Notes under the pieces: model-generated
The model's database searches: none
What the model was told of the DNA's origin: nothing
The model's input: only the letters and a program-made list of their open reading frames with translations
Origin: Macrostomum lignano
Taxonomy: Eukaryota
DNA length: 64,000 nucleotides
Direction of reading: 5' to 3'
Assembly (NCBI GenBank): GCA_002269645.1
Contig: NIVC01001109.1
Coordinates: forward strand, 1-64,000
Position numbers and translations under genes: made by a program
Shown: one piece after another, positions 1 to 64,000 of the stretch
How the letters are laid out: every line of letters begins with the position of its first letter
Position numbering within the stretch: position 1 is the stretch's first letter

Positions 1-90
1 CCATATATATTCAATGACTCATAACCCATGACCCATATATATTCAGTGACTCATAACCATGACCCATTATATATTCAGTGACTCATAATC
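1..90. repeat. Short tandem repeat, ~40-bp unit (CCATATATATTCAGTGACTCATAACCCATGAC-like), ~2.5 copies, probably intronic
   Basis: Direct reading; lies just upstream of the haspin exon. Confidence 0.8.
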
Positions 91-103
91 CTTCCCCAAA
101 AAG

Positions 104-1307
104 ATTCGCGGGCTGTCCCCTGCCGGCCTTCCGTTTTGGCTGCTACCGCGAGGCCCGCTCCGTGATCCTCCAGCTGGCCCTGTCTCTGGCCGCCGCCGAG
201 TCGCAGTTCCAGTTCGAGCACCGCGACCTGCACTGGAACAATGTGCTGGTCCGCCGGTCTGGCCGGGTCAAAATCCGCTACCGAGTGGCCGATCATAATA
301 ATTACGCAATCAATTGCGAAGGCTGGAAGTGGCTATCATTGATTTCACTGTTAGCGGGTCAGCCCGGCGCCTGGCTAACGTGCTTTATATTGATATGTCC
401 GGCGACGAGGCATCTTTGTTGGCGATGGCGACTACCAGTTTGAGGTGATCTCACTGTTTATCTATTACTAATAGTAACAATGTACTGCGTTGGTTGTGTC
501 CGTATCTGGTTATGTATTTACTGTGTCTCTGTATTGACTGTGTCTCTGTCTGTATTGACTGTGTCTCTGTCTGTATTGACTGTCTCTGTCTGTATTGACT
601 GTGTCTCTGTCTGTATTGACTGTGTCTCTGTCTGTATTGACTGTCTCTGTCTGTATTGACTGTGTCTCTGTCTGTATTGACTGTGTCTCTGTCTGTATTG
701 ACTGTGTCTCTGTCTGTATTGACTGTGTCTCTGTCTGTATTGACTGTGTCTCTGTCTGTATTGACTGTGTCTCTGTCTGTATTGACTGTCTCTGTCTGTA
801 TTGACTGTGTCTCTGTCTGTATTGACTGTGTCTCTGTCTGTATTGACTGTGTCTCTGTCTGTATTGACTGTGTCTCTGTATTGGCTGTGTCTCTGTCTGT
901 ATTGGCTGTGTCTCTGTCTGTATTGCTGTGTCTCTGTATTGACTGTGTCTCTGTCTGTATTTACTGTGTCTGTCCGTACAGACACTGAGCCTGCATCAGC
1001 ACCAGTCACGCCGCTCAACACCCATCCAAAACCCACGCAGGTGTACCGAATGATGCGCCGCGACTGCTCAGACGATTGGCGCAAATTCAATCCTCGAACA
1101 AATCTGATGTGGCTGCACTACCTGCTAGATAAGCTGCTGACTTCCACCGTATTTCCCAGGCGCGATCCGGACTCGCTAGCGGTGCAGTCGGAATTGGCGG
1201 CTCTGCACGACTGCCTGCTCAGCTACGACAGCTGCCAGCAGTTGGTTCGAGAGAATTTCTATTTCTTAGAAAATGCCATGGACAATGACGCGGCTGGATT
1301 GAATTAG
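104..1307 (+). CDS. HASPIN: Haspin-family atypical Ser/Thr kinase, last two exons (~104-444 and 1041-1307), with at least two 1-nt frameshifts
   Basis: Motifs FEHRDLHWNNVL, IIDFT, GDGDYQFE|VYRMMR and WRKFNPRTNLMWLHYLLDKLL are typical of haspin. GT donor at 445 and AG acceptor at 1039-1040 join in phase 0. The frame shifts at ~329 and ~412. The 5' boundary is approximate. Confidence 0.85.
518..965. repeat. Intronic minisatellite, 21-bp unit TGTCTCTGTCTGTATTGACTG (some 19-bp variants)
   Basis: Direct reading; fills the last haspin intron. Confidence 0.95.
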
Positions 1308-1634
1308 TAATTCAATAATCTGCTAATCTATCTAGCTGAAACTTGACTACTAAACTAATTGTAGTTTTTAATCTACATTTAAACTTATTATTCGTTTTAA
1401 AGCGTTGGTCTTTCTATTGGCATCCTTTCAAAAATTTGTGCTTTTTTCTATTTATTTGAAAATCTCGGTGGTGCCATGCTTTTTTTTGAGTGGCATATTT
1501 TTTCTATAAGTAATATTGTAATCATTCTTACCTAATGCGAAGTAAAACCTATTTATTTGGGATTTTTAAGTCCTTAGCGACGCACTGAGTCAATACTGGA
1601 CTATGCTGACCCCAAACAACGAAATAAACTACAC

Positions 1635-1870
1635 GGTTGAGTCCTTAGCAACCACGTGTACCTTTATTAAAGTCCTTAGCAGCCATGATTGCCCTAACCA
1701 GAGTCCTTAGCAACGATGAGCACCCTAACCAGAGGCCTTAGCAACCACGTGTATTTTTTCCAAAGTCCTTAGCAACCATGATTGCTTTAACCGGAGGCCT
1801 TAACAACCGTGGGTACCTAACAAGAGGCCTTGGCAACCATAAGTACCCTAACCAGAGCCCTCAGCAACGA
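1635..1870. repeat. Degenerate tandem repeat (~30-35 bp; GTCCTTAGCAACCA...CCTAACCAGA)
   Basis: Recurrent CCTTAGCAACC motif about 7 times. Confidence 0.7.
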
Positions 1871-2469
1871 CCAATAAATGTTTAGTAGCAATATGTCACA
1901 CTGGCATCTTCTGTTTTAGCGTCCCTAGCAACCCCTTTGCTTAGCAATTAGCATTTCTCTTGTGGCCTACAAATAAAATATAACACTATCCCAATCTGCT
2001 TTTTCAACCAACGTATTACTGCGAAAGACACTGCATTTCCATTCCAACTTATTTAAACAATTTATAAAACTGTCTAAAAATTCAAATTTCAAATTGGCGC
2101 GCTTCTAGCAGTTTCAAAATTTCAATGTAAGCTCTTTCAGAGGTCTTGTTTTTTACCATATTCATTATTCAGTAATTTGATGCACTTTAAGTTGTAAGCC
2201 AGCTGCTATGCGTAAAATGCGATTTTTGTTAATTAAAAATATAAACATAATTATCAAAGGTTAATTGCAAGTTTTTTTTAATTAATGTTTGCAGCTTTCA
2301 AATTGATTAATAAAACTATTTCAAACTGTGAGTCTCTGCTTCATTCTTTCTAAGACTCATTGTCAGACATTTGCGATGTGAAATCGGGCAACATTTAAAC
2401 ACAGAATGGGTCACATCAAAATTGAGAGATAAAGTAACAAATGTTTGGGTGTGAAAGTGCGCATGCAGT

Positions 2470-3860
2470 CTGATCAATTAGGTTGATTGATTGATCAATT
2501 GGGTTGATTGATTGATCAATTAGGTTGATTGATTGATCAATTGGGTTGATTGATTGATCAATTAGGTTGATTGATTGATCAATTGGGTTGATTGATTGAT
2601 CAATTAGGTTGATTGATTGATCAATTGGGTTGATTGATTGATCAATTAGGTTGATTGATTGATCAATTGTGTTGATTGATTGATCAATTGGGTTGATTGA
2701 TTGATCAATTGGGTTGATTGATTGATCAATTGGGTTGATTGATTGATCAATTGGGTTGATTGATTGATCAATTAGGTTGATTGATTGATCAATTGGGTTG
2801 ATTGATTGATCAATTAGGTTGATTGATTGATCAATTGGGTTGATTGATTGATCAATTAGGTTGATTGATTGATCAATTGTGTTGATTGATTGATCAATTG
2901 GTTGATTGATTGATCAATTGGGTTGATTGATTGATCAATTAGGTTGATTGATTGATCAATTGGGTTGATTGATTGATCAATTAGGTTGATTGATTGATCA
3001 ATTGGGTTGATTGATTGATCAATTAGGTTGATTGATTGATCAATTAGGTTGATTGATTGATCAATTAGGTTGATTGATTGATCAATTGGGTTGATTGATT
3101 GATCAATTAGGTTGATTGATTGATCAATTGGGTTGATTGATTGATCAATTAGGTTGATTGATTGATCAATTGGGTTGATTGATTGATCAATTAGGTTGAT
3201 TGATTGATCAATTGGGTTGATTGATTGATCAATTAGGTTGATTGATTGATCAATTGTGTTGATTGATTGATCAATTGGTTGATTGATTGATCAATTGGGT
3301 TGATTGATTGATCAATTAGGTTGATTGATTGATCAATTGGGTTGATTGATTGATCAATTAGGTTGATTGATTGATCAATTGGGTTGATTGATTGATCAAT
3401 TAGGTTGATTGATTGATCAATTAGGTTGATTGATTGATCAATTGTGTTGATTGATTGATCAATTGGGTTGATTGATTGATCAATTGGGTTGATTGATTGA
3501 TCAATTAGGTTGATTGATTGATCAATTGGGTTGATTGATTGATCAATTAGGTTGATTGATTGATCAATTGGGTTGATTGATTGATCAATTAGGTTGATTG
3601 ATTGATCAATTGTGTTGATTGATTGATCAATTAGGTTGATTGATTGATCAATTAGGTTGATTGATTGATCAATTGTGTTGATTGATTGATCAATTGGGTT
3701 GATTGATTGATCAATTGGGTCGGTTGATTTATCAATTGTGTTGATTTATTTATTGATTGGTTAGTTGATTGATTGATAAATTGGTTTGTTGATTGATTGA
3801 ACAATTGGTTGGTTGATTCACTGATAAACACGTTAGTTTTGATTGATTGATAAATTGGTT
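2470..3860 (+). repeat. Satellite array, 21-bp unit GATCAATT(G/A)GGTTGATTGATT, decaying at the right end
   Basis: Direct reading. Confidence 0.95.
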
Positions 3861-4099
3861 CGTTGGTACGAGCTAGATTGAACGATGAACTAATCGATTT
3901 AATGATGATTAATTAACTGATTCAATGGCTGACTAACAACTGTAAGACTATCGATGAAACACCATAAATTAATTATTAGTGATGCCTCACAATCCTTGAA
4001 ACCTCTTAAAAAACCTGTATTCAAAGAATTAATACGTCTAAAAGGGGGGCATGAAGGTGAATAAAGGTCAATTACGACCGGTCAGCAACTTGGCATTAT

Positions 4100-4420
4100 A
4101 ATCAATCAATCAACCCAATTGATCAATCAATCAACCCAATTGATCAATCAATCAACCCAATTGATCAATCAATCAACACAATTGATCAATCAATCAACAC
4201 AATTGATCAATCAATCAACACAATTGACCAATCAACCCAATTGATCAATCAATCAACCCAATTGATCAATCAATCAACCCAATTGATCAATCAATCAACC
4301 CAATTGATCAATCAATCAACCCAATTGATCAATCAATCAACCCAATTGATCAATCAAGTAACCAATCAATTAATCGGTCAACCAACCAATTGATCGGTAA
4401 ATCAAACCAGCTAACCAACC
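4100..4420 (-). repeat. Inverted copy of the 21-bp satellite (AATCAATCAACCCAATTGATC)
   Basis: Unit is the exact reverse complement of the 2470-3860 unit. Confidence 0.95.
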
Positions 4421-4434
4421 ATTCAACCAATCAC

Positions 4435-5328
4435 TCAATGCCCGGTGGTCGAGTTCGCCCCGCTCTGATGGTGCGTCTTCTGGCATCTTCGCCGGCTGAT
4501 CTGCCCGCCGCCCGCTGGGTCGGCCCTCCATTCCGACTCGTCTCCGCTGCCGCCTCTTCCGCCGTCTCCTCCGCCGCCGACGCCACCGCCGCCTCCGCCG
4601 GCGTGTCCCTGATGCTCTGAAGCCGGCTTCTTCGTTTGAACCTCCTTGACAACGCAGTGATACTCGGGCGGACAGGTGCACTTGAACTCCACGCTGGATG
4701 GCGAATTCTCGCTGGCACGACGTTTCACAACGCAAACGTCATCGTCGGCATCGCGACTCGTCGAGTCGAGGCCAGCTGCAGCGGTTCCTTTACTGTCGGC
4801 GGTTGCCACCGAGCAGACAGGCAGGTGGCAGTGGAAGTCGTAGCGCCAGTCGGCGCCGTTCTCGGCCGGCCGCCAGGACCTCAGCTGGAACTGGGCGTCC
4901 GGGCAGTTGCAGCGGTGCTGCAGCAGCCGGGGACTCCAGGTGGACATCGGGCTGGCAAAGACCGCCGCCGGTTTCTGGTCGGCGAGGCTGCACCTGGCTC
5001 GCTTGGGCATCGGGCTGCACTTGACGAACTGCACTCGCATGTTGGGGTCCTCCCAGTGCTGCCAGTAGAAGCTGCGGTCGGACATCGCGGCGAGAGTGGC
5101 CGGAATGTCCGACTCAGCTGACGGTAGGGCGCAGTTCACGCAGCCGTTGCAGTAGCGGCCCTGATCCACTATTCTGTCCGGGAAGTGCAGCACAGCGTTG
5201 CAAACTGACTCGTTGCTGGGACAGTCTGGCAATTCGGACTTGCCTGACTGGCCGCTGGTCAGGGCCGCCAACAGTGTGAGGGCTGCCAGACTGGTCAGGA
5301 CTGCGGCAAAGTGCTGCTTAGACACCAT
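4435..5328 (-). CDS. Secreted 16-cysteine protein, Argos/giant-lens-like (three-module fold), intronless, 297 aa
   Basis: N-terminal hydrophobic signal peptide. 16 Cys whose order matches Drosophila Argos as recalled: LPDC/LPVC, VKCSPMPKRARC/KLCQPVHKLPVC, HRCNCP...WRYDFHC/VHCRCP...YRYLFAC, FKCTCPPEYHC/SLCQCPKGHRC. Confidence 0.75.
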   Translation of the reverse strand: MVSKQHFAAVLTSLAALTLLAALTSGQSGKSELPDCPSNESVCNAVLHFPDRIVDQGRYCNGCVNCALPSAESDIPATLAAMSDRSFYWQHWEDPNMRVQFVKCSPMPKRARCSLADQKPAAVFASPMSTWSPRLLQHRCNCPDAQFQLRSWRPAENGADWRYDFHCHLPVCSVATADSKGTAAAGLDSTSRDADDDVCVVKRRASENSPSSVEFKCTCPPEYHCVVKEVQTKKPASEHQGHAGGGGGGVGGGGDGGRGGSGDESEWRADPAGGGQISRRRCQKTHHQSGANSTTGH

Positions 5329-5528
5329 TATATCTGAGTTTTGAGAAGCTAAACGTCAACTATAGCTATTAAATATGACACCGATGAAGACAGCTTGAGA
5401 GAGAGGTGTGGTTCGAATGCGGTTTTACATACGCGTCTCAGTCCTTCCACCTCGGAAGATTTTTCTCTCCTATATGTGACCCCTTCATATCCTCGGCCCC
5501 CGGCTCAGTCCGCTTCCTCCCTCTCTTT

Positions 5529-5530
<2 letters not shown>

Positions 5531-5599
<69 letters not shown>

Positions 5600-5600
5600 C
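5531..5600. repeat. (CT)n microsatellite upstream of the Argos-like gene
   Basis: Direct reading. Confidence 0.95.
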
Positions 5601-5964
5601 ATCTTCTCAACCTCGTCTCCAGATCCTGTTTCTGCGTCTTTCAGGATCTGCCTCACCGTTGCAGCCTGGCTCTTTCCCTGAGGCAGACTGGAGAGTGCGG
5701 CATGTTCGAGTTTACTCTCAGGTCAGTGGCGCCGATGCTGCTAAACTGTCAGCCATGGGGCTTTGCTGCATGCAACATGTGGTGGCTCAGAGCTTTTACA
5801 GAGATTATAAGGCTTTGATGCCAGGAACCCGACACTAACCTAACATTCATACGACGAGACAGAAGGACTAAACGACATTGGAACTTTATGTTATTCTAAT
5901 GCGCCATAAAAACATAACTTATAGACTTTCAGACAGTATAGAACACTAAAAATATAAACACCAA

Positions 5965-6210
5965 GTCACTGAGACCCTAAGGCACTGCGACCCTGAGGCA
6001 CTGAGACACTCAGACACTGAGGCACTGAGACACTGAGGCACTGGGACACTCAGACACTGAGGCACTGAGACACTGAGGCACTGAGACACTGAGGCACTGA
6101 GACACTGAGGCACTGAGACACTGAGACACTGAGACACTGAGGCACTGAGACACTGAGGCACTGAGACACTGAGACACTCAGACACTCAGACACTGAGGCA
6201 CTTAAGCACT
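5965..6210. repeat. 8-bp-based minisatellite CACTGAG(A/G)
   Basis: Direct reading. Confidence 0.9.
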
Positions 6211-7084
6211 ATCCAGTTTTGCCAAAAGAATCCACAAATCTCTATGCTACTCTCGGTTTCTCATCCGCACTTTGTCAATATCTACTCTATCTCCTAAACC
6301 CATTTTTGGTTTAGTATTACGCATCAAGCTAGAAAAAACGATTAAAGCAAAACTTCCAGTCGATAAAATCCCCGCGGAGAACAGGATATCCTCAGCAAGT
6401 TTATTGCGCTGAGAAAAAACTTGCTGTAAAAGCTTTGGTCAGCTAGTCGACTCAGGTCTTACTGAGTAAACGAGTTATACATCCTAGTCAGCCAAAGCCT
6501 TGCTTACAACTATGCGTAATTCTATTTTCCACTATCTACACTTCTCCCCTGTTCCCTGCTCAATTCTACTTTCATCTCTGTCTCTCATTTTCCCGTGGAG
6601 TGGCCCCCGGGGGAGACTCACCCATCTAATATTCCTCTCTCCCTCAGTGTGCGCCCTCAAGGATGGTGGGACTTCGCCCAGGTCCTCAGAGGACCTCAAT
6701 TCTTCTCTAGCCGTGTCCCTTCTAGCCTAGCAACTTCCCTCTTCACTTGAGTCTATCTGTCGAGCATTGATTTTCTAGCCCCAGCCCAAGCTCACAGACT
6801 ATACTTCCCGCTTTCGAGTCCAAATGGTGCATGCTCACGAAATTGATTTTATTTAGCCAGAAAAATGGCAAAAAAGACAAGAAAAAACCCTAATCTGGAA
6901 TGTCATTCCTCAGCATTTATCAAGTCAGCTGTCTGGAATTTCAGAAATATGTAACGAAAAATGACAGCTTTGACGGTTTTGGCCTGAATAATGCCATTGG
7001 GAATGTAAGTAATTTGCGTGTGTCTGCGAATAAGTAAATAAGAAATTTAACATGTGAACAAATTTAGCGACATAATTAGTGATA

Positions 7085-7470
7085 TAGAGGGATAGCAAGA
7101 TAGAGAGGAATAGATAGGGATAGAGGGAGGTATAGCGAGGGGTAGAGAGAGATAGACAGAGATACAGAGACAGAGAGGGATAGATAAAGGAGAAGGCTAG
7201 AGAGGGAAAAAGGGGATAGACACAGGCATAGGGAGGGATAGAGAGGATAGACAGAGATAGAGAAGGATAGAGAGCGATTGAAAGGGGTAGATAGGGATAG
7301 AGAGCGATAGATAGAGAAAGAGAGGGATAGACAGAGATAGAGAAGGATAGAGAGCGATTGAAAGGGGTAGATAGGGATAGAGAGCGATAGATAGAGAAAG
7401 AGAGGGATAGACAGAGATAGAGAGGGATAGAGAGCGATAGATAGAGAAAGAGAGGGATAGACAGAGATAG
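7085..7470. repeat. Purine-rich (GA/GATA) low-complexity tract with internal ~80-bp duplication
   Basis: Direct reading. Confidence 0.8.
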
Positions 7471-7982
7471 GTGAAACTTATTATCGGAGAATTATCAATA
7501 TTAAAAGGAAGAAAGGTCAGATTAAGCCATAAACTATAATGCGCACGCATGAATCCAGCAGACTCCGAGGTTAATTTGCACTAATGCATCGTGAAAGGCC
7601 CCTGATTAAAAATTAACGCCTGAAGACAGAAAATTCTGCAGTGGGAGAGGCGTCGCATTTCCTTCAAATAGCAAAAAAGTACAATATAAAGCTGCTTCTC
7701 CAATAGAAATGCCACAGTTTAGTCCGAGGCATGCTCTTCGAATCACACTTCCCTTGGGAAATGAACCTAGTAGATAGAGAGAGTCAGAGAACTCCATTAT
7801 CCCAAGAGAGTGGCAGAGACAAGTCCGAGCTGAATAATTTAGTTAAGCCTCACCCCTGTCAACCTTATCAGATTCTCTGCCCCTTGATCATCTTCATTGC
7901 TCAAGTTGTTGCACAAAAAGGCACTGACTGGCACTACTGACGCAAAACATACGGCAGTTCCTGACACAGAAAGGGTCGTCAA

Positions 7983-9115
7983 TGATAATCGTCAATCCTG
8001 ACTCATTAATTGTCAATCCTGACTCACTAATCGTCAATCCTGACTCACTAATTGTCAATCCTGACTCACTAATCGTCAATCCTGACTCATTAATCGTCAA
8101 TCCTGACTCACTAATTGTCAATCCTGACTCACTAATCGTCAATCCTGACTCACTAATCGTCAATCCTGACTCACTAATCGTTAATCCTGACTCATTAATC
8201 GTCAATCCTGACTCATTAATCGTCAATCCTGACTCACTAATTGTAAATCCTGACTCATTAATCGTCAATCCTGACTCATTAATCGTCACTCCTGACTCAC
8301 TAATCGTCAATCCTGACTCACTAATTGTCAATCCTGATTCATTAATCGTCAATCCTGACTGACTAATCGTCAATCCTGACTCACTAATCGTCAATCCTGA
8401 CTCACTAATTGTAAATCCTGACTCATTAATCGTCAATCCTGACTCATTAATCGTCAATCCTGACTCATTAATCGTCAATCCTGACTCATTAATCGTCAAT
8501 CCTGACTCACTAATCGTCAATCCTGACTCACTAATTGTCAATCCTGACTCACTAATCGTCAATCCTGACTCACTAATCGTCAATCCTGACTCACTAATCG
8601 TCAATCCTGACTCACTAATTGTAAATCCTGACTCATTAATCGTCAATCCTGACTCATTAATCGTCAATCCTGACTCACTAATCGTCAATCCTGACTCACT
8701 AATTGTCAATCCTGACTCATTAATCGTCAAACCTGACTCACTAATCGTCAATCCTGACTCACTAATCGTCAATCCTGACTCATTAATCGTCAATCCTGAC
8801 TCACTAATCGTCAATCCTGACTCACTAATCGTCAATCCTGACTCACTAATCGTCAATCCTGACTCATTAATCGTCAATCCTGACTCACTAATCGTCAATC
8901 CTGACTCACTAATCGTCAATCCTGACTCACTAATCGTCAATCCTGACTCACTAATCGTCAATCCTGACTCATTAATCGTCAATCCTGACTCACTAATCGT
9001 CAATCCTGACTCACTAATCGTCAATCCTGACTCACTAATCGTCAATCCTGACTCACTAATCGTCAATCCTGACTCACTAATCGTCAATCCTGACTCACTA
9101 ATCGTCAATCCTGAC
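7983..9115. repeat. Minisatellite, 21-bp unit AATCGTCAATCCTGACTCA(C/T)T
   Basis: Direct reading; source of the spurious (ISESGLT)n ORF. Confidence 0.95.
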
Positions 9116-9213
9116 ACACTAAGCAGAAAAATCACTAATCTCAAGGCAGCCTCTTACCTAGGATCGTTAGGAAGACCCTGAAAGCTCTGTTGCCAGCTAC
9201 ACCTGGGATTGCA

Positions 9214-9263
<50 letters not shown>

Positions 9264-9762
9264 ATCAATTGTGAAAGCGAGTGTACAGCGCACGGACTCT
9301 GTTCCCGTGGGAACGACATTTTACCGTTTTTACCCCCCGCTCCCCTATAGAAAAAAGTACAGTTTAGAATGCACAGGTGAAGAAGAATATTGGTTTGGAA
9401 ATTGAGCATGGAGATCTAGCACCAGAACTTGGAGTGACAACTGTAGACTGAAATGAAAGCTAGTTAATTTATATTCCTAATTTTAATTTTACTAGAAGTT
9501 TGTCAAGGCTTCCATCAGCACTAGCTCAACTAGCTTAATCATGGGTTAAACCAAACCGCTAATTGTGATAATTAATTTGTGTGTATTTATGAAAATATGA
9601 CTTAAGTCTAGATTTAGACAAGGTCTCCTTGAGCAGCTCTCTCAGCCCACCTCTTCCTGCTGCTCCTCTTCTGCCCGTTCTTTCATTCTTCCCTGTCATA
9701 TTATCCCTGCCTCTGTCTGTTCAACAGAGCGACCCACAGGACAGACTGCGAGAGCTGCAGCC

Positions 9763-12700
9763 ATGCCAGTCCAAGATCTTGTCCGCTACCGAGACTCTGG
9801 CGAACTGTCCGACCTCACGGTCCGACTTGCCGCTGACGGCGTCAAATCTGAGTGGAAGCTGCACCGGTTCCCGCTCTTCATCAAATCTGACCGATTCCGC
9901 GAACTCCTGGCCGATTCCAGTGTGTCGGAGCTCGAACTCGAATCGGACTTTCCCGGCGGGGCCGACTGCTTCAACTTGATTGCCGATTTCTGCTACAACA
10001 AACGAATCGACATCTCGCCGGACAATGTCGTCCAATTGCATTGCGCGGCCGAACGGCTGGCAATGCGCGGCCGAGGCAACCTGGCCGACCTGACCGACCG
10101 GTACCTCAGCGAGCTGCTTGATTCGGCCAAGGTTGGCCAATCGGCCGGCCCCATTGTCGACCTGCTGACCAGCTGCGGCTCCGTCGGTCGGCCAACTGAC
10201 GAAACGAAACTCCCAGAGAGGTGTCTCGCCGCGCTGCTGGACATCTGGCATCGGGCAGAGGCTTCGGCGGCTGCCGCTGCCGCGCTCAGCTCTGATAGTG
10301 ACGAGCACTTCTACCGGCACGATCACCACTACCGCGTCTTCTCTTCTCCGTACTCCAGCAGACAGCAGCAGCAGCAGCAGCGCGACACTGAGAATCATCT
10401 GCTGAGCCTGCCGTTGCCTCGATTCCTTCAACTGATCCAAGCTGTCTGCCCGTCAGAATCGTCTTCAGCCGCGGCTGCCGCTACTACAGAGGACGAGTTG
10501 AAAGCCGAAACGAACGCCCATCTGCGTCGACGACCGCTGGCTGAGCTGGCCGCCCGCTACCTGGATCAGGCATTCAGCCGGCACCTGAACCCGCCGCAGC
10601 AGGCGCCAACGCCACCGGAGCGCGAGGCCGACGCGGAAAAAGATGATCACAAAGACCAGGAAGAGGACCACGACGACCGAGTGGATAAACAAGCCGACGA
10701 AAAATCCAGTGAACAGTTAACCAGAGAATCCGGCGTCGAAGTACTCGACAGGGTGATTCTCGCCCTGCCAGCCGACACGCCGCTGTCCGAGTCGATCAAT
10801 GCCGATTGGATTCGACGAGCGCTTCGCGTTAGCGAGACGGCCAGCCCGGAGTGTCGCGCCAAACTGCTGCAACTTGCGGGCGGCGCGCTGCACCGCTTCA
10901 CCCAGGACGAACTCAGAGACACGCCGGCCCCTGTACTGTGCGAGATTGTGGAGAACACTGTGAAAAATGACGGCGTTGTGCCCGAAGTCCTCTCGTGCGT
11001 GATTGACTGTCACCTGCTGGATCTGGCCCGGGCTGGGGGGCTTCCTGTGGCCGACTTTGTCAAACTGGCAGCCAGCATGTCGCCAGACTATCGGACCAGC
11101 CACGACACTCTGTACGAGGCGGCCGAGGCTCTGCTCTCTGGTGAGGCAGTCTGCTTGTGAAGGATTGGTTTGTGAAGGATTGGTTTGTGAAGGATTGGTT
11201 TGTGAAGGATTGGTTTGTGAAGGATTGGTTTGTGAAGGATTGGTTTGTGAAGGATTGGTTTGTGAAGGATTGGTTTGTGAAGGATTGGTTTGTGAAGGAT
11301 TGGTTTGTGAAGGATTGGTTTGTGAAGGATTGGTTTGTGAAGGATTGGTTTGTGAAGGATTGGTTTGTGAAGGATTGGTTTGTAAAGGATTGGTTTGTGA
11401 ATGATTGGTTTGTGAAGGATTGGTTTGTAAAGGATTGGTTTGTGAATGATTGGTTTGTGAAGGATTGGTTTGTGAAGGATTGGTTTGTAAAGGATTGGTT
11501 TGTGAAGGATTGGTTTGTAAAGGATTGGTTTGTGAAGGATTGGTTTGTAAAGGATTGGTTTGTAAAGGATTGGTTTGTAAAGGATTGGTTTGTGAATGAT
11601 TGGTGTGTGAATGATTGGTTTGTGAAGGATTGGTTTGTAAAGGATTGGTTTGTGAATGACTGACTGCTAAAGACGTTTCCAAGGATTATTCGAATTCGTC
11701 AATAATCCCTATGCTGTTAATCTCTGAATACATACTGTGATCCCCCAGCTGATCCGTTGCCGCCCGAGTCAGAGCGTCAGCAAGTATTCGATGCCCTGGA
11801 TCTGAACAGATGCAGCGAAGCCATTCTACAGCGGGCCCTGGACAAGGGACTGGTGCCAGCCCGTCTTGTCTGCCAAGCAGCCATTGATGTGGCCAAAAGG
11901 CTCCGGTATCAGCTTGAAGAATTGGAGAAAATAAAATTGGTAAGCCGTCTATTAAACTCTCAACTTCGCTTCTCGGGAAGCGGCGCTGAGCTGTCCTGCT
12001 CACAATTTTATACACCGTGGTCACCGTGGGGTGAGGTCACCGTGGGATGAGATCACCGTGGGCTGAGGTCACCGTGGGGTGAGGGCACCGTGGAATGAGG
12101 TCACCGTGGGATGAGGTCACCGTGGGGTGAGGTCACCGTGGGATGAGGGCACCGTGGGCTGAGATCACCGTGGGCTGAGGTCACCGTGGGGTGAGGGCAC
12201 CGTGGGGTGAGGGCACCGTGGGCTGAGATCACCGTGGGCTGAGGTCACCGTGGGATGAGATCACCGTGGGGTGAGGTCACCGTGGGATGAGGTCACCGTG
12301 GGGTGAGGGCACCGTGAAATGACCTGAATCACGTCTCCTACCGAGGAGACCTCAGGTATATATTTTGGTCATTCCAATAAACAGCTACGCTTGAAAAACC
12401 GTCTTAATGCCACACCACAAAATTGGTGTTTTTTTAATGAAACTGTCATAAAATATTCCTACTCAATAAGGAAAGCAACTGCAGTTATCGGAACGCCCGA
12501 GGGCGTCAGCTATCGGGGTCTGTCTTGGCTGGAAGTCGGCGCTATCATCCCGAACTGTCGGCCGTGAGTTTCCGGCCGGCACTGCAATCAACGCAGCGTC
12601 ATCAGTACGAGCAGTTCGAGAACTATCTGTCTTCGATTGGCTCTGGAGGAGCTGTTGGTACCACTACTTACAGCGCTCTATATGCTAGTAGTAAGTTAAA

Positions 12701-13777
12701 AATTTAATAAAGCATTTTACATCTAGGTTGATAGACTACTGCATTAGTAGCATTAGACGCTTCTATTGTTCTCCCAATGATTCCAAGTGCTGGCGCCCCT
12801 GGTGCTGGCGCCCCTGGTGCTGGCGCCCCTGGTGCTGGCGCCCCTGGTGCTGGCGCCCCTGGTGCTGGCGCCCCTGGTGCTGGCGCCCCTGGTGCTGGCG
12901 CCCCTGGTGCTGGCGCCCCTGGTGCTGGCGCCCCTGGTGCTAAAGCCCCTGGTGCTAAAGCCCCTGGTGCTGGCGCCCCTGGTGCTAAAGCCCCTGGTGC
13001 TGGCGCCCCTGGTGCTGGCGCCCCTGGTGCTGGCGCCCCTGGTGCTGGCGCCCCTGGTGCTGGCGCCCCTGGTGCTGGCGCCCCTGGTGCTGGCGCCCCT
13101 GGTGCTGGCGCCCCTGGTGCTGGCGCCCCTGGTGCTGGCGCCCCTGGTGCTGGCGCCCCTGGTGCTAAAGCCCCTGGTGCTAAAGCCCCTGGTGCTAAAG
13201 CCCCTGGTGCTGGCGCCCCTGGTGCTGGCGCCCCTGGTGCTGGCGCCCCTGGTGCTGGCGCCCCTGGTGCTGGCGCCCCTGGTGCTGGCGCCCCTGGTGC
13301 TGGCGCCCCTGGTGCTGGCGCCCCTGGTGCTAAAGCCCCTGGTGCTAAAGCCCCTGGTGCTAAAGCCCCTGGTGCTAAAGCCCCTGGTGCTAAAGCCCCT
13401 GGTGCTGGCGCCCCTGGTGCTGGCGCCCCTGGTGCTGGCGCCCCTGGTGCTGGCGCCCCTGGTGCTAAAGCCCCTGGTGCTAAAGCCCCTGTTGCTAAAG
13501 ACCCTGGTGTAAGGTAGATTGTCAGATAGAGTATAGAGTCTTCTGCACATGAACAAGACTCCGAAGTAAAAATTCAATCCCGCTAATCCCAGGCCGGCGA
13601 GACACCGACAACGAATCGATGTCGCATTTCGAGGAGAATCTACGCGCCGAACTGGGCAAAATATCGGCCAATTATGACAGCTACCTGGCCGAGAGGGCCA
13701 CCGGCGCAGGTGGCACCAGGTCTACTGAGTTCAGAGCCTCGTTCCGGAGCTCTGCGTCCCGTGGGAGACGCTGGTGA
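9763..13777 (+). CDS. BTB/POZ + NPH3-domain protein (NPH3/RPT2-like), exons 9763-11140, 11749-11939, 12471-12690, 13593-13777; 657 aa
   Basis: NRL-type BTB motifs KLHRFPL, DFPGGADCFNLIADFCY, NVVQLHCAAERLAM, NLADLTDRYL. NPH3-type C-terminal motifs DFVKLAASMSPDYRTSHDTLYEA and ERQQVFDALDLNRCSEAIL...VPARLVCQ. Three GT-AG introns with consistent phases 1/0/1 give a 1974-nt open frame. Confidence 0.85.
11156..11660. repeat. Intron-1 minisatellite, 15-bp unit TGTGAAGGATTGGTT
   Basis: Direct reading. Confidence 0.95.
12015..12320. repeat. Intron-2 minisatellite, 16-bp unit GTCACCGTGGG(G/A/C)TGAG
   Basis: Direct reading. Confidence 0.95.
12785..13505. repeat. Intron-3 minisatellite, 15-bp unit GCT(GGC/AAA)GCCCCTGGT with two variant units
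   Basis: Direct reading. Confidence 0.95.
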
Positions 13778-15057
13778 TGAAGCTGGCCCGTGTGACGGAC
13801 GACTTGAAAATACTGATTAGCACTAGTATGCGCAGCAAATATTAACTAGCTGAAGATCCATTATCATCACCAACTGAAAATCCAGAATTAGTAAAGAGCC
13901 AGGCCCTCTCAGCAGTTCCATACGCGTGAATTCTTTTCAGTTCATGTCTGTCTTAAAATCTCGGAGCCTGACTGCATAAAAAGTAGTTTTTCTTGTTTCA
14001 TGGTAAAACTATTTTGAATTAGAGTTGGCTACAATAATAAAAATGTTAGAAAATAATATCTAGCATTTGCGTATATACTACTGATCTGCTTACACTTGCT
14101 ATGTTTTCTACAATGTGTTGCTTGGGGGTGAGGTCACCGTGGAATGACCTGAATCGCGTCTCCTACCGAGGAGACCATGAGGAGACCAGGAGGCATGAAT
14201 GAGGGCTTGAAATCGTTGACACCTCCCATGCCCCATTCCCTCACACCCACCCCCTATGGCTAACCCGGCCGTTACGGAACGAAATGCCTGCTGGACCATA
14301 GACAAAACGCTCGATGGCTGCAACACAAGTTTTATGGTCGTGTATGATAAATACAAGGAACACGAGCTAATAGTCTATGGCCTGTAGGCTGAGAGACGAT
14401 AGGCTGAGAGACGACGAGCATTTATATTTGAGCTGTTTCTCTTTGTTGCATAAAACAACAATATAGTCAGTCTATACTCGCACTAGTGTTTGATTGATAG
14501 ATTCCTACGCGAATTGGGTAAGTAAACTAAAGCAAATGTTAATGTGTTTGTATTTATTTTGTGAGTATTTTTAACTAAATCGTAAGAAATTTATGATCTT
14601 GGATAGGTCCAGTTATTTATTATAAATGATGATACCTACAAGTATGTCATAAATGTTTTGGTATATGCTCACAATATGTCATTAGCTCATAGACAATATA
14701 TTAGATGTATAAAAACTTTCTTGTCAGAGGCCCTGCTGTGCTATTATTGACAGTTTCCTTCAGCAGCTTGCACTTCGACTGCAGTGACGATGCTATAGAT
14801 GCGTTTCGCGTTGTCCAAATCTTTCCATTTTTTATTTGGTCAGTTGAACTTGTCAAAAACTTTTGTCGATTCTGAAGGTCTTTACTAAGGTTTGAATGGT
14901 GAACTGATTGTTGTATGCAGTAAGAATGCATGGAGCTCATTCACAGGAACTAGTGTCACTCTGTAGAGATCTTGCATTTGCTTCACATGTCCTCACCACA
15001 CCAAACTTTGTGTGGTGTTCGGCAACGAAGTCCCTCTGCTAGACCATCTTTGTAGAC

Positions 15058-15305
15058 TTGACATCTCACCAATTCGCCCCATGAGCCTTGACATCTCAGC
15101 AATTCTCCCCATGAGCCTTGAAATCTCAGCAATTCTCCCCATGAGCCTTGACATCTCAGCAATTCTCCCCATGAGCCTCGACATCTCAGCAATTCTCCCC
15201 ATGAGCCTTGACATCTCAGCAATTCTCCCCATGAGCCTCGACATCTCAGCAATTCTCCCCATGAGCCTTGACATCTCAGCAATTCTCCCCATGAGCCTTG
15301 ACTCA
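15058..15305. repeat. 30-bp minisatellite ATGAGCCTTGACATCTCAGCAATTCTCCCC
   Basis: Direct reading; related to the reverse complement of the 62455-63185 array. Confidence 0.95.
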
Positions 15306-15704
15306 GCCATGGTTGCAAAATGTTGCAGAACAAAAAAGGACACAAAAAGCAGTTATTTCCGTTCCAGCTATTCACTGAAGATGCAAATTTCTCTCTCTCT
15401 GATACAATTCTGTTCAGTTTCTGCTTCCCGTATGCAGCTAGTGGTTCCTTTTACAAAAAGTCTTATTGCCCTTTGAGGCATTCAGATTTATCCTAGAGTA
15501 AGGAAAATTTCATGCAAGATATTTCCGTTTTATTCGTCATCTGAAAAACTTCTCCAAGAACAATGGGTACCATTTTCTCTAAGTACAATAAAACACAATT
15601 CACTTTGACATTTTTATATGTCAACAACGTTGACTGCTTTATGAATTTTTTCAAGGTTTTTCACTAACCTTGGTCACTCGAGCAACAAAATTATATATTT
15701 GGCC

Positions 15705-15955
15705 CAGCTACAGAGGGGGCGCCAGCTACAAAGGGGGCGCCAGCTATCTTACAGAGGGGGTGCCAGCTACAGAGGGAGTGCCAGCTACAGAGGGAGCGCC
15801 AGCTACAGAGGGGGTGCCAGCTACAGGGGGTGCCAGCTACAGAAGGAGCGCCAGCTACAGAGGGGGTGCCAGCTACAGAAGGGGCGCCAGCTACAGAGGC
15901 GGCGCCAGCTACAGAGGGGGCGCCAGCTATAGAAGGGGGCGCCAGCTACAGAGGG
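15705..15955. repeat. ~18-bp minisatellite GCCAGCTACAGAGGGGG
   Basis: Direct reading. Confidence 0.9.
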
Positions 15956-16276
15956 ACCGGCAGGTATATCTGTAGAGACAGACTTATTTGCACAGCTGCT
16001 GGAGGCTGGCTACAATGGGCTGCTCATCAGTGAGTGCTGACGACCCTGTTTTCAAAAGATATTCTCTGGCCAAACCTGCGCAGAGACTTGCGACATAGTT
16101 TTCAATGAATTTTTAGATAGTTAGGAAAAGTTACTTTGATATCCTCGTACTGTGGTCGTGTTAATTTAACTTGAAGAATAACTCAGTTTAGTAAAAATTT
16201 TTGCTCATAAGTTTGCTAATCGCTGACAATCAAGTCGTGAGATCAGCCGCAGTTGAGACCCGACCGTCGATCCTGC

Positions 16277-17020
16277 TCAGGGCAGAGAAAACTTCACCCA
16301 GTCGGCGCTCGTCTCGATCTCCTCCTCCACCTGAGTGTCGGTAAACAGCAGAAGACGGCAAGTTCTCAGCTTGCTGTTGTACAGCACGTGTCTGCAGTTG
16401 CCAGCACGCATGCCGGCCGCAACGCAGTGCATTGAGTTCTTCACCTGCAGCAGGTCAGTGTGGCAGTACTCCGAGCTCTCATGGAAGAAGCTGCGCTTGA
16501 ACTCCGTCAGCTGCCAATTGGCATGAGTTGGTGGTGGCAGCGGGTCGACTGTCGGACTCGGAGTCCACTCGCACGCCAGTCCGAACTTCTCCGAGCACTT
16601 TCGGTTGGCGATTTTGCCAAAGACAAGCGTGATGCAGTTCTCTACCGCACCGAAATTTGGATCATTATTGTTCCATATGGTGTCGTTCAAAGGCAGGATG
16701 CCGTTTCCGTTAATGCGCTGCCAGCCCGACTTGCTGGAGCCTCTCTCATCGGCCAGGTCGGTCACTCCGAGCCACACAATGCAGAAACAGTCAAGAATCG
16801 GCATGCCACTTAGCAGCAGAATCGACTCGAACGAGTTGACGAGCTCACCTCCGATTGACGCGCACTTCTGATAAGCCGAGCACCAGGTGTGCTTCTTCGA
16901 TGTGCTCACGAACAGGCATTTGTCACCTTCCAGGCTAAACGGATCAGGGCACGTCTGCGCCCAGACTGACACCAGCTGATTAAGGAATATTAACGCCAGA
17001 ATGAGTGTCGTCATATTCAT
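16277..17020 (-). CDS. Secreted C-type lectin domain protein with a C-terminal PAN/apple-like domain, copy 1 (247 aa, intronless)
   Basis: Signal peptide. CTLD motifs CPDPF...KCLF, TWCSAYQKCASIGGEL, VWLGVTD, W...DPN...ENC. C-terminal C-x3-C...CRHVLY...CRL pattern is PAN-like. Confidence 0.85.
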   Translation of the reverse strand: MNMTTLILALIFLNQLVSVWAQTCPDPFSLEGDKCLFVSTSKKHTWCSAYQKCASIGGELVNSFESILLLSGMPILDCFCIVWLGVTDLADERGSSKSGWQRINGNGILPLNDTIWNNNDPNFGAVENCITLVFGKIANRKCSEKFGLACEWTPSPTVDPLPPPTHANWQLTEFKRSFFHESSEYCHTDLLQVKNSMHCVAAGMRAGNCRHVLYNSKLRTCRLLLFTDTQVEEEIETSADWVKFSLP

Positions 17021-18016
17021 GTCGAACCTTTGTTGTCTGAAAATTTGAACTTGATTTTTTTAATTTAACTTTTGACTTGCGTCAGGCAAAGCACCGATAA
17101 CGATGCTTTGCAATAATTTAAATTCTAAATGTCTCTTCTCTGATCTGATTCGCTGGCCAATGAGAGCGCTTGGCTTTTTACCTACGAGCGATGTTCTCGA
17201 CTTACAATTGGTCAGTTGTTAAGCATCTCAATTCGTGTAAATGATCGAATTTATACTCAATATGAAAAGTCTGACTGTAGACGCGAAGGCTTTTATAGCT
17301 TTTGGTATGCTGCGTGAAACAGTGGGCATGGAAACCGGAAAAGGAACATACAGTTCCATGGCCAAGGGTTTGAATTAACTCGAGAAAGTGAGCCATGGAT
17401 AAGTCGATTTGCCGTGTTATATGGAACTGATGAGGACGCACTTTTTCCCAAATCCCGCGCTAGCACATGGGCTCTAAACTTACTAGCCTACTAACAGTGG
17501 GCAGTGGGGATTTTTATCCTTTTTCTGCGAATAGTCATAGAATCTATACTAGATATAATGTCTGGCCATACTAGTAGTCATAATAACATAGGCATTGCTT
17601 TTTGGGTCATACATCATCGCTTTCGAAGCTGGTCTGACAGCCACCTGCGCCTCACTCAATGTTGAGACGGGCGCCAGATGGTCTGAGAGGATGCGGGCGG
17701 TAGCTTTTTTCTCATCATTTTGACAGGCCATCAAGATTTATGAGGTCAGAGCCCATTGTTCGGATTCACTCAAGCGTGTGACAGCTTTGACAGCTATGCG
17801 TTTTACCCCTAAAAGTACTTTGGGATTAGCGATTAGCAATTTCTCTTCATTATCTTCACTTTCTATTTAATAAGAGCTTTCTAATGTATATTTTTTCATT
17901 AATTTCTGTCAATCCTACGCGAAAAGTCATAAATCATTTTGTTGCGATTTTGAGTGATTTATGGCCGCACCTGTCATCTTTTTACGACCCTGTGGGAACT
18001 GATAGGATCTCTCGGT

Positions 18017-18150
18017 CACGTGATTCTGGGTAGCAACAAGCTTAGCCAATCAGAAAATTCGGCGCTCATTTTAACAAAACGGCTCAGCCAATCAGAATCG
18101 ACGTGTTCCGTTATAACAAACTGCGGTCCAGCTGGCGGCTATTTAAACCG
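18017..18150 (+). promoter_or_regulatory. Promoter-like cassette (E-box CACGTG, two CCAAT boxes, TATA-like CTATTTAAA) with no gene behind it; possibly an orphan LTR
   Basis: CACGTG ~18017, AGCCAATCAGA at ~18044 and ~18086, TATTTAAA ~18140. Confidence 0.35.
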
Positions 18151-20280
18151 GTGTTTTTGGCCCGCTCGGACCTCAACCTTCCTACTGGCTAGGAACTTGC
18201 GCTCACCTCCTGGGACTTTAGCCTAGCTTGAGACATCCCGGAGCGCGACCGTCGTTTCTTGATCCCCGGACTGCGACTTCCCCCATCACTATCAAGGACG
18301 AGTCCCCCGGTCGACAGCAGCGAACATCAAGCGAAGATCATCACCTGCTAGCTATCAGCGAAGATCGTGACAGCATCATCCCGAGTCTACAGCTGCGAAG
18401 CATCAAGCCGATTCGGTCACTGTGGATTACCTGGTCTCCGGCTGTTGAGTTTCTGATTGGTTGGGTGAGAGGCTACCTAGACTTGCTTGATTGGGTGATC
18501 CCCTATCTGTCCCCTGTTTCAGTAGCTGAATTAGGCGCACACTTTTGCTCATTTTGTTCAGTAGTGCTGTTACTGAGGCAGAAATCACTTAATAATACTG
18601 CTAGTAGTCTGAAACTCCAATTCAATCTGAGGTGTGCAGCGATATAAGGAGAAGGTTAAATCTAACAGTTATTTTTATCGGTTTTATTTCTTTGTTCGCC
18701 GATGGCTCAGATGAGTAGCTAAGCTAGTAGGCGCCGGTCATAGTGGACCAATGGCAAGGCGGTTCTCAGTCGATCAATCGATCAAATCAGTGAGCAAAAC
18801 TGCCAGAAGTGCAGAATCGGCGCCAGAGATGTACTTTGTGCACTCTAGGTTCGCCAAGCGGCTCGGGTAATGAATCATGCGGTCTCTGAAGTTCGAGTTA
18901 GTCTATCATCAGCGCTATGAGAGGCTAGTTGGCGCGTTGAAGGCCAAAAGTACATATCTTCGTATTTAGCAATGTAATAGTACATGTAGCTACCCCATAG
19001 ACTCGCCACTGCAAGAATCCCCTGCACAAGTCCCCTCTGTACCTGCATGGCCTGCAATGCGATCAAGTCCCAGCAGCGTCCCTTATCATCGGCTATGACT
19101 TCGAGATTGACAGCAAAAAGACACTAGTTGGCAGGTAAGTACTAAGCCCCCTCTAGTCGGAAGCCCGATTTCGAGAGTCCCGGTGTGGTGAGCCAGGACA
19201 CACGGGCTGGTGGCAGCGAGTTAGCTTAGTCTGCGGATGAGCTAATTTCTACCTTCAAAATTCTCCCTGCTTGTCTCTCGCTGTCCCTCTCTTAGCTATA
19301 GGACCTAGACTGCTCGCCACACGATCAAGCTACCATGGGGCTGACCATCTGACAGGAGTGGGGGGCCAGGACTCTAATTGATTTATTTCTGAGGCCTGAG
19401 GCCCGAAGGCTTCCTCACAAGGGGCCTGAAAGGTCGAAACCCATCAGAACGATGAACCAGAATAGAAAATGAACGATTTGAGTTTTTAACAGCAAGAACA
19501 TCATGAAAGACGCTTTTTTGTTGTCTATTCATTGATCGAGATCAAGTATAATTGCGCCGCAAATTTCTGTACGTGATCGACAGTGTATCGTAGCAGCCTT
19601 GTGCCGTGGACTGTTGATGAAAGATATGTCGGTGTTGTTAAGACTCGTGGTCAGTAGACACCCATAAAAGGGCACGGTGACAACCGTACGACGAGCTTGA
19701 CCAAAAAGCGACAACAATTTCAGCTCAGAGAGCCAATGAGACTGCGAATCCTAGATGCCGCGGAAAGCTTGAATGATGTGCTTTTGTTAAGCTTCTCGAT
19801 TAAAAAACGAGTACATGTACACACGCGTAACAGTGTATCACGGTGTTGTATGTTTATGTAACTTCTAGTGATATGAAAATGTTACTTATGCACACTCCTC
19901 ACTGTTATATGACACATTGAAAAGCTAAGGCACAAGCTCTACCGACGCAGTTACATACCGCACATGTACGCTCGTACATACACGTATTTATGTGAATAAC
20001 TCAAGTCAATGAAATAAACAACTAAAACAACAAAACTGTCCGTTTACGAGCTACCTACAAAACTGTCATTGACAAAAATGGTCTATCGGTAGATACATTT
20101 TTTGGCGCATAAACTTAACCGTTAGTGGATAAAAATATATTGTATAATAATACGAGTAGCCTACGCGTGTCGAAACGAGTTCGCGTACATTCTACTGTTA
20201 CGTTCGACCCGTGAGTGTGTGCAATAGCGGCTATTTTTTTATTATCGATTACACCTGCCTGAATGGGCAGATTCACACCT

Positions 20281-20460
20281 GCCTCAGCCGCAGCTACTGC
20301 GCGGCGCATCTAAAAGCTGCCTACATCTGTTCAGTCCAAGGACTGGGGGTCGCCACACACACCCTCTGCAATTGCCCCAGCTAATGCTGGCACCCATTTT
20401 ACAGCTGGGTGAACTGATGCAATCCATAATTACATGTAAGTATCTTGCTCAAGGACACAA
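20281..20460 (-). mobile_element. CORE-like SINE, 5'-truncated copy
   Basis: Reverse complement reads TGTGTCCTTGAGCAAG...CAGTTCACCCAGCTGTAAAATGGGTGCC, like the CORE-SINE central domain; homologous to 43840-44001. Confidence 0.75.
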
Positions 20461-21096
20461 GGACGCTCTAACGAAACCACTAGGCTACAACCCCTCAATT
20501 TGATTTATTTGAAAAATAAAATAGATAAAAACGCCAGAAGCGATCAGTTGCATATGACTCAGCTATGTTAGTTTATATTTAGTAGTGTGAAAGCCTTAAA
20601 ATAAAAACAACACGCAGTTCCGCAGTTCGGAATCAGCACATAATTTGAGCCGATTCGTTGTAGTTATAAATATTTCGAATAAATTTAATGAAGGTCATTG
20701 CAATGCCAACTCGATCAGAAAAGCGGTCAAAGATTTGCAGGGACGTACACTGCAAACTTATGGTACAGAAACCCTGTGTTATTGAGACTTGGCATCTTGC
20801 CAATTCCTAAAAAGCAGGAAAAAGAATGCGCAGGCTCGGCATGACCAAGCATTCGAACTCTCAGGCATGTCTGAGCACGATGCTCAGAGTCGTAACCAGC
20901 TTCCAACACAGACTTCGCATCCAAGTGACTCTCTTCCAAAGTATTTGGCCATGCTTTCCCAGGCAGGGAAGCCATTTGAGCATATGGAATCGAGGTTAGC
21001 TGCACGTGTTTCGTGTCTTTACTTGACTTAGCTGCAGGGACACAGCGGGAAGGCGCGGGCGCCCATTCCGCTAGTCCCTGAACGGCCGACGCGTCG

Positions 21097-24000
21097 CTAT
21101 GGACGGAGGGTTGGCGCCGCCCAGGGAGGTCCCCCAGTGTCGCCAGCAGCTATAGTGCTCTCTGGAAAGGAGAGTTCAGCCCTGCGGGTGGCCCGAAGGT
21201 AGCGCATGAGCTGGTTAAAGTTTTCGGGTTTGCACGCTTCAGTAATAGATGTGTGTGGCCCGAGGTAAGTGAGTCTGGCCCGCGTGAAGGCGGGACAGAT
21301 GCTGACGAAATGCTCAGCGGTTTCGTCACCTGAGTTGCAGAAACTACAGGTGGCGTTGGTGGCGTTGCCCTGAAGGTACTGGTGCCTGGCGAAGCAGCCG
21401 TGACCAGAGAGGGCCATGGTGGCAGCCCGGATGTCTCTGCGCGAGAGGCGCAAGAGGAGCTTCCGGAGCTGGTGAGAGGGCTGAGGGACAGCGCCTCTAG
21501 ATTGCCTGCAGTTCGTGCGGTTCGCCCAAGTCGAGCGGTGCTGAGTCCTGATCCACGCTTTGATGCGCGAGTTGATGACACAGCCAGGAATCGGGACAAG
21601 AGGTTCGGGGCCGAGAGAGGAGCCGGAGGCACCAACTTTTGCAAGGGTGTCAGCCAACTCATTTCCTCGGATCCCCACATGCCCCGGAACCCACTTAAGG
21701 GTAATTTTGTTGGCGGAACCCAACACGTTGAGGAGTTTGATACAGTCAAGGACTGTAGCAGAGTTGGTGCTGCAGCCACTGATGGCGTGCAAGGCAGCTT
21801 GGCTGTCCGAATGGAAAATGATGTTCTTACCAGTAACGCCAGTGGCGAGAAGCTCTGCAGTGCAGGAGCTGATGGCCAGAACTTCATTTTGGAAAACACT
21901 GGAGTTGACCCCAGTGTATTGAGCGTGGGTAGCGATGACCCTCCCGTTCAGAAAGATTCCAACACCAAAGCCGGTGTTGGCTGACTGCTTAGAACCATCG
22001 GTGTAGCAATGAAGCTCACCAAGGTTCCATTGGTCATTGATGTTATCGCGCGAGTCGATAGCTACGGAGTAGCGTTGTCTCAGGTTGAGCGTTGAGGCAA
22101 TGCCATCGGTGAAGACGCGATTGGCCTGACACTCGTTGAGAAAGTTGAGGCACAGGTCGCTATGCGGGACAAGGTTCCGCTTAGCAGGTGCTCTCATGTA
22201 AATGAATTTGACGCCGGCATCAATTAGACGCCGCGTCGTTCTAGCCGCCTCACCCCTGACGAAGAGGTCAAGAGGCGGTAGATTAAGGAAGGCCCCCATG
22301 CCAGCAAAGGGCGTGGACCTGGTGGCGTTGCAGATGAGCCTACACGCTCTGCCTTGGATCGTGTTGAGCAGATCTGCATGGCTTTTGACCTGGGTAGCGC
22401 TAACCCAGACAACAGAGGCGTACGTAATGGCAGGTCTAACTACGGAAGTATAGATCCACCAAAGCCGCTTTGGGGATAGACCCCAAGAAGTGCCAAGTGC
22501 TCGTCGGAGCTGGGCCAGGATGGCTGAGGCACGCTTGGCTTTTGCTTTCACGTGGAAGGACCAGTTGAGCCGGTGGTCAAGTGTGACCCCGAGACATCTG
22601 GTCTGGTGCGCGAAGGCAATATCTCTGCCGTAGAGCTGCAGAGGACGTATGTTCCAGCGTAGTCTGCTGGTAAACATAATGGCAACGGTTTTGGGCTCAG
22701 AGAGTTCCAGACCTTTGTCATTGGCCCAGGATTCTGCTTTGCGGATAAAGCTCTGCATCAGATCCCTGAGCGTGCTGGGAGACGGTCCTGCCACAATGGC
22801 CGTGACGTCATCAGCATACCCGACTTTGAAGACGGGGTCGGGTCGGGAGTCACTCAGAAGAGCGTCCATGACCAGGTTCCAGAGCGTCGGGGTGAGGACT
22901 CCGCCTTGGGGTCCACCCTTACAGACTCTGGTGGAGGCAGTTTGCCCAAGAAGTTGGCAGTGACCGTACGGTTGGAGATCATGTACATGATCCACCGTAT
23001 GAGGGTAGCATGAGCTTTGCGATTTTGAAGGGCCCTCTGAAACGCTTCAAAGATAACGTTGTCGAAGGCGCCAACAATGTCAAGAAAGAGAGCCAGGGCG
23101 TAACCGTCACCCAGTACCGCCCGTTCAATCTTCTCGACAATCGCATGCAGGGCGCTGTCAGTCGACCTCCCGGTACGGAAGGCGTGCTGATTATTGCTGA
23201 GGGGCATCGCTGTCAGCTCGCAGGACAGCAGCCGCCAGAGAATAAGCCTCTCAGTGAGCTTAAGCATTGCTGACGTTAAGCTAATAGGCCGGAAGGCCTT
23301 GACGCTTTGGTAGTCACCCTTCCCAGGTTTGGGAATAAAGACTACCCGAGCTTCAGTCCAGCATTTGGGAACGTATCCCAGCTGGATAGAGGCCCGCATA
23401 AGATTGCGGGTGAGTCTCAGGAACGAGGGTATCTTGGCTGCTTCACGAAGAAGAACAGGGTAGATACCATCAGGTCCAGGAGATTTGAAGGGTTTGAAGG
23501 TTCTGACCGCACGAGCGATTAGGTCTTCAGTGACAATGCCCGCCGCTAGGGTGGCTCCATCCATCGAATGGTTGGGCTCCGGTCTAGCAGTAGGTACCCT
23601 CGGGAAGAATGTGCTGAGCATATGCTGAAGCACTTCTTCAGGGTCTTTAGTAAGAGAGCCATCATCTTTTTTGATCACGGCTAATTTAGACATTTTGTCC
23701 ATTGTAAGGGCCTTGACAAGCCTAGAAGTAGGTCTGTCTTGATCCAATTCATTGCAGAATTGGCGCCACTTACATTCCTTGGCCTTGCGCACTTCAGATT
23801 TGAAATTGCGGGACGCTTGCCGGAAAAGCTCCATGTCCTCCGGGTTTCCGGTCTTCATGGCACGGCGATGAAGGCTTTTGGCCTTCCGCCTGAGTTTCCC
23901 CAGCTCCGGGTTCCACCACGGCGCCGAGGTCTTGCCTTTGTAGGCGCGAGCAGGACAAGCCGCTACGTAGGCTGCAATAATGCAACCTGTCAGCGTCTCA

Positions 24001-24851
24001 GCCATTGACAGGTATCAATCCTCAATCCTCGCAGGATCCACATCCTCGCAGGTCTCAATCGGACATAAGTCCGTGAGTTCCTGCAGGTGCAGATCAAGGG
24101 CAGCCTTGTAGGCCGCCCAATCAGTGTTGCGGATATTGCGCCTCCAAGTGATCGGAGACTGGGTTTTAGTGTCCGCGATGTTAAAGGCGATAAAGCAGTG
24201 GTCAGACAGGGAGGGCTCCTCAGACCAGACTCTCCACTCCTCAACTCTGTCAAAGAGTCTTGAGGTTACGAGTGTGGCGTCGAGGACCTCGGTCCATCTG
24301 CCATTATTAAAGGTAGGAGTGCTGCCGCGGTTGCAGAGCATGAGGTTTGTGTTAGAGATGAGGGCCAGAAGCTCCTCTCCTCTAGTATTGGTGTCTTTGC
24401 TGCCCCATTGCTTGTGGTCGCCCCCTAAGCACAGCTCAGCGTTCTGGGACTCGCAGTACTGCGCGAGGCGCAGTAAACTCTCAGGAGCAGGGTCTCTGTC
24501 GCCTGGGATATAAACCGAGGCAACAAGATGCGTACGCGGAGAGAAATGATTAGATTGGATGACGCAAAGGTCTCCATCAGAGAGATCAGTCCTCAGCCAA
24601 ACCTGGAGATGGCTAGCAGCGAGGACAGCCGCTCTGGGGCGGCTGTTCCCCGGGCCACACACATAAAAATCAGAGTAGCCAGAGGGAATGTTGGGCAACT
24701 TACTGTTGCGCATCCAGGGTTCCTGGATCAGGATGAGGCCTGGCCTGTACAGCTCAGCAATCTTCATCAGATTTACTGACGCAGATACGCAATGCTGTAA
24801 ATTTATTTGCAGACAGAATGTCGCTCCTTTGGCAGCGTGGAGCTTAGTCAT
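21097..24851 (-). pseudogene. LINE ORF2: APE endonuclease (24015-24851), RT (22854-24005 and 21097-22995), RNase H, C-terminal CCHC; split by two frameshifts
   Basis: LQINLQH, IQEPW, SDHCFI (APE); FRPISLTS, FLDIVGAFDN, PQGGVLTPTLWNL, YADD (RT); YTDGSK, HSDSQAAL, WVPGHVGIRGNELAD (RNase H); CSFC...ETAEHFVSIC. Confidence 0.9.
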
Positions 24852-26274
24852 ACTGTATTAAATGCAATGTCTGGCTAGAGCCCCAGGGCCATCGAGGAGA
24901 CTTGGACAACAGATCGTCCTCGTCCCAGACCGCTGGGGCTTGACTGGGAGATGGGAGTTGGTCGACGTCCATGGCCTCCTCACCCCCACCGGCCCCCCCA
25001 GCAGAGTCCTCAGGCTCCGATGACAGGATGGAGGAAGCTTCCTCATCTGCATCTTTACCTTCAGACCCCGCCAGGGTGGCCGAGGAGAGCTCGGATTCCG
25101 AAGACCCGGCCTCGTCCTCAACTCCTTCTCCGACTGGCAGGTTTGGTTCCCGGGGCTTGGCCGGAGCTGTTACCGCGGTCGCCGAACTGCTGCTAGCAGA
25201 GGGGCGAGACGCAGCTTTGGCTTTGGGATCGGCTTGCGCCTTTCCTTGGGCCTTAGACTGCGCCCCGCTCTTGCCGGAGATGCCGGGGTTGGCAGTAGCC
25301 TTCCCTTTGGGAGGCTTTCCTCGGCGCATCTTGAGCTTGAGGGCACCCAGCTGGAAAGAGGATCCATTAGGGTACCGACTCGCCCAAGTGCTGGAAAGGC
25401 CGAGGACAATTGAGTTGCCCGTCTCCCCCCTGCGGACTTTGCGGTGATACACCAGTCCACTAGCAGGGAGGTCGGGGTTCAGACGCAGTAGGACCCGGCG
25501 GATAACGTCTGGTCCAGCTGCGGTGCTCTTAGCAGGGACGAAAACCACATAGGGTATCGTCTTTGGACGCTGGCCCTCGCGAAGAAAAAGAGCTCCGCCA
25601 AGGTCAGCATCCAAGGAGACCGTCGGTAGCCGCTGGAGCAGCTGCCGAGCGTCCTCCTCGCTGCTAGGAGCAATAAGAACGAATGTGCTTCGCAGCACCA
25701 TCCGCTCAATGCCGATGGAGATTCCCTCCTCGACAGTCAGCTCAATCAGATAGGAGTCAACAGCACTCCACACTTTTTGAAGCTGATCAGTGGTCCAGTC
25801 CTGGTCGCGACCTTGGATGATCACTCCCGGGATTTTGGCCTTGGCCTTCGCCGCAAAGGTAGCTCCCGAAGGAACCTCCTTGTTCGCAGTGGCCATTTGT
25901 TGCACCGTGGTTTCGGCCTCAGCAGCCGCGGCAGCATCTCCAAAGAGCGCCGCCGCTGAACTACTGGAGCTTCCACCGGCCGGCCCGCCTGGTTGCCTTG
26001 GGACTCCAGTCGCTTCAGCATCTATGGTGGACGCCGCCGCTTTGGCCCCCGCAGCTCCCTTCTTGGCCTGCCTTTTGGCGCGTTGTTTAGCGCGTTTGCG
26101 CTCAAGCCGAGCCCGCTGAGCTTCATCGGATCTGCCAGATTTGGCCGGTCCTTTAGGCTCAGAGCTCGCGGTTCCCTTAGATCCACCAGCAGAGCTGGCA
26201 GGTCTTTGGGTATTTTGAGTTTGGTAGCTCTGGTCGGATCTGCCAGCAGAGCCAGCCGGTCCTTCCTTTGCCAC
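24844..26274 (-). CDS. LINE ORF1 (gag-like, low-complexity flanks, ~55-bp internal repeats at the N-terminus)
   Basis: 476-aa ORF immediately upstream of and overlapping ORF2; start codon uncertain. Confidence 0.75.
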   Translation of the reverse strand: MAKEGPAGSAGRSDQSYQTQNTQRPASSAGGSKGTASSEPKGPAKSGRSDEAQRARLERKRAKQRAKRQAKKGAAGAKAAASTIDAEATGVPRQPGGPAGGSSSSSAAALFGDAAAAAEAETTVQQMATANKEVPSGATFAAKAKAKIPGVIIQGRDQDWTTDQLQKVWSAVDSYLIELTVEEGISIGIERMVLRSTFVLIAPSSEEDARQLLQRLPTVSLDADLGGALFLREGQRPKTIPYVVFVPAKSTAAGPDVIRRVLLRLNPDLPASGLVYHRKVRRGETGNSIVLGLSSTWASRYPNGSSFQLGALKLKMRRGKPPKGKATANPGISGKSGAQSKAQGKAQADPKAKAASRPSASSSSATAVTAPAKPREPNLPVGEGVEDEAGSSESELSSATLAGSEGKDADEEASSILSSEPEDSAGGAGGGEEAMDVDQLPSPSQAPAVWDEDDLLSKSPRWPWGSSQTLHLIQYD

Positions 26275-26935
26275 AGTTGAATCAGTCGGTTGGGATCTGC
26301 CAGCAGGGCCGGCCGGTCCTTCGGACTAAGGTTGGGGTTTAGAAGGGTCCCCGTCCCTAGGAAAAGCTTGTTTATCCATAGTCGGCTCGAAGGCCAAGAT
26401 AAAGGTTGGTGGGCTACCCTCAAAGGGGCGCGGTACCCACCCGGCCGCTCCACCTGACCGGGCAGTATGCCAATAGAACCCTCAAGGCTGGCCCGACACC
26501 AGGAGGGGGACCGCTTGCGACCGGACTACTCCCCGGCCTTCCAGCCCATCGGCACGGTCAACACCTTAGGCATTAGAGAGTACGTTGAGCAGTACCACGG
26601 CCTGCAGGTTGGCGAGCCAGACCCGCATACCCAAATTCGGCCGAAGCCACTGGATAGGGTCGCCAGCGCCGGAGCCCAGTCTGTCCAGCAGCCCTAGAGA
26701 CTGCCTTGAACACACGCGGGGACGAGTACCCTGGGTCGACTTGCGAGACAGCGTGGGGGGGGGGGTCTGCGGCTGCCAGAGGCAAATAGAGGGTGCAGAC
26801 CTCCCACCAGCCTTGACCTGCCAAAGATAGGGGCAGGCGTGAAGCATCGCAGACCTTAGCCCATGGGCCTAGTCTGTCTCATACTTCACTGGCATGCTGA
26901 ATACGCCTTCGCGTGCCGTGTTCCGTGTAGTCTTC

Positions 26936-29900
26936 TTCGTCTTCTTCCCTTTTATCGCCGTGAGGCATGGGTCCCGGGGCTCTCTACGTGCCGCAAATCC
27001 TCCTGTGCCTTGCCATGTTGGTCGCTGCTAACATCCGTCCGCATAAATTACACTGTCTCGCTTGCGTATGTGTTTCCGGGGTACTTCTACGTTGTTGTCT
27101 TCGGTTGCCTCCACAGGTGTTGTTAGGCTGGTGCAAGGCCTCCGGTGTCGCGCTAAATTGCTCTTTGTGATCGTTCTACCGCATCCGCCGCATACAACGG
27201 AACCAGATGTTGCCTCCTTTTCTCCACGGCATACTTTTCGGTGGTTGCGCCACGTCGCCTCTTGTCCGAATGTCTTAACCTATCGCACGTAAAAGTGACC
27301 GGCGCTGGTATGGTCATATGCATCCTTTTTGGTGAATTGTTAATCCTGCTTTGCTTTTGCAGATTTTGCCACAGTCCGCATAGTTACAGCGGTATCCGGT
27401 TAGTGTAAGTTCACCTCTCGGTGGTGGTTGTCTTCTTTCTATGGTAGTGTCGGGCGTCATGTTCCCTTGTAGTTTCTCCCATGCTTCCATGTGACTGACA
27501 CGTTGTTTAATCCAATTCCTCCATTCTTCGCGATCTAGGACCATCCTTTCAACTTCCGTCGGGTTAAGGCCTCCTTCTCTAAGCAATTTCTTCCAGTAAT
27601 TTATCGTGTTGCTCTTTTTCCTTCGGACTTTTTGTATGCCTTCAAGACCCCAGAATCATACGAGAACGGCTCGTTTCGTCTGGCGGTCGTCGGGCATTCT
27701 CAAGACATGTCCTATTTGGATCAGGTGAGCTTTTTTAATCTTGATGCATAGTGAGCTCACTTGCAGTTCTGATCTCACATCTAGCATATTCATACATGTA
27801 CCTTCGCTCTCCATTTCTCGGAGCGGCTCTATGGTCTTCGTGCTCCAGATATGTCGACCCGTTGCATTGCCTTGATTTCTGATTGGTGCCACGGGCGGAT
27901 TTTGGCGTGGAAAAGGGCCACGCTCTCGATACAAGCTTCGACAACCTTAGCCTGAGTCTTTTTGGTTAGACGGCATTTAGTGAAGCGTCTTTTGATGGTC
28001 AGATAACTTTTGGTTGCTCTTTCTATGCGGTTGCTTAGATCTGTAGTTCTTCCAGTCCAGCTTCCTAGCATTCTGATGTTACCTCCTTCCGCTGTGCCGA
28101 TATTCATTTCTTCTTCTTTATTGTCGTTAAGCCGTTCTTCGAATTCCGACATACACTTTTTGACAACCTCAAGTCCGTCTGTCAGTTCGCCGCGATTGCC
28201 TATCAGCGTCGTGTCGTCTGCGAACAAGGATGTTTGAAAGCTGTGCGTTCGCATCTCGGAATTGTATTCACTTACTCGCTGCGGTGGTAGTGCGTGTCCG
28301 GTCGAGTAGGCCCATTCGATGCCGCAAGTGAGTTGCTTTTCGTCAGCCAACTGTTTTCTCCTTTGCTCTGCTCTCCTTCTGCTGGCTTGGTGATAGATGT
28401 TGAAGAGCACGGGGGACGTAGGGCACCCTTCACGAAGTCCTCGATCTGGGTGCCATTCCTCACTCGTCCCACCTTTGCCTTGTACCTTGTAGGCCGTATA
28501 CTCATGTAGGTCTTGTAGCTTCGCAATGGTCTCCTCTGGAATGCCGTATCGTCGTAGCAGTTCCCACAGTAGTGGCTTGCAGACGCGCGAATACGCTTTC
28601 TGTAGGTCCAGGAGGATGGCGATATAATCATGTTCCAGGTTTTGATTTCCGATCTGTTTTTTTCAATGTGTCTGCGTTTTTGTCATCATATAACGCTTGC
28701 CAGTTGATATTTGCACATCTGGTCTTCTTCTTTTGGTGCTTATCTTGCTTACTTTGAGGAATGAGATGCTTGAGGATTATTGTTCTGGGGATGTGGTCGG
28801 ACAACTCATTTTTGATATTCAGTTTAGTGGCTTTGATGAGTCGTTGGCGATCCTCCGCTCCAGTTCGTACCATTTTCTGGTTCTAGGGTTGCACCACGTG
28901 CCGCGGCGTTTCGCGTTTAAATAAGAGTTCAATAGAGTCAAGTCATTGGTTATGATCCAGTTCATCAGATCCTCTCCCTGCTGATTCGTTTGTTGTAGTC
29001 CAAATAAACTTTCCACGGTGTCTCCCGTCTGCGTGTTCGTTTCTTCCGATTTGAGCATTGCAGTTCCTCCAATCACGATAGGTTTGTTCTTCAAATCGAT
29101 GTTGATGAGTCTTTCGAGATCAAATCTCAGTATATTTAGTTCTTCTTGGTAGGTTGCGCTGCCCTGTACCGGGCAGTAGGTGCTGATGATGCCAATTCCA
29201 TAGATGTCAATCATGACTGCGCGTTCCGTGATTTTCGCTTTACGGCCTGAGTCGTTCCAGAGTTTAAAGATAAATTCGTTCATTAGGATGCCTGTGCGCT
29301 TTGAGTGTACTAGGTGCACTTGTCTTTTCCCATGAGCGTAGACTTTACTGCCTTTAAATCTCGCGGATAATTCGCTAATGCACGTAATCAACCAGTTAGT
29401 TGCAATACAGTGTTGCATTACAGTGTTGCAATACAATACTATCTCGCCGAAACGTCCTTCCGAGATGTTGGCCCTTCTAACGTTCCACGTTGAAATGCGG
29501 CAGCTCTCCTGCAATGCTTTCTGCTTCCTTTCGATTATCTTTTGCTCTCTTCTGCGCTGTCTGCGTTCATTTCTCCTGGCTTGCCTCTGTTTTTTCTAGT
29601 GCTGTGTCTTAGGTCCTGGGTTCTTTTCAATTGTTGTTAGCTTACACTCAATTTTCGATTCCTGTCTTCTCTCACTTTTTGTTTTTTTCCTAGGTTTTTC
29701 TTAAATTGCTTAAATTTCTCCTCGCTTTCTCTTAATCGCTTCTTTGCGTCCTCTCTCGACTTCCTTCTCTCCCCGGGTTGCTTAGCCTGAGTTTTAGCGA
29801 CGTCAGAGTCTGCTACTTTCTGCCGTCGTTGACAAAAAGGGCCGGTTGGCCCGGGGGCGGCTTGACCGCTTTTCCCGATCTCCGGACTCCTTTCCCTCGG

Positions 29901-29961
29901 GTCCATCTTCTCAGGAGTACTCCCGTCCGCTTTCCGCCACAGAAGGCTGGACCACATTGGA
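26936..29961 (-). mobile_element. RTE-like LINE 'A': K/R-rich N-terminus, partial APE, partial RT, several C-terminal zinc fingers; internally deleted and frameshifted
   Basis: ISTWNVRR (APE); LLDLQKAYSRV, GLREGCPTSPVLFNIY, LFADDTTL (RT); GHVLRMPDDRQTK (RTE-type C-terminus); CGKICKSKAGLTIH, CGGCGRTITKSNLARHRRPC, CNLCGRMLAATNMARHRRIC; GAAGAC-like tail abutting CCGTGTAGTCTTC. Confidence 0.8.
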
Positions 29962-29978
29962 AAGCCCGTGTAGTCTTC

Positions 29979-31181
29979 TTGTCTTGTCTTGTATGGCCAG
30001 TCGACCTCCTAAGAGGCATGCCACTCATTGGTTTTCTGCGGTGCAAACTCTCCGGTGTCTTGCTAAATTTGTCTTCGAGATGCTCTTGTTGCAGCTTGGG
30101 CAGGTGGTCCTCGCTCTTCTCGGTGCTTCGGTGGGTTCAGGCCTGTTGGTATCCTGTTTGTAAGTCGTTGTACTGCGCACAGGTGCGTATGTGTCTCGCC
30201 ATGTTGCTGGCGCTTCTGGGCTGGAGACAGTACGGGCATGTCCCTTTCGGGGCGCCTTTGCAGGTCTTCAGGTGGTTCGTTTCGCTGGCTTTGTTGTTTA
30301 GGGTGTCTCCGCATCTTGGGCACTTCTTCTCCTCTTCTCTTTGTTCTCGGTGCTTCCTGGTGTTGTGGATTTTCAGACCCGTGTGAGTCTTGAACTCTCT
30401 GTTGCAGATGGTGCAGTATCTGTCCTCTGTTTGGCGTCCTGTCTGGTCCCTTGGCATGACCGTGTTCTTGTTCGTCGCTTTCATCTCTTCCCATTTTGTT
30501 ATGTGTTCCAGTCTTTCTTTGAGTACCGCTTTCCAAGATCCTCGGTCTCTCGCGATCTGCTCGATGTCGTCCGGTTCGTATCCTGCTTTTCTTATTACTC
30601 TTATTACTTTCTTAGTCCTTGGTCCATCCATTGTTGTCTCCATTGGCGTCCTAGGAGTATTGCTGCTCTCTTCGAATGGATTATGACCACGCTGTTTTTC
30701 CCTTCCCCTATCCATATCATTCCGGGTTGTTCCGCTGTTATTTCTGACATCAGTACTATGTTCCAGTGCTTCTTGTTGCAGTAAGCCGTCACTTCTCGTA
30801 GTTTCCTTCGGTTGTTTTCTCTTAGCGACATCTTCTGTAGGTTCCAGGTCACTATTTGTGTCTTCTCAGTCGGTTCTTTCCTGAGGTTTTCGGTTCTGAT
30901 CTTTTCCGTCGTGTTCTTTTCCTTTCGCGATCTTGTTTTCTCTTTTCTGGTGTCCATTCTTTCTTTCCTCGCCTGCCTTTCTTCTTTGTCGTTGTCTTTG
31001 CCGTCTCCTTTTGGGCCAGATCTTCGGGCCCCGGGTTCCGCTCCACGTCACCGCTGTTTTCCAATGAGTATTTGATGTTAGAGTGCATCAGCCGCTGCAG
31101 ATTTTTACATCTGTTTTGGCCTCCTTTGCATTTGCTGCCCCCTTTATGTTTCCGCACAGCATGCAGCTGTGCAGCATGAGC
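29979..31181 (-). mobile_element. RTE-like LINE 'B': 2A motif, APE N-terminus fused directly to C-terminal zinc fingers (rest of APE and all RT deleted near 30600)
   Basis: SGDVERNPGP; IVTWNLQK...HSKRAAILL (APE, homologous to A); CTICNREFKTHTGLKIH, CPRCGDTL...HLKTC, CPYCLQPRSASNMARHIRTC; (CAAGA)n tail; flanked by AAGCCCGTGTAGTCTTC at 29962-29978 and 31182-31198. Confidence 0.8.
31026..31052 (-). other. 2A-like ribosome-skipping (StopGo) motif GDVERNPGP
   Basis: Exact D(V/I)ExNPGP consensus in ORF 30852-31157, upstream of the APE domain. Confidence 0.85.
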
Positions 31182-32849
31182 AAGCCCGTGTAGTCTTCAA
31201 TTGCTACACGTCAGCTACCGTGTAGTCTTCAATTTCCAAAAAGTGAGCATCGTCCTCATCGTATGCTTGGTCATGCTGAGTCTATGCATTTATTTTCCTA
31301 CTTTTCGCCGAAGGTTCGCCATAGCTTAGCAACTTTTCATAGCCTTTGCGAAAAGCGTCAGCCGACACGCTTGCCCAGGGACTTCCTAGCTGATTGATAA
31401 AGCGCTATTGGACCTCCACTCCAATTCACGGCGGGTTTCGTGCAGTGGAGTGCTACCATTCGGAACAAGATATCGTCCAATTCATTGGTCCACTTGGTAG
31501 AAACTATTTAATAAGCGATGGTTCCAGTGCTGCTAATCTTATTGCTGCAATATAATATAGCCAGTCACTTCAATCTTGGGGGTCCTGACGTTACGGCTTG
31601 CATGAAAATTTCATCGGAATTCGGATTGGTGCATTCTATCCCATTCGAGTTTCATGGATGGCCCAAATTGTCCCCGTAACGTGGAGATTCCATGCAGAGC
31701 ACCACCGACATCGAATTTCTAAAAAAATCAGACGTTTTAAGAGCAGATCTTTAGTAAACTTTGATGCTGTTAACTTGTGACTCAAAATATGCTTCATTAA
31801 TGTCTTTTTTAGTCCTGTAAATAAAGCTTTAATCGTTTGAACTATTCTGGTGAATCGTTCCATAGAGCATGAAAAATCAACATATCTATGTCGAGTTAAT
31901 TTAAACGCTTAGCTATGGAACTCTTTGGGCCGTTCCTATTTCGTTTTGCATGACCACTGTTTCCCATAGCACCACAAGAGCAATATTAAACTGATTTAAA
32001 CAGCGTTAAATCTCAGAGTGTATTTGAGAACGAGAGGCATTTAAACCGCAGAACAGAACGGTATTAGCGAATATAGTCTGTGGATTCAGTTGTTAAAAGT
32101 TCAACAACGCATTTTATCTTTTGTTATGTTAATGGAGGTTACCCTAGAAGTGAGACTCATTTAGCACTGATCGATTTGTCAATGTGTAAAAAGCCTTGGA
32201 CGAGAAAATGTCTATGGCTCAATCCGAAGGAGCGCTTGTCAAGACGATAGTTTTATGAGTGGTTCCTCATACCCTAGAGAATAGACAAGAGGGAAAGAGA
32301 GAAAGGGAGGAGAATGATCAATAATATCGATTACATAGTTATTACATGGGAGGAACTGGGTTGCTTTCGCCTTTTGTCGTCTTTCAATGGCCTTGTAGTC
32401 ACTGGTAGTCTCGAATAAAAATCGAGAAAATCGAGAAAAGTTTCTCTCAATAAGTTCTTTGGAGCTATGAAATTCTTTTGAAGAAAGTTCTTCGAGACCA
32501 GAAATCTCTGATTGGCAAGAATCGTTAGTGTATTATCCAAGCGTAAAATCGCGAGCCTTCTGATCTTCGCCTTCTGTAATATGGATCCGGAAATCAGAAC
32601 TGTGTATCTTTTATTTGTTATTGTTGTTACGTTATTCCTGAAATTTTTTTTATAATAACTGATTGAGTGGGATATGTAAAGCAGTTGAAGCAAATTGATA
32701 TGTAAAACTAGAAAAAATCCGAGATGATAAGGTGTGCCTACTGAAAATCAGGTCTTCTGTTTACTACGCGGACACCTTAACGTGATATAGTGTGACAGAA
32801 ACAATTAACAGAGTGAATATTAGAGTCCAAAATAACAACTAGTACTTTT

Positions 32850-33420
32850 GTACAAGTACGAAGAGCTTGCAATCGAATGCCGCAGCGCAAAATGGGGAAT
32901 ATGCCTCTTTAATTGATAATGTTGTCAACCGTTGCTGTTGATCCGTCTCGGGATTAGAATATGATATCGCTAGGGATTGCGCGATGCCGTACCCGCTGTC
33001 TGAAAGTAGTACACCAGAAGAGTTGACACCGCATCCAAGAAGATGGCAATGTTAGCACGTCGGATTTGTCAGTTTACATGCTCGTGCACCGATCAAAGTC
33101 AACCAGGCCAGGTCATCCACACTGGTAAACTCTTTGAACACGTAGCCTGAAAATTGTTGGAATCGAAGCCCTATTGATTGATGTACTTGTCTCTCATAAC
33201 TCCAGCCGCGGCTTTTCGATCTTCATATGGGTGCAGTCGATTGCCCCGAAAGCTGAAAGAACAAGAGTAACGGTGGGGAAGCGATTCTGTTATGTTTTCT
33301 GCTTCTGTAACTATAATTCCAGCCTCGATAGACTCTTACAGATCGACGCCATCAAAGTCCAAGTCCGTGATGTTTAATTGATACCAGCATAATTTATATT
33401 TTATCCGGCAGCCGCGACTT
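32850..33420 (-). pseudogene. Degenerate PIF/Harbinger DDE transposase
   Basis: Manual translation across stops and frameshifts gives FGAIDCTHMKI, YINQ*GFDSNNFQATC, TWPG, VLLSDSGYGI...NPETDQQQR. Confidence 0.75.
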
Positions 33421-34737
33421 GTTCTTTCTTTCTCTTTTAGTCGCGGCTCATTAAGAGCACTAAGGTCAAGCACATAGACATGAGCACTGTAATGCATCAG
33501 CATAACGCAAATAAATTGATGAAAACTAACGCGCTTCTTATGCGCAATAGTTCAACTAGAGCATATAAAACATATTCATAACAAGTGAATACGTTGGAAT
33601 GGGTACGTTGACGGGGGCCAGTGGTCTCTGTCACGCCCTGCGCATGGGCGCCGTTGATTGCACCCGGTTCAGAGCTGCACAGATAGCAAGTTGTAGGAGG
33701 CCGTTTAAAGTTCGTTTAAAGTGAACCACACTGTTGCTGTGTGTGTGTCGTTCGGAAAAGCCGTCCTTCAGGCTATCCATTCAGGGTGACTAGCCCTCAG
33801 GAAGCGTAGTGTCACCAACTCGTCGTGCAAATCATTCGTGCCATTGAGACCACACGTGATGTGGGTCCAATCCCACTTCGCGCATTTACTGTTGCTGTTG
33901 TCAGCCTGATAGTTCAGCCCGTCCTTCTGTCGTTAAAGGGTAGTGTAATAATTGGCGTTATAAATAAAATTAGCGAAATAAACATCTCCTAAAACATTTT
34001 TTAAACTTTTGCGCATATTAAAGGCGGTTTAGAAGAAAATGTAGAATTAACAAAAATTGTGCCTATCTATGTAAAAGTAGGCATATAAAAAATTTTTGAG
34101 GTATGTAATAAGAAAATTTCTAAAAGTGTCTTCATTGAAAGCCTGGTAGCCCGTCCAACCACATATGTCTCAGTTGCCGCGACGCTGAGGATTCTGGAAT
34201 TTTCGATTACTTACCGTTGGAAAACTGCATTCTACTATAAGCAATTTGAAAATCACTTACCAGTGCTTTCTTTTTCCGACGGGTCACAACGCCCGAACCG
34301 GCGCTTTCGGGGCTGCTTGCCAGGTCAGGAGCAGGGCCGCTTTTGCCGGGACCGCCGCTACTGCCCGGAGCGCCGCTGGCGCTGCAAAGATTTTCCTTCT
34401 TGCTACCACGCCGCGATCTGAAGGTCATCGTCGCAGCACCTTCATCGGGCTCGCGGCAAGATTTCTGAGCTGCCTTGGGCTTTTTGCCGACGGCTTTAGC
34501 GGCGTGGTCGGGCTTGTCGGTGTCGACAGGAGCCTCCTGCGAGGCGGCGGCTGCCTCGGGAGCCCGCGACGCGGCGGGAGCTGTGACTATCTTAGTCTGC
34601 TTTTTGCTGGGTGGCGACGGGGCGCTTGTCTTTAGGCGCGGCGTCGACGGGCTTGTCGGCGGCTGCGTCGGCAGGCTGCGGGGCGGTGAAAATAACAAGG
34701 TAAATTGAAAGTGTAGTCAAATTCTTAATAAAATTCA

Positions 34738-35075
34738 CCTGCGAGGCGGCGGCTGCTTCGGATGCCTGCGAGGCGGCGGCTGCTTCGGATGCCTGCGAGG
34801 CGGCGGCTGCTTCGGATGCCTGCGAGGCGGCGGCTGCTTCGGATGCCTGCGAGGCGGCGGCTGCTTCGGATGCCTGCGAGGCGGCGGCTGCTTCGGATGC
34901 CTGCGAGGCGGCAGCTGCTTCGGATGCCTGCGAGGCGGCGGCTGCTTCGGATGCCTGCGAGGCGGCGGCTGCTTCGGATGCCTGCGAGGCGGCGGCTGCT
35001 TCGGATGCCTGCGAGGCGGCGGCTGCTTCGGATGCCTGCGAGGCGGCGGCTGCTTCGGATGCCTGCGAGGCAGCG
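34738..35075. repeat. 27-bp minisatellite GCGAGGCGGCGGCTGCTTCGGATGCCT (encodes ASEAAAASQ on the minus strand)
   Basis: Direct reading; a homologous single unit lies at ~34535-34560. Confidence 0.95.
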
Positions 35076-35721
35076 GCTGCAGCGTCGCGACGCCCAAGAA
35101 ATGCTCGCCGTTTATCGACGGGGTCGTCCTGTGGAATAGCCTAGGCAAAAGGAATACAAAACTGAGAGTTAATGTCGGCAGCAAGTTAAGTTTTAAAGTT
35201 CTACACATTAAGACTTTACTCTCATCAATTTGCCAGGTGCGCTGTCTCTGGTGCCGCCCTTGACGCCGTCGTCTACCCGCTTGCGGATGGTCTCCAAGTT
35301 TAGAAACTCGGGTTGAAACACGTCGATGCATGTGGCCGCATGTGGCCGTCCGATCGTTCCTCGAAGGCACCCGTGTTCGCAGCCTGCAGCCAATTCGTGC
35401 CGAATTTGGTGTCCTTGGCTGAATTCAAATAGGCCCGCAGCCTGTTCTCAAGATCCAGTAGGCCAGCGCTACCGTCCGCGACTGCCTGATTTAGCAGTAT
35501 GGTCACCAAATCGTGACTATCAAGGCTGTTAAATTGAACCAACAGCGACAGCAGCCGATATTCGTCTACTTCGTCGATTGCCTTCCGAAAGCGCTCGTTA
35601 CCGGGAACAAGACCGGATAGAACGACCGTATCGGAAGGCAGGGCATTGCCGCCATATTTTAACACGTTATTACAAACCGACCGGGTGTCTGCTGGCCCCG
35701 TGAGGTCGGCCAGTTGCCTGT

Positions 35722-35865
35722 GCGGCGACACAAATAGCGGCGACACAAAGAGCGGCGAAACAAAGAGCGGCGACACAAAGAGCGGCGACACAAAGAGCGG
35801 CGACACAAAGAGCGGCGACACAAAGAGCAGTGACACAAAGAGCGGCGACACAGAGCGGCGACACA
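35722..35865. repeat. 15-bp minisatellite GACACAAAGAGCGGC
   Basis: Direct reading. Confidence 0.9.
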
Positions 35866-36536
35866 AAGACTGTGGGCCAGGTGGGTGGGTGGATTTAATA
35901 ATTAAGGACAGTGCATTTGTCTGGTAAAATTGGATTTAGCACATTAGATACGCTCGTATAAGGTATGGCTACACAAGAATTAACCCTACTCAAGAATTAA
36001 TCATACTTAATAATTAACACTACAGCTGTTTTAACCCTACACTACGTACCTATGCGCTGTCCGTCGTTTGGACAATGTGTTCTTCAACTTCTGGGGCAGT
36101 CCGCTTTGGCACCGTGGCGCCGGTGAAACCATCGGCGCGTCGTTTGCCGCCGCCGGACGAGGAGGACGGAGCGCCGGAGGCAGCGGCAGGGGTGGCGGGA
36201 GCGGCAGCAGCAACGGCAGCGGCAGGGACGGCGGGAGCGGCAGCGGCAGGGACGGCGCGATTTTTGGAGCCAGTCATCAGCTGCTGTCCTAATAGCATAT
36301 TGAATTTGCCCCGTTTCTATAAAAGAGGGTTTGAGGTTGATTATGACATTATGGTGTACTATTAAAGCTTCAAAAATTCGTAATATGGACTCACTATTCC
36401 GACCTTAATAGTGTCGGACGAAATCAAGGCGTCGGAGGGCTATTCGCCCTCAGTGTGCTTAATGATCGGCTTTGGAGTATGTCGGGTACTACGGTATGCT
36501 GAAGGTACCTTGCGCTGCGGATTGCTTCGAGCGTAG

Positions 36537-37355
<819 letters not shown>

Positions 37356-37524
37356 ATGCGAAGTCGACTAATGCGGTCGACTTCGAAGCGGTATTTAAAT
37401 TGAAAGTTGCCCTGCTCATGACATTGCAGATAATGTCTGGGATATGCCTGTCAATTGGCCTTTGCCGAGAAAGCCATGGAGAAACAGGCCGTAGGGCCTG
37501 TTCCCCGCGTAGTAGAGGACGGCT

Positions 37525-37670
37525 TGCAGGCACCGTCGACCTACGTTCCGCATGCTGGCAGATTGAGCTAGACGAAGCGTCGAGAGATCTGTCCATGATC
37601 TATACATCCCGCGGGCTCTATCGAGTAAATCGGTTGCAACTGGGCATGAAAAACGCCTCCTTTGTCTTTC
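37525..37670 (+). pseudogene. Isolated Ty3/gypsy reverse transcriptase fragment
   Basis: VDLRSACWQIELDEASRDLSMIYTSRGLYRVNRLQLGMKNASFVF resembles gypsy RT motifs. Confidence 0.65.
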
Positions 37671-38390
37671 ATTCTTCTAGGCACAACAGAAATCGTATCC
37701 AAGGGTGAGATAGTCGCACGACGCAATGCAGGACATCCCAAACAGCGTTGGAAACTGTATTTTGGTGTACACCCATTTATTTTACAATAACGGTTTAGAA
37801 GCCCGGATTTCTGAGGTAATAAAGTGTGGCCTTCATCTTCTGTTTTGGAGATAGTAAGGTTCTGTTGTACTTTGGCTTTAAGCCTTGAATGTATGCATGG
37901 CTCATTGACGCTGAGCTTAGCTCTCAATTCATTTTATTTCGTTCCTTTCTAGTTTGGTCCATTCGACCTCTTCATATTAACATTTGCGCAGTCACGTAAA
38001 TAAATGTCTATGGGAAACTTTTGTTTCACTCACAACAGGTTCCACCTCGGGTCTCAGTTGAATGCCGCATAAAGCGCTCCACCAGGAAAGATACATGCGT
38101 TCTTCAGTTAATCTATGAAGCTGTGTGTATGTTGTCTCACGATTTCGCGGGCAAGACGGCCTAAGGAATCGTCAGTGTGTTGCCCGCAGATTTTGTCTAT
38201 GGCATAAGCGTAAACGTTTGTAACGCAAGAATTTTTTGTATTTTTTTGCGATTAAACTTGAAAAGTACAAAGTGAAACTTATGAACATGGCATTAAAAGT
38301 ACAACCGATATGTCACGTATACATAGCGTGTGCAATGGCTGCATGTGACCAGATGAGTTCCTTTAATACTCCACGTTAGTCTATAGTCCA

Positions 38391-39920
38391 CTAAATGAAA
38401 AAACTAAGTCGGACGCCATCCTTTTCCAGTACAGCGGTAGGCTTGAGGTCGTTTGGGTCGCATGATTGCCTCACGGCTGGGATAGCCTTCGGTCTTTGAT
38501 TGATGTTGCTAGCCTCTGAAGTCTCAATGACGACCATACGCTTTGAGGAGGTGGCCTCAGTCTCCGACACAGTTCCGTACAGAGCACTCGTAAGCGAATT
38601 TGAAATTTGCTGTTTCCTCTTCTCAGAAATCCTTTTCACATAGCGGTCAACTGCAGCGTCAGTGCGATGGCCTGGTAAAGTGGGAGGGGGCAAGGTACTG
38701 AACTGTTATTTAATGGGCGCAGGTGGAACACAAGCACTTAGATGATTAACATAACAGGAGACAAGTTACCTGTAACAGTCTTGATTTCTCTCACACTGTG
38801 CCCAGCTTCTGCCAAGTAAGGTTACAACACTGGCACGAACGCAGTGGTTCGTGTACTCCAACTGAAGACCTGCACGCCGCGAGATGTTCTTCATCATGTC
38901 ATTGAGCGTGTTCTTCCCCAAGACCTGCTTGGCCGAGTACCAGACATCAGAATCAGCACGAACCTTTATGGGCTTTGGAAAAAGTGCCTCCACACCAGGT
39001 GGGAATTTGGCGAGATACAGTTGCACTGCCTCAACTGGACACTTTGAGCCACCAGTACTGAACATCCTCGTATGCTTTCCGGTTGAACATTGCTGAATAC
39101 TTGCCGCAGTCAAAGTCTTCTCAGGACCCGTTTGAACCATGTCGATGCACTCTACACCTTCGTGCTCGCAGAACCGCACTGAGGATACCTTCAGGTCCCT
39201 TATCCATTCTCGACCTCGGAAGCCAAAGTGGTAGACAATGTTAAAAAACACTTCGTCTTGCAGCCGCTCCGGGTCCCTTCGGTTGAAGTACGCACTTAGC
39301 AGGGACAAGTCGGAATCGGTGATGGCCTTGAATCCTCGTTGGTCTCCAACGGTTCGCTCCCTCAACTGGCAACTCAAACGCAGGACGCACGAGTAGGTTT
39401 CATTGCTCAGGCGAAATTGCTCATTCCCAATGACGTCAGTCGCACGTGTCTCAATCATGTACCTGTGCACGCTGGCTCTGAAGCCCCGGATCGCATCCGG
39501 TGCATACGTCTTTGTCCCCACGGCAGGATTTCCTTTCAAACTTACATACCAGAGGCGCAAATAGCTGTCGACATAACGCAGTGGCATGCGCTCAATGTCC
39601 TCAGGCAGTTTCTTCTCGCGGAGGAACTTCTTAAGTCGTTCAATGTGATTCCGAGTAGTAGCCAATGTCGAAGGCGACTTTGAGGATGCCTCGGTGTCCT
39701 TAATGTTTTGAAGTTCTTTCGCATCCAAGTCTCGTAGCGAACACTCCGGATCAATAGCGGAATTCAGGAATTCTTCGATCTCCTCGTGGTCCAGGACCGG
39801 CAGCCCAGTGAATTGATCTACCGTTGATTCTGCATGCATGGACAGTCGAGATATAAACTGCAGCTCAGAATTAGCCAGGCCACTAATATCGCCTGTTGCT
39901 ATCTTACTGAAATTGATCAT
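38391..39920 (-). mobile_element. Crypton-type (DUF3504/CryptonA-like) tyrosine recombinase gene; exons 38770-39920 and 38391-38671; one 1-nt frameshift near 38815
   Basis: Catalytic set in order: HFGFRGRE (R), YTNHCVRAS (HxxR), TG|HRT (H), VDRY (Y); also CPVEAVQLY and WYSAKQVLGKNTLNDMMK. A 98-nt GT-AG intron (38672-38769) joins VTG to HRTD in phase 1. Confidence 0.85.
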
Positions 39921-40108
39921 GTTGCCGTCAAAATAAGCTACCAGTGAAGCTAATCTCAGCTCTAGTCCGATGCCTCCACGTCTCTCTTCACTGCAGCTGT
40001 ATGAACAGGCTTTAGGGGCTTGGACATAGACGAATTCTCAGGGCAGCGGGCACACAACGACATTCCGTGCCCGCTGTTTTAGTCTATGGCCAATCGTGAA
40101 ACAACATA

Positions 40109-40222
40109 GTTCTGACTATGGATTTGAGGGCAGGAATGAGCTGAATCCTCGGGGTGCTTCGCATTAGTGGCTTCGCAGCCCTCGGATTCGCTCATTCCTG
40201 CCCTCAAATCCATAGTCAGAAC
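40109..40222. repeat. 33-bp perfect inverted repeat with a branched tip, upstream of the Crypton ORF
   Basis: 40109-40141 is the exact reverse complement of 40190-40222; inner GAATCC/GGATTC stem and two GCTTCGCA mini-hairpins. Confidence 0.9.
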
Positions 40223-41534
40223 AATCAGTTGTTGCAGGTTGCGTGTCCTTGCGTGGACTTTTACTTGACTTCACATGACTTGATTTTACTTGATTTTACT
40301 TGATAAATCATCGCTGTTAACATTAAAGAGATCAGCACTAACTTTAATGATCGATATTTAGAGGTGGTTGAAATTGTCTTTTATACTTGTATTCGCATGC
40401 TGCACTACTAATAGTAGGACTATAGGATGTGTTGAAGCAGCTTAGACTGGCTCATCATGGTTTAGAACGATCAATTTACGTATTAATTTAGCAAAGTTTT
40501 AAGTCAGGCAAACTGCTAAAAAATGAACAACAAGTGCTAATTACGAAGAGCCCTACGATTTTTTAGCTACATCTAAACGGAAGCAGCTTTGAAGTTTCTC
40601 AAAGTATTATCCGCCAGCCTGGATGCAGCGCCGCATCCTTTCAAACCAGGTGATGAAGATTTGGACTTTAGATGCTTCCTGCTCAGGCTGTGGATGAACT
40701 GTGGCAAGCAGACACCGGTATACCAGGCTGCAGTCACCGCGAGCCGGTCCAGCAGCCGTACAGTCGCCACGTGACCTGAGCGACAGGAAAGAAAGTCGCG
40801 ACCATCTGCTTGCTGATGCTCCTGTCTCTTGCTTTGGTGGTTTTGCATGCGTCCTAAATTATTCTCCTTGCAGCGCAGGAAAAACTGCGATTAAGGGAGC
40901 AGTTAAGTTTTTGACGGGAGCAGCACTTCAGCTTGGTCACATACTCGTTCATGGACAACTGCACCTATTCCAGAGAAATAGGACGCTACACTCGATTTTC
41001 TTAGAAATGAGCAGGAGACCGGTAAGGAACGTGTATTTGTCGTATCTCTAGTGTCTAGTCTACTAGTCTAGAAAAATCTGAAAAGGTTTACTCGTTAAGT
41101 TGCATTCGTGATCAACAGCTGGAGCTACAGTGAGTATTGTAGAAGTGAACTGATCGATCTTTCAAACTCTGTACTCGTGTAGCTAGACCAACTGGGGTCT
41201 GGTTTAGAATCGCAGCAGTACTAGCTAGCTTAGCAATAGGCAATAGTGAGAGTAGGAGAGCTACAGTGGTCATCAATTGTCTGCTGCATGGTAAAGGAAA
41301 TCGACGTGGTGTCAGGAAACGTCTCTAGCTATTTCCTGGGAAAATCGCCTTTGTCTCTAAAAATCCGTTTTTGGGTTTCCGTTGATTTTTTTTCGTTACA
41401 GTTTCGTTTAGCTAGCCTGCTTCAGCTATTGTACAAATTGCGTTATTTTTCAGACAATGCAGTCGCAGTCTTCCGCAACTTCATCTCTATAAGACAGTCT
41501 AAAATGTCGCTACAAGACTAATCTAATATTAGTC

Positions 41535-43780
41535 TTATAATATTCCACTCTCGTCACACCGATAAAGAAATTCGCGAACAGCTTGGATGTGGCTTTCGTA
41601 GTCGGCGCTTGCGATTATGCAGTCATCCACAATGTGGCGAGTATCTTTCAAGCCCTGTAGAGCACTATCCAGTCTCCTGTTGTAATATTCTGAGATAGAG
41701 CTGATCCCGAAAGGTGCCATTCTGAACATGTATCTTCCATAAGGAGTAATACATGTTGTCAGTGGCATACTGTCCTCGTGGAGTGGTACTTGATGGTATC
41801 CTTTCAATGCATCAACAACTGTAAACCATTCTGCGTTGGATACATTGGTGCTGGTCACAACTTCCAGTGGTGTTGGTGATTGGTATCGAGGTCTCAGAAC
41901 GTATTTGTTTATCTCTCTAAAATCTACGCAAACACGAATTTGGTCAGTGCCCTTCTTCGGGGCTACGACTATTGGAGCGCACCAGGGTGTCGGCTCTGTT
42001 ATTTTGCAGATAATTTGCTGTCTTTCAAAGGCATCGAGTTCGTTTTTAAGTTTTTCATGCAGTGGCAGTGGTAACCAGCGTGGCGTCTTCACGGAAAATG
42101 GGATCGCGTCCTCTTTGAGCACAATCGAAAATTTTTCGCCCTTCATCGGCCGAATTACTCCGTCGAAGACCCTCGGGAATTCTTGGATCAAATCCAGTTC
42201 TGTGTGTTTTCTTCCGTCATTCGTCAGAACCTGAGTTATCTGGTTTATCTGACTTGGAAACTCTTTAGGGATGATTCCCAGTTTTCTACAGCTCTGCCAG
42301 GACAGCACTGGCGCGACCAAGTTCTTCAGCACATCCTTGTCGCTGCGTGCTTCCCGTTCAGCGTTATTGTGGCGGAGAAATTGCCGTTACTCTTAATGAA
42401 CTGTCCACTGGCTGATTTAGGAAATATGGCGTCATGCCTTAGTTGTGCAACCCGGATTCAGAGCTTTTTGCAATCGCATTCTCGGATTGCATCGATATTG
42501 GATCCCGTATCGGGCATCATTTCCAGCTGCTCCCCATTTATCGAGACTATTACTGTTGGGGTTGCGGGTTCCAGTGTAGCAACCAAAGTTGACATTCTCG
42601 GTGGTCGCCTTTTATCCGGATGACCAGTGCTGCGACTGGACGGGCACATGGAACCAAAATGTCCAATGCGACCGCAGTTAAAGCACTTCTTGTCCTTGGC
42701 GGGACATTCTGAGCGCTGATGTCGCCCTTTACCACAGGCAGTGCATTTCTTTGCTTCTAGACTCTTTGACCGGGCCCCACCTGGAGTTTTTCCTCGGTGT
42801 TTGCGCACTATGGACACCTGTGAAGCTGCGCAGATTTCATTTTTTTGGATCTCACAAGCTTCCTCTGATCTACATATTGTCAGCGCGTCAGCGAGAGAGA
42901 GATCTGGCTGTGCTAATAGACGCTTGATTGTCTCCGGATTTCGTACTCCTAGCACAATTTTATCCCTCAGTAGGTCGTCGGAATGCTTACAGAACTTACA
43001 TGTTCGCATCAAGTCCCTCAATTGCATGACATAGTCGTTAAAATTTTCTCCGTCATTTTGTTGCCGTTTCCAGAACCTGTTCCTCTCTACGATGATATTA
43101 ACCTGTCCGAGTACGTGATCTCTGATGGAATTCATAACGATCTTTGGGTCCTTGGATTGTTGATCCGTCAGAGGTAGATTCTTATACTTTGAGAAGGTAG
43201 CAGATGTAAATGCGTTCAACATGCAAGCTCGTCGGGCTGCCATTTTCTTCTGAGTTACGTGGATGCTGTCTGATTCCTCGTGCTGGATGTTAACTGCATC
43301 GAAGTATGCCTCAAGAGTCGCTCTCCAAGCGTCGAAATCATCGATCGTATCCACTGATAGGTCTAGTCGAGGGATGTGCAAACCAGGCAGAGATAGTTTC
43401 AGCTCAGCTTGTCCAGTTGGTGAGATATTTGCTGCTGATGCTGCTGCTGATGCTGCTGCTGATGCTGCTGCTGATGCTGCTGCTGATCGTTCCGACTTTT
43501 ATGGCTTCTGCCTTGAAGGCGATGCCGACGTAGAGCGCTGCTGCTTTGGGGGCATCTTGTGGTTTCTTTGCCAGAAGCTTTAGCACGCGGTTTCAGTGCC
43601 TGTTTGCGATGCCATGTTATATGCTTTGGTATAATGTAACTTGGGCTGCTCTGATGGCGAGCCAAGGAGCTTAAAACAATATATTTAATCGCCCTGCCTC
43701 TTAGCACGTAGGCGGTGGAGGTCAGGGCCCTAGACATGGATATACTAGTAAGAGTCCATCCACATCAATAACGGGCAACA
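41535..43780 (-). mobile_element. 3'-truncated Ty3/gypsy LTR retrotransposon: 166-bp 5' LTR (43615-43780), gag with two CCHC knuckles, protease, partial RT
   Basis: LTR TGTTG...TAACA followed by TGG; CTACGKGRHQRSEC, CFNCGRIGHFGSMC, MPDTGSN; VDALKGYHQV, RMAPFGI, IVDD; stops before RNase H and integrase. Confidence 0.85.
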
Positions 43781-44001
43781 ATACGTCCGACTCACGACTA
43801 AAATGTCGGGGGTTCGATTCTTGACCCACTCGGAACGATTTGTGTCCTTGAGCAAGACAATTAACTAGCTGCATTGCTTCAGTTCACTCAACTGTAAAAT
43901 GGGTGCCAGCATTAGCTGGGGTAATTGAGGGTGTGTGGCGACCCCAGGACTAAACAGCCGTAGGCAGCTTTCAGATGCACCGCGCAGTAGCTGCGGCTGA
44001 G
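43781..44001 (+). mobile_element. tRNA-headed CORE-like SINE, head cut by the adjacent gypsy LTR
   Basis: Box B GGTTCGATTC at ~43811; TGTGTCCTTGAGCAAGAC...CTGTAAAATGGG; ~160 bp shared with 20281-20460. Confidence 0.75.
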
Positions 44002-44132
44002 CTGTACGTCGGTTGAGCATCTGCCCTGTGTGAGTGCGTGCTTGCGTACAGCATTTGCGCGCTTGTATGTGCTCAGCTTGAATTGGCGTTGGCTCAGTGC
44101 CAGACCTCCTGCAGTTATTAGTTTTAATAGGT

Positions 44133-47100
44133 TGTTTGGGAGGTAGATTATTAACTTATTGATTTTCTTTCCATTGCATGATTTAATGTACTGCTTTATT
44201 CAGTTCGCTATGTACGCTGGTCTAGCCCAGGCCCATTTCACCCACCCCCACCGCTGGCTGATATTCTGGCTGACTGCAAATAAATATATCATCGAGAGGG
44301 CTTGCGAGCCCTGTGTACGGTTTACGTTTTTCGTTTTGTTAGCGTCTCGCTTGAGCCTCAGCTCCAAAATAGTTTGGCGGACCATCGGTCTTTTCATTTC
44401 TACAGTACATTTTGGTAGCAGAGCGTGGTTGGACAAGCCTAACTTACCACTGACGTGGCAAGCAATAGAAGCCTACTGTGAAACGAAGGACCAGGATGGA
44501 TAGTGACGACGCCAATGAGCAACAGCAGCAGGACGCCCAAGACGATGTCGGCGCGCTGCGTTTAGAGAAGCTGCGCTTCGAGAAATCCCGAAAAAAGGCA
44601 GCGTTCACTCGTTGCAAGAACAAGCTGTCTTGGCTGCTACAGACGCGCGCCTCTGACGACGAAGTGCAAGCTGCCTGCGACGCTCTGTCTGACCTTCAGG
44701 ACCTGGTCAGCGCCATCCAGGAAGAACTGCACCAAGGCTACGCCGACGCCAAGGACAACGAGAGGCGACAGCGCCTACTAGAAGAGATGGAGGAGACTGA
44801 GCGCGACTACCAAACTGCCATTCAGCGCGTCGAAAGTTCCAGAAACTGGGGATTGCAGCGCGCCCAAGAAGCCCCTCCTGTCGCGAGTTCAAGCGGTGAG
44901 AACGCTGCGGGTGACCAAGAAGAAGCAGCTGGTGAGTTAGACAAACTTTCTGGCAGTGCTGCGTCCAGCAAAGGATCCAACCCGAAGGAGCTTTCAAAGG
45001 ATTTGTGGAAGATGCTGAAGCGTGTTGAAATCCCAACGTTTAGTGGAGAAAAGCAGAAGTATGAAAACTGGAAGGCAGCCTTTGTTGCGTGCATCGACAG
45101 CGCCCCTGCAACACCAGAATTCAAGTTGCTGCAGCTTAGGCAGTACCTTAGCAGTGAAGCTTTGAAGGTTATAGAACATCTAGGACACTCCGCTGCTGCA
45201 TATGAGGCTGCAAAAGAGAGACTAGAGAGAGAATTTGGTGGACAGCGTAGGCAACTTGCTCTGCACTTGGAAGAGCTGGACAGCTTCCCGATCGTGCGAA
45301 ATGGAAACGCCAAGGATCTGAAAAGCTTTGCTAATCTACTGGATGTGGCTGTCGTTAACCTTGAGGATGCGGGTAAAGAGGCAGAGCTTCAAGATGGGAT
45401 GTTGTATGTGAAGCTGCAGAAAAAGTTGCCTGAGCAGATGGTTACCAGCTACCGGAGGTGGATCTTTGAGCAGCGGAGGCGGGAGAGTGTTAGAAATCTG
45501 AGAGTTTGGGTGCTGCAAGAAGCAGAGTTTCAGACTGAAGCGTCAGAGATTGTGCAGGGCGTTGCCACCATGCAGCAGGAGCGTCAAAAGCGAGAGCAGC
45601 GACCAAAGACTTTCGTTACTACGGACAGTGACAAGAAGGTACAGCATTGTTTGTCAAGGTGATCACGAGCTGTGGTCCTGCAGTGAGTTCAAGGAGCTTC
45701 CGGTGGAAAAACGCTGGGACGCGACGCAGAGCTCGAAGTGTTGTTTCCGGTGCTTGGGCCAAGGACATCTTGGCAGCCAATGTCGGCGCGGTCGTCGGTG
45801 CGGCATCAACAGCTGCACAAAGTTTCATCATCGCCTGCTTCATGCAGAAAAAGTGTTGGCCAAGTCTGGTGAAGCGAAGCAGACTGCATCCAAGGACGCT
45901 AAATCCGCTTCCAGTTCAGGAAAGACTGGACCGGTGACGCTTCTGTCAGCTGGTGAAACGGCAATCTCGTTACGAACGGTGCCTGTAGTCTTACGGAACG
46001 GGTCCCGGAAACTGAAGGTGAACGCCTTGCTCGACGATGCCAGTACCAGGAGCTACGTCAACATCGGGATAGCAGAAGCGCTTGGAGTGCATGGAGCGCT
46101 CGAAAAGGTGAAAGTCGGAGTCATCAATGGCCAAACAGAGACCTTCATGACAGCCCCAGTCTGCTTTAGCTTGGAAATTCTGGATGGTCAGACCAGCTCA
46201 ATGATCGTCGCCTTCACCGCCGATCACGTGACCGGGTCCCTCAAAGGCGTCGACTGGCACGAAGAAGCGCAGCAGTGGCCTCATCTGAGAAATGTGCCGT
46301 TTCCGAAGCTGTGTGAGCCTGCAGTAGTGGACTTGCTGATTGGTGCTGATCACCCGGATCTTCACGTGTCCCTCAAGGAAATCGTCGGACAGCCGCTGGA
46401 GCCAAAGGCGCGCCTGACTCCCCTGGGTTGGACGTGCATCGGTCGCACAGAGCAGGACAATTCTGAGATGCAGAACGCCCATTTTGCTGCCACTTTCTTC
46501 AGCTGCGATTCCGAATCTGGTCAGGTGGCTAAGATCCTGCGGCAGTTTTGGGAGATCGAGAACGTCTCAGAAGGTGCCAATCGAAGTCCGCTGACCGCCG
46601 ATGAAGAGAGAGCCGTCCAGCAAGCCAAGTCGTCGCTGAAGTACATGAAGGGCCGTTACTAGATCGGGATTCCATGGAAAAAGGATCGGCTGGCTCCAGC
46701 AGGCACTTTCTCAATGGCCTTCAAGCGACTAAAGAACACCGAACAGCGGCTGATTAAGGATGTGCACGTCTGCAAGCAGTATCAGGAGATCCTTGAAAAG
46801 TATGAACAGCAAGGTTATATCCGAAAAGTGTCGCAAGCTGAGACTGAAGGCCGCTGTTTCCTGCCGCACTTCCCAGTGCTGCGGCCAGACAAGGCTACAA
46901 CAAAAGTGCGGATAGTCTTTGATGCATCGGCTGCCAGATTGAACGACCAGATCCTCCAGGGCCCAAAACTGCAGAGGGATTTGGTTGACGTGCTGCTTCG
47001 GTTCCGCCGACACCCGATTGCGATCGCATGCGACGTAGCGGAAATGTATCTCCAGATCGAGATGGACCCGAAGGACAGGCCGCTGCACAGTTTCCTTTGG

Positions 47101-50100
47101 CGGGACGCCGATCCTTCAAAGCAACCGGATGTCTACGAGTTCAACAGAGTGGTGTTCGGCGTCACCAGCTCTCCTTTCTTGGCACAGTTCGTTACCCGCT
47201 GCCATGCTGAAAAGTTAAAAGGTGAGCTTCCAGAGGCGGCCGAGACAGTACTGCACTCTACCTATATGGATGACAGCCTGGACTCCGCGCCCACCGAGGC
47301 AGCCGCGTGCAGGCTGTACGATCAGCTCAGCGAGCTCTGGAGGCGCGCCGGCATGCACGCGCGCAAGTGGGTCTCGAACTCGAGAGCTGTGCTCGATAGA
47401 ATCCCACCTGAAGACCGTGCAGCAGAAGTTACCTTGGACAGCAAAGAACTACCAAGCACCAAGACACTGGGTGTCACGTGGCAGAGTGAGCAGGACGAAT
47501 TTACCTTTAAAGATGAAAACGAGTCGCGTCAGGTGACCACAAAAAGAGGTCTGCTGAAGAAGCTAGCGAGCGTTTTTGATCCACTTGGACTGATCTCTCC
47601 ATTTGTCGTGCAGGCGAAGATTTTGATGCAGGAGCTTTGGCAGACAGGTCTTGATTGGGATGAACCGCTGAATGCAGAACTTGGTGCGAGAGTGAGCGCC
47701 TGGTGCATTGACCTGAAGCATTTAAGCGAGATTCGGCTTTCCAGGGCGCTTGAAGGAGAAAATTCCCTGTCGGGTAGTCTGCACGTGTTCGTTGACGCAT
47801 CCGAGAAAGCTTACGGAGCTGTATGCTACTGGAGAAGTGAAACGGCAACTGACGGTGAACGTTCCGTTCGACTTATCATCTCGAAGACTCGAATAGCTCC
47901 AATCACAACCATGAGTACACCGAGGTTGGAGCTGATGGCAGCAGTTCTGGGAGTCCAACTCGCAAGCAAAGTCCTCAGTTTCTCTTAGAAGAGGCAGAGA
48001 ATTGGCCAAAGAACAAAGTGCAGGTTCCTGAGCAGGTGGAAGAGAGACGCAGATGCGAGAATCAGTCGCCGGCCGGTAAGAGCCAGAGAACGTATGTCAC
48101 CGATGTGCTAGAGCGCAATCATCGACTGGAGCCAGAGCGCTTCTCCAGCTGGATCAGAGCTGTCCGTGTTCACGCTTGGGTGGCCAGGTTCGCTAACAAC
48201 TGCCGTTTGATGAAGGAGCACCGAGATACTGGCGAGCTATCACCAGCAAAGATTGAAGCAGCTGAATCGAAGATCATCCAGAGAGCCCAGCAAGAAACGT
48301 TTGCGGAAGAGATCGCTTGTCTGCGAGCAGGAAAGCAGTTGCCGGGACGCAGTGTGATTTCTAACTTGAACCCGAAGCTCGACGTCAACGACCTGCTTCG
48401 CGCTGATGGGAGACTAAAGTTCGCCGATGTGCTACCGTTTAGCGCTCGATTTCCCATCATTCTGCCAAGATCACACCGCGTGACGGAGCTCATCGTGAAG
48501 CATCACCACGAAAGTGTCCAACATCTAGGCACAAACCAAACTCTGGTGGCACTGTCAAACCGATTTTGGATCGTCTCGGCCAGAGAAGCCATCAAGTCTT
48601 GGGAAGCAAAGTGCGCCGAATGTCGCCGACGGAAAGCCAGACCAGCCAGCCAGATTATGGCCCCCTTGCCCGCTTGCCGATTCAAGGAGCCGCTTCGTGC
48701 CTTCGCTCGGGTCGCTGTCGACTTTGCCGGTCCATTCATCACCAAGCAGGGCCGTGGCAAGGCTCGGCAGAAAAGGTACCTGGCATTGTTCACCTGCTTG
48801 GCAACGCGAGCTGTACATCTGGAAGTGGCATTCGCATGGATACCGATTCCTTCCTACGGACTCTACAGCGGATGATCAGTCGACGAGGCCAACCGATCGA
48901 GCTGTTCTCGGACAACGGCACGAACTTCGTCGGTGCGGCGCGCGAGCTTCGAGAACTAGTCGACGTCTTGGGTACCCAGAAGCTTCAACAGCGAACGGCT
49001 TCTCAGCAGTTGCGATGGCATTTCAACCCGCCCGCTGCGCCGCACTTCGGTGGGGTGCACGAAATCATGATCAAAGCAGCGAAGAAGGCAATCTGGGCAA
49101 TTCTGAAGGAGGCGGACGTCACGGATGAGGAGCTGCTAAGCGCGTTTGCTGGAGCGGAGGCACTTCTGAATTCAAGGCCGTTGACGTACCAGACGGCGCA
49201 TCCGAGTGATGATGTGCCGCTGACGCCGAATCACTTCCTCATCGGGCAAGTCGGCGGGAAGTTTGCACCGGAGGTCGACGCTGCCATCGCCCGCAGTCCT
49301 TCAAGAAGATGGCGTCACGTCCAGCAGCTGGTGTCGCAGATCTGGCGCCGGTGGTTGCGCGAGTGGCTGCCGGGACTCGCACCGCGGAGCAAGTGGCGCC
49401 GCGAGCTGCCTGACCTACAACCTGGAGACGTGGCGCTGCTGGTGAGCCCCGACTCGCCTCGGGGTCACTGGCCGCTGGCTCGCGTGCTGGACGTCATGCG
49501 CGGTCCTGACGGTCACGTGAGAGTCGCCTCAATCAGAGTCGGTGATCGCACAATGACGAGACCAATAACAAAGTCTGCAGGTTAGTTTGCGAACCTTTGC
49601 TAGAGAATTAGACTTTGTCAGGTTTTGCAAATTTTCTGATGAGTTTTTCAATTTTCCTGTTTTTTGCATTGTTCGTTTTGTCTTTTTTCTCTTCCGTGCT
49701 AATAGGATTCACCTTGTTTTGCAGTCATAACCCAATTTTCGTTTTCAGTGTTCAACGCGATTAACATTCATTATTTAGTTATTTATTTTCTTGCGTGAAT
49801 TTTTGCTGAACAGCAGTCGTTACGGTTTATTGAATTTGTCGGCAAGTTTGTCTTTTGCGCTTTTTTGAGTTTTTTACGAGCGATGTTGGCATTCTTTGAG
49901 TTCTACTTATTGCTGATTTTGTTCGCTTATAAGTACTACAGTTTTTGCACTAGTTACGACCTTTTGATAGTCCAATGCTTACAATTATTGTTTCAGTTTT
50001 TGTTTCAGTTGCGTTTGGTGGCGGAAGTCTGCGTTCGTAATCAATTTTGAATTTTTCTTGATAGCTGACGTACTTTTGCAAAATTTTCGATTGTCATCAA

Positions 50101-50585
50101 CGATCTGCGTATTTATCTTCATCTTTTGCTCTAATTTTCTACCATTCACAATGTCGCCATCAATGTTTCATGCAACGTTTGCTTGTTTGCTTTTGCATTT
50201 GATTTTGCATAATGCATAATTTTCGAATACTTTTCTAAGATTCGTTTTTTTTTCATCCCGTCATCCCTCGAATAGTTTTTTGTCATTGTTATGCCAAGGT
50301 GGGGGGTATGTTTGGGAGGTAGATTATTAACTTATTGATTTTCTTTCCATTGCATGATTTAATGTACTGCTTTATTCAGTTCGCTATGTACGCTGGTCTA
50401 GCCCAGGCCCATTTCACCCACCCCCACCGCTGGCTGATATTCTGGCTGACTGCAAATAAATATATCATCGAGAGGGCTTGCGAGCCCTGTGTACGGTTTA
50501 CGTTTTTCGTTTTGTTAGCGTCTCGCTTGAGCCTCAGCTCCAAAATAGTTTGGCGGACCATCGGTCTCTTCATTTCTACAGTACA
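44133..50585 (+). mobile_element. BEL/Pao LTR retrotransposon with both LTRs (44133-44409, 50309-50585), PBS, PPT and TAGGT TSD; gag-pol disrupted
   Basis: 277-bp TG...CA LTRs differing at one position by eye; PBS TGGTAGCAGAGCG (initiator-Met-like); G-rich PPT; TSD TAGGT at 44128-44132 and 50586-50590; IPTFSGE, LLDDAST, YMDD, VDASEKAYGAV, DFAGP, SDNGTNF. Confidence 0.95.
44478..49585 (+). pseudogene. BEL/Pao gag-protease-RT-RNase H-integrase polyprotein, broken into five ORF pieces
   Basis: ORFs 44478-45662, 45550-46662, 46714-47988, 48018-48875, 48566-49585; in-frame TAG at 46660; deletion in the RNase H C-terminus. Confidence 0.9.
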
Positions 50586-52863
50586 TAGGTTGCAATTGCT
50601 AGTCTCTACAGAAGTTACATTTGTTACAAATGTTACATTTTTAAAACTAAACAAGAAATACTTTACCAAATCATTTTTGTCACACAAATTGCATCTGTTG
50701 TCGATTTCCACTAAAACTCGCAATCGATCAATTAATAAACAAATTTTCTACGAAAAAACTGTTACATTTGCAAAATCATGTCAATACTACTAATATAAAT
50801 TAGTACTAAATTGTAATTTAGAAAAAAAAGAAATGAAAACGGACAGTAAATTCAACAATTCTTTTTTGAGTTGGATCTGATTAATTTTTTTGCAACTCAT
50901 CAGTGTCCTGCTGTTCTGCCTGGATGAATGCAATTAAGCAAGATGTTTTCAAAAGCTTTTCCTGCTAAAGTTTGGTCGCGTTCAGTTGCTTTTTCAGGTA
51001 CTACACTTTTTCATGCTATGTGGGATGAAAAAGTTTAAACAAATTTTTGCTGAACTGGAATGAAAGCTCCGAGAAATTCCAAAAATTATCTGGGAGCTGC
51101 TTATTTTGAAATTTAATATCTTTTTTACACAAATTAACCAGCATTGTACTAATTTTTTGCTTTTTAATGATTGCAACATGTACAGGCGTTACTCTGTCAT
51201 AGTAATAATTTAATCTCTCTCTGTGACGTAGCGAGTTCGAGATGTAGTCAGCGATTATTTAATTAATTAATTATTTATTTATTTATTAGTTAGCTAGTTC
51301 AATTATTAGTAGTGTTGGCACGCAGGGAACGAGACAAAACGCCGAGTTGAGGAGAGTACAAAAACGAGCGCGAGGCAACAATTTAAATTGGCGGGGAAAT
51401 CCGATTCATTTAAACCTAAGATGTCTATCAAAAAAGTAATAATAACTTGGACTTAAATAAATAAAACTTTAAAACTTCTAAATAAATTAAATTAAATTAA
51501 TAGCTGGGGAACCTGCAAATTAATCAACTACAATAATTTTAAGTAATAAAAACTCAGATAGAAACTAAAAATTTAAGATGCTAATGACGTCGTCACACTC
51601 TCACTCGATTTCACTACTAGCTAGCTATTGATTAAACTGTCCTTGTCCCATATCGATGCTAATTCAATTCTTCCCACGTACTCAGCTTATTCTCTCAGCA
51701 ACAATCAAAAGCTATAGCTATTCAAAAAGTCCAAAAAGTCCAAAAGTATTTATTTACAGATACTGTGTACCTAACCTTGTGCATACTGTATGTGACTAGC
51801 TATATAATATACGTTAAAGTTTTTTCTTATATGCTTTGACAGTACAGATGAAAATGCGTTACCAAATTGACTAAATAAAACTTGTCGAAATAAAATACTG
51901 AATGATGCCTGTCCAATTTAATTCTGAGCTCTGCCTCAGTAGTTCCTTAGCTACTTTTAGCCATAGACAATTGAGAGTGAATTAACTATAGGAACTGTCT
52001 GGAAATACACTGCTGTGGCTAAATTCGATGTTGGCTTAATAGAATAGAAATTGAAATCGTGCCTAGTTTCGTTTGGGCCACGAACGATTGCATCGACGGA
52101 AATTGTGAACTAAGTACATTTTTGCGCGCCTTTTAGGCATCGAAACAGGAATACAACAGATTGCTTATCTGCGAATAGTCTATGGTCAAGCCGCCACCCA
52201 TCTTTGGATATTCCCAACGGGTTATATTTTGATATACCCATTTGCAGATGAGCAATCTGTATATTCCTGTATCAATTCGTTTGCGAGGATATTTTTTACA
52301 CTCATCGTTACACGTAACACTCACATCGGCCGAATTGCATGGTTTGTTCCGCATGGGATCCTCGGGGCAAGCCTCTTCTTCGCTTGGCAGTGGTGGCAGA
52401 GCATCATCGTTACCGCATTCAATGAATCAGATGAACTCCATCAACTCTTCGTCATTCGCCTCGTCGCGTTCACCCATACTCTAGTCGCTGAGAAAGTTGA
52501 CCTCATTTCCATTCAAGCCGTCAATGCTTTCAATCGGCAAATTCGACCAATTTATCATTCGTATGAGTGGAATGAATAGAGATTAGGGCAAACAGAAGAA
52601 ATAGGAACATGCATCCTCTGCTGCAGAGTTCCAGCTTATAAGACCACAACTTCATTTAACATGTTTCGTCTATGGTAATTTCAGACTGCTACGCTTAACT
52701 TTTTGTTCCAGACGTTTAGTCTATGGCCATCATGTGGCTTGCGCCAAGTGGAAAATGCCTATGACACAAATCCCTAGAATCACTTAGTGAACAATTCCCG
52801 TCTGGGAAGTTGTGTCCTAGCCGTTTTGAATTGGTTTTTGGACGAAAATAGACACAATTCCAC

Positions 52864-52967
52864 TATCGAGAGGTCACGCTTCACACACAACTGCCATAGC
52901 GTCGAGGACTACCAGCCTACCGGCTTCGACGCTATGGCAGTTGTGTGTGAAGCGTGACCTCTCGATA
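52864..52967. repeat. 42-bp perfect inverted repeat with a 20-nt loop
   Basis: 52864-52905 is the exact reverse complement of 52926-52967. Confidence 0.95.
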
Positions 52968-54394
52968 ATCATACATTGTGTTCTAAAAGTAAGAATGGAA
53001 TGACTTATTAAAGATGTCTAAGTTATATATCGGGTTTGTTAAAATAGACTAAGAATTGAAAGGTGAATAATTATAATTTGTCAGCACTATGACTATGAAC
53101 TGTTAAAACAGATGAATCGTTAAGTAAAACGGACTGCTGTGGCAGAGAAATCTTAGCAAATGGACTGCAAGTAAATAAAGCAAACTTAAAACGCAGTACT
53201 CAAAAAACTTGTTCGGACTGTTTTGCTCTCTGTTGGATTTGCTGCCTCCGTCTGTGGACCAACTTTCAAATCGAATGAGACTTTCTCTGCAACACGCAAT
53301 ATATCACACAACTGAACTGAACAGACTTTGCTGACAACCAAACTCTGGTGATTCTGCGATTCACCCCTAGCCTCAAGGCCTCAAGTAGTTACCGGGCCAA
53401 ACGGTTAAGCTTAATGGCCGAATGGGACGTCAAGTTAGGATTGATTGACGCACACTTAAACTCTAGCGCCATTTCACAAATATTTCTCAAACCATCAGCT
53501 TCGATACCTGACCAGTTCAAAGACGCTGCTGGTACATGTATGTGAATGGATAGCTGACCATGACGCCAAGCTATTGCAAGCACTACAGCCCAAATATTGG
53601 AAAATAATTATGGTGCGTAGTTATAGGCCAAAAAATTATGGGCCAAATATTTTTAGCCACGGCTGAGGGGGGGCATGGCCCCCTTGGCCACCCCCTTTGA
53701 TCCGCCTCTGCTGGGAGGGCTCAGATCTGCTCAGAGATGTTAAAATCTATTATTACATATCATACATGTACGGCTAATAAAAATGATAATTATGAGGATT
53801 CAGCAAAGAAAACAGCAAAAATTCCTTCAAAGCTGCAGAAAAGTTCCGGCTACGGTTCTGATAGACGATCCAAACCGCTGATTCAGCAAAAACTCAATTT
53901 TAGCCTCCACAAATTGTACTGTACATGAAACACAGCACTGACTGAAGAAAACATTTCATTATTGACTAACAAAGTCGTTAATATGAGGCTGCTCTTCTTT
54001 AAAACGTTTTTAAAGTTACTCATTCATCCTACTGCTTCTTCTTCATTAAGTCTCAACGTTGTTAATTGTAAGTGCAAGCTGGAATTGACGCAAAATAACT
54101 AGCATCTCTATTTTGCAGTGTATTTTGGATAGTTATAGTCGTTAGTTGAAGAACAAACTAGATAGATGCAACTACAGAAAGGAAAAAGAGTAGAATGTAC
54201 TCAAAAGAGATTCTTTCAAACTTAGTATAGAAAGGGTCATATTTCTGTTCTTGATTCTTGAAGTTGGTAATTGTTAATTCAACGTATATATAAGAATAAC
54301 TCAGTTTAGTAAATATTTTTGCTCATAAGTTTGCTAATCGCTGACAATCAAGTCGTGAAATCAGCCGCAGTTGAGACCCGACCGTCGATCCTGC

Positions 54395-55132
54395 TCAGGG
54401 CAGAGAAAACTTCACCCAGTCGGCGCTCGTCTCGATCTCCTCCTCCACCTGAGCGTCGGTGAACAGCAGAAGACGGCAGGTTCTCAGCTTGCTGTTGTAC
54501 AGCACGTGTCTGCAGTTGCCAGCACGCATGCCGGCCGCAACGCAGTGCATTGAGTTCTTCACCTGCAGCAGGTCAGTGTGGCAGTACTCCGAGCTCTCAT
54601 GGTAGATGCTGCGCTTGAACTCCGTCAGCTGCCAATTGGCATGAGTTGGTGGTGGCAGCGGGTCGACTGTCGGACTCGGAGTCCACTCGCACGCCAGTCC
54701 GAACTTCTCCGAGCACTTTCGGTTGGCGATTTTGCCAGAGACAAGAGTGACACAGTTTTCAACCGCACCGAAATTTGGATCATTATTGTTCCATATGGTA
54801 TCGTTCAAAGGCAGGATGCCGTTTCCGTTAATGCGCTGCCAGCCCGACTTGCTGGAGCCTCTCTCATCGGCCAGGTCGGTCACTCCGAGCCACACAATGC
54901 AGAAACAGTCAAGAATCGGCATGCCACTTAGCAGCAGAATCGACTCGAACGAGTTGACGAGCTCACCTCCGATTGACGCGCACTTCTGATAAGCCGAGCA
55001 CCAGGTGTGCTTCTTCGATGTGCTCACGAACAGGCATTTGTCACCTTCCAGGCTAAACGGATCAGGGCACGTCTGCGCCCAGACTGACACCAGCTGTTTG
55101 ATGATTAAAAAAGTTAAAATTTGCGTCTTCAT
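54395..55132 (-). CDS. Secreted C-type lectin + PAN-like protein, copy 2 (245 aa)
   Basis: Nearly identical to 16277-17020 except for the signal peptide. Confidence 0.85.
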   Translation of the reverse strand: MKTQILTFLIIKQLVSVWAQTCPDPFSLEGDKCLFVSTSKKHTWCSAYQKCASIGGELVNSFESILLLSGMPILDCFCIVWLGVTDLADERGSSKSGWQRINGNGILPLNDTIWNNNDPNFGAVENCVTLVSGKIANRKCSEKFGLACEWTPSPTVDPLPPPTHANWQLTEFKRSIYHESSEYCHTDLLQVKNSMHCVAAGMRAGNCRHVLYNSKLRTCRLLLFTDAQVEEEIETSADWVKFSLP

Positions 55133-56689
55133 GATTGTTTTGTTTGTTTATGCTCTGATTATTTACTATCCCTTGGACGAAGTTTAACACTGTTGAATGG
55201 CTGTTGATAAACGATTACCTAGGGGTTGCGGCTGAATTTAAATAGGAATCTTCACGTCTGATCTGATTAGCTGACTTGTGAACACTTTTATGATTTGATC
55301 TACGAAGGCTAGCGACTCGCATTGGCTGCCTTCCGAAGCGCTCAGTAGCTAACATAGGAGCGCAAAAAAGGGGTTGCATTACTGCAGTATTCAACCACTA
55401 ATAGACGGTGACAAATATTCTAGAAAGACAGACTTGTACTAAGGCCACAAAAGTTACACAGAATGCCGAATCCAACAATTACCATGAAGCTGAATTAAGC
55501 ATCGAACAGCTAATAATACATAGCTCAATAAGATACCAAGAGCAGTTACAAAACCTAACCTACATCGACGATTTATGCAAAAAGGTTAGTCCGTTTCTAT
55601 TGAAGGTCACAGAAGTTCAGTCATAAAACAGCATTTATTCGTATCATCAAACACTGGGTTTTTGATCCTCCACCTTTTCAGAACTAAAACAGCTCTCAAT
55701 TCGACAAAGTTGCAATCAAAAAAGATTCTCAATAAAGACGCGTGATTTGGGATGTAAAATTGTGGAATACTCATCTCCTACGGTGTGACGGGGAATCGAT
55801 GTAGGTATAATGCACCACGTAAGTCTGAGGACTATAGTTATGGTTGAGCGAGCGTCAGACAATAGGAAAGGTGGTACTGCTGCTGACTTACCGGAGATTA
55901 CACTTCCTTGTGTCTATGCTGCTCGCCCTTGGCCCGAACAATATACATATAGTCATGTAATCTTGCAGTATAAACGCTGCCCGCCTGAGGAACGTTTCCA
56001 AACGTTTCCAGGAAGTTCCAGAGTTACTTGTAGACGTAATCCTACGTGTATATGCTATGAAAAGTGAATTATCGATTAAAATTTTTTATGGGGAAATCTG
56101 CTTGTCAATAATCATAGTCTACATAAATTATTTGACCAATATCGATAAAATTTTCATATTTTTCACTGTACCTCATGCCAAATTGCAAGTTGCCATCAGA
56201 ATCAGTAGGGTTGAGCAGGGTAAACGTGATTTTGGGTAATTCAGATAGTTTAAAATTTGCCAAAAGTACATTTAAAAATAGAAAAGTATATACGCTTTGA
56301 GTACGGGATGTTTGCACTATAGTCGAATAATAGCAGTCTTATAGGCAAAGTCTCCATCGTTTTTCGTTGGTACTTTAAACCGTGGCCCTGCCCAGCCGCC
56401 AGAGGGCTGGGTTGTTCCAAGCGGTGGTCGACACCGTCCTGTTTTACAACGCCGAGACCCTTTGACGCTGACAAACTCGCTAGAACAGCACCCTTGCCGA
56501 ATGGGGTCTGGCCATAGACAATTTTGGGCGTGAGAAATCTGTGCTAAAAATTGATTTCTCTCTAAAGCATACTATATGTACCGGTAAATGCACTTGCGGT
56601 GGGACAACTGTACGTACGTTTCCTACAGGCCTCCGGCTCATTTCTTAGTATATTGAGTAGCGTCCCTGTACTTACCATCCGCCTCATGG

Positions 56690-56945
56690 ACACCGGACGA
56701 GAGACCATCCACCTCATGAACACCTGGACGAGAGACCATCCACCTCGTGGACTCCCGGACGAGAGACCATCCACCTCATGAACACCCGGACGAGAGACCA
56801 TCCACCTCATGAACACCCGGACGAGAGACCATCCACCTCATGAACACCCGGACGAGAGATCATCCACCTCTGGATCCCCGGACGAAAGACCATCCACCTC
56901 ATGGACCCCAGGAAAAGAGACCATCCACCTCTGGACCCCTGACGA
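56690..56945. repeat. ~31-bp minisatellite CATGAACACCCGGACGAGAGACCATCCACCT
   Basis: Direct reading. Confidence 0.85.
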
Positions 56946-58190
56946 GAAACCATGTCCACCTCCTGGACTCTCTGGAGGGGGTTAGCTTGAATGAACGACG
57001 ACGGCTCCCTGCTGTATCCGGGTGTCAAACAGCCTTTCTGCCTCATGACACATCTACACGTATCATTTAAAATTCGATATTCTCTTTGTACATTTCTTAA
57101 CGGACGCTTTTTCAAGTAGTAAGCTACGCGCATAAACACCAACTGTAGCTAAATCTTAATTTTTCGAAATATTTTTTGAAAGGCTGCAACACATCAAATA
57201 CGTGTCCGTAGCAATCCGATTCCCTAGAGTAACTGACTGTAGCTTAGCATTGCAACCCCTCAAGCACGCTTCATTCACGGCTCATTTAGCCCGCGAACTC
57301 TCGAGCTCTGCTGGGGCAAGGAAGACGTTTGAACGAACGAAGTCTTGGCACAAGTTTTATCCTGTCCGGCTGCTAAAAAGGTACTATATAATTTATTCTT
57401 CCCAATAAGCTGCGAGTTGGCAAATGCACACACACACAGAGAGAGACGCAAGCATGGAAATTATTAGAAAAAATACACTTGACCTAACCCTAGCCTAGCA
57501 ACTGTATGCAGCCTTATACTGTTCTCAGCAGTTGGAGCTCTTTTAGTTCAAACAGTCTTTGACTGCAAGCTAAGGTGGAGTTAAGCGAATCTCGTTTGAG
57601 CTGGCTGAGCCAAGCTGCCAACTGCAATTAGAATCTGAATTAAGACAGCATTAACTAACTAACCTAGCCCGAGATCAGAAGCCACTCCCAGTGTTAGGGT
57701 CGGGTTCTGAAAGTTCTCAGGCAGTTCTCTTTCTGGAACAGCTCTGGATGACATTCATTTAACAAAAATCAAAAGACTAATCCTGACTGGAAGGATTATG
57801 CAACAAGGAATGATGATCTTGACCTGGTACGAGTATTAGCTAAAGAAAGCTTCCGAGTCCGAGTCCGAGTACTAGCTGTAAGCTTCAATTTCTTTTGGAA
57901 TAAAATGGACACTTTCAGCGTGAGAATGCGTGGCTGTCTTCTGATTTGATTTATCTGCAGATCCGGAAATGTGACTCAGTGCGTTTCGTAAAATCTGAAC
58001 TGTCTCACCCACCGTTGAATCCAAAATAGCATTACTGTTCCAAGACACTTCACGGGACTGCTACTTCCTGTCTGACCCAACTCTTAAAAGCTACTTTAGA
58101 TTGGATTTGCTTTCGATAACAGAGATAATAGTGAAGAAAGTGTTCTCTGAACCACTTTCCATTTAACAATGGTACTGCGGTCGCACGGCC

Positions 58191-58636
<446 letters not shown>

Positions 58637-59039
58637 CCTCAGCTGACCAATGGACTCAAGCGGCAGCACGGCACCCAATGAGCGGTGCCGCCCAGTCCGT
58701 CACTGCATTTGTGTCTTGCCGTGCAGTTGGTGACAAGAGGCCAAGTTTCTGACCAGCATCGGAGCTCTTTTTTTTAGTCACCCGTATTTATTCACCTTCA
58801 TCCCCGATTACGACTCGAGCTCTGCATAAGTGAGCGCCCGCTGAACAGAGAGAAACACGAAGGGAATACTCATCAAAGACAGGAAGATTTCCCCCATCAA
58901 TCCCCTCCCTCAGCCCGTATATCAAGCGAGAGAAAAAACACAGCGGGAGGAGCAGCCAAGGTAAAAAAGTGCCCGTAAATACTTCCTGTTTAGCTTGAGC
59001 CGGATTGTCTCCGTAGCCGGCTAGAGCTGTATCACAATC

Positions 59040-62000
59040 ATGCATAATTGTCGAATAGTCAAGTTACCGTCACTACTGCTAATAATTTCACTTGGTTGCT
59101 ATGCCGTTGCCATGGAAACTACAATGCAATCGACAGTGCCAGAATTCAGCACCGGTCGAGCTTATCGATCTAACACTTATTTGACTTATCGCGAGGGTGG
59201 CACAGCAGCTGGCTATCGCAGGTTGGTGGGGCTCGACATCAGGCCGACCACGCCTCAGCTGCCCACAGTTCGCGCCTACCTGGGCCTGCAGTTCGCTGCT
59301 GTTGGCAAGATGGAGCGCCGCACTCTGCATCGATTCGCCAGATCGGTGGCCGCTATGAAGTACAACTACTACGCCTCTGGTAGTACCTTCTATCGGGACA
59401 GGTTTCAGGCTGTTTGTCCGCAAAATTTTCCCAACGATTCCATGCAATTACAAGCTTCAACAACGTCAGTATTCGCCGCTCACGTCAGTCGAATGCTGCC
59501 TTACCTGAAGCGGCAGGATGAGGAGTGCTTGTACCTGAATGTGTACAAACCGGTGCTGGGTGAGTCACTCTGAGATCTACCTGAATGTGTACAAACCGGT
59601 GCTAAGTGATGAGATATACCTGAATGTGTACAAATCGGTGCTAAGTGATGAGATCTACCTGAATGTGTACGAACCGGTGCTAAGTGATGAGATCTACCTG
59701 AATGTGTACAATCTGTAATAGTTTAAACAGGGCTCCTCCAGGACTCCAATTCCCAATCTACGTTTGTCCAATTAATAAAGGCAAGTAAAGTGCGAAATTG
59801 TTTCACTTTTAATCCTGCACTTATTGCACCTGCATAGTTGAGGCAAGCATAGCGTGATCCGCGCAATCAATCAGATCACAGATCAGAACGGCGGCACGAA
59901 CGGCGACAGATGAATTGTCGCCGACTAGATGCTGAGCCTTATTGGCGGCAAGTTTTCAATGAACAGGACAAGAGCTAGAGCTGGCTCAATCATTATGACA
60001 GATTAAGAAACAATGCTTAATGAAGTGGGTCCGCCTCCATTGTCTGGAGTTATTAGGCAGAAGTCGTGCTTGTTCATTCGCTCACTCTCTCCCTCTCTCT
60101 CTCTGTCTCGCCTCCCTGTCTGTGCCAGTCGGCCAGAACTTTTCACATACGAGGGTTATCACGTGATCTTTTTAATGCGGCCTGGGGCAAAGGGATCAAT
60201 ACCTTTATAGAGACAAAAGGGTGCCGCGTTTTATGGAAGATTCAGAATATACGTACTCGTATTTTGGATGGGAGTGAAGATTTTTTTAAAGTAAATTCAT
60301 TTCCTATCCATAACCACTTGTCAAAACAATAGGGCATAAACTGTATGTATTGAAGATTAGTTGGTTGGTTGGTTGGTTGGTTGGTTGGTTGGTTGGTTGG
60401 TTGGTTGGTTGGTTGGTTGGTTGGTTGGTTGGTTGGTTGGTTGGTTGGTTGGTTGGTTGGTTGGTTGGTTGGTTGGTTGGTTGGTTGGTTGGTTGGTTGG
60501 TTGGTTGGTTGGTTGGTTGGTTGGTTGGTTGGTTGGTTGGTTGGTTGGTTGGTTGGTTGGTTGGTTGGTTGGTTGGTTGGTTGGTTGGTTGGTTGGTTGG
60601 TTGGTTGGTTGGTTGGTTGGTTGGTTGGTTGGTTGGTTGGTTGGTTGGTTGGTTGGTTGGTTGGTTGGTTGGTTGGTTGGTTGGTTGGTTGGTTGGTTGG
60701 TTGGTTGGTTGGTTGGTTGGTTGGTTGGTTGGTTGGTTGGTTGGTTGGTTGGTTGGTTGGTTGGTTGTTGGTTGGTTGGTTGGTTGGTTGGTTGGTTGGT
60801 TGGTTGGTTGGTTGGTTGGTTGGTTGGTTGGTTGGTTGGTTGGTTGGTTGGTTGGTTGGTTGGTTGGTTGGTTGGGTTGGTTGGTTGGTTGGTTGGTTGG
60901 TTGGTTGGTTGGTTGGTTGGTTGGTTGGTTGGTTGGTTGGTTGGTTGGTTGGTTGGTTGGTTGGTTGGTTGGTTGGTTGGTTTTAGGACTTTAGGAGTTT
61001 ATGACTCAAGAAAGCAAGTGCCGGTCAGTCAGCTTTTAGAGATGTTTTCAACATAGAAAACTTTTCAAAAGCGGTGTTTTTGCGCGTTTCACATTGAAAA
61101 GTCTGAATCTGTAACGTTTCTTTAATATTTTTCCCTATAAAGCGTTTAAGGCTTTGAAAAGGTGTTCCGGACGATTATGTCCTCTTTGTTGACGAGGAAA
61201 TTCTTTACACGTAATCTTTTCTGAAGTCTACTCCCTAGCTACTCGGTTAAAGGTGCAGGAGTGATTCTCTTAACGCTACGCTTGTAAAATGAAAACATAA
61301 TTATCAAAAGAATTATTGTCAAAGGCATAGATAGACAGAATCTAGATCAAATGAGACTGACTTTTTACTTGGAAAAAGGACTAAAAAAGGAAAATTATAA
61401 TTTGAGCACACGTTTTGTGACCGTCAAGAAGTAACGTTTCAGGACAGGGAATGACACAGGCACTGAGACAGACACTGTGACAGACACTGAGACAGACACT
61501 GAGACAGACACTGAGACAGACACTGAGACAGACACTGAGACAGACACTGAGACAGACACTGAGACAGACACTGAGACAGACACTGAGACAGACACTGAGA
61601 CAGACACTGAGACAGACACTGAGACAGACACTGAGACAGACACTGAGACAGACACTGAGACAGACACTGAGACAGACACTGAGACAGACACTGAGACAGA
61701 CACTGAGACAGACACTGAGACAGACACTGAGACAGACACTGAGACAGACACTGAGACAGACACTGAGACAGACACTGAGACAGACACTGAGACAAACTAT
61801 GAGAGACACTGAGACAGGCAGACAGACAGACAGACCTTTAACCCTTATCTACTGGTGCTCTCAATCAATATTTTTAGCGCATTCAAACTCAGTCGATGGT
61901 TTCGAAGTTCACCAGCGGCGAAGGACTAACCATCCGCAGCCGCTACTGCCCGTATTGGTGTTCGTACACGGCGACAGTTACCTGTGGGGCTCTGGCAACG

Positions 62001-62379
62001 CCTACGATCTCAGCATGCTCTGCGCCGTCAGCGGAGCTATCGGCATCACCCTCAATTATCGACTTGGCAGTTTTGGTACGTGTTTAGTACAGGTAGTTTT
62101 AGAAGGAGGTGCTGCCAGGGGAACCAGGCATGAACACTCTCTTCGATCAGGCCTTCTCCTTTGAATAAAAGTACAACTATGTTTAAACCAAAGGTTTTCT
62201 ATGGGCTGACGGACTGGAAGCGCCAGGAAATTTTGCTCTGATGGACTTGCGCGACGCGTTGCAATGGGTCAGGGCCAACATCAGGCAGTTCGGCGGCGAC
62301 CCGGACAGGGTGACGCTGATGGGTCACGGATACGGGGCGGCGCTGGCGTCGCTTCTCATGATCTCGCGATTCGCTCAGG
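59040..62379 (+). CDS. Neuroligin-like catalytically inactive type-B carboxylesterase, 5' exons 59040-59559, 61878-62075, 62194-62379; continues beyond these
   Basis: Signal peptide; [47 protein letters not shown]|[11 protein letters not shown]...[29 protein letters not shown]. The nucleophile elbow lacks Ser, as in neuroligins. All introns are GT-AG, phase 1. The exon-2 acceptor could alternatively be at ~61892. Confidence 0.85.
59532..59712 (+). repeat. 39-bp-period repeat built from the last 26 nt of neuroligin exon 1
   Basis: TACCTGAATGTGTACAAACCGGTGCT at 59532, recopied at 59578, 59617, 59656 and 59695 (partial). Confidence 0.9.
60360..60982. repeat. (GGTT)n microsatellite, ~620 bp, intronic
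   Basis: Direct reading. Confidence 0.98.
61461..61793. repeat. 12-bp minisatellite GACACTGAGACA, intronic
   Basis: Direct reading. Confidence 0.95.
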
Positions 62380-62454
62380 GTGAGTAAATTGCCAATTAAG
62401 ATGACAGATATTAATTTTATGGCCATTCAGCTGTGAATTCATGGCTCAAGAAAG

Positions 62455-63185
62455 TGTTGCTGAGATGCCATGGCTCATAGGGGGAGTTGCTGAGATGCCA
62501 TGGCTGACAGGGGGAGATGCTGAGATGCCATGGCTGACAGGGGAGATGCTGAGATGCCATGGCTCACAGGGGGAGATGCTGAGATGCCATGGCTCACATG
62601 GGGAGTTGCTGAGATGCCATGACTCACAGGGGGAGTTGCTGAGATGCCATGGCTCACATGGGGAGTTGCTGAGATGCCATGGCTCACAGGGGGAGTTGCT
62701 GAGATGCCATGGCTCACAGGGGGAGTTGCTGAGATGCCATGGCTCACATGGGGAGTTGCTGAGATGCCATGGCTCATAGGGGGAGTTGCTGAGATGCCAT
62801 GGCTCACAGGGGGAGTTGCTGAGATGCCATGGCTCATAGGGGAGTTGCTGAGATGCCATGGCTCACAGGGGGAGTTGCTGAGATGCCATGGCTCACATGG
62901 GGAGTTGCTGAGATGCCATGGCTCACAGGGGGAGTTGCTGAGATGCCATGGCTCACATGGGGAGTTGCTGAGATGCCATGGCTCATAGGGGGAGTTGCTG
63001 AGATGCCATGGCTCACAGGGGGAGTTGCTGAGATGCCATGGCTCACAGGGGGAGTTGCTGAGATGCCATGGCTCACAGGGGGAGTTGCTGAGATGCCATG
63101 GCTCACATGGGGAGTTGCTGAGATGCCATGGCTCACAGGGGAGATGCTGAGATCCCATGGCTCACAGGGGAAGATGCTGAGATGC
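62455..63185. repeat. ~30-bp minisatellite GGGGGAGTTGCTGAGATGCCATGGCTCACA, intronic
   Basis: Direct reading. Confidence 0.95.
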
Positions 63186-63789
63186 TAAGATTGTTGATTT
63201 TTCAGGAAGTTTGAAAAATCGAATAGATTTCCCTTCCAATAATTATTTTGCTGCAATATGCGCATCAGCTACTCATTCAGTAAGTAGTTTATGACCCACG
63301 CAGTGAGTGGCGAGTTCTGTTGATAACGATAACTAATTATATTTCGAATGTTATTGGAACCTCGTAGCTTGGAGTGAACTATAATTAGAAGCCGATTTTG
63401 AGAACAGGTAGTTCAAACTCGAATTCAGAACCGATAGAGTTTAAAATCAAAAGGAATTTAACGGTTGAGTGAATTAGTAATAGCGGTAGCTAAAGACTTC
63501 TTTAATATTGGATTTTTCTTCCTTTCTATCTGATTACTAATTGGTCTCAGTATTGTTAATTATACAAAAAGACGTGTTGTTCAACTATTCAATAATAGTC
63601 CGGTATTTTCATAGGTTTTTTAATGTACATGTATCAAAGTGTGTAGTTTAAAAATGATTTTAGAAAATCAGGGTTATAAAATGATCATGCAAAAATAACG
63701 TTACCCATGCGAATGCGTTGGTATTTATAGGATCTTTCAGGTACAGAAAGCTTAGCGGTTAGGTTGTCTGACAGGTTTACCTGGCTTTG

Positions 63790-64000
63790 GGGGAGTTGCT
63801 GAGATGCTGAGATGCTGAGATTCTGAGATGCTGAGATGCTGAGATGCTGAGACGAGGAGATGCTGAGATGCTGAGATGCTGAGATGCTGAGATGCTGAGA
63901 TGCTGAGATGCTGAGATGCTGAGATGCTGAGATGCTGAGATGCTGAGATGCTGAGATGCTGAGATGCTGAGATGCTGAGATACTGAGATGCTGAGATGCT
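63790..64000. repeat. 8-bp repeat GATGCTGA starting from a GGGGGAGTTGCTGAGATG seed
   Basis: Direct reading; runs off the window end. Confidence 0.9.

Follow-up and report, generated by a model that had tools for sequence, protein, structure and literature searches.

Does an open reading frame in a flatworm-like genome encode a relative of Argos, and if so, does it share Argos's mode of action? Argos is the textbook example of growth-factor inhibition by sequestration of the ligand rather than blockade of the receptor, and has long been seen as an arthropod speciality. The frame lies at 4435..5328 on the minus strand of a 64,000-nucleotide stretch of DNA (the window). The original prediction, made from the DNA letters, described its product as a secreted Argos-like trap for EGFR ligands in an apparently non-arthropod genome.

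A complete single-exon gene with a conserved neighbour

The ORF listing and its translation give a complete single-exon CDS at 4435..5328 (-), encoding 297 amino acids plus a stop codon. The frame starts with an ATG, is preceded by an in-frame stop at a distance of 13 codons, and aligns without a break with Macrostomum lignano PAA92404.1 and about 20 further relatives. PAA92404.1 and PAA86780.1 (BOX15_Mlig033031g1, Mlig007285g1), together with A0A1I8IX76, are the closest relatives of the window protein and are unannotated or hypothetical; identity to the closest M. lignano relatives is 44–46% by phmmer or tblastn HSP and 37–40% by full BLASTP. By BLASTP, the window protein and its M. lignano relatives are three proteins about equidistant from one another. 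A single intron interrupts the M. lignano gene but not the window ORF.

A gene with Pfam BTB and NPH3 matches is located head-to-head with the Argos-like gene at 9763..11160 (+). The same head-to-head arrangement recurs beside PAA92404.1 (relative P0001) in M. lignano, and tblastn aligns the window and M. lignano copies of this neighbour at 38–61% identity over three HSPs. The assignment to a non-arthropod genome is thus borne out: the closest homologues come from the flatworm M. lignano, and so does the conserved neighbouring gene. Exact-sequence look-ups with the Argos-like and BTB-NPH3 ORFs, and with a lectin-like ORF of the window, returned no recorded entry.

Minisatellites flank the gene and low-complexity Gly-rich sequence makes up part of the ORF. 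Both fit the view that repeat-rich DNA holds here an accidental reading frame or a pseudogene in decay, whose resemblance to Argos would reflect Cys-rich composition only. This explanation is effectively refuted. The frame is intact, and comparison with relatives from four phyla shows that all 16 cysteines are kept, as are the Trp, Tyr and Phe residues invariant in the family. The match to an M. lignano relative has an E-value of 3.7e-36, the BTB-NPH3 neighbour is conserved, the AlphaFold2 (AF2) model is confident, and shuffled sequences with cysteines held in place never come near the real score (see below).

Sixteen cysteines in three predicted domains

The exact count of 16 cysteines noted in the original prediction is confirmed, and the N-terminus, where it saw a signal peptide, is hydrophobic. 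The cysteines occupy positions 36, 43, 60, 63, 66, 104, 113, 140, 142, 167, 172, 199, 217, 219, 225 and 282, all of them within the mature part of the protein. The predicted signal peptide (5251..5328 (-); residues 1–26, MVSKQHFAAVLTSLAALTLLAALTSG) is a heuristic assignment from its hydrophobic core, residues 6–24, which has a mean Kyte-Doolittle value of 1.8. The core is followed by small residues in a cleavage-like TSG/QSG, which aligns with SAG/QKG of M. lignano P0001. By this heuristic, and by its alignment with the signal regions of relatives, the protein carries the secretion signal that is one criterion for Argos-like 2FTX ('two-finger') proteins.

In the AF2 model of the window protein (pLDDT 78, pTM 0.76), 12 strands are arranged as three sets of four, in agreement with the published description of Argos as three four-stranded domains. 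Domain 1 (4984..5232 (-); residues 33–115) contains the LPDC motif (33–36), Cys 36, 43, 60, 63, 66, 104 and 113, and strands 41–48, 53–58, 86–90 and 98–103. Its pLDDT is mostly 89–94, with a less confident loop at residues 67–86, and it is aligned to Cys 29–89 of Argos domain 1 (D1). Domain 2 (4810..4983 (-); residues 116–173), modelled with a pLDDT of 91–97, is structured from strands 122–127, 134–138, 147–154 and 160–166 and contains Cys 140, 142, 167 and 172. Its CNCP...WRYDFHC motif (140–167) is aligned to HCRCP...YRYLFAC of Argos, and the family-invariant W131, W152, W161 and Y163 are present.

An expanded hinge between domains 2 and 3 (D2 and D3) follows (4735..4809 (-); residues 174–198). 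Ala, Ser and Asp are abundant in it, and it is predicted to be disordered (pLDDT 52–55). The first part of D3 (4639..4734 (-); residues 199–230; pLDDT 91–95) comprises strands 198–204, 212–215 and 223–225, Cys 199, 217, 219 and 225, and the motif CTCPPEYHC (217–225), and is aligned to QPC...SLCQCPKGHRC of Argos. The last loop of D3, in which 19 of the 56 residues are Gly, accommodates a Gly-rich insertion predicted to be disordered (4531..4638 (-); residues 231–266; pLDDT 38–56). A 9-bp GC-rich repeat is found at 4550–4600, inside this insertion. The final strand of D3 (276–284, in the segment 4471..4530 (-), residues 267–286; pLDDT 90) bears the 16th cysteine, C282, which aligns with the Cys of the C-terminal GYC of Argos and with that of nearly all relatives.

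The window protein is a remote homologue of Argos

Single-sequence comparisons do not link the window protein to Argos. It has no match to the Pfam Argos family (PF11581) even at E≤10, and pairwise BLASTP against Argos gives a non-significant E-value of 0.31. None of its relatives reaches the curated PF11581 gathering threshold of 25 bits either; the best, P0017, scores 20.1 bits and P0001 has no score, while the Argos chain used as a positive control scores 227 bits. A phmmer search of the PDB with the trimmed core returned nothing relevant and no Argos. The same search with the full ORF matched only Gly-rich linkers of engineered fusions, which were set aside as artefacts of the Gly-rich tail.

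The family as a whole does detect Argos. A search of 177,635 PDB sequences with the family profile returned Argos only (3c9a_A/3cgu; chain residues 29–221 of 223). By hhalign the family matches the Argos chain with a probability of 95.1% (E = 3.3e-8) and a set of 15 arthropod Argos proteins with a probability of 97.2% (E = 3.5e-11; 179 columns, 19% identity). The predicted one-to-one correspondence of cysteine order is recovered, with 16 of 16 cysteines aligned to those of Argos by hhalign and 14 of 16 placed in the same column by hmmalign. With the family HMM, real Argos scores 32.0 bits, compared with a maximum of 6.7 bits for 500 full shuffles and 18.1 bits for 500 shuffles with the cysteines fixed. 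Because none of the 1000 shuffles attains the real score and all score far lower, the Argos match is better than chance.

Structural comparison leads to the same protein. Foldseek found only four PDB matches to the AF2 model at E≤1e-3, all of them Argos chains (E from 4e-6 to 2e-5, probability 1.00), and the first non-Argos match has an E-value of 0.43. Global TM-scores against Argos are only 0.34–0.43, with an rmsd of 9–12 Å. Among three-finger Ly6/uPAR proteins, uPAR 1ywh stands at rank 7 (E = 0.71) and 3bt2 has an E-value of 3.1, neither of which is significant; published work notes a general resemblance only (Khilji et al., 2025; PMC12514838). The original prediction was to be abandoned if an Argos profile match were lacking and the fold unlike; what was found is a family-profile match at E = 1.4e-7 and, on the AlphaFold and Foldseek side, Argos as the only significant structure.

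Since both profile and fold match Argos alone but the PF11581 cut-off is not reached, the window protein is a remote homologue of Argos that lies outside the curated arthropod Argos family. It shares with Argos (Drosophila 'protein giant-lens', PDB 3C9A and 3CGU, PF11581) secretion, predicted for the window protein, 16 cysteines in the same order, and three four-stranded two-finger β domains, again predicted. The LPxC, CxCP...RYxFxC and CxCPxxxxC motifs are common to both, as originally noticed for LPxC, CxCP...YRYxFxC and CxCPxxxxC; the corresponding sequences in 3c9a_A are LPVC, CRCP...YRYLFAC and CQCPKGHRC. The original prediction had noted the absence of the long Drosophila module-1 insert; the window protein is without the long flexible N-terminal and D1 regions of Drosophila Argos. 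Module 1 itself differs, being C-x2-C-x2-C in the window protein and C-x-C-x5-C in Argos.

A flatworm member of the protostome Argos-like group

An exhaustive phmmer search collected about 21 relatives, all with the common framework: two putative paralogues from M. lignano, and uncharacterised proteins from molluscs, annelids and nemerteans. Two further matches, P0013 and P0014, were tandem-repeat artefacts and were excluded. A word-indexed homologue search gave nothing with the core of the window protein and six matches with the profile. The named matches, where looked at, come from four phyla and form a single cluster or a few clusters in each species. Relative P0005 is R7U7Q8 of the annelid Capitella teleta (E = 2.6e-8 by phmmer; 24.7% identity and E = 1e-14 by BLASTP).

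Argos-like proteins with three 2FTX domains have been described across protostomes from ∼1800 search matches (Khilji et al., 2025; PMC12514838), in a study that distinguishes 12 clusters and places Argos in its cluster C. The examples given there include the same Capitella R7U7Q8 (their Fig. 6), Aplysia XP_005110430.1 and C. elegans M6.4, and the group is characterised by a signal sequence, a conserved Cys pattern and 12–26% identity to Argos (PMC12514838). With three predicted 2FTX domains, the Cys pattern, 19% identity to Argos and R7U7Q8 as a relative, the window protein agrees with this description. The reading of a secreted, three-module, 16-Cys Argos-like protein outside arthropods thus stands, whereas the novelty implied by the original prediction was overstated. 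Protostome-wide Argos-like proteins are already known, and the window gene adds a flatworm member; the main text of Khilji et al. (2025; PMC12514838) names none from flatworms.

Within this group, the macrostomid proteins are distinguished by two expansions. The D2–D3 inter-Cys hinge has 26 residues in the window protein, compared with exactly 5 in 15 of 15 arthropod Argos proteins and 4–15 in non-flatworm relatives. The last D3 loop has 56 residues, compared with 25–28 in arthropod Argos and 26 in Argos itself. Hinge and loop lengths are Argos-like in the non-flatworm relatives and the expansions are absent from other spiralian members, whereas the M. lignano relatives share with the window protein the long hinge, the Gly-rich D3 loop and the C-x2-C-x2-C motif of module 1. 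Taken as a whole, the explanation we favour has a probability of roughly 0.8: 4435–5328 (-) holds a functional gene with a single exon from a Macrostomum-like flatworm; within the Argos-like 2FTX group of 2025, its product falls in a clade of spiralian proteins (from molluscs, annelids, nemerteans and Macrostomum); and macrostomids have a variant specific to their lineage, marked by a long flexible D2–D3 hinge and a Gly-rich loop in D3. Macrostomum and its relatives would bring to the group regeneration models that lend themselves to experiment by RNAi and transgenesis, along with a clear hinge and D3-loop variant.

The Argos ligand surface is not visibly conserved

With the gene, its cysteine framework, its homology to Argos, its three-domain fold and its conserved neighbour established, the remaining question is what the protein binds. 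It would be secreted as a protein of ∼29 kDa and consist of three small β domains of four strands each, locked by disulfides, presumably eight formed by the 16 cysteines. Outside the cell, it may act as a soluble clamp whose domains close on a small protein ligand.

Non-Cys residues that do not vary among arthropod Argos proteins serve as a proxy for the ligand-binding surface. Only 1 of the 35 residues invariant among 15 arthropod Argos proteins is kept in the window protein, and 5 of the 23 near-invariant ones; an Argos-type ligand surface is therefore not visibly conserved. The window family has a conserved non-Cys set of its own (W89, H91, V99, Q100, W131, W152, W161 and F215), which differs from the Argos-invariant set. 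The loss of all but one invariant residue, together with the expansion of both D2–D3 clamp elements, the hinge and the loop, weakens the claim of an EGFR-ligand trap.

One proposal is that the window protein is a true Argos orthologue acting as in Drosophila, namely as an EGFR-induced diffusible feedback inhibitor that clamps a Spitz-type EGF domain through the same surface. A secretion signal and three domains on the same framework of 16 cysteines speak for it, as do the lack of any significant PDB match other than Argos, whether by profile or by fold, and the Argos-like hinge and loop lengths even in non-flatworm relatives. Identity to Argos, however, is about 19–20%, far from the 50–65% kept among arthropod Argos proteins from flies to mites, millipedes and crustaceans, and in flatworms the hinge and loop are expanded. 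Every relative falls short of the PF11581 cut-off. The DUF5731 family (PF19002; gathering threshold 27.1 bits) is weakly matched by 7 of the 22 members of the family alignment (best E = 8.3e-6), while 3 lean towards Argos. Arthropods also have further Argos-like paralogues beside Argos (PMC12514838), so that one-to-one orthology does not follow. We consider Drosophila-like orthology improbable.

The leading candidate for the clamped partner, though less likely than not, is a ligand of the EGF family, which would be kept away from EGFR much as Argos does. The interface would then have to be largely remade. M. lignano has eight EGFRs (PMC4914847), and thus ligands to regulate exist. Modulation of EGFR by the Argos-like group has been speculated upon in the literature, where Argos is described as the only member with known function and C. 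elegans M6.4 knock-outs are reported to show no phenotype (PMC12514838). The broader proposal, that the macrostomid protein and its whole spiralian clade serve as a diffusible sink for EGF ligands, is rather unlikely on the present comparison. If it were true, EGFR antagonism by ligand sequestration would be older than the split between arthropods and spiralians; regenerating flatworms would gain an extracellular brake, and the long hinge and Gly-rich loop might tune the range or specificity of ligands. With the macrostomid members at hand, regulation of EGFR by Argos-like proteins outside arthropods becomes directly testable in an animal from a phylum where EGFR signalling matters for regeneration.

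The replacement of Argos-invariant surface residues by a different conserved set could also mean that the Argos fold serves a non-EGFR target, as a neuro-secreted protein that modulates ion channels or other receptors, or as a defensive or toxin-like secretion comparable to the SLPTX11 and cone-snail 2FTX branches of this fold. The centipede SLPTX11 proteins are venom-gland products of ∼20 kDa, secreted with eight disulfides, some of them truncated, and include K+ channel inhibitors; they have been classed as Argos-like proteins of three 2FTX domains (PMC12514838). A Haliotis relative of the window protein is automatically named U-scoloptoxin(11)-Ssd2a-like, and the Aplysia Argos-like transcript reaches its highest level in the pedal ganglia (PMC12514838). 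To DUF5731, the Pfam family of SLPTX11, the window protein has no match, and the best of nine relatives scanned singly, P0005, scores 19.8 bits, below the 27.1-bit threshold. Unlike typical venom families, the clade is slow-evolving, with few clusters in each species among the named matches looked at. Macrostomids are not known to possess a venom apparatus, which counts against a toxin-like role. The three-domain architecture is also complete and includes D3, which Argos requires for ligand binding (PMC12514838). A non-EGFR target is a serious alternative, though less likely than not. Should function differ from that of Argos, the family would be an example of scaffold reuse, in which the Argos-invariant surface was almost wholly replaced on a fully conserved scaffold.

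EGF-like names among the relatives

None of the reading frames in the window contains an EGF-like six-Cys motif. A call of an EGF domain in the window protein was rejected, as PF23427 (EGF_4) reaches 8.7 bits where 27 are required and covers only 14 residues at CTCPPEYHC. The 'EGF-like domain-containing' names carried by two relatives are automatic and seem to rest on this short motif. An adjacent EGF ligand was likewise considered for M. lignano A0A1I8IQ47 and dismissed, since its C-terminal extension reads a haspin exon in antisense. This UniProt entry, one of the two named 'EGF-like domain-containing', is mis-annotated in the database: its gene model is over-extended.

A secreted, cysteine-rich protein with relatives across spiralian phyla

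An uninterrupted ORF of 297 codons with an ATG start lies at 4435–5328 on the minus strand, and an in-frame stop is found 13 codons upstream of the ATG. The N-terminus of the product is hydrophobic (residues 6–24, mean Kyte-Doolittle 1.8) and is followed by TSG/QSG. The mature part contains all the cysteines, exactly 16 (residues 36, 43, 60, 63, 66, 104, 113, 140, 142, 167, 172, 199, 217, 219, 225, and 282), with a Gly-rich stretch between Cys225 and Cys282. The signal-like N-terminus and cysteine count of the original prediction were both seen at its coordinates, and the local motifs that it quoted are present as LPDC, CNCP...WRYDFHC, and CTCPPEYHC.

Relatives were collected by exhaustive phmmer with the core (residues 27–235) against 1.84 billion representatives, which returned 23 matches, two of them repeat artefacts. 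The best two are the M. lignano hypothetical proteins PAA92404.1 (E = 3.7e-36) and A0A1I8IX76 (E = 6.9e-31), 44–45% identical to the window protein by phmmer and 37–40% by BLASTP; the window protein and these two paralogues are roughly equidistant from one another. The remaining relatives are uncharacterised proteins of 180–290 residues, 25–35% identical to the window protein, from a chiton (Liolophura), cephalopods (Octopus, Argonauta), gastropods (Haliotis, Pomacea, Bulinus, Biomphalaria, Elysia, Plakobranchus), bivalves (Potamilus, Sinanodonta), annelids (Capitella, Ridgeia), a nemertean (Lineus), and unnamed metagenome and transcriptome contigs. The cysteine framework is common to all relatives, as are five aromatics (W131, W152, W161, Y163, and F215, window numbering); W89, H91, V99, and Q100 are nearly invariant. 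That the ORF is spurious is effectively excluded. Its product is a secreted, disulfide-locked, three-domain protein of the Argos fold, free of a membrane anchor and conserved across spiralian phyla.

Profile and fold comparisons relate the family to Argos

Judged by single-sequence searches, the window protein by itself is not recognisable as Argos. A Pfam scan gave no Argos match, the sole match being an 8.7-bit touch of an EGF profile. BLASTP against the deposited Argos chain taken as reference (3c9a_A, 'Protein giant-lens', 223 residues, 16 cysteines) was not significant (best E = 0.31). Against all PDB chains, phmmer retrieved nothing but engineered Gly-linkers when given the full ORF and no relevant match when given the trimmed core, and a word-indexed homologue search with the core found zero relatives. 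No identical protein turned up in public assemblies.

The family is nevertheless related to Argos by three independent routes, namely sequence profile, profile–profile comparison, and fold. An HMM of the window protein and its relatives, run against 177,635 distinct PDB sequences, matched only Argos (3c9a_A/3cgu, E = 1.4e-7), spanning residues 29–221 of the 223-residue chain. The family profile thus finds Argos where the window protein alone does not, yet no relative reached the curated Pfam Argos cut-off; weak Pfam leanings among 22 family members were to DUF5731 (7/22) somewhat more often than to Argos (3/22). Alignment by hhalign gave 95.1% probability against the Argos chain (E = 3.3e-8) and 97.2% against 15 aligned arthropod Argos proteins from insects, crustaceans, a millipede, a mite, a spider, and a springtail (E = 3.5e-11, 179 columns, 19% identity). 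In the latter all 16 cysteines were paired, as the one-to-one cysteine order originally proposed would have it. The family HMM scored 32.0 bits on real Argos, and the highest scores among 500 shuffles each were 6.7 bits with composition preserved and 18.1 bits with cysteines held in place; given the latter value, the signal exceeds mere cysteine spacing.

The AlphaFold2 model built from the 22-sequence alignment is confident (pLDDT 78.3, pTM 0.76, 138 residues at pLDDT ≥90). Its 12 strands fall into three sets of four, the same strand count as the three four-stranded β domains of Argos (PMC12514838). Foldseek of the model against 350,542 PDB chains returned only four with E ≤ 1e-3, all of them Argos (E = 4e-6 to 2e-5, probability 1.00); no other chain did better than E = 0.43. 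The Argos-like structure predicted in this non-arthropod is therefore supported by profile and fold alike. Global TM-scores to the Argos chains are only 0.34–0.43, which may be attributed to hinge differences and ∼50 disordered residues of the model.

The clamp region differs from that of arthropod Argos

By the tests run, the window protein does not belong to the Argos family proper. True Argos is highly conserved among arthropods, whose proteins are 50–65% identical to that of Drosophila. The window protein keeps one (Y163) of the 35 non-cysteine residues invariant in the 15 arthropod proteins and 5 of the 23 near-invariant ones. The inter-cysteine hinge between the second and third domains (D2 and D3) has 26 residues in the window protein and 20–44 in its M. 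lignano relatives, whereas it has exactly 5 in all 15 arthropod proteins. The last D3 loop, Gly-rich in the window protein, has 56 residues there and 78 in PAA92404.1 and the M. lignano relative P0024, in contrast to 25–28 in arthropod Argos; A0A1I8IX76 was left out of this comparison as its final cysteine does not align. In Argos, D2 and D3 form the clamp around the EGF-family ligand Spitz (PMC12514838). This clamp is the seat of the Argos mechanism, and the hinge and loop changes therefore fall exactly at the mechanism's site. That the window protein is a strict Argos orthologue using the same interface is improbable, and the label 'EGFR-ligand trap' is still hypothetical, as part of the evidence speaks against conservation of the interface.

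In non-flatworm relatives the hinge has 4–15 residues and the last D3 loop 18–32. Among non-flatworm spiralian Argos-like proteins the modes are 5–6 and 24–26, respectively, vs 5 and 26 in Argos, and these lengths persist at only ∼20% identity. In the family alignments the geometry is broken only in macrostomid proteins.

Published Argos-like proteins and possible function

A cone-snail toxin whose structure was solved by Khilji et al. (Protein Sci 2025, PMC12514838) proved similar to Argos D1–D2, and they named the 'two-finger toxin' (2FTX) fold, comprising ∼1800 protostome proteins in 12 clusters and found in no deuterostome. Most 2FTX proteins are secreted, three-domain, and Argos-like, with 12–26% identity to Argos; that the Argos-like ones modulate EGFR is a speculation of the same paper (PMC12514838). 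Capitella teleta R7U7Q8 in their Figure 6 is among the relatives found here. Centipede SLPTX11 venom proteins are also noted there as Argos-like, which explains why one Haliotis relative is auto-named 'U-scoloptoxin(11)-like'; SLPTX11 proteins have eight disulfides and a mass of ∼20 kDa, and they include K+ channel inhibitors. Flatworms figure in the main text of that paper only as a phylum having EGFR pathways. Eight EGFRs are reported from M. lignano by Barberan et al. (2016, PMC4914847), who do not mention Argos, and our literature search found no paper joining Argos or Argos-like proteins to Macrostomum or other flatworms. Argos-like proteins outside arthropods having been published in 2025, the window protein adds to a known kind a flatworm (macrostomid) branch, set apart by its expanded hinge and loop.

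The window protein would act extracellularly as a soluble binder whose domains grip a small protein ligand. The leading single hypothesis is that it sequesters an EGF-family ligand (probability about 0.35), since the sole member of the fold with a known physiological role does so and the three-domain architecture including D3 is kept. The estimate is no higher because the surface invariant in Argos has been replaced, both the hinge of the clamp and the D3 loop are remodelled, no phenotype is reported for C. elegans M6.4, and proteins in other branches of the fold act on unrelated targets. A target outside the EGFR pathway is only slightly less likely than EGF-ligand sequestration. Macrostomum is a tractable regeneration model that would allow this hypothesis to be tested.

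Neighbouring genes, repeats, and mobile elements

The Argos-like gene (minus strand, start at 5328) stands head-to-head with an ORF of 465 residues at 9763–11160 (plus strand) containing a Pfam BTB/POZ domain and a match to NPH3. The NPH3 match (PF03000) scores 32.4 bits over a cut-off of 27 and covers profile positions 183–228 only. Since NPH3 counts as a plant family, its pairing with BTB in an animal protein is unexpected. The M. lignano PAA92404.1 gene is likewise head-to-head with a gene of the same domain pair (1109–7367 of its locus L001, minus strand), and the two neighbours are 38–61% identical in three tblastn HSPs (∼50% in the longest). The PAA92404.1 gene has one intron and the window gene none. 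Exact copies of two other window ORFs, the BTB+NPH3 one and a lectin-like one, were also absent from the record; the window is therefore macrostomid-like yet distinct from the indexed M. lignano gene set. Haspin-kinase exons at 78–443 and 801–1307 (plus strand) lie 3′ of the Argos-like gene, on the side opposite the BTB+NPH3 ORF. A0A1I8IQ47 (480 residues, M. lignano), named 'EGF-like domain-containing protein', is a database gene-model error in which an Argos-like paralogue is fused to a haspin exon read antisense.

The window is metazoan and dense in minisatellites. Two arrays of 21-bp units just 3′ of the Argos-like gene, at 2471–3818 (64 copies) and 4101–4409 (15 copies), have mutually reverse-complementary units and thus form an inverted pair ∼280 bp apart. 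Other 15–21 bp minisatellites, including 528–971, 7986–9122, 11155–11656, and 12753–13577, give rise to long spurious ORFs. Two single-exon ORFs at 16277–17020 and 54395–55132 (both minus strand) have signal-like N-termini and weak C-type lectin matches (18–21 bits, under the 22.6 cut-off). Both lie inside an 805-bp duplicated segment whose copies, ∼38 kb apart, are 98.3% identical; a piece the size of a gene was thus duplicated in the recent past. Mobile elements or fragments occupy 21097–26274 (−), 38766–39920 (−), 44478–49585 (+), and 59040–59573 (+). The window holds a LINE-like element whose long ORFs are intact, with detectable RT and RNase H domains, a BEL/Pao LTR retrotransposon with a gag-like ORF, Peptidase_A17 and RT domains, and more ORFs downstream, as well as a DUF3504/integrase-like ORF and a carboxylesterase fragment.

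Follow-up and report, generated by a model that had tools for sequence, protein, structure and literature searches.

A BTB-NPH3 gene in the flatworm Macrostomum lignano points to an animal branch of a family regarded as plant-specific

The stretch of Macrostomum lignano DNA analyzed here (64,000 nucleotides, contig NIVC01001109.1, referred to below as the window) carries a single copy of a gene for a BTB-NPH3 protein. The domain content confirms that the product belongs to this family in the broad sense (NRL-type, PF00651 + PF03000 architecture), and the gene is almost certainly an ancient animal one. NPH3 is still called plant-specific in papers of 2024–2026. This description is wrong, as shown by a conserved clade in animals, one of whose introns is of bilaterian age and in which one pair of close relatives is under purifying selection. 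The explanation favored here as a whole, namely an intact nuclear gene from an old, vertically inherited metazoan BTB-NPH3 branch whose product works through the CUL3 and membrane mechanism proposed below, is on balance the probable one.

The recomputed gene model (Table 1) has a CDS of 1974 nt, with an ATG at 9763 and one terminal stop, that encodes 657 residues; all three introns are GT...AG, in phases 1, 0, and 1. It reproduces exactly the intact 657-residue frame over four exons, with consistent phases, that an earlier note made from the sequence of the window had described. Exon 1 is an unbroken ORF from the ATG (465 codons when read on its own) and ends at the donor CTCTG/gtgagg; exon 3 lies between the acceptor aataag/GAAAGC and the donor CTAGTA/gtaagt. 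The N-terminus aligns with residues 1–5 of all animal homologs, and the AATAAA downstream of the stop codon is the putative poly(A) signal of the gene. In intron 3 the minisatellite forms an open (GAPGA)n frame of its own. The ORFs that flank the gene are of retrotransposon or other repeat type, with metazoan retroelements among them. The animal host supposed in the earlier note is borne out by 99% identity to the sole public model of the gene, the M. lignano UniProt entry A0A1I8J8Q3 (P0001), which is a 373-residue fragment that lacks the BTB domain and runs into intron 2. Contamination was considered and rejected because the flanking ORFs are of retrotransposon or repeat type and the paralogs are located on M. 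lignano scaffolds of 721 and 883 kb.

Table 1. Features of the BTB-NPH3 gene, in positions of the window
Feature	Position	Strand	Description
Exon 1	9763..11140	+	aa 1-459 + 1 base; BTB, 3-box/BACK-like helices, most of NPH3
BTB/POZ domain	9787..10068	+	aa 9-102; long form, N-terminal helix aa 4-12
3-box/BACK-like helical pair or hairpins	10081..10293	+	aa 107-177, right after BTB
NPH3 domain, exon-1 part	10375..11140	+	aa ~205-459; all helical
Acidic low-complexity insert within NPH3	10588..10680	+	aa 276-306; predicted disordered
Intron 1	11141..11748	+	phase 1; mostly 15-mer minisatellite (11155-11656, 33.5 copies)
Exon 2	11749..11939	+	aa 460-523; NPH3 end and start of long helix
Intron 2	11940..12470	+	phase 0; 16-mer minisatellite at 12019-12316
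Exon 3	12471..12690	+	aa 524-596 + 1 base; disordered Ser/Gly/Tyr-rich tail
Intron 3	12691..13592	+	phase 1; 15-mer minisatellite (12787-13496, 47 copies)
Exon 4	13593..13777	+	aa 597-657 + TGA stop; helix 604-633, basic tail
RGRRW C-terminus	13760..13774	+	basic-aromatic end, as in roughly half of animal-clade proteins
AATAAA	14036..14041	+	sole poly(A)-signal-like hexamer within ~620 nt past the stop

Both domains exceed their Pfam gathering cut-offs, in the order given in the earlier note. BTB (PF00651) scores 25.1 bits against a cut-off of 20.5 over aa 9–102, and NPH3 (PF03000) scores 45.2 bits against 27 downstream of it, its best stretch (aa 411–482) spanning the junction of exons 1 and 2. 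Even at E ≤ 10 the Pfam search of the window protein returned only these two domains, with no BACK and no Kelch. An HMM built from full-length plant sequences only scores 175.8 bits in the same order, from BTB to the end of NPH3, covering aa 14–384 and aa 411–560 (the latter, as domain 2, at 57.8 bits). Within the exon-1 part of NPH3 this HMM aligns in order through LLsLPlprF, vLdrvilaLPad, and CRakL, and all NPH3 blocks common to plants and animals are present (D.YL.E.A...L....F..LA...P..R..HD.LY). The motif strings by which the earlier note had recognized the family are those of the plant consensus; their counterparts in the window protein (LHRFPL, DFPGGADCFNLIADFCY, NVVQLHCAAERLAM, FVKLAASMSPDYRTSHDTLYEAAEALL...ERQQVFDALDLNRCS) are recognizably the same but not identical.

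The AF2 model of the window protein (pLDDT 82, pTM 0.73) comprises a BTB domain, a helical scaffold, and a disordered tail. Foldseek superposes the BTB region (pLDDT 94–98) on the BTB domains of BCL6, ZBTB, and KEAP1 with TMt values of 0.7–0.8 and an rmsd of about 2 Å. Helices 107–125, 129–141, 143–148, and 150–177 follow; positions 7–202 of the family profile align to the BTB-BACK region of KLHL3 (4hxi, E = 4e-9), and the BTB-BACK part of vaccinia A55 from its Cul3 complex (6i2m) is matched by Foldseek over 161 columns. The exon-1 part of NPH3 is modeled with pLDDT >90 except in the acidic insert, which has no secondary structure and a pLDDT of about 50–65; paralogs carry acidic or Q-rich inserts of their own at this site. 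A long terminal helix (aa 497–536) leads into the disordered tail, and pLDDT is below 50 at aa 539–604 and 636–657. A solved NPH3 structure or structural analog was sought by sequence profile and by fold, and none was found. The role given to the NPH3 domain in this study is for that reason an analogy with plants. Fold matches to the full-length protein were designed helical proteins with TM <0.2, and were set aside as meaningless.

A full HMMER scan gave 1103 relatives, of which the top 60 or so form a distinct non-plant group beginning, at residue 1–5, with M.DF..FR.SGELSD. Homologs were inspected among the best 150 of the 1103 matches, many of which are metagenomic sequences; "animal side" denotes the named animal proteins together with the metagenomic or sequencing-run sequences that cluster with them. 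The matches listed include proteins of flatworms (Schistosoma, Opisthorchis, Paragonimus, Cichlidogyrus, Hymenolepis), molluscs (Haliotis, Physella, Littorina, Bulinus, Octopus, and bivalves), nemerteans and annelids (Tubulanus, Lineus, Owenia, Capitella), the rotifer Adineta, the hemichordate Ptychodera, and the homoscleromorph sponges Corticium and Oscarella. Homologs occur in at least seven animal phyla, many of them on chromosome-scale scaffolds (10–200 Mb). Named carriers among the matches listed are streptophytes (land plants, Chara, Mesotaenium) and animals only, and no relative from vertebrates or the usual animal model organisms is among them. Among plant matches, the highest scores belong to At1g30440-like and Sphagnum proteins. 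One Ala/Gly-rich relative (P0117) ends ...TTRW. Word-indexed searches with the full protein or with a five-sequence alignment returned the Macrostomum group only, probably because low-complexity words filled the candidate list; a trimmed profile free of low-complexity regions succeeded.

The tree computed from the best 150 of the 1103 matches (neighbor-joining with bootstrap, unrooted) separates plants from animals in 100 of 100 replicates, and animal-side sequences never fall inside plants. Land plants, excluding charophytes, group together in 98 of 100 replicates and all flatworms in 80 of 100; the window protein is placed with the flatworm sequences, outside the streptophyte NRL clade. Intron positions give an age. 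The phase-1 intron at aa 459/460 occupies the same column and phase in the M. lignano paralog P0002, Schistosoma, Tubulanus, Haliotis, and Ptychodera and, being common to four spiralian lineages and a hemichordate, dates at least from the bilaterian ancestor. It is absent from the two Chara genes examined. All three introns of the window gene recur in P0002 at the same position and phase. An intron in the BTB domain that might have been common to plants and animals was rejected, since position and phase differ: that of P0002 is in phase 2 in codon R88, and that of Chara P0134 is in phase 1, two to three codons later. The window gene has neither.

These results bear directly on the two origins weighed in the earlier note, horizontal transfer from plants or algae followed by intronization, and an overlooked ancient branch of the family in animals. 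A recent transfer of an NRL gene into Macrostomum, or into flatworms, would agree with the description of the family otherwise from plants only (PMC1257465, PMC4327156, PMC11313873) and with a full-length domain order identical to that of plant NRLs. It is contradicted by the spread of homologs over seven or more animal phyla, on scaffolds of chromosome scale, by a tree in which animal-side sequences never nest within plants (100/100) and flatworms cluster together (80/100), and by an intron at aa 459/460 that molluscs, nemerteans, and the hemichordate also have and two Chara genes lack; we regard it as extremely improbable. The ancient animal branch is upheld by the homologs of sponges, Spiralia, and a hemichordate, by the undivided bootstrap support for the split, and by the bilaterian age of the intron.

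How this ancient animal family is linked to plants is a separate matter. If the gene passed once, at a very remote date, from an early streptophyte alga to a stem or early animal, or the other way round, the losses in many other eukaryotic lineages that vertical descent requires would be spared. This transfer would also fit the restriction of named carriers so far, among the matches listed, to streptophytes and animals, and the BTB motifs of charophytes (HKFPLYSK[ST][DE]YF), which are nearer to the animal motifs than those of land plants are. However, these carriers are known from the best 150 of 1103 matches, many of them metagenomic and one of them the relative P0117 with its ...TTRW end, and the unrooted tree fits a root between the plant and animal clans equally well. 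Such a transfer deserves serious attention, although we would not call it probable; the vertical inheritance proposed in this study is that of the branch within animals.

M. lignano has at least three paralog groups, including the window gene, with identities of 40–43% by BLASTP and 45–48% in the MAFFT alignment. The pair of closest relatives from outside the species gives a pN of 0.12 and a pS of 0.81; only pN/pS is reported, since dS is saturated at this pS and dN/dS cannot be computed. Purifying selection on the animal clade is shown in this one pair. For the window copy itself, a frame of 657 codons intact over four exons, canonical splice sites, retention of every family-invariant residue and of the conserved C-terminal RRW, and a confident AF2 model all speak against a non-functional duplicate. 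In favor of such a duplicate are a repeat-rich, recently duplicated genome, frameshifts or truncations in several public M. lignano models of the family (P0005, P0008), and, in the window copy, minisatellite-swollen introns, a neighborhood full of transposons, and lineage-specific His/Gln/Ala-rich insertions. That it is a pseudogene nevertheless seems very unlikely, and the gene is treated below as intact.

The C-terminus of the protein reads RSSASRGRRW, as had been noted earlier. The faint likeness then seen to the RxSxS tail of NRLs did not hold; the end is a different motif, carried by roughly half of the animal-clade proteins. Among 31 full-length animal-side proteins, 16 have W, Y, or F as the last residue, preceded directly by a basic one in 13, and some of the remaining proteins in this set are poor gene models. 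The plant-type end R.[ST].[ST] occurs in none of these 31, as against 23 of 52 plant proteins. Six Arg, one Glu, two Phe, and one Trp are among the last 20 residues of the window protein, a composition that would suit a polybasic or amphipathic membrane anchor for acidic phospholipids, and the preceding helix (604–633) is acidic. In plant NPH3, the RxS site phosphorylated by phototropin or AGC kinases also binds 14-3-3 proteins (PMC8531357, PMC8531446). The RxS/14-3-3 switch is a plant addition.

By analogy with better-known BTB proteins, the window protein may serve as a CUL3 adaptor and membrane scaffold, a mechanism we find plausible, if somewhat short of probable. The long-form BTB domain would dimerize and, with the 3-box/BACK-like helices that follow, would recruit CUL3, as other BTB-BACK adaptors do and as NPH3 of Arabidopsis reportedly does. 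The long helix (aa 497–536), together with the rigid, all-helical NPH3 domain, could then present a partner or substrate. Localization would be set by the tail, which is disordered, rich in Ser and Tyr, and ends in a stretch rich in Arg and aromatic residues (FRASFRSSASRGRRW); the tail plausibly binds acidic membrane lipids like the polybasic C-terminus of plant NPH3, and localization would be controlled without the phototropin/AGC-kinase RxS phosphoswitch and 14-3-3 release of plants. Phototropins and AGCVIII kinases, the upstream partners in plants, are not known from animals. The plant precedent combines CRL3(NPH3), a polybasic/amphipathic C-terminal membrane anchor, and the RxS/14-3-3 switch (PMC13017905, PMC8531446, PMC8531357). 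At the position of the phi-x-E motif the window protein has V54-S55-E56, which is not conserved in its paralogs. The pattern phi-x-[DE] is matched by 64 of 88 animal-side and 17 of 21 plant sequences, and is so loose that these matches were not counted as evidence of CUL3 binding.

The NPH3 domain might instead be an atypical GTPase, or a trafficking factor that interacts with Rab or SNARE proteins, in which case CUL3 recruitment would not be its main role and the BTB domain would serve only for oligomerization. GTPase activity linked to trafficking has been reported for eight plant proteins with an NPH3 domain, among them Arabidopsis NRL5 and NPH3 itself, and is kept without the BTB domain (PMC11313873, 2024). 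That paper gives no sequence signature for the activity; the window protein has every NPH3 block that plants and animals both conserve. On the other hand, the activity is known from one study, and a BTB domain followed by a 3-box is an architecture typical of CUL3 adaptors. This account appears rather unlikely, and the CUL3 adaptor and membrane scaffold is kept as the proposed function.

No paper describing animal BTB-NPH3 proteins was found in the literature. Orthologs from animals are nonetheless widely deposited and automatically annotated, some under names such as "At1g30440-like" or "phototropism 2-like". The earlier note had raised the matter of whether invertebrate homologs are already catalogued. 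In databases they are, and this wide deposition is part of what that note had itself set against novelty. For plant biologists the animal clade provides an outgroup; whatever plants and animals have in common (BTB, 3-box, and the conserved NPH3 blocks) is where the core function should reside. For animal biology it is an uncharacterized BTB family of sponges, molluscs, annelids, rotifers, flatworms, and a hemichordate. Parasitic flatworms (Schistosoma, Opisthorchis, Paragonimus, Hymenolepis) carry the family, and its function would be worth knowing if it is truly absent from their vertebrate hosts. It is tempting to speculate further, and here only tentatively, that plants did not invent the BTB-NPH3 module. 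Its ancestral form would have been a scaffold associated with membranes, acting as a CRL3 adaptor, an atypical GTPase, or both, and would be older than Bilateria and perhaps older than the divergence of plants and animals. Sponges, Spiralia, and hemichordates would have kept it; in plants the RxS tail would later have tied it to phototropin/AGC kinases, and animals would rely on a different output or anchor, the basic-aromatic C-terminal motif. If this is true, the biochemical function at the core of the NPH3 domain could be sought independently of plants in genetically tractable animals such as Macrostomum, in which RNAi and transgenesis are available.

Three known groups of proteins invite comparison. 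Plant NRLs (Arabidopsis NPH3, RPT2, the NPY/MAB4 clade, and the At1g30440 type) have the same architecture end to end, with an N-terminal BTB domain, a helical linker, a complete NPH3 domain, a long terminal helix, and a disordered basic tail. The window protein differs from them in its separate clan (100/100), in lacking an N-terminal extension ahead of the BTB domain, and in having a basic-aromatic end in place of a C-terminal RxS/14-3-3 motif. The animal BTB-NPH3 proteins in databases belong to the same family as the window protein, start likewise at residue 1–5, and have the phase-1 intron; about half of them also share its type of C-terminus. Catalogued examples are Haliotis rufescens XP_046334247.2 ("At5g48800-like"), the "phototropism 2-like" and "At1g30440-like" proteins of Octopus, Schistosoma haematobium MS3_00004798, and M. 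lignano BOX15_Mlig013387g2. Relative to these, the window copy has Ala/His/Gln-rich insertions of its own (aa 165–206 and 229–250) and the acidic insert. Animal BTB-BACK(-Kelch) CUL3 adaptors (KLHL3, KEAP1, KBTBD, poxvirus A55) likewise have a long-form BTB domain followed by 3-box/BACK-like helices, and resemble the window protein in sequence profile and structure over about 150–200 residues. In contrast to BTB-BACK-Kelch proteins, the window protein has no Pfam BACK or Kelch match, and in place of these it carries, as C-terminal module, the helical NPH3 domain, for which solved structures offer no counterpart.

The ATG at position 9763 opens a 465-codon ORF, and joining four exons gives a 1974-nt coding sequence of 657 residues with one terminal stop, exactly the frame described in the earlier note. 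All three introns are bounded by GT...AG (phases 1, 0, and 1), and an AATAAA lies 259 nt downstream of the stop. Pfam places an NPH3 domain (PF03000, 45.2 bits; cut-off 27) and a BTB domain (PF00651, 25.1 bits; cut-off 20.5) in the protein; no further Pfam domain was found, even at E ≤ 10. These results confirm the earlier observation, which lies far beyond chance. The gene is single copy within the window and retains every family-invariant residue. Its top database match is UniProt A0A1I8J8Q3 ('NPH3 domain-containing protein', Macrostomum lignano; 99% identity), a 373-residue fragment of the same gene; it is missing the BTB domain and reads on into intron 2. Other M. lignano paralogues, located on 721-kb and 883-kb scaffolds, are 40-43% identical to the window protein by BLASTP and 45-48% in a MAFFT alignment. 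Given the M. lignano best match, the paralogues on large scaffolds, and the retroelements elsewhere in the window, the gene belongs to the genome of its host, which is a free-living flatworm and thus an animal.

Outside the gene lie a LINE, one BEL/Pao LTR element, and further retroelement pieces, and each intron of the gene is mostly minisatellite.

Features of the window (nucleotide positions)
Feature	Position	Strand	Content or location
BTB-NPH3 gene, four exons	9763-11140, 11749-11939, 12471-12690, 13593-13777	+	
Minisatellite, 21-mer x54	7986-9122		upstream of gene
Minisatellite, 15-mer x33	11155-11656		intron of gene
Minisatellite, 16-mer x19	12019-12316		intron of gene
Minisatellite, 15-mer x47	12787-13496		intron of gene
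52-nt segment, two copies	12300-12351 and 14125-14176		intron 2 and 3' flank
Two near-identical ORFs, 245-247 aa, 38 kb apart	16277-17020 and 54395-55132	both -	
LINE-type retrotransposon, long open frames	21097-26274	-	ORF1-like protein, endonuclease (PF14529/PF03372), reverse transcriptase, RNase H
Second retroelement fragment	41535-43381	-	RT and gag-like zinc-knuckle ORF
ORF with DUF3504	38766-39920	-	
BEL/Pao LTR retrotransposon	44478-49585	+	gag-like, Peptidase_A17, RT, integrase, DUF5641
Carboxylesterase-family gene fragment, single exon	59040-59573	+	PF00135, 28.9 bits

The last intronic array is an open (GAPGA)n frame of 246 residues that could mislead gene finders. The two copies of the 52-nt segment are 94% identical and both adjoin GGTCACCGTGGGGTGA-type repeats; the segment may be a small mobile element seeding this type of minisatellite. 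The M. lignano paralogue P0002 (locus L003, 10277-11341) has an additional phase-2 intron in its BTB domain, at codon R88, filled by TAGATCATTAGCTAGATGGATTA-type repeats. The window gene does not have this intron, and it was therefore gained or lost between the paralogues. The paired ORFs are cysteine-rich. Each has a hydrophobic N-terminal stretch that by eye resembles a signal peptide, and a WLGVTD...W..NG stretch of C-type-lectin-like look; Pfam gave no match to either, and the pair suggests a segmental duplication. DUF3504 occurs in Crypton and tyrosine-recombinase-related elements.

Scoring 1.84 billion representative proteins with a HMMER profile of five Macrostomum-group sequences yielded 1103 relatives (E ≤ 1e-3), of which 102 reach E ≤ 1e-30. 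Ranks 1 to about 60 form a separate group, which begins with M.DF..FR.SGELSD.TV....F.LHKFPLY.KSDYF at residue 1-5 and lacks an N-terminal extension. Plant NRLs of the usual form, which carry 30-100 extra N-terminal residues and end in ...RRHSIS, appear from about rank 61 (E about 1e-39). Many members of the first group could be named, through look-ups of clusters and a third search for homologs; they come from nemerteans (Tubulanus, Lineus), annelids (Owenia, Capitella), gastropods (Haliotis, Physella, Littorina, Bulinus), bivalves (Mytilus, Dreissena, Sinanodonta, Saccostrea, Argopecten, Ylistrum, Pinctada), cephalopods (Octopus), a bdelloid rotifer (Adineta), parasitic flatworms (Schistosoma, Opisthorchis, Paragonimus, Cichlidogyrus, Hymenolepis), a hemichordate (Ptychodera flava), and homoscleromorph sponges (Corticium, Oscarella). 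Many of these genes lie on scaffolds of 10-200 Mb, and several of the proteins carry automatic names ('At5g48800-like', 'At1g30440-like', 'phototropism 2-like'). Some animal-side proteins (about 560-790 residues) come from sequencing-run (Logan) contigs of just 1.9-2.8 kb; since the genes of Haliotis, Schistosoma, and Ptychodera contain introns and occupy 5-9 kb of genomic sequence, these contigs are most simply read as spliced transcripts. The plant sequences identified come from Ginkgo, Sphagnum, many angiosperms, and two charophyte genera, Chara and Mesotaenium. P0117, an Ala/Gly/Arg-rich relative on a JGI metagenome contig of 1174 bp, has an animal-type start and a ...TTRW end, and could be a sign of a carrier outside animals and plants.

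In an unrooted neighbor-joining tree (112 near-full-length sequences, 438 aligned columns), streptophyte sequences form one clan and animal-side sequences the other in 100/100 bootstraps, and the animal sequences therefore nest in no land-plant NRL subfamily. Land plants separate from Chara and Mesotaenium in 98/100 bootstraps, the sponge group is recovered in 100/100, and all flatworm sequences group together in 80/100; on this tree the flatworm genes behave as vertically inherited. A profile of 52 plant sequences matches 103/103 animal-side sequences. It aligns to the window protein with 175.8 bits in total, over residues 14-384 (115 bits) and 411-560 (58 bits) in conserved order, so that homology extends from the BTB domain through the linker and across the entire NPH3 domain, beyond one motif.

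Exon structures were mapped on genomic loci of relatives and compared by alignment position and phase. Each of the window gene's three introns has its counterpart in P0002. The first (phase 1, residues 459/460, ...EALLS|ADP...) has counterparts of equal phase, aligned to within one column (±1 residue), in Schistosoma haematobium, Tubulanus polymorphus, Haliotis cracherodii, and Ptychodera flava, and is therefore at least as old as the common ancestor of protostomes and deuterostomes. In the two nearest relatives outside M. lignano, the ORF also stops at this site; between these two, which share 80% amino acid identity, pN of 0.12 against a saturated pS of 0.81 indicates purifying selection. 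Sponge genes are intronless and stand in tandem arrays (Corticium candelabrum L007, 1001-3211 and 3964+; Oscarella lobularis L011, 1001-2695 and 2776+), and their NPH3 part has diverged so strongly that Pfam finds the BTB domain alone or a faint NPH3 match. Neither of the two Chara genes carries an intron at the 459/460 position. The BTB-domain intron of P0002 was considered as common to Chara, and was not counted, being 2-3 codons apart and of different phase.

Of the two origins proposed in the earlier note, transfer followed by intronization in the flatworm lineage is ruled out by the tree and by the intron common to these bilaterians, which together support an overlooked ancient animal branch. 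How that branch connects to plants has two readings. The unrooted tree is compatible with a root between the clans, and a very old transfer, in either direction, between the streptophyte and animal lineages early in their history fits equally well; parsimony favors such a transfer, as only streptophytes and animals occur among identified matches, although this taxon evidence comes from the best 150 of 1103 relatives, many of them without names.

The NPH3 domain has been called plant-specific (PMC1257465, PMC4327156, PMC11313873), and in full-text literature searches no paper on an animal NPH3-domain protein came up. The animal proteins are already deposited and machine-annotated, so this is no discovery of new sequences. 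They make up an animal branch of the BTB-NPH3 family that has a tail motif of its own and no described function.

Among the 31 animal-side proteins in which the NPH3-domain end and tail are present, 16 terminate in W, Y, or F, 13 of these with a basic residue within two positions before it (...SRKW, ...SRRW, ...GRRW, ...SHRY, ...SQRY, ...YHRF, ...TYRY, ...PTKW), and a YFPY-like stretch often precedes. The plant R.S.S ending occurs in 0/31, against 23/52 plant sequences. The animal tail is a distinct motif common to about half of the clade, and not the weak likeness to plant RxSxS noted at first. The plant RxS serine is the target of phototropin/AGC kinases; it recruits 14-3-3 proteins and frees NPH3 from the membrane, binding to which needs a polybasic, amphipathic C-terminal region (PMC8531357, PMC8531446, PMC13017905).

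An AlphaFold2 model of the window protein (73-sequence alignment; mean pLDDT 82, pTM 0.73) comprises a long-form BTB domain with an N-terminal helix (residues 1-105), helices at 107-177, an all-helical domain ending in a long helix (497-536), a disordered acidic insert (276-306), and a tail that is disordered except for helix 604-633. With architecture, fold prediction, and conservation established, we infer the functional steps. The BTB domain would dimerize and, with the 3-box-like helices, may form a docking site for CUL3, a role reported for Arabidopsis NPH3 in work cited by PMC13017905. For the phi-x-E motif of CUL3 binders, a permissive pattern, V54-S55-E56 lies at the corresponding site and is not conserved in the paralogues. 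Partners or substrates would attach to the NPH3 solenoid and the long helix. Two roles are possible for the C-terminal end FRASFRSSASRGRRW, which is rich in Arg and aromatic residues (5 Arg, 2 Phe, 1 Trp): anchorage on acidic membranes, or a C-terminal docking motif. Phosphorylation of the Ser/Tyr-rich tail may be regulatory. The main rival, by analogy with the GTPase and trafficking role reported for the plant domain (PMC11313873), would make that role of the NPH3 domain the core activity. Foldseek searches of the PDB found no likeness of the NPH3 helical domain to solved structures. The structural matches were limited to the BTB part (BCL6, ZBTB, and KEAP1, TMt 0.7-0.8) and to BTB-BACK modules, among them that of poxvirus A55 in complex with Cullin-3, and the BTB-BACK of KLHL3 aligns with family profile positions 7-202.

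What the first reader, a model, noticed from the sequence alone, without database searches (positions are those of the whole stretch)
26923..31230. Sequence-specific RTE-like retrotransposons stacked at a 13-bp target
Seen: CCGTGTAGTCTTC occurs four times (26923, 29966, 31186, 31218), three exactly at element junctions. Two clearly diverged family members lie head-to-tail, each with its 3' tail joined at the same base of the motif, and both 5' ends begin GCTT. Established: target specificity is known in R1, R2, Tx1 and a few other clades, usually for rDNA, snRNA, tRNA or telomeric repeats, and is not typical of RTE. I do not recognise this target as such a gene. Inference: a site-specific APE-type family with a novel target, where the C-terminal zinc-finger array may read the site. 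An alternative is priming by microhomology between the AAGAC tails and the target.
Basis: partly seen in the sequence, partly recalled or inferred. Interest (0 to 1): 0.8.

Follow-up and report, generated by a model that had tools for sequence, protein, structure and literature searches.

The report
Two retrotransposons stacked at one target site
Two different dead copies of one retrotransposon family inserted at exactly the same staggered cut, duplicating the same 13 bases each time, which fits a family that inserts into sequences resembling its own repeat tail and trims its RNA with a built-in ribozyme.

Summary
CCGTGTAGTCTTC occurs four times exactly, against none expected. On the minus strand it reads GAAGACTACACGG and flanks two head-to-tail non-LTR elements: B (31185→29979) and A (29965→26936).

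The 13-mer is a target-site duplication, not an element end. Relatives from other genomes have the same 5' end (GCTTnnnnATG) next to unrelated flanks, and one has a clean 13-bp duplication.

- **The GCTT start** is stem P1 of an HDV-like self-cleaving ribozyme, supported by compensatory base changes in nine sequences.
- **Family layout** is ribozyme, 2A peptide, endonuclease, reverse transcriptase and four zinc fingers, without RNase H. That resembles L1Tc/Ingi or Vingi at least as much as RTE.
- **Relatives** from at least six subfamilies sit in (GAT)n-type repeats and stack head-to-tail, often mixing subfamilies.

Both RNA tails here end in GAAGAC, the first six bases of the target. Tail-to-target pairing therefore fits better than zinc fingers reading 13 bases; the finger helices are the same across members with different targets.

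A third, unrelated element (C) abuts the same site, which lies inside a strong inverted repeat.

Whether the 13-mer is a genome-wide target could not be tested, because no other copies were reachable.

The parts
31218..31230 (-). 13-mer copy 1 (GAAGACTACACGG), preceded by AATT and not adjacent to any element. It is an unoccupied duplicate of the target.
31199..31217 (-). 19-nt spacer tagctgacgtgtagcaatt. Its reverse complement AATTG-CTACACG-T-CAGCTA is a collapsed inverted copy of the reconstructed empty site. Origin unexplained.
   Evidence: read; empty site reconstructed
31186..31198 (-). 13-mer copy 2, the 5' target-site duplication of element B
29979..31185 (-). Element B, 1207 bp, with intact 5' and 3' ends and an internal deletion from the N-terminal part of APE to the C-terminal region. 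The 5' end GCTTGCTCATG has no canonical ribozyme fold. The tail is (AAGAC)2AA, running into GAAGAC.
31026..31052 (-). Canonical 2A motif GDVERNPGP in B
   Evidence: motif definition from PMC3708506
30043..30415 (-). Four zinc fingers of B. Coordinates: 30350-30415 (C2H2), 30260-30322, 30179-30238 and 30043-30102 (C2HC with N-[ML]-A-R-H helices).
29966..29978 (-). 13-mer copy 3, shared as the 3' duplication of B and the 5' duplication of A
26936..29965 (-). Element A, 3030 bp. It contains the ribozyme, a 2A-like motif, APE, a partial RT lacking N-terminal motifs, and zinc fingers, with several frameshifts and stops. The tail is GGAAGAAGACGAA, running into GAAGAC.
29900..29965 (-). HDV-like ribozyme fold of A: P1 GCTTTCC/GGAAAGC, P2 GGTCCA/TGGACC, P3 GCC/GGC, P1.1 GG. 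J4/2 reads GAGAAGA where relatives have GACAAAA, so the presumed catalytic C is a G (a dead copy).
   Evidence: the C-to-G effect is from PMC6326823
29611..29631 (-). 2A-like motif IEKNPGP in A
28819..29514 (-). APE-type endonuclease region of A. It is homologous to the APE region of relatives; Pfam does not detect it on this fragment alone.
27695..28631 (-). Reverse-transcriptase region of A, with motifs LLDLQKAY (28591-28614), LFADDTT (28207-28227) and GHVLRM (27695-27712)
26993..27192 (-). The last two zinc fingers of A: CGGCGRTITKSNLARHRRPC and CNLCGRMLAATNMARHRRIC
26923..26935 (-). 13-mer copy 4, the 3' target-site duplication of A
21015..26916 (-). Element C, an unrelated non-LTR retrotransposon with ORF1, APE, RT and RNase H. 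Its tail is AAGTCAAGTAAAGAC. It is flanked by ACGGAACACG (26917-26926) and ACGAAACACG (21005-21014), a likely 10-bp duplication that overlaps the 13-mer by 4 nt.
31244..31305 (.). Left arm of the inverted repeat that encloses the target site. It includes the GAN tract GATGAGGACGATG at 31248-31260.
20810..20886 (.). Right arm of the same inverted repeat

Best explanation
A and B are two internally deleted, dead copies from two diverged subfamilies of one single-ORF, APE-type non-LTR retrotransposon family.

Full-length members have these parts, in order:
- an HDV-like self-cleaving ribozyme
- a 2A peptide
- APE (endonuclease)
- RT (reverse transcriptase)
- four zinc fingers
- a short 3' UTR ending in a GAA/GAC-type simple-repeat tail

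Each copy integrated independently by target-primed reverse transcription at the same pair of staggered nicks. One nick is on the bottom strand between AATT and GAAGAC. The other is on the top strand 13 nt downstream. Each event therefore duplicated GAAGACTACACGG.

**Shown:**
- the 13-mer is a target-site duplication
- a 13-bp duplication occurs elsewhere in the family
- the 5' GCTT is P1 of the ribozyme fold
- relatives insert into GAN/(GAT)n tracts and stack head-to-tail

**Inferred:**
- The site was chosen because its first six bases, GAAGAC, equal the last six bases of both RNAs. The nicked bottom strand (...GTCTTC-3') can pair with the RNA tail and prime cDNA synthesis.
- The endonuclease and/or the conserved C-terminal fingers may favour GAN-repeat-like DNA.
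- The fingers may instead act as nucleic-acid chaperones for this annealing, as in L1Tc.
- Stacked copies are co-transcribed, and the ribozyme cuts out unit-length RNA with a precise 5' end.
For: **The 13-mer is target DNA.**
- There are four exact copies against none expected.
- The conserved 5' end GCT[TC]nnnnATG of relatives abuts unrelated flanks.
- L033 has a clean 13-bp duplication, GAGGGTGATGATG. L004b has about 11-13 bp.

**Ribozyme.**
- A strict descriptor gave 12 hits in 389 kb scanned. Eight of them fall exactly at element 5' ends, including window position 29965.
- Nine sequences parse with compensatory changes in P1, P2 and P3.

**Tails.** A, B, L004b and L006 end in GAAGAC, and the target starts with GAAGAC.

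**Family target preference.**
- Flanks hold 3-14 GAT per 30-45 nt against a background of 0.6 per 30 nt.
- This holds in L001, L004a/b, L005, L007, L008, L009, L010, L017, L021, L033 and L034, which represent at least six subfamilies.

**Head-to-tail stacks,** several of them mixing subfamilies: L004, L009, L021 and L033.

**Only A and B** of this family are in the 64 kb window, and both are at this one site.

**Literature.**
- TSD start correlates with the 3' microsatellite in RTE-related elements (PMC6007223).
- L1Tc C-terminal fingers act as annealing chaperones. L1Tc occurs in tandem copies with the same TSD and shows relative site specificity (PMC5814959).
Against: - GAAGAC occurs 40 times in the window, which is no more than chance gives, and is otherwise unoccupied. 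Six bases of homology cannot by themselves explain reuse of one site.
- A and B are not in a (GAT)n microsatellite. The nearest GAN tract, GATGAGGACGATG, lies 17 nt from the unused 13-mer copy and 49 nt from the used one.
- The unused upstream copy, AATT plus the 13-mer, was not hit.
- Some relatives (L012 and L015) have different flanks that are not GAT-rich.
- No biochemical step was tested.
Confidence: 0.55

Rival explanations
1. True sequence specificity. The A/B lineage recognises the 13-17-bp site AATTGAAGACTACACGG, possibly as part of a multicopy foldback repeat. This would work like Tx1L in Tx1D or R1/R2 in rDNA, with recognition by the endonuclease and/or the fingers.
For: - Two diverged subfamilies have identical junctions at both ends.
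- The family as a whole is target-selective.
- The site lies inside a roughly 330-bp inverted-repeat unit that could be a repeated element.
- The C-terminal fingers resemble the DNA-binding fingers of R2 and CTCF.
Against: - No other copy of the 13-mer or of the inverted-repeat unit exists in 64 kb.
- No RNA gene lies at the site.
- The finger helices are the same as in relatives with a different target.
- The upstream AATT + 13-mer copy is unoccupied.
- An unrelated element, C, also landed here.
- Nothing was found in the metagenome scan.
Confidence: 0.2
2. A structure-dependent local hot spot. The site lies just inside a long inverted repeat that can extrude a hairpin or cruciform. It would be nicked repeatedly by any APE-type endonuclease, so several unrelated elements and one abortive event accumulated there.
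For: - The reconstructed empty site folds at -73.3 kcal/mol against -38.7 ± 3.9 for shuffles, z about -9.
- Element C, of a different clade with RNase H, has a likely 10-bp duplication overlapping the 13-mer by 4 nt.
- A 32-bp micro-duplication with an inverted filler sits at the same place.
Against: - A and B share both nick positions to the base, which a loosely defined fragile site does not predict.
- The reconstruction of the empty site rests on my assignment of C's duplication.
- Relatives show sequence-directed, not structure-directed, targeting.
Confidence: 0.2
3. The 13-mer belongs to the elements' own termini, and the array arose by recombination or tandem duplication.
For: The motif recurs at every junction.
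Against: - Relatives share the 5' end GCTT... and the 3' UTR/tail but not the 13-mer.
- The ribozyme fold starts at the G after the 13-mer.
- A and B are far too diverged to be an in-situ duplication while the 13-mers stay identical.
- One copy of the 13-mer stands alone (31218).
Confidence: 0.03

Closest known systems
L1Tc / ingi (Ingi clade) of trypanosomes, and the related Vingi clade
   Same: - HDV-like ribozyme in the first ~77 nt
- 2A peptide at the N-terminus of a single ORF
- APE, then RT, then C-terminal C2H2-type fingers
- a duplication of about 12 bp
- tandem copies flanked by the same duplication
- 'relative site specificity'
- internally deleted derivatives that keep both ends, such as NARTc and RIME

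Sources: PMC5814959, PMC3708506, PMC5786205.
   Different: - No RNase H domain is detectable here. From memory, Vingi also lacks RNase H, but I could not check this in the held papers.
- There are four fingers rather than two.
- The tail is a simple repeat (GAA/GAC) rather than poly(A).
- The hosts are metazoan-like or marine.
- The phylogenetic position was not tested.
RTE clade (RTE-1, Bov-B, lepidopteran RTEs)
   Same: - single ORF with APE and RT
- very short 3' UTR ending in simple repeats (PMC2887409)
- the first base of the duplication correlates with the tail repeat (PMC6007223)
- HDV-like ribozymes reported at 5' ends (PMC3774820; PMC6765202)
- internally deleted derivatives that keep both ends
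   Different: - 2A was reported in the Rex1, Crack, L2, L2A, CR1 and Ingi clades; the paper does not mention RTE.
- As far as I recall (not tested here), RTE proteins have no C-terminal finger array.
- No RT tree was made.
Microsatellite-targeting non-LTR elements: Waldo (ACAY), Mino (AC), Kibi (TC), Koshi (TTC), Dong (TAA)
   Same: Insertion into simple repeats with precise junctions. Dong also carries a 5' HDV-like ribozyme (PMC3812793; PMC3774820).
   Different: - Those elements belong to the R1, Tx1 and R4 clades.
- (GAT)n is not in that 2013 list.
- A and B themselves sit at a non-repeat 13-mer, not in a microsatellite.
R2 and its SIDEs
   Same: - the 5' ribozyme defines the RNA 5' end from a co-transcript
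- fingers contact the target
- short internally deleted copies keep only the ribozyme and the 3' end (PMC3414825; PMC6765202)
- P0004's C-terminal fingers hit R2's N-terminal fingers
   Different: R2 uses a restriction-like endonuclease, its fingers are N-terminal, and its target is 28S rDNA.

Membership tests
Site-specific non-LTR retrotransposon (R1/R2/Tx1 sense) | Most or all genomic copies lie in the same target sequence | not testable with these tools
   Only two copies were available. The exact-protein look-up, the homologue search and the metagenome DNA scan found no others.
Site-specific non-LTR retrotransposon (R1/R2/Tx1 sense) | Independent insertions share 5' and 3' junctions to the base | tested here: met
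   A and B share an identical 13-bp duplication at both ends.
Site-specific non-LTR retrotransposon (R1/R2/Tx1 sense) | The target is a multicopy sequence (RNA gene, repeat or another transposon) | tested here: inconclusive
   There is no Rfam or tRNA hit, and no other copy of the 13-mer or of the surrounding inverted-repeat unit in 64 kb. The rest of the genome was not seen.
RTE clade | The RT domain groups with RTE in a phylogeny | not tested
   No labelled reference sequences were available.
RTE clade | Single ORF with APE and RT, and a short 3' UTR ending in a simple repeat | tested here: met
   Relatives encode one ORF of about 1250 aa. The 3' UTRs are about 60-80 nt and end in (GAA)n, (GATAC)n or (AAGTC)n.
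RTE clade | No further domains after RT | tested here: not met
   Four C-terminal fingers are conserved across the family. The family also has an N-terminal 2A, which the 2A survey reports for other clades and does not mention for RTE. That RTE proteins end soon after RT is from my own knowledge.
Ingi/L1Tc clade | 5' HDV-like ribozyme, N-terminal 2A, single ORF and C-terminal C2H2 fingers | tested here: met
   compared with PMC5814959.
Ingi/L1Tc clade | RNase H domain after RT | tested here: not met
   Pfam finds no RNase_H in P0004, while the same search finds it in element C.
Ingi/L1Tc clade | The RT domain groups with Ingi or Vingi in a phylogeny | not tested
   No reference sequences were at hand.
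HDV-like self-cleaving ribozyme | Nested double pseudoknot (P1, P1.1, P2, P3, P4) starting at the cleavage-site G | tested here: met
   A and eight relatives parse with compensatory changes. The descriptor is specific: 8 of 12 hits in 389 kb fall at element 5' ends. B does not parse. The Rfam models do not detect it.
HDV-like self-cleaving ribozyme | Catalytic C in J4/2 | tested here: inconclusive
   Relatives have (G)ACAAA. Copy A has G at that place, so the family meets the feature but this copy does not.
HDV-like self-cleaving ribozyme | Self-cleavage activity | not testable with these tools
   This needs an in vitro transcription and cleavage assay.
Microsatellite-targeting non-LTR elements | Copies are embedded in one kind of simple repeat | tested here: not met
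   This holds for many relatives, which sit in (GAT)n. It does not hold for A and B, whose target is GAAGACTACACGG.

The most novel reading that the evidence does not exclude
An Ingi/Vingi-like, ribozyme-bearing APE-type lineage has moved from GAN-microsatellite targeting to strict recognition of a unique 13-17-bp site, AATTGAAGACTACACGG, carried by a multicopy foldback repeat. At least two diverged subfamilies would share that target, and the conserved finger pair plus tail pairing would together set the nick to the base.
Probability: 0.2. Interest if true: 0.65.

Novelty: new variant of a known kind. Interest (0 to 1): 0.5.

Why it matters
Target choice by APE-type retrotransposons is poorly understood outside R1, TRAS/SART and Tx1.

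This family combines features that have been described separately:
- a 5' HDV-like ribozyme
- a 2A peptide
- a C-terminal finger array
- a simple-repeat tail

It also shows clear target selectivity, with (GAT)n-type tracts in relatives and a tail-matching 13-mer here, and it stacks different subfamilies head-to-tail. That gives a tractable system for separating three possible sources of specificity: endonuclease preference, finger-DNA or finger-RNA contacts, and RNA-tail pairing.

It would also link the trypanosome L1Tc layout to elements of marine animals.

For annotation, it explains why these elements have exact 5' ends and why internally deleted copies with both ends survive.

Tried and rejected
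**Searches for other copies.**
- Exact-protein look-up of B's intact 192-aa ORF: not on record.
- Homologue search with the same ORF: nothing.
- Homologue search with a stitched A protein: best hits were only about 46% identical.
- Metagenome DNA scan for GAAGACTACACGGGCTTNNNNATG: 0 hits.
- Result: a genome-wide junction logo was impossible.

**RNA gene at the target.** Rfam at gathering and at permissive thresholds, and ARAGORN, found nothing.

**Rfam on the ribozymes.** Not detected in the window or in relatives. I used my own pseudoknot descriptor and per-sequence parsing instead.

**MAFFT alignments of the ribozymes.** Searches put P2 one column out of register in one sequence, so I did not build a covariance model or use the pair-counting tool.

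**Clade assignment.**
- No labelled references were available. The supplement of Odon 2013 is not held.
- The gastropod LINE FASTA files carry no clade names.
- The Ruminski 2011 and Kojima 2011 papers are not held.
- The PDB search gave only weak L1 ORF2p and zinc-finger hits.
- Cluster look-up gave no names or organisms.

**Hypotheses rejected.**
- The 13-mer as an element terminus.
- In-situ duplication of one element.
- A single dimeric insertion. That would still need the same 13-mer at donor and target.

**Idea dropped.** I considered a model in which the GAN tract positions the nick at a fixed distance. I did not adopt it because the used 13-mer copy is farther from the tract than the unused one.


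Full report
**1. The observation.** CCGTGTAGTCTTC is present exactly four times, at 26923, 29966, 31186 and 31218. No dinucleotide-preserving shuffle of the window gave a single exact match, and no further copy appears even with two mismatches. The elements lie on the minus strand. In that orientation the locus reads:
- ggaaatt[GAAGACTACACGG]tagctgacgtgtagcaatt[GAAGACTACACGG]|GCTTGCTCATG-B-ccatac(aagac)2aa
- [GAAGACTACACGG]|GCTTTCCAATG-A-gggaagaagacgaa
- [GAAGACTACACGG]aacacggcacg

**2. What A and B are.**
- Three-frame translation shows that A (29965→26936, 3030 bp) carries a 2A-like IEKNPGP, an APE-type endonuclease region, a reverse transcriptase lacking its N-terminal motifs, a GHVLRM motif and C-terminal zinc fingers. 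It has several frameshifts and stops.
- B (31185→29979, 1207 bp) has a canonical 2A (GDVERNPGP) and the first ~85 residues of the endonuclease. It then jumps to the C-terminal region with four fingers.
- The two share no nucleotide similarity detectable by blastn.
- A tblastn of all relatives against the window finds only these two copies of the family.
- Both are therefore dead, internally deleted copies with intact ends.
- According to PMC5786205, this 'bipartite' kind of derivative has been reported only for RTE, Ingi, Vingi and R2.

**3. The family.**
- A stitched A protein finds about 35 relatives at no more than 46-47% identity. Most come from marine metagenome assemblies and include full-length proteins of about 1250 aa on contigs of about 4.3 kb.
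- The common layout is an N-terminal 2A (xHPNPGP, xEPNPGP), APE, RT, and four fingers: one C2H2 and three C2HC.
- Pfam finds no RNase H in them, although the same search finds one in the neighbouring element C.
- A PDB sequence search matches the finger region to the N-terminal fingers of R2 and to CTCF.

**4. The 13-mer is target DNA, duplicated at insertion.**
- Loci carrying relatives show a conserved 5' end: GCTTGGCTATGG, GCTTGGGGTATGG, GCTCGGTCATGA, GCTTTCAATCTGG or GCTTGTGTTTGG.
- They also share a 3' UTR motif, ATGCC-N5-6-GGCGAYAAAA, followed by a simple-repeat tail.
- None carries the 13-mer.
- L033 has a clean 13-bp duplication, GAGGGTGATGATG. L004b has 11-13 bp.
- So 13 bp is the family's usual stagger.
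- A and B are much too diverged to be an in-situ duplication while the 13-mers remain identical. They are therefore two independent events at the same two nicks.

**5. Why both start with GCTT.**
- The first 65-90 nt fold as an HDV-like double-pseudoknot ribozyme whose P1 begins at the G of GCTT.
- A strict descriptor required P1 of 7 bp, P3 abutting the 3' strand of P1, GG for P1.1, P2 of at least 5 bp and a C in J4/2. It gave 12 hits in 389 kb scanned on both strands. Eight were exactly at element 5' ends, including window 29965.
- Per-sequence parsing of nine sequences shows compensatory changes:

| Stem | Variants seen |
|---|---|
| P1 | GCTTTCC/GGAAAGC, GCTTGGC/GCCAAGT, GCTCGG/CCGAGC, GCTTGT/ACAAGT |
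| P2 | GGTCCA/TGGACC, GGTCTTC/GAAGACC, TGACTTC/GAAGTCG, TTGGATT/AATCCAA |

- Rfam does not detect these ribozymes.
- Copy A has G where relatives have the J4/2 C (GAGAAGA against GACAAAA). The equivalent C-to-G change abolishes activity in HDV-type ribozymes (PMC6326823).
- B no longer gives a canonical fold.
- 5' ribozymes that cut the element out of a co-transcript are known for R2, R4/Dong, L1Tc, baggins and RTE (PMC3774820; PMC6765202).

**6. Target choice in the family.**
- In the junction table and two further genomic copies, elements of at least six subfamilies are embedded in (GAT)n-type tracts. These are L001, L004a/b, L005, L007, L008, L009, L010, L017, L021, L033 and L034.
- Their flanks hold 3-14 GAT per 30-45 nt against a background of 0.6 per 30 nt.
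- Tails are (GAA)n, often ending in GAAGAC, or (GATAC)n.
- Head-to-tail stacks are common and often mix subfamilies (L004, L009, L021, L033). The next element's ribozyme starts 13-37 bp after the previous tail.
- Other members show no GAT-rich flank (L006, L016, L002/3, L012/15). L012 and L015 are the same element with different upstream flanks.
- The B-A stack in the window is therefore typical family behaviour, except that the target is not a microsatellite.

**7. Mechanism proposed.**
- Both RNAs end in GAAGAC: A in (GAAGAAGAC)2 and B in (AAGAC)2AAGAAGAC.
- The target begins with GAAGAC, as shown by the two copies preceded by AATT rather than by a tail.
- After a bottom-strand nick between AATT and GAAGAC, the 3' end ...GTCTTC can pair with the RNA tail and prime cDNA synthesis. 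The top strand is cut 13 nt downstream.
It agrees with the correlation between the start of the duplication and the tail repeat in RTE-related elements (PMC6007223).
- It cannot be the whole story. GAAGAC occurs 40 times in the window at chance frequency and is otherwise unoccupied.

**8. The zinc fingers.**
- The last two fingers have the helix S-[KA]-[TS]-N-[MIL]-A-R-H in all 54 fingers examined. These include A, B and the (GAT)n-targeting relatives (consensus).
- They therefore cannot encode a subfamily-specific 13-bp target.
- By the canonical C2H2 code (established knowledge), Asn at +3 and Arg at +6 would favour G-A-N triplets. That fits both the tails and the targets (GAT GAT, GAA GAC). 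This is inference only, since these are C2HC fingers.
- In L1Tc the C-terminal fingers bind nucleic acid without sequence preference and act as annealing chaperones (PMC5814959). That role would also fit the pairing model.

**9. Which clade.**
- The single ORF, the short 3' UTR with a simple-repeat tail, the 5' ribozyme and the bipartite derivatives all fit RTE.
- They fit Ingi/Vingi equally well. The 2A peptide and the C-terminal fingers are L1Tc/Ingi features (PMC3708506; PMC5814959).
- The 2A survey reports the Rex1, Crack, L2, L2A, CR1 and Ingi clades and does not mention RTE.
- The missing RNase H argues against Ingi proper. From memory, it fits Vingi.
- I could not obtain labelled reference sequences, so no RT tree was made and the clade stays open.

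**10. The surroundings.**
- Directly downstream lies element C (21015-26916, minus strand), with ORF1, APE, RT and RNase H. Its tail is AAGTCAAGTAAAGAC.
- C is flanked by ACGGAACACG (26917-26926) and ACGAAACACG (21005-21014). This is a likely 10-bp duplication that overlaps the 13-mer by 4 nt.
- Three non-LTR insertions thus fall within 19 bp.
- Removing them gives a 339-nt empty site that folds as a long inverted repeat: DNA minimum free energy -73.3 against -38.7 ± 3.9 kcal/mol for shuffles, z about -9. The arms are at 20810-20886 and 31244-31305.
- The fourth 13-mer belongs to a 32-bp micro-duplication. Its 19-nt filler is the reverse complement of a collapsed copy of the empty site (AATTG-CTACACG-T-CAGCTA). 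I cannot explain this. It may be a repair scar of another break at the same place.
- These facts keep a structure-dependent hot spot alive as a rival or as a contributing factor.

**11. What could not be done.**
- No close relative of A or B, and no other copy of the 13-mer, could be reached.
- The key test, junctions of all genomic copies, therefore remains open.
- The source organism is unknown. BEL/Pao, DUF3504 and C-type lectin-like ORFs together with the marine relatives suggest a marine animal.

**12. Verdict.**
- The finding is real and more than chance. It is a shared target-site duplication produced by two independent insertions of a target-selective family.
- The specific claims of RTE membership, a novel 13-bp target and reading by the fingers are not established.
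- The evidence favours targeting guided by the tail and by GAN-repeat-like DNA, with the 5' end defined by a ribozyme.
- I rate it a new variant of a known kind, with moderate interest.

Noticed in passing
window 21015-26916 (-): Element C is a separate non-LTR retrotransposon with ORF1, APE, RT and RNase H, and largely open reading frames. Its likely 10-bp duplication (26917-26926 and 21005-21014) overlaps the A/B 13-mer by 4 nt, and its tail also ends in AAGAC.
   Followed up: partly
window 20810-20886 and 31244-31305: Inverted-repeat arms enclose the B-A-C nest. The reconstructed 339-nt empty site folds far better than shuffles (z about -9). It could be a foldback or MITE-like unit, and there is no other copy in the window.
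   Followed up: partly
window 31186-31234: AATTGAAGACTACACGG is directly duplicated, separated by a 15-nt filler that is an inverted, collapsed copy of the target region. It may be a repair scar; the origin is unexplained.
   Followed up: partly
window 31248-31260 (-): The GAN tract GATGAGGACGATG lies 17 nt upstream of the first 13-mer copy. It recalls the (GAT)n targets of relatives.
   Followed up: no
L002 and L003: Two contigs from different metagenome assemblies carry the identical element with the same >200-nt upstream flank but different 3' flanks. This could mean a shared target or an assembly chimera.
   Followed up: no
L004 4179 and 8238; L021 89; L033 5388; L009 3027: Head-to-tail stacks of family members inside GAT-rich tracts, several mixing different subfamilies. 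The downstream element of L033 and of L009 has a ribozyme-like start, GCTAGCCCATGG or GCTATCTCATGG.
   Followed up: partly
window 44478-49585 (+): A BEL/Pao-type LTR retrotransposon with DUF1759, Peptidase_A17, RT, integrase and DUF5641 domains.
   Followed up: no
window 41535-43381 (-): Another retroelement fragment, with RT and a CCHC zinc knuckle.
   Followed up: no
window 38766-39920 (-), 9763-11160 (+), 54395-55132 (-): ORFs with weak matches to DUF3504, BTB/NPH3 and C-type lectin respectively. These may be host or transposon-derived genes.
   Followed up: no
window, many sites (for example 2471-3818, 7986-9122, 12787-13496, 62456-63185): More than 25 minisatellite arrays with periods of 15-31 bp, and long (AGAT)n and (GTTG)n tracts. 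This is a very repeat-rich region.
   Followed up: no
window 29399-29435: A 13-nt tandem repeat (GTTGCAATACAGT, 2.8 copies) inside the endonuclease region of A.
   Followed up: no
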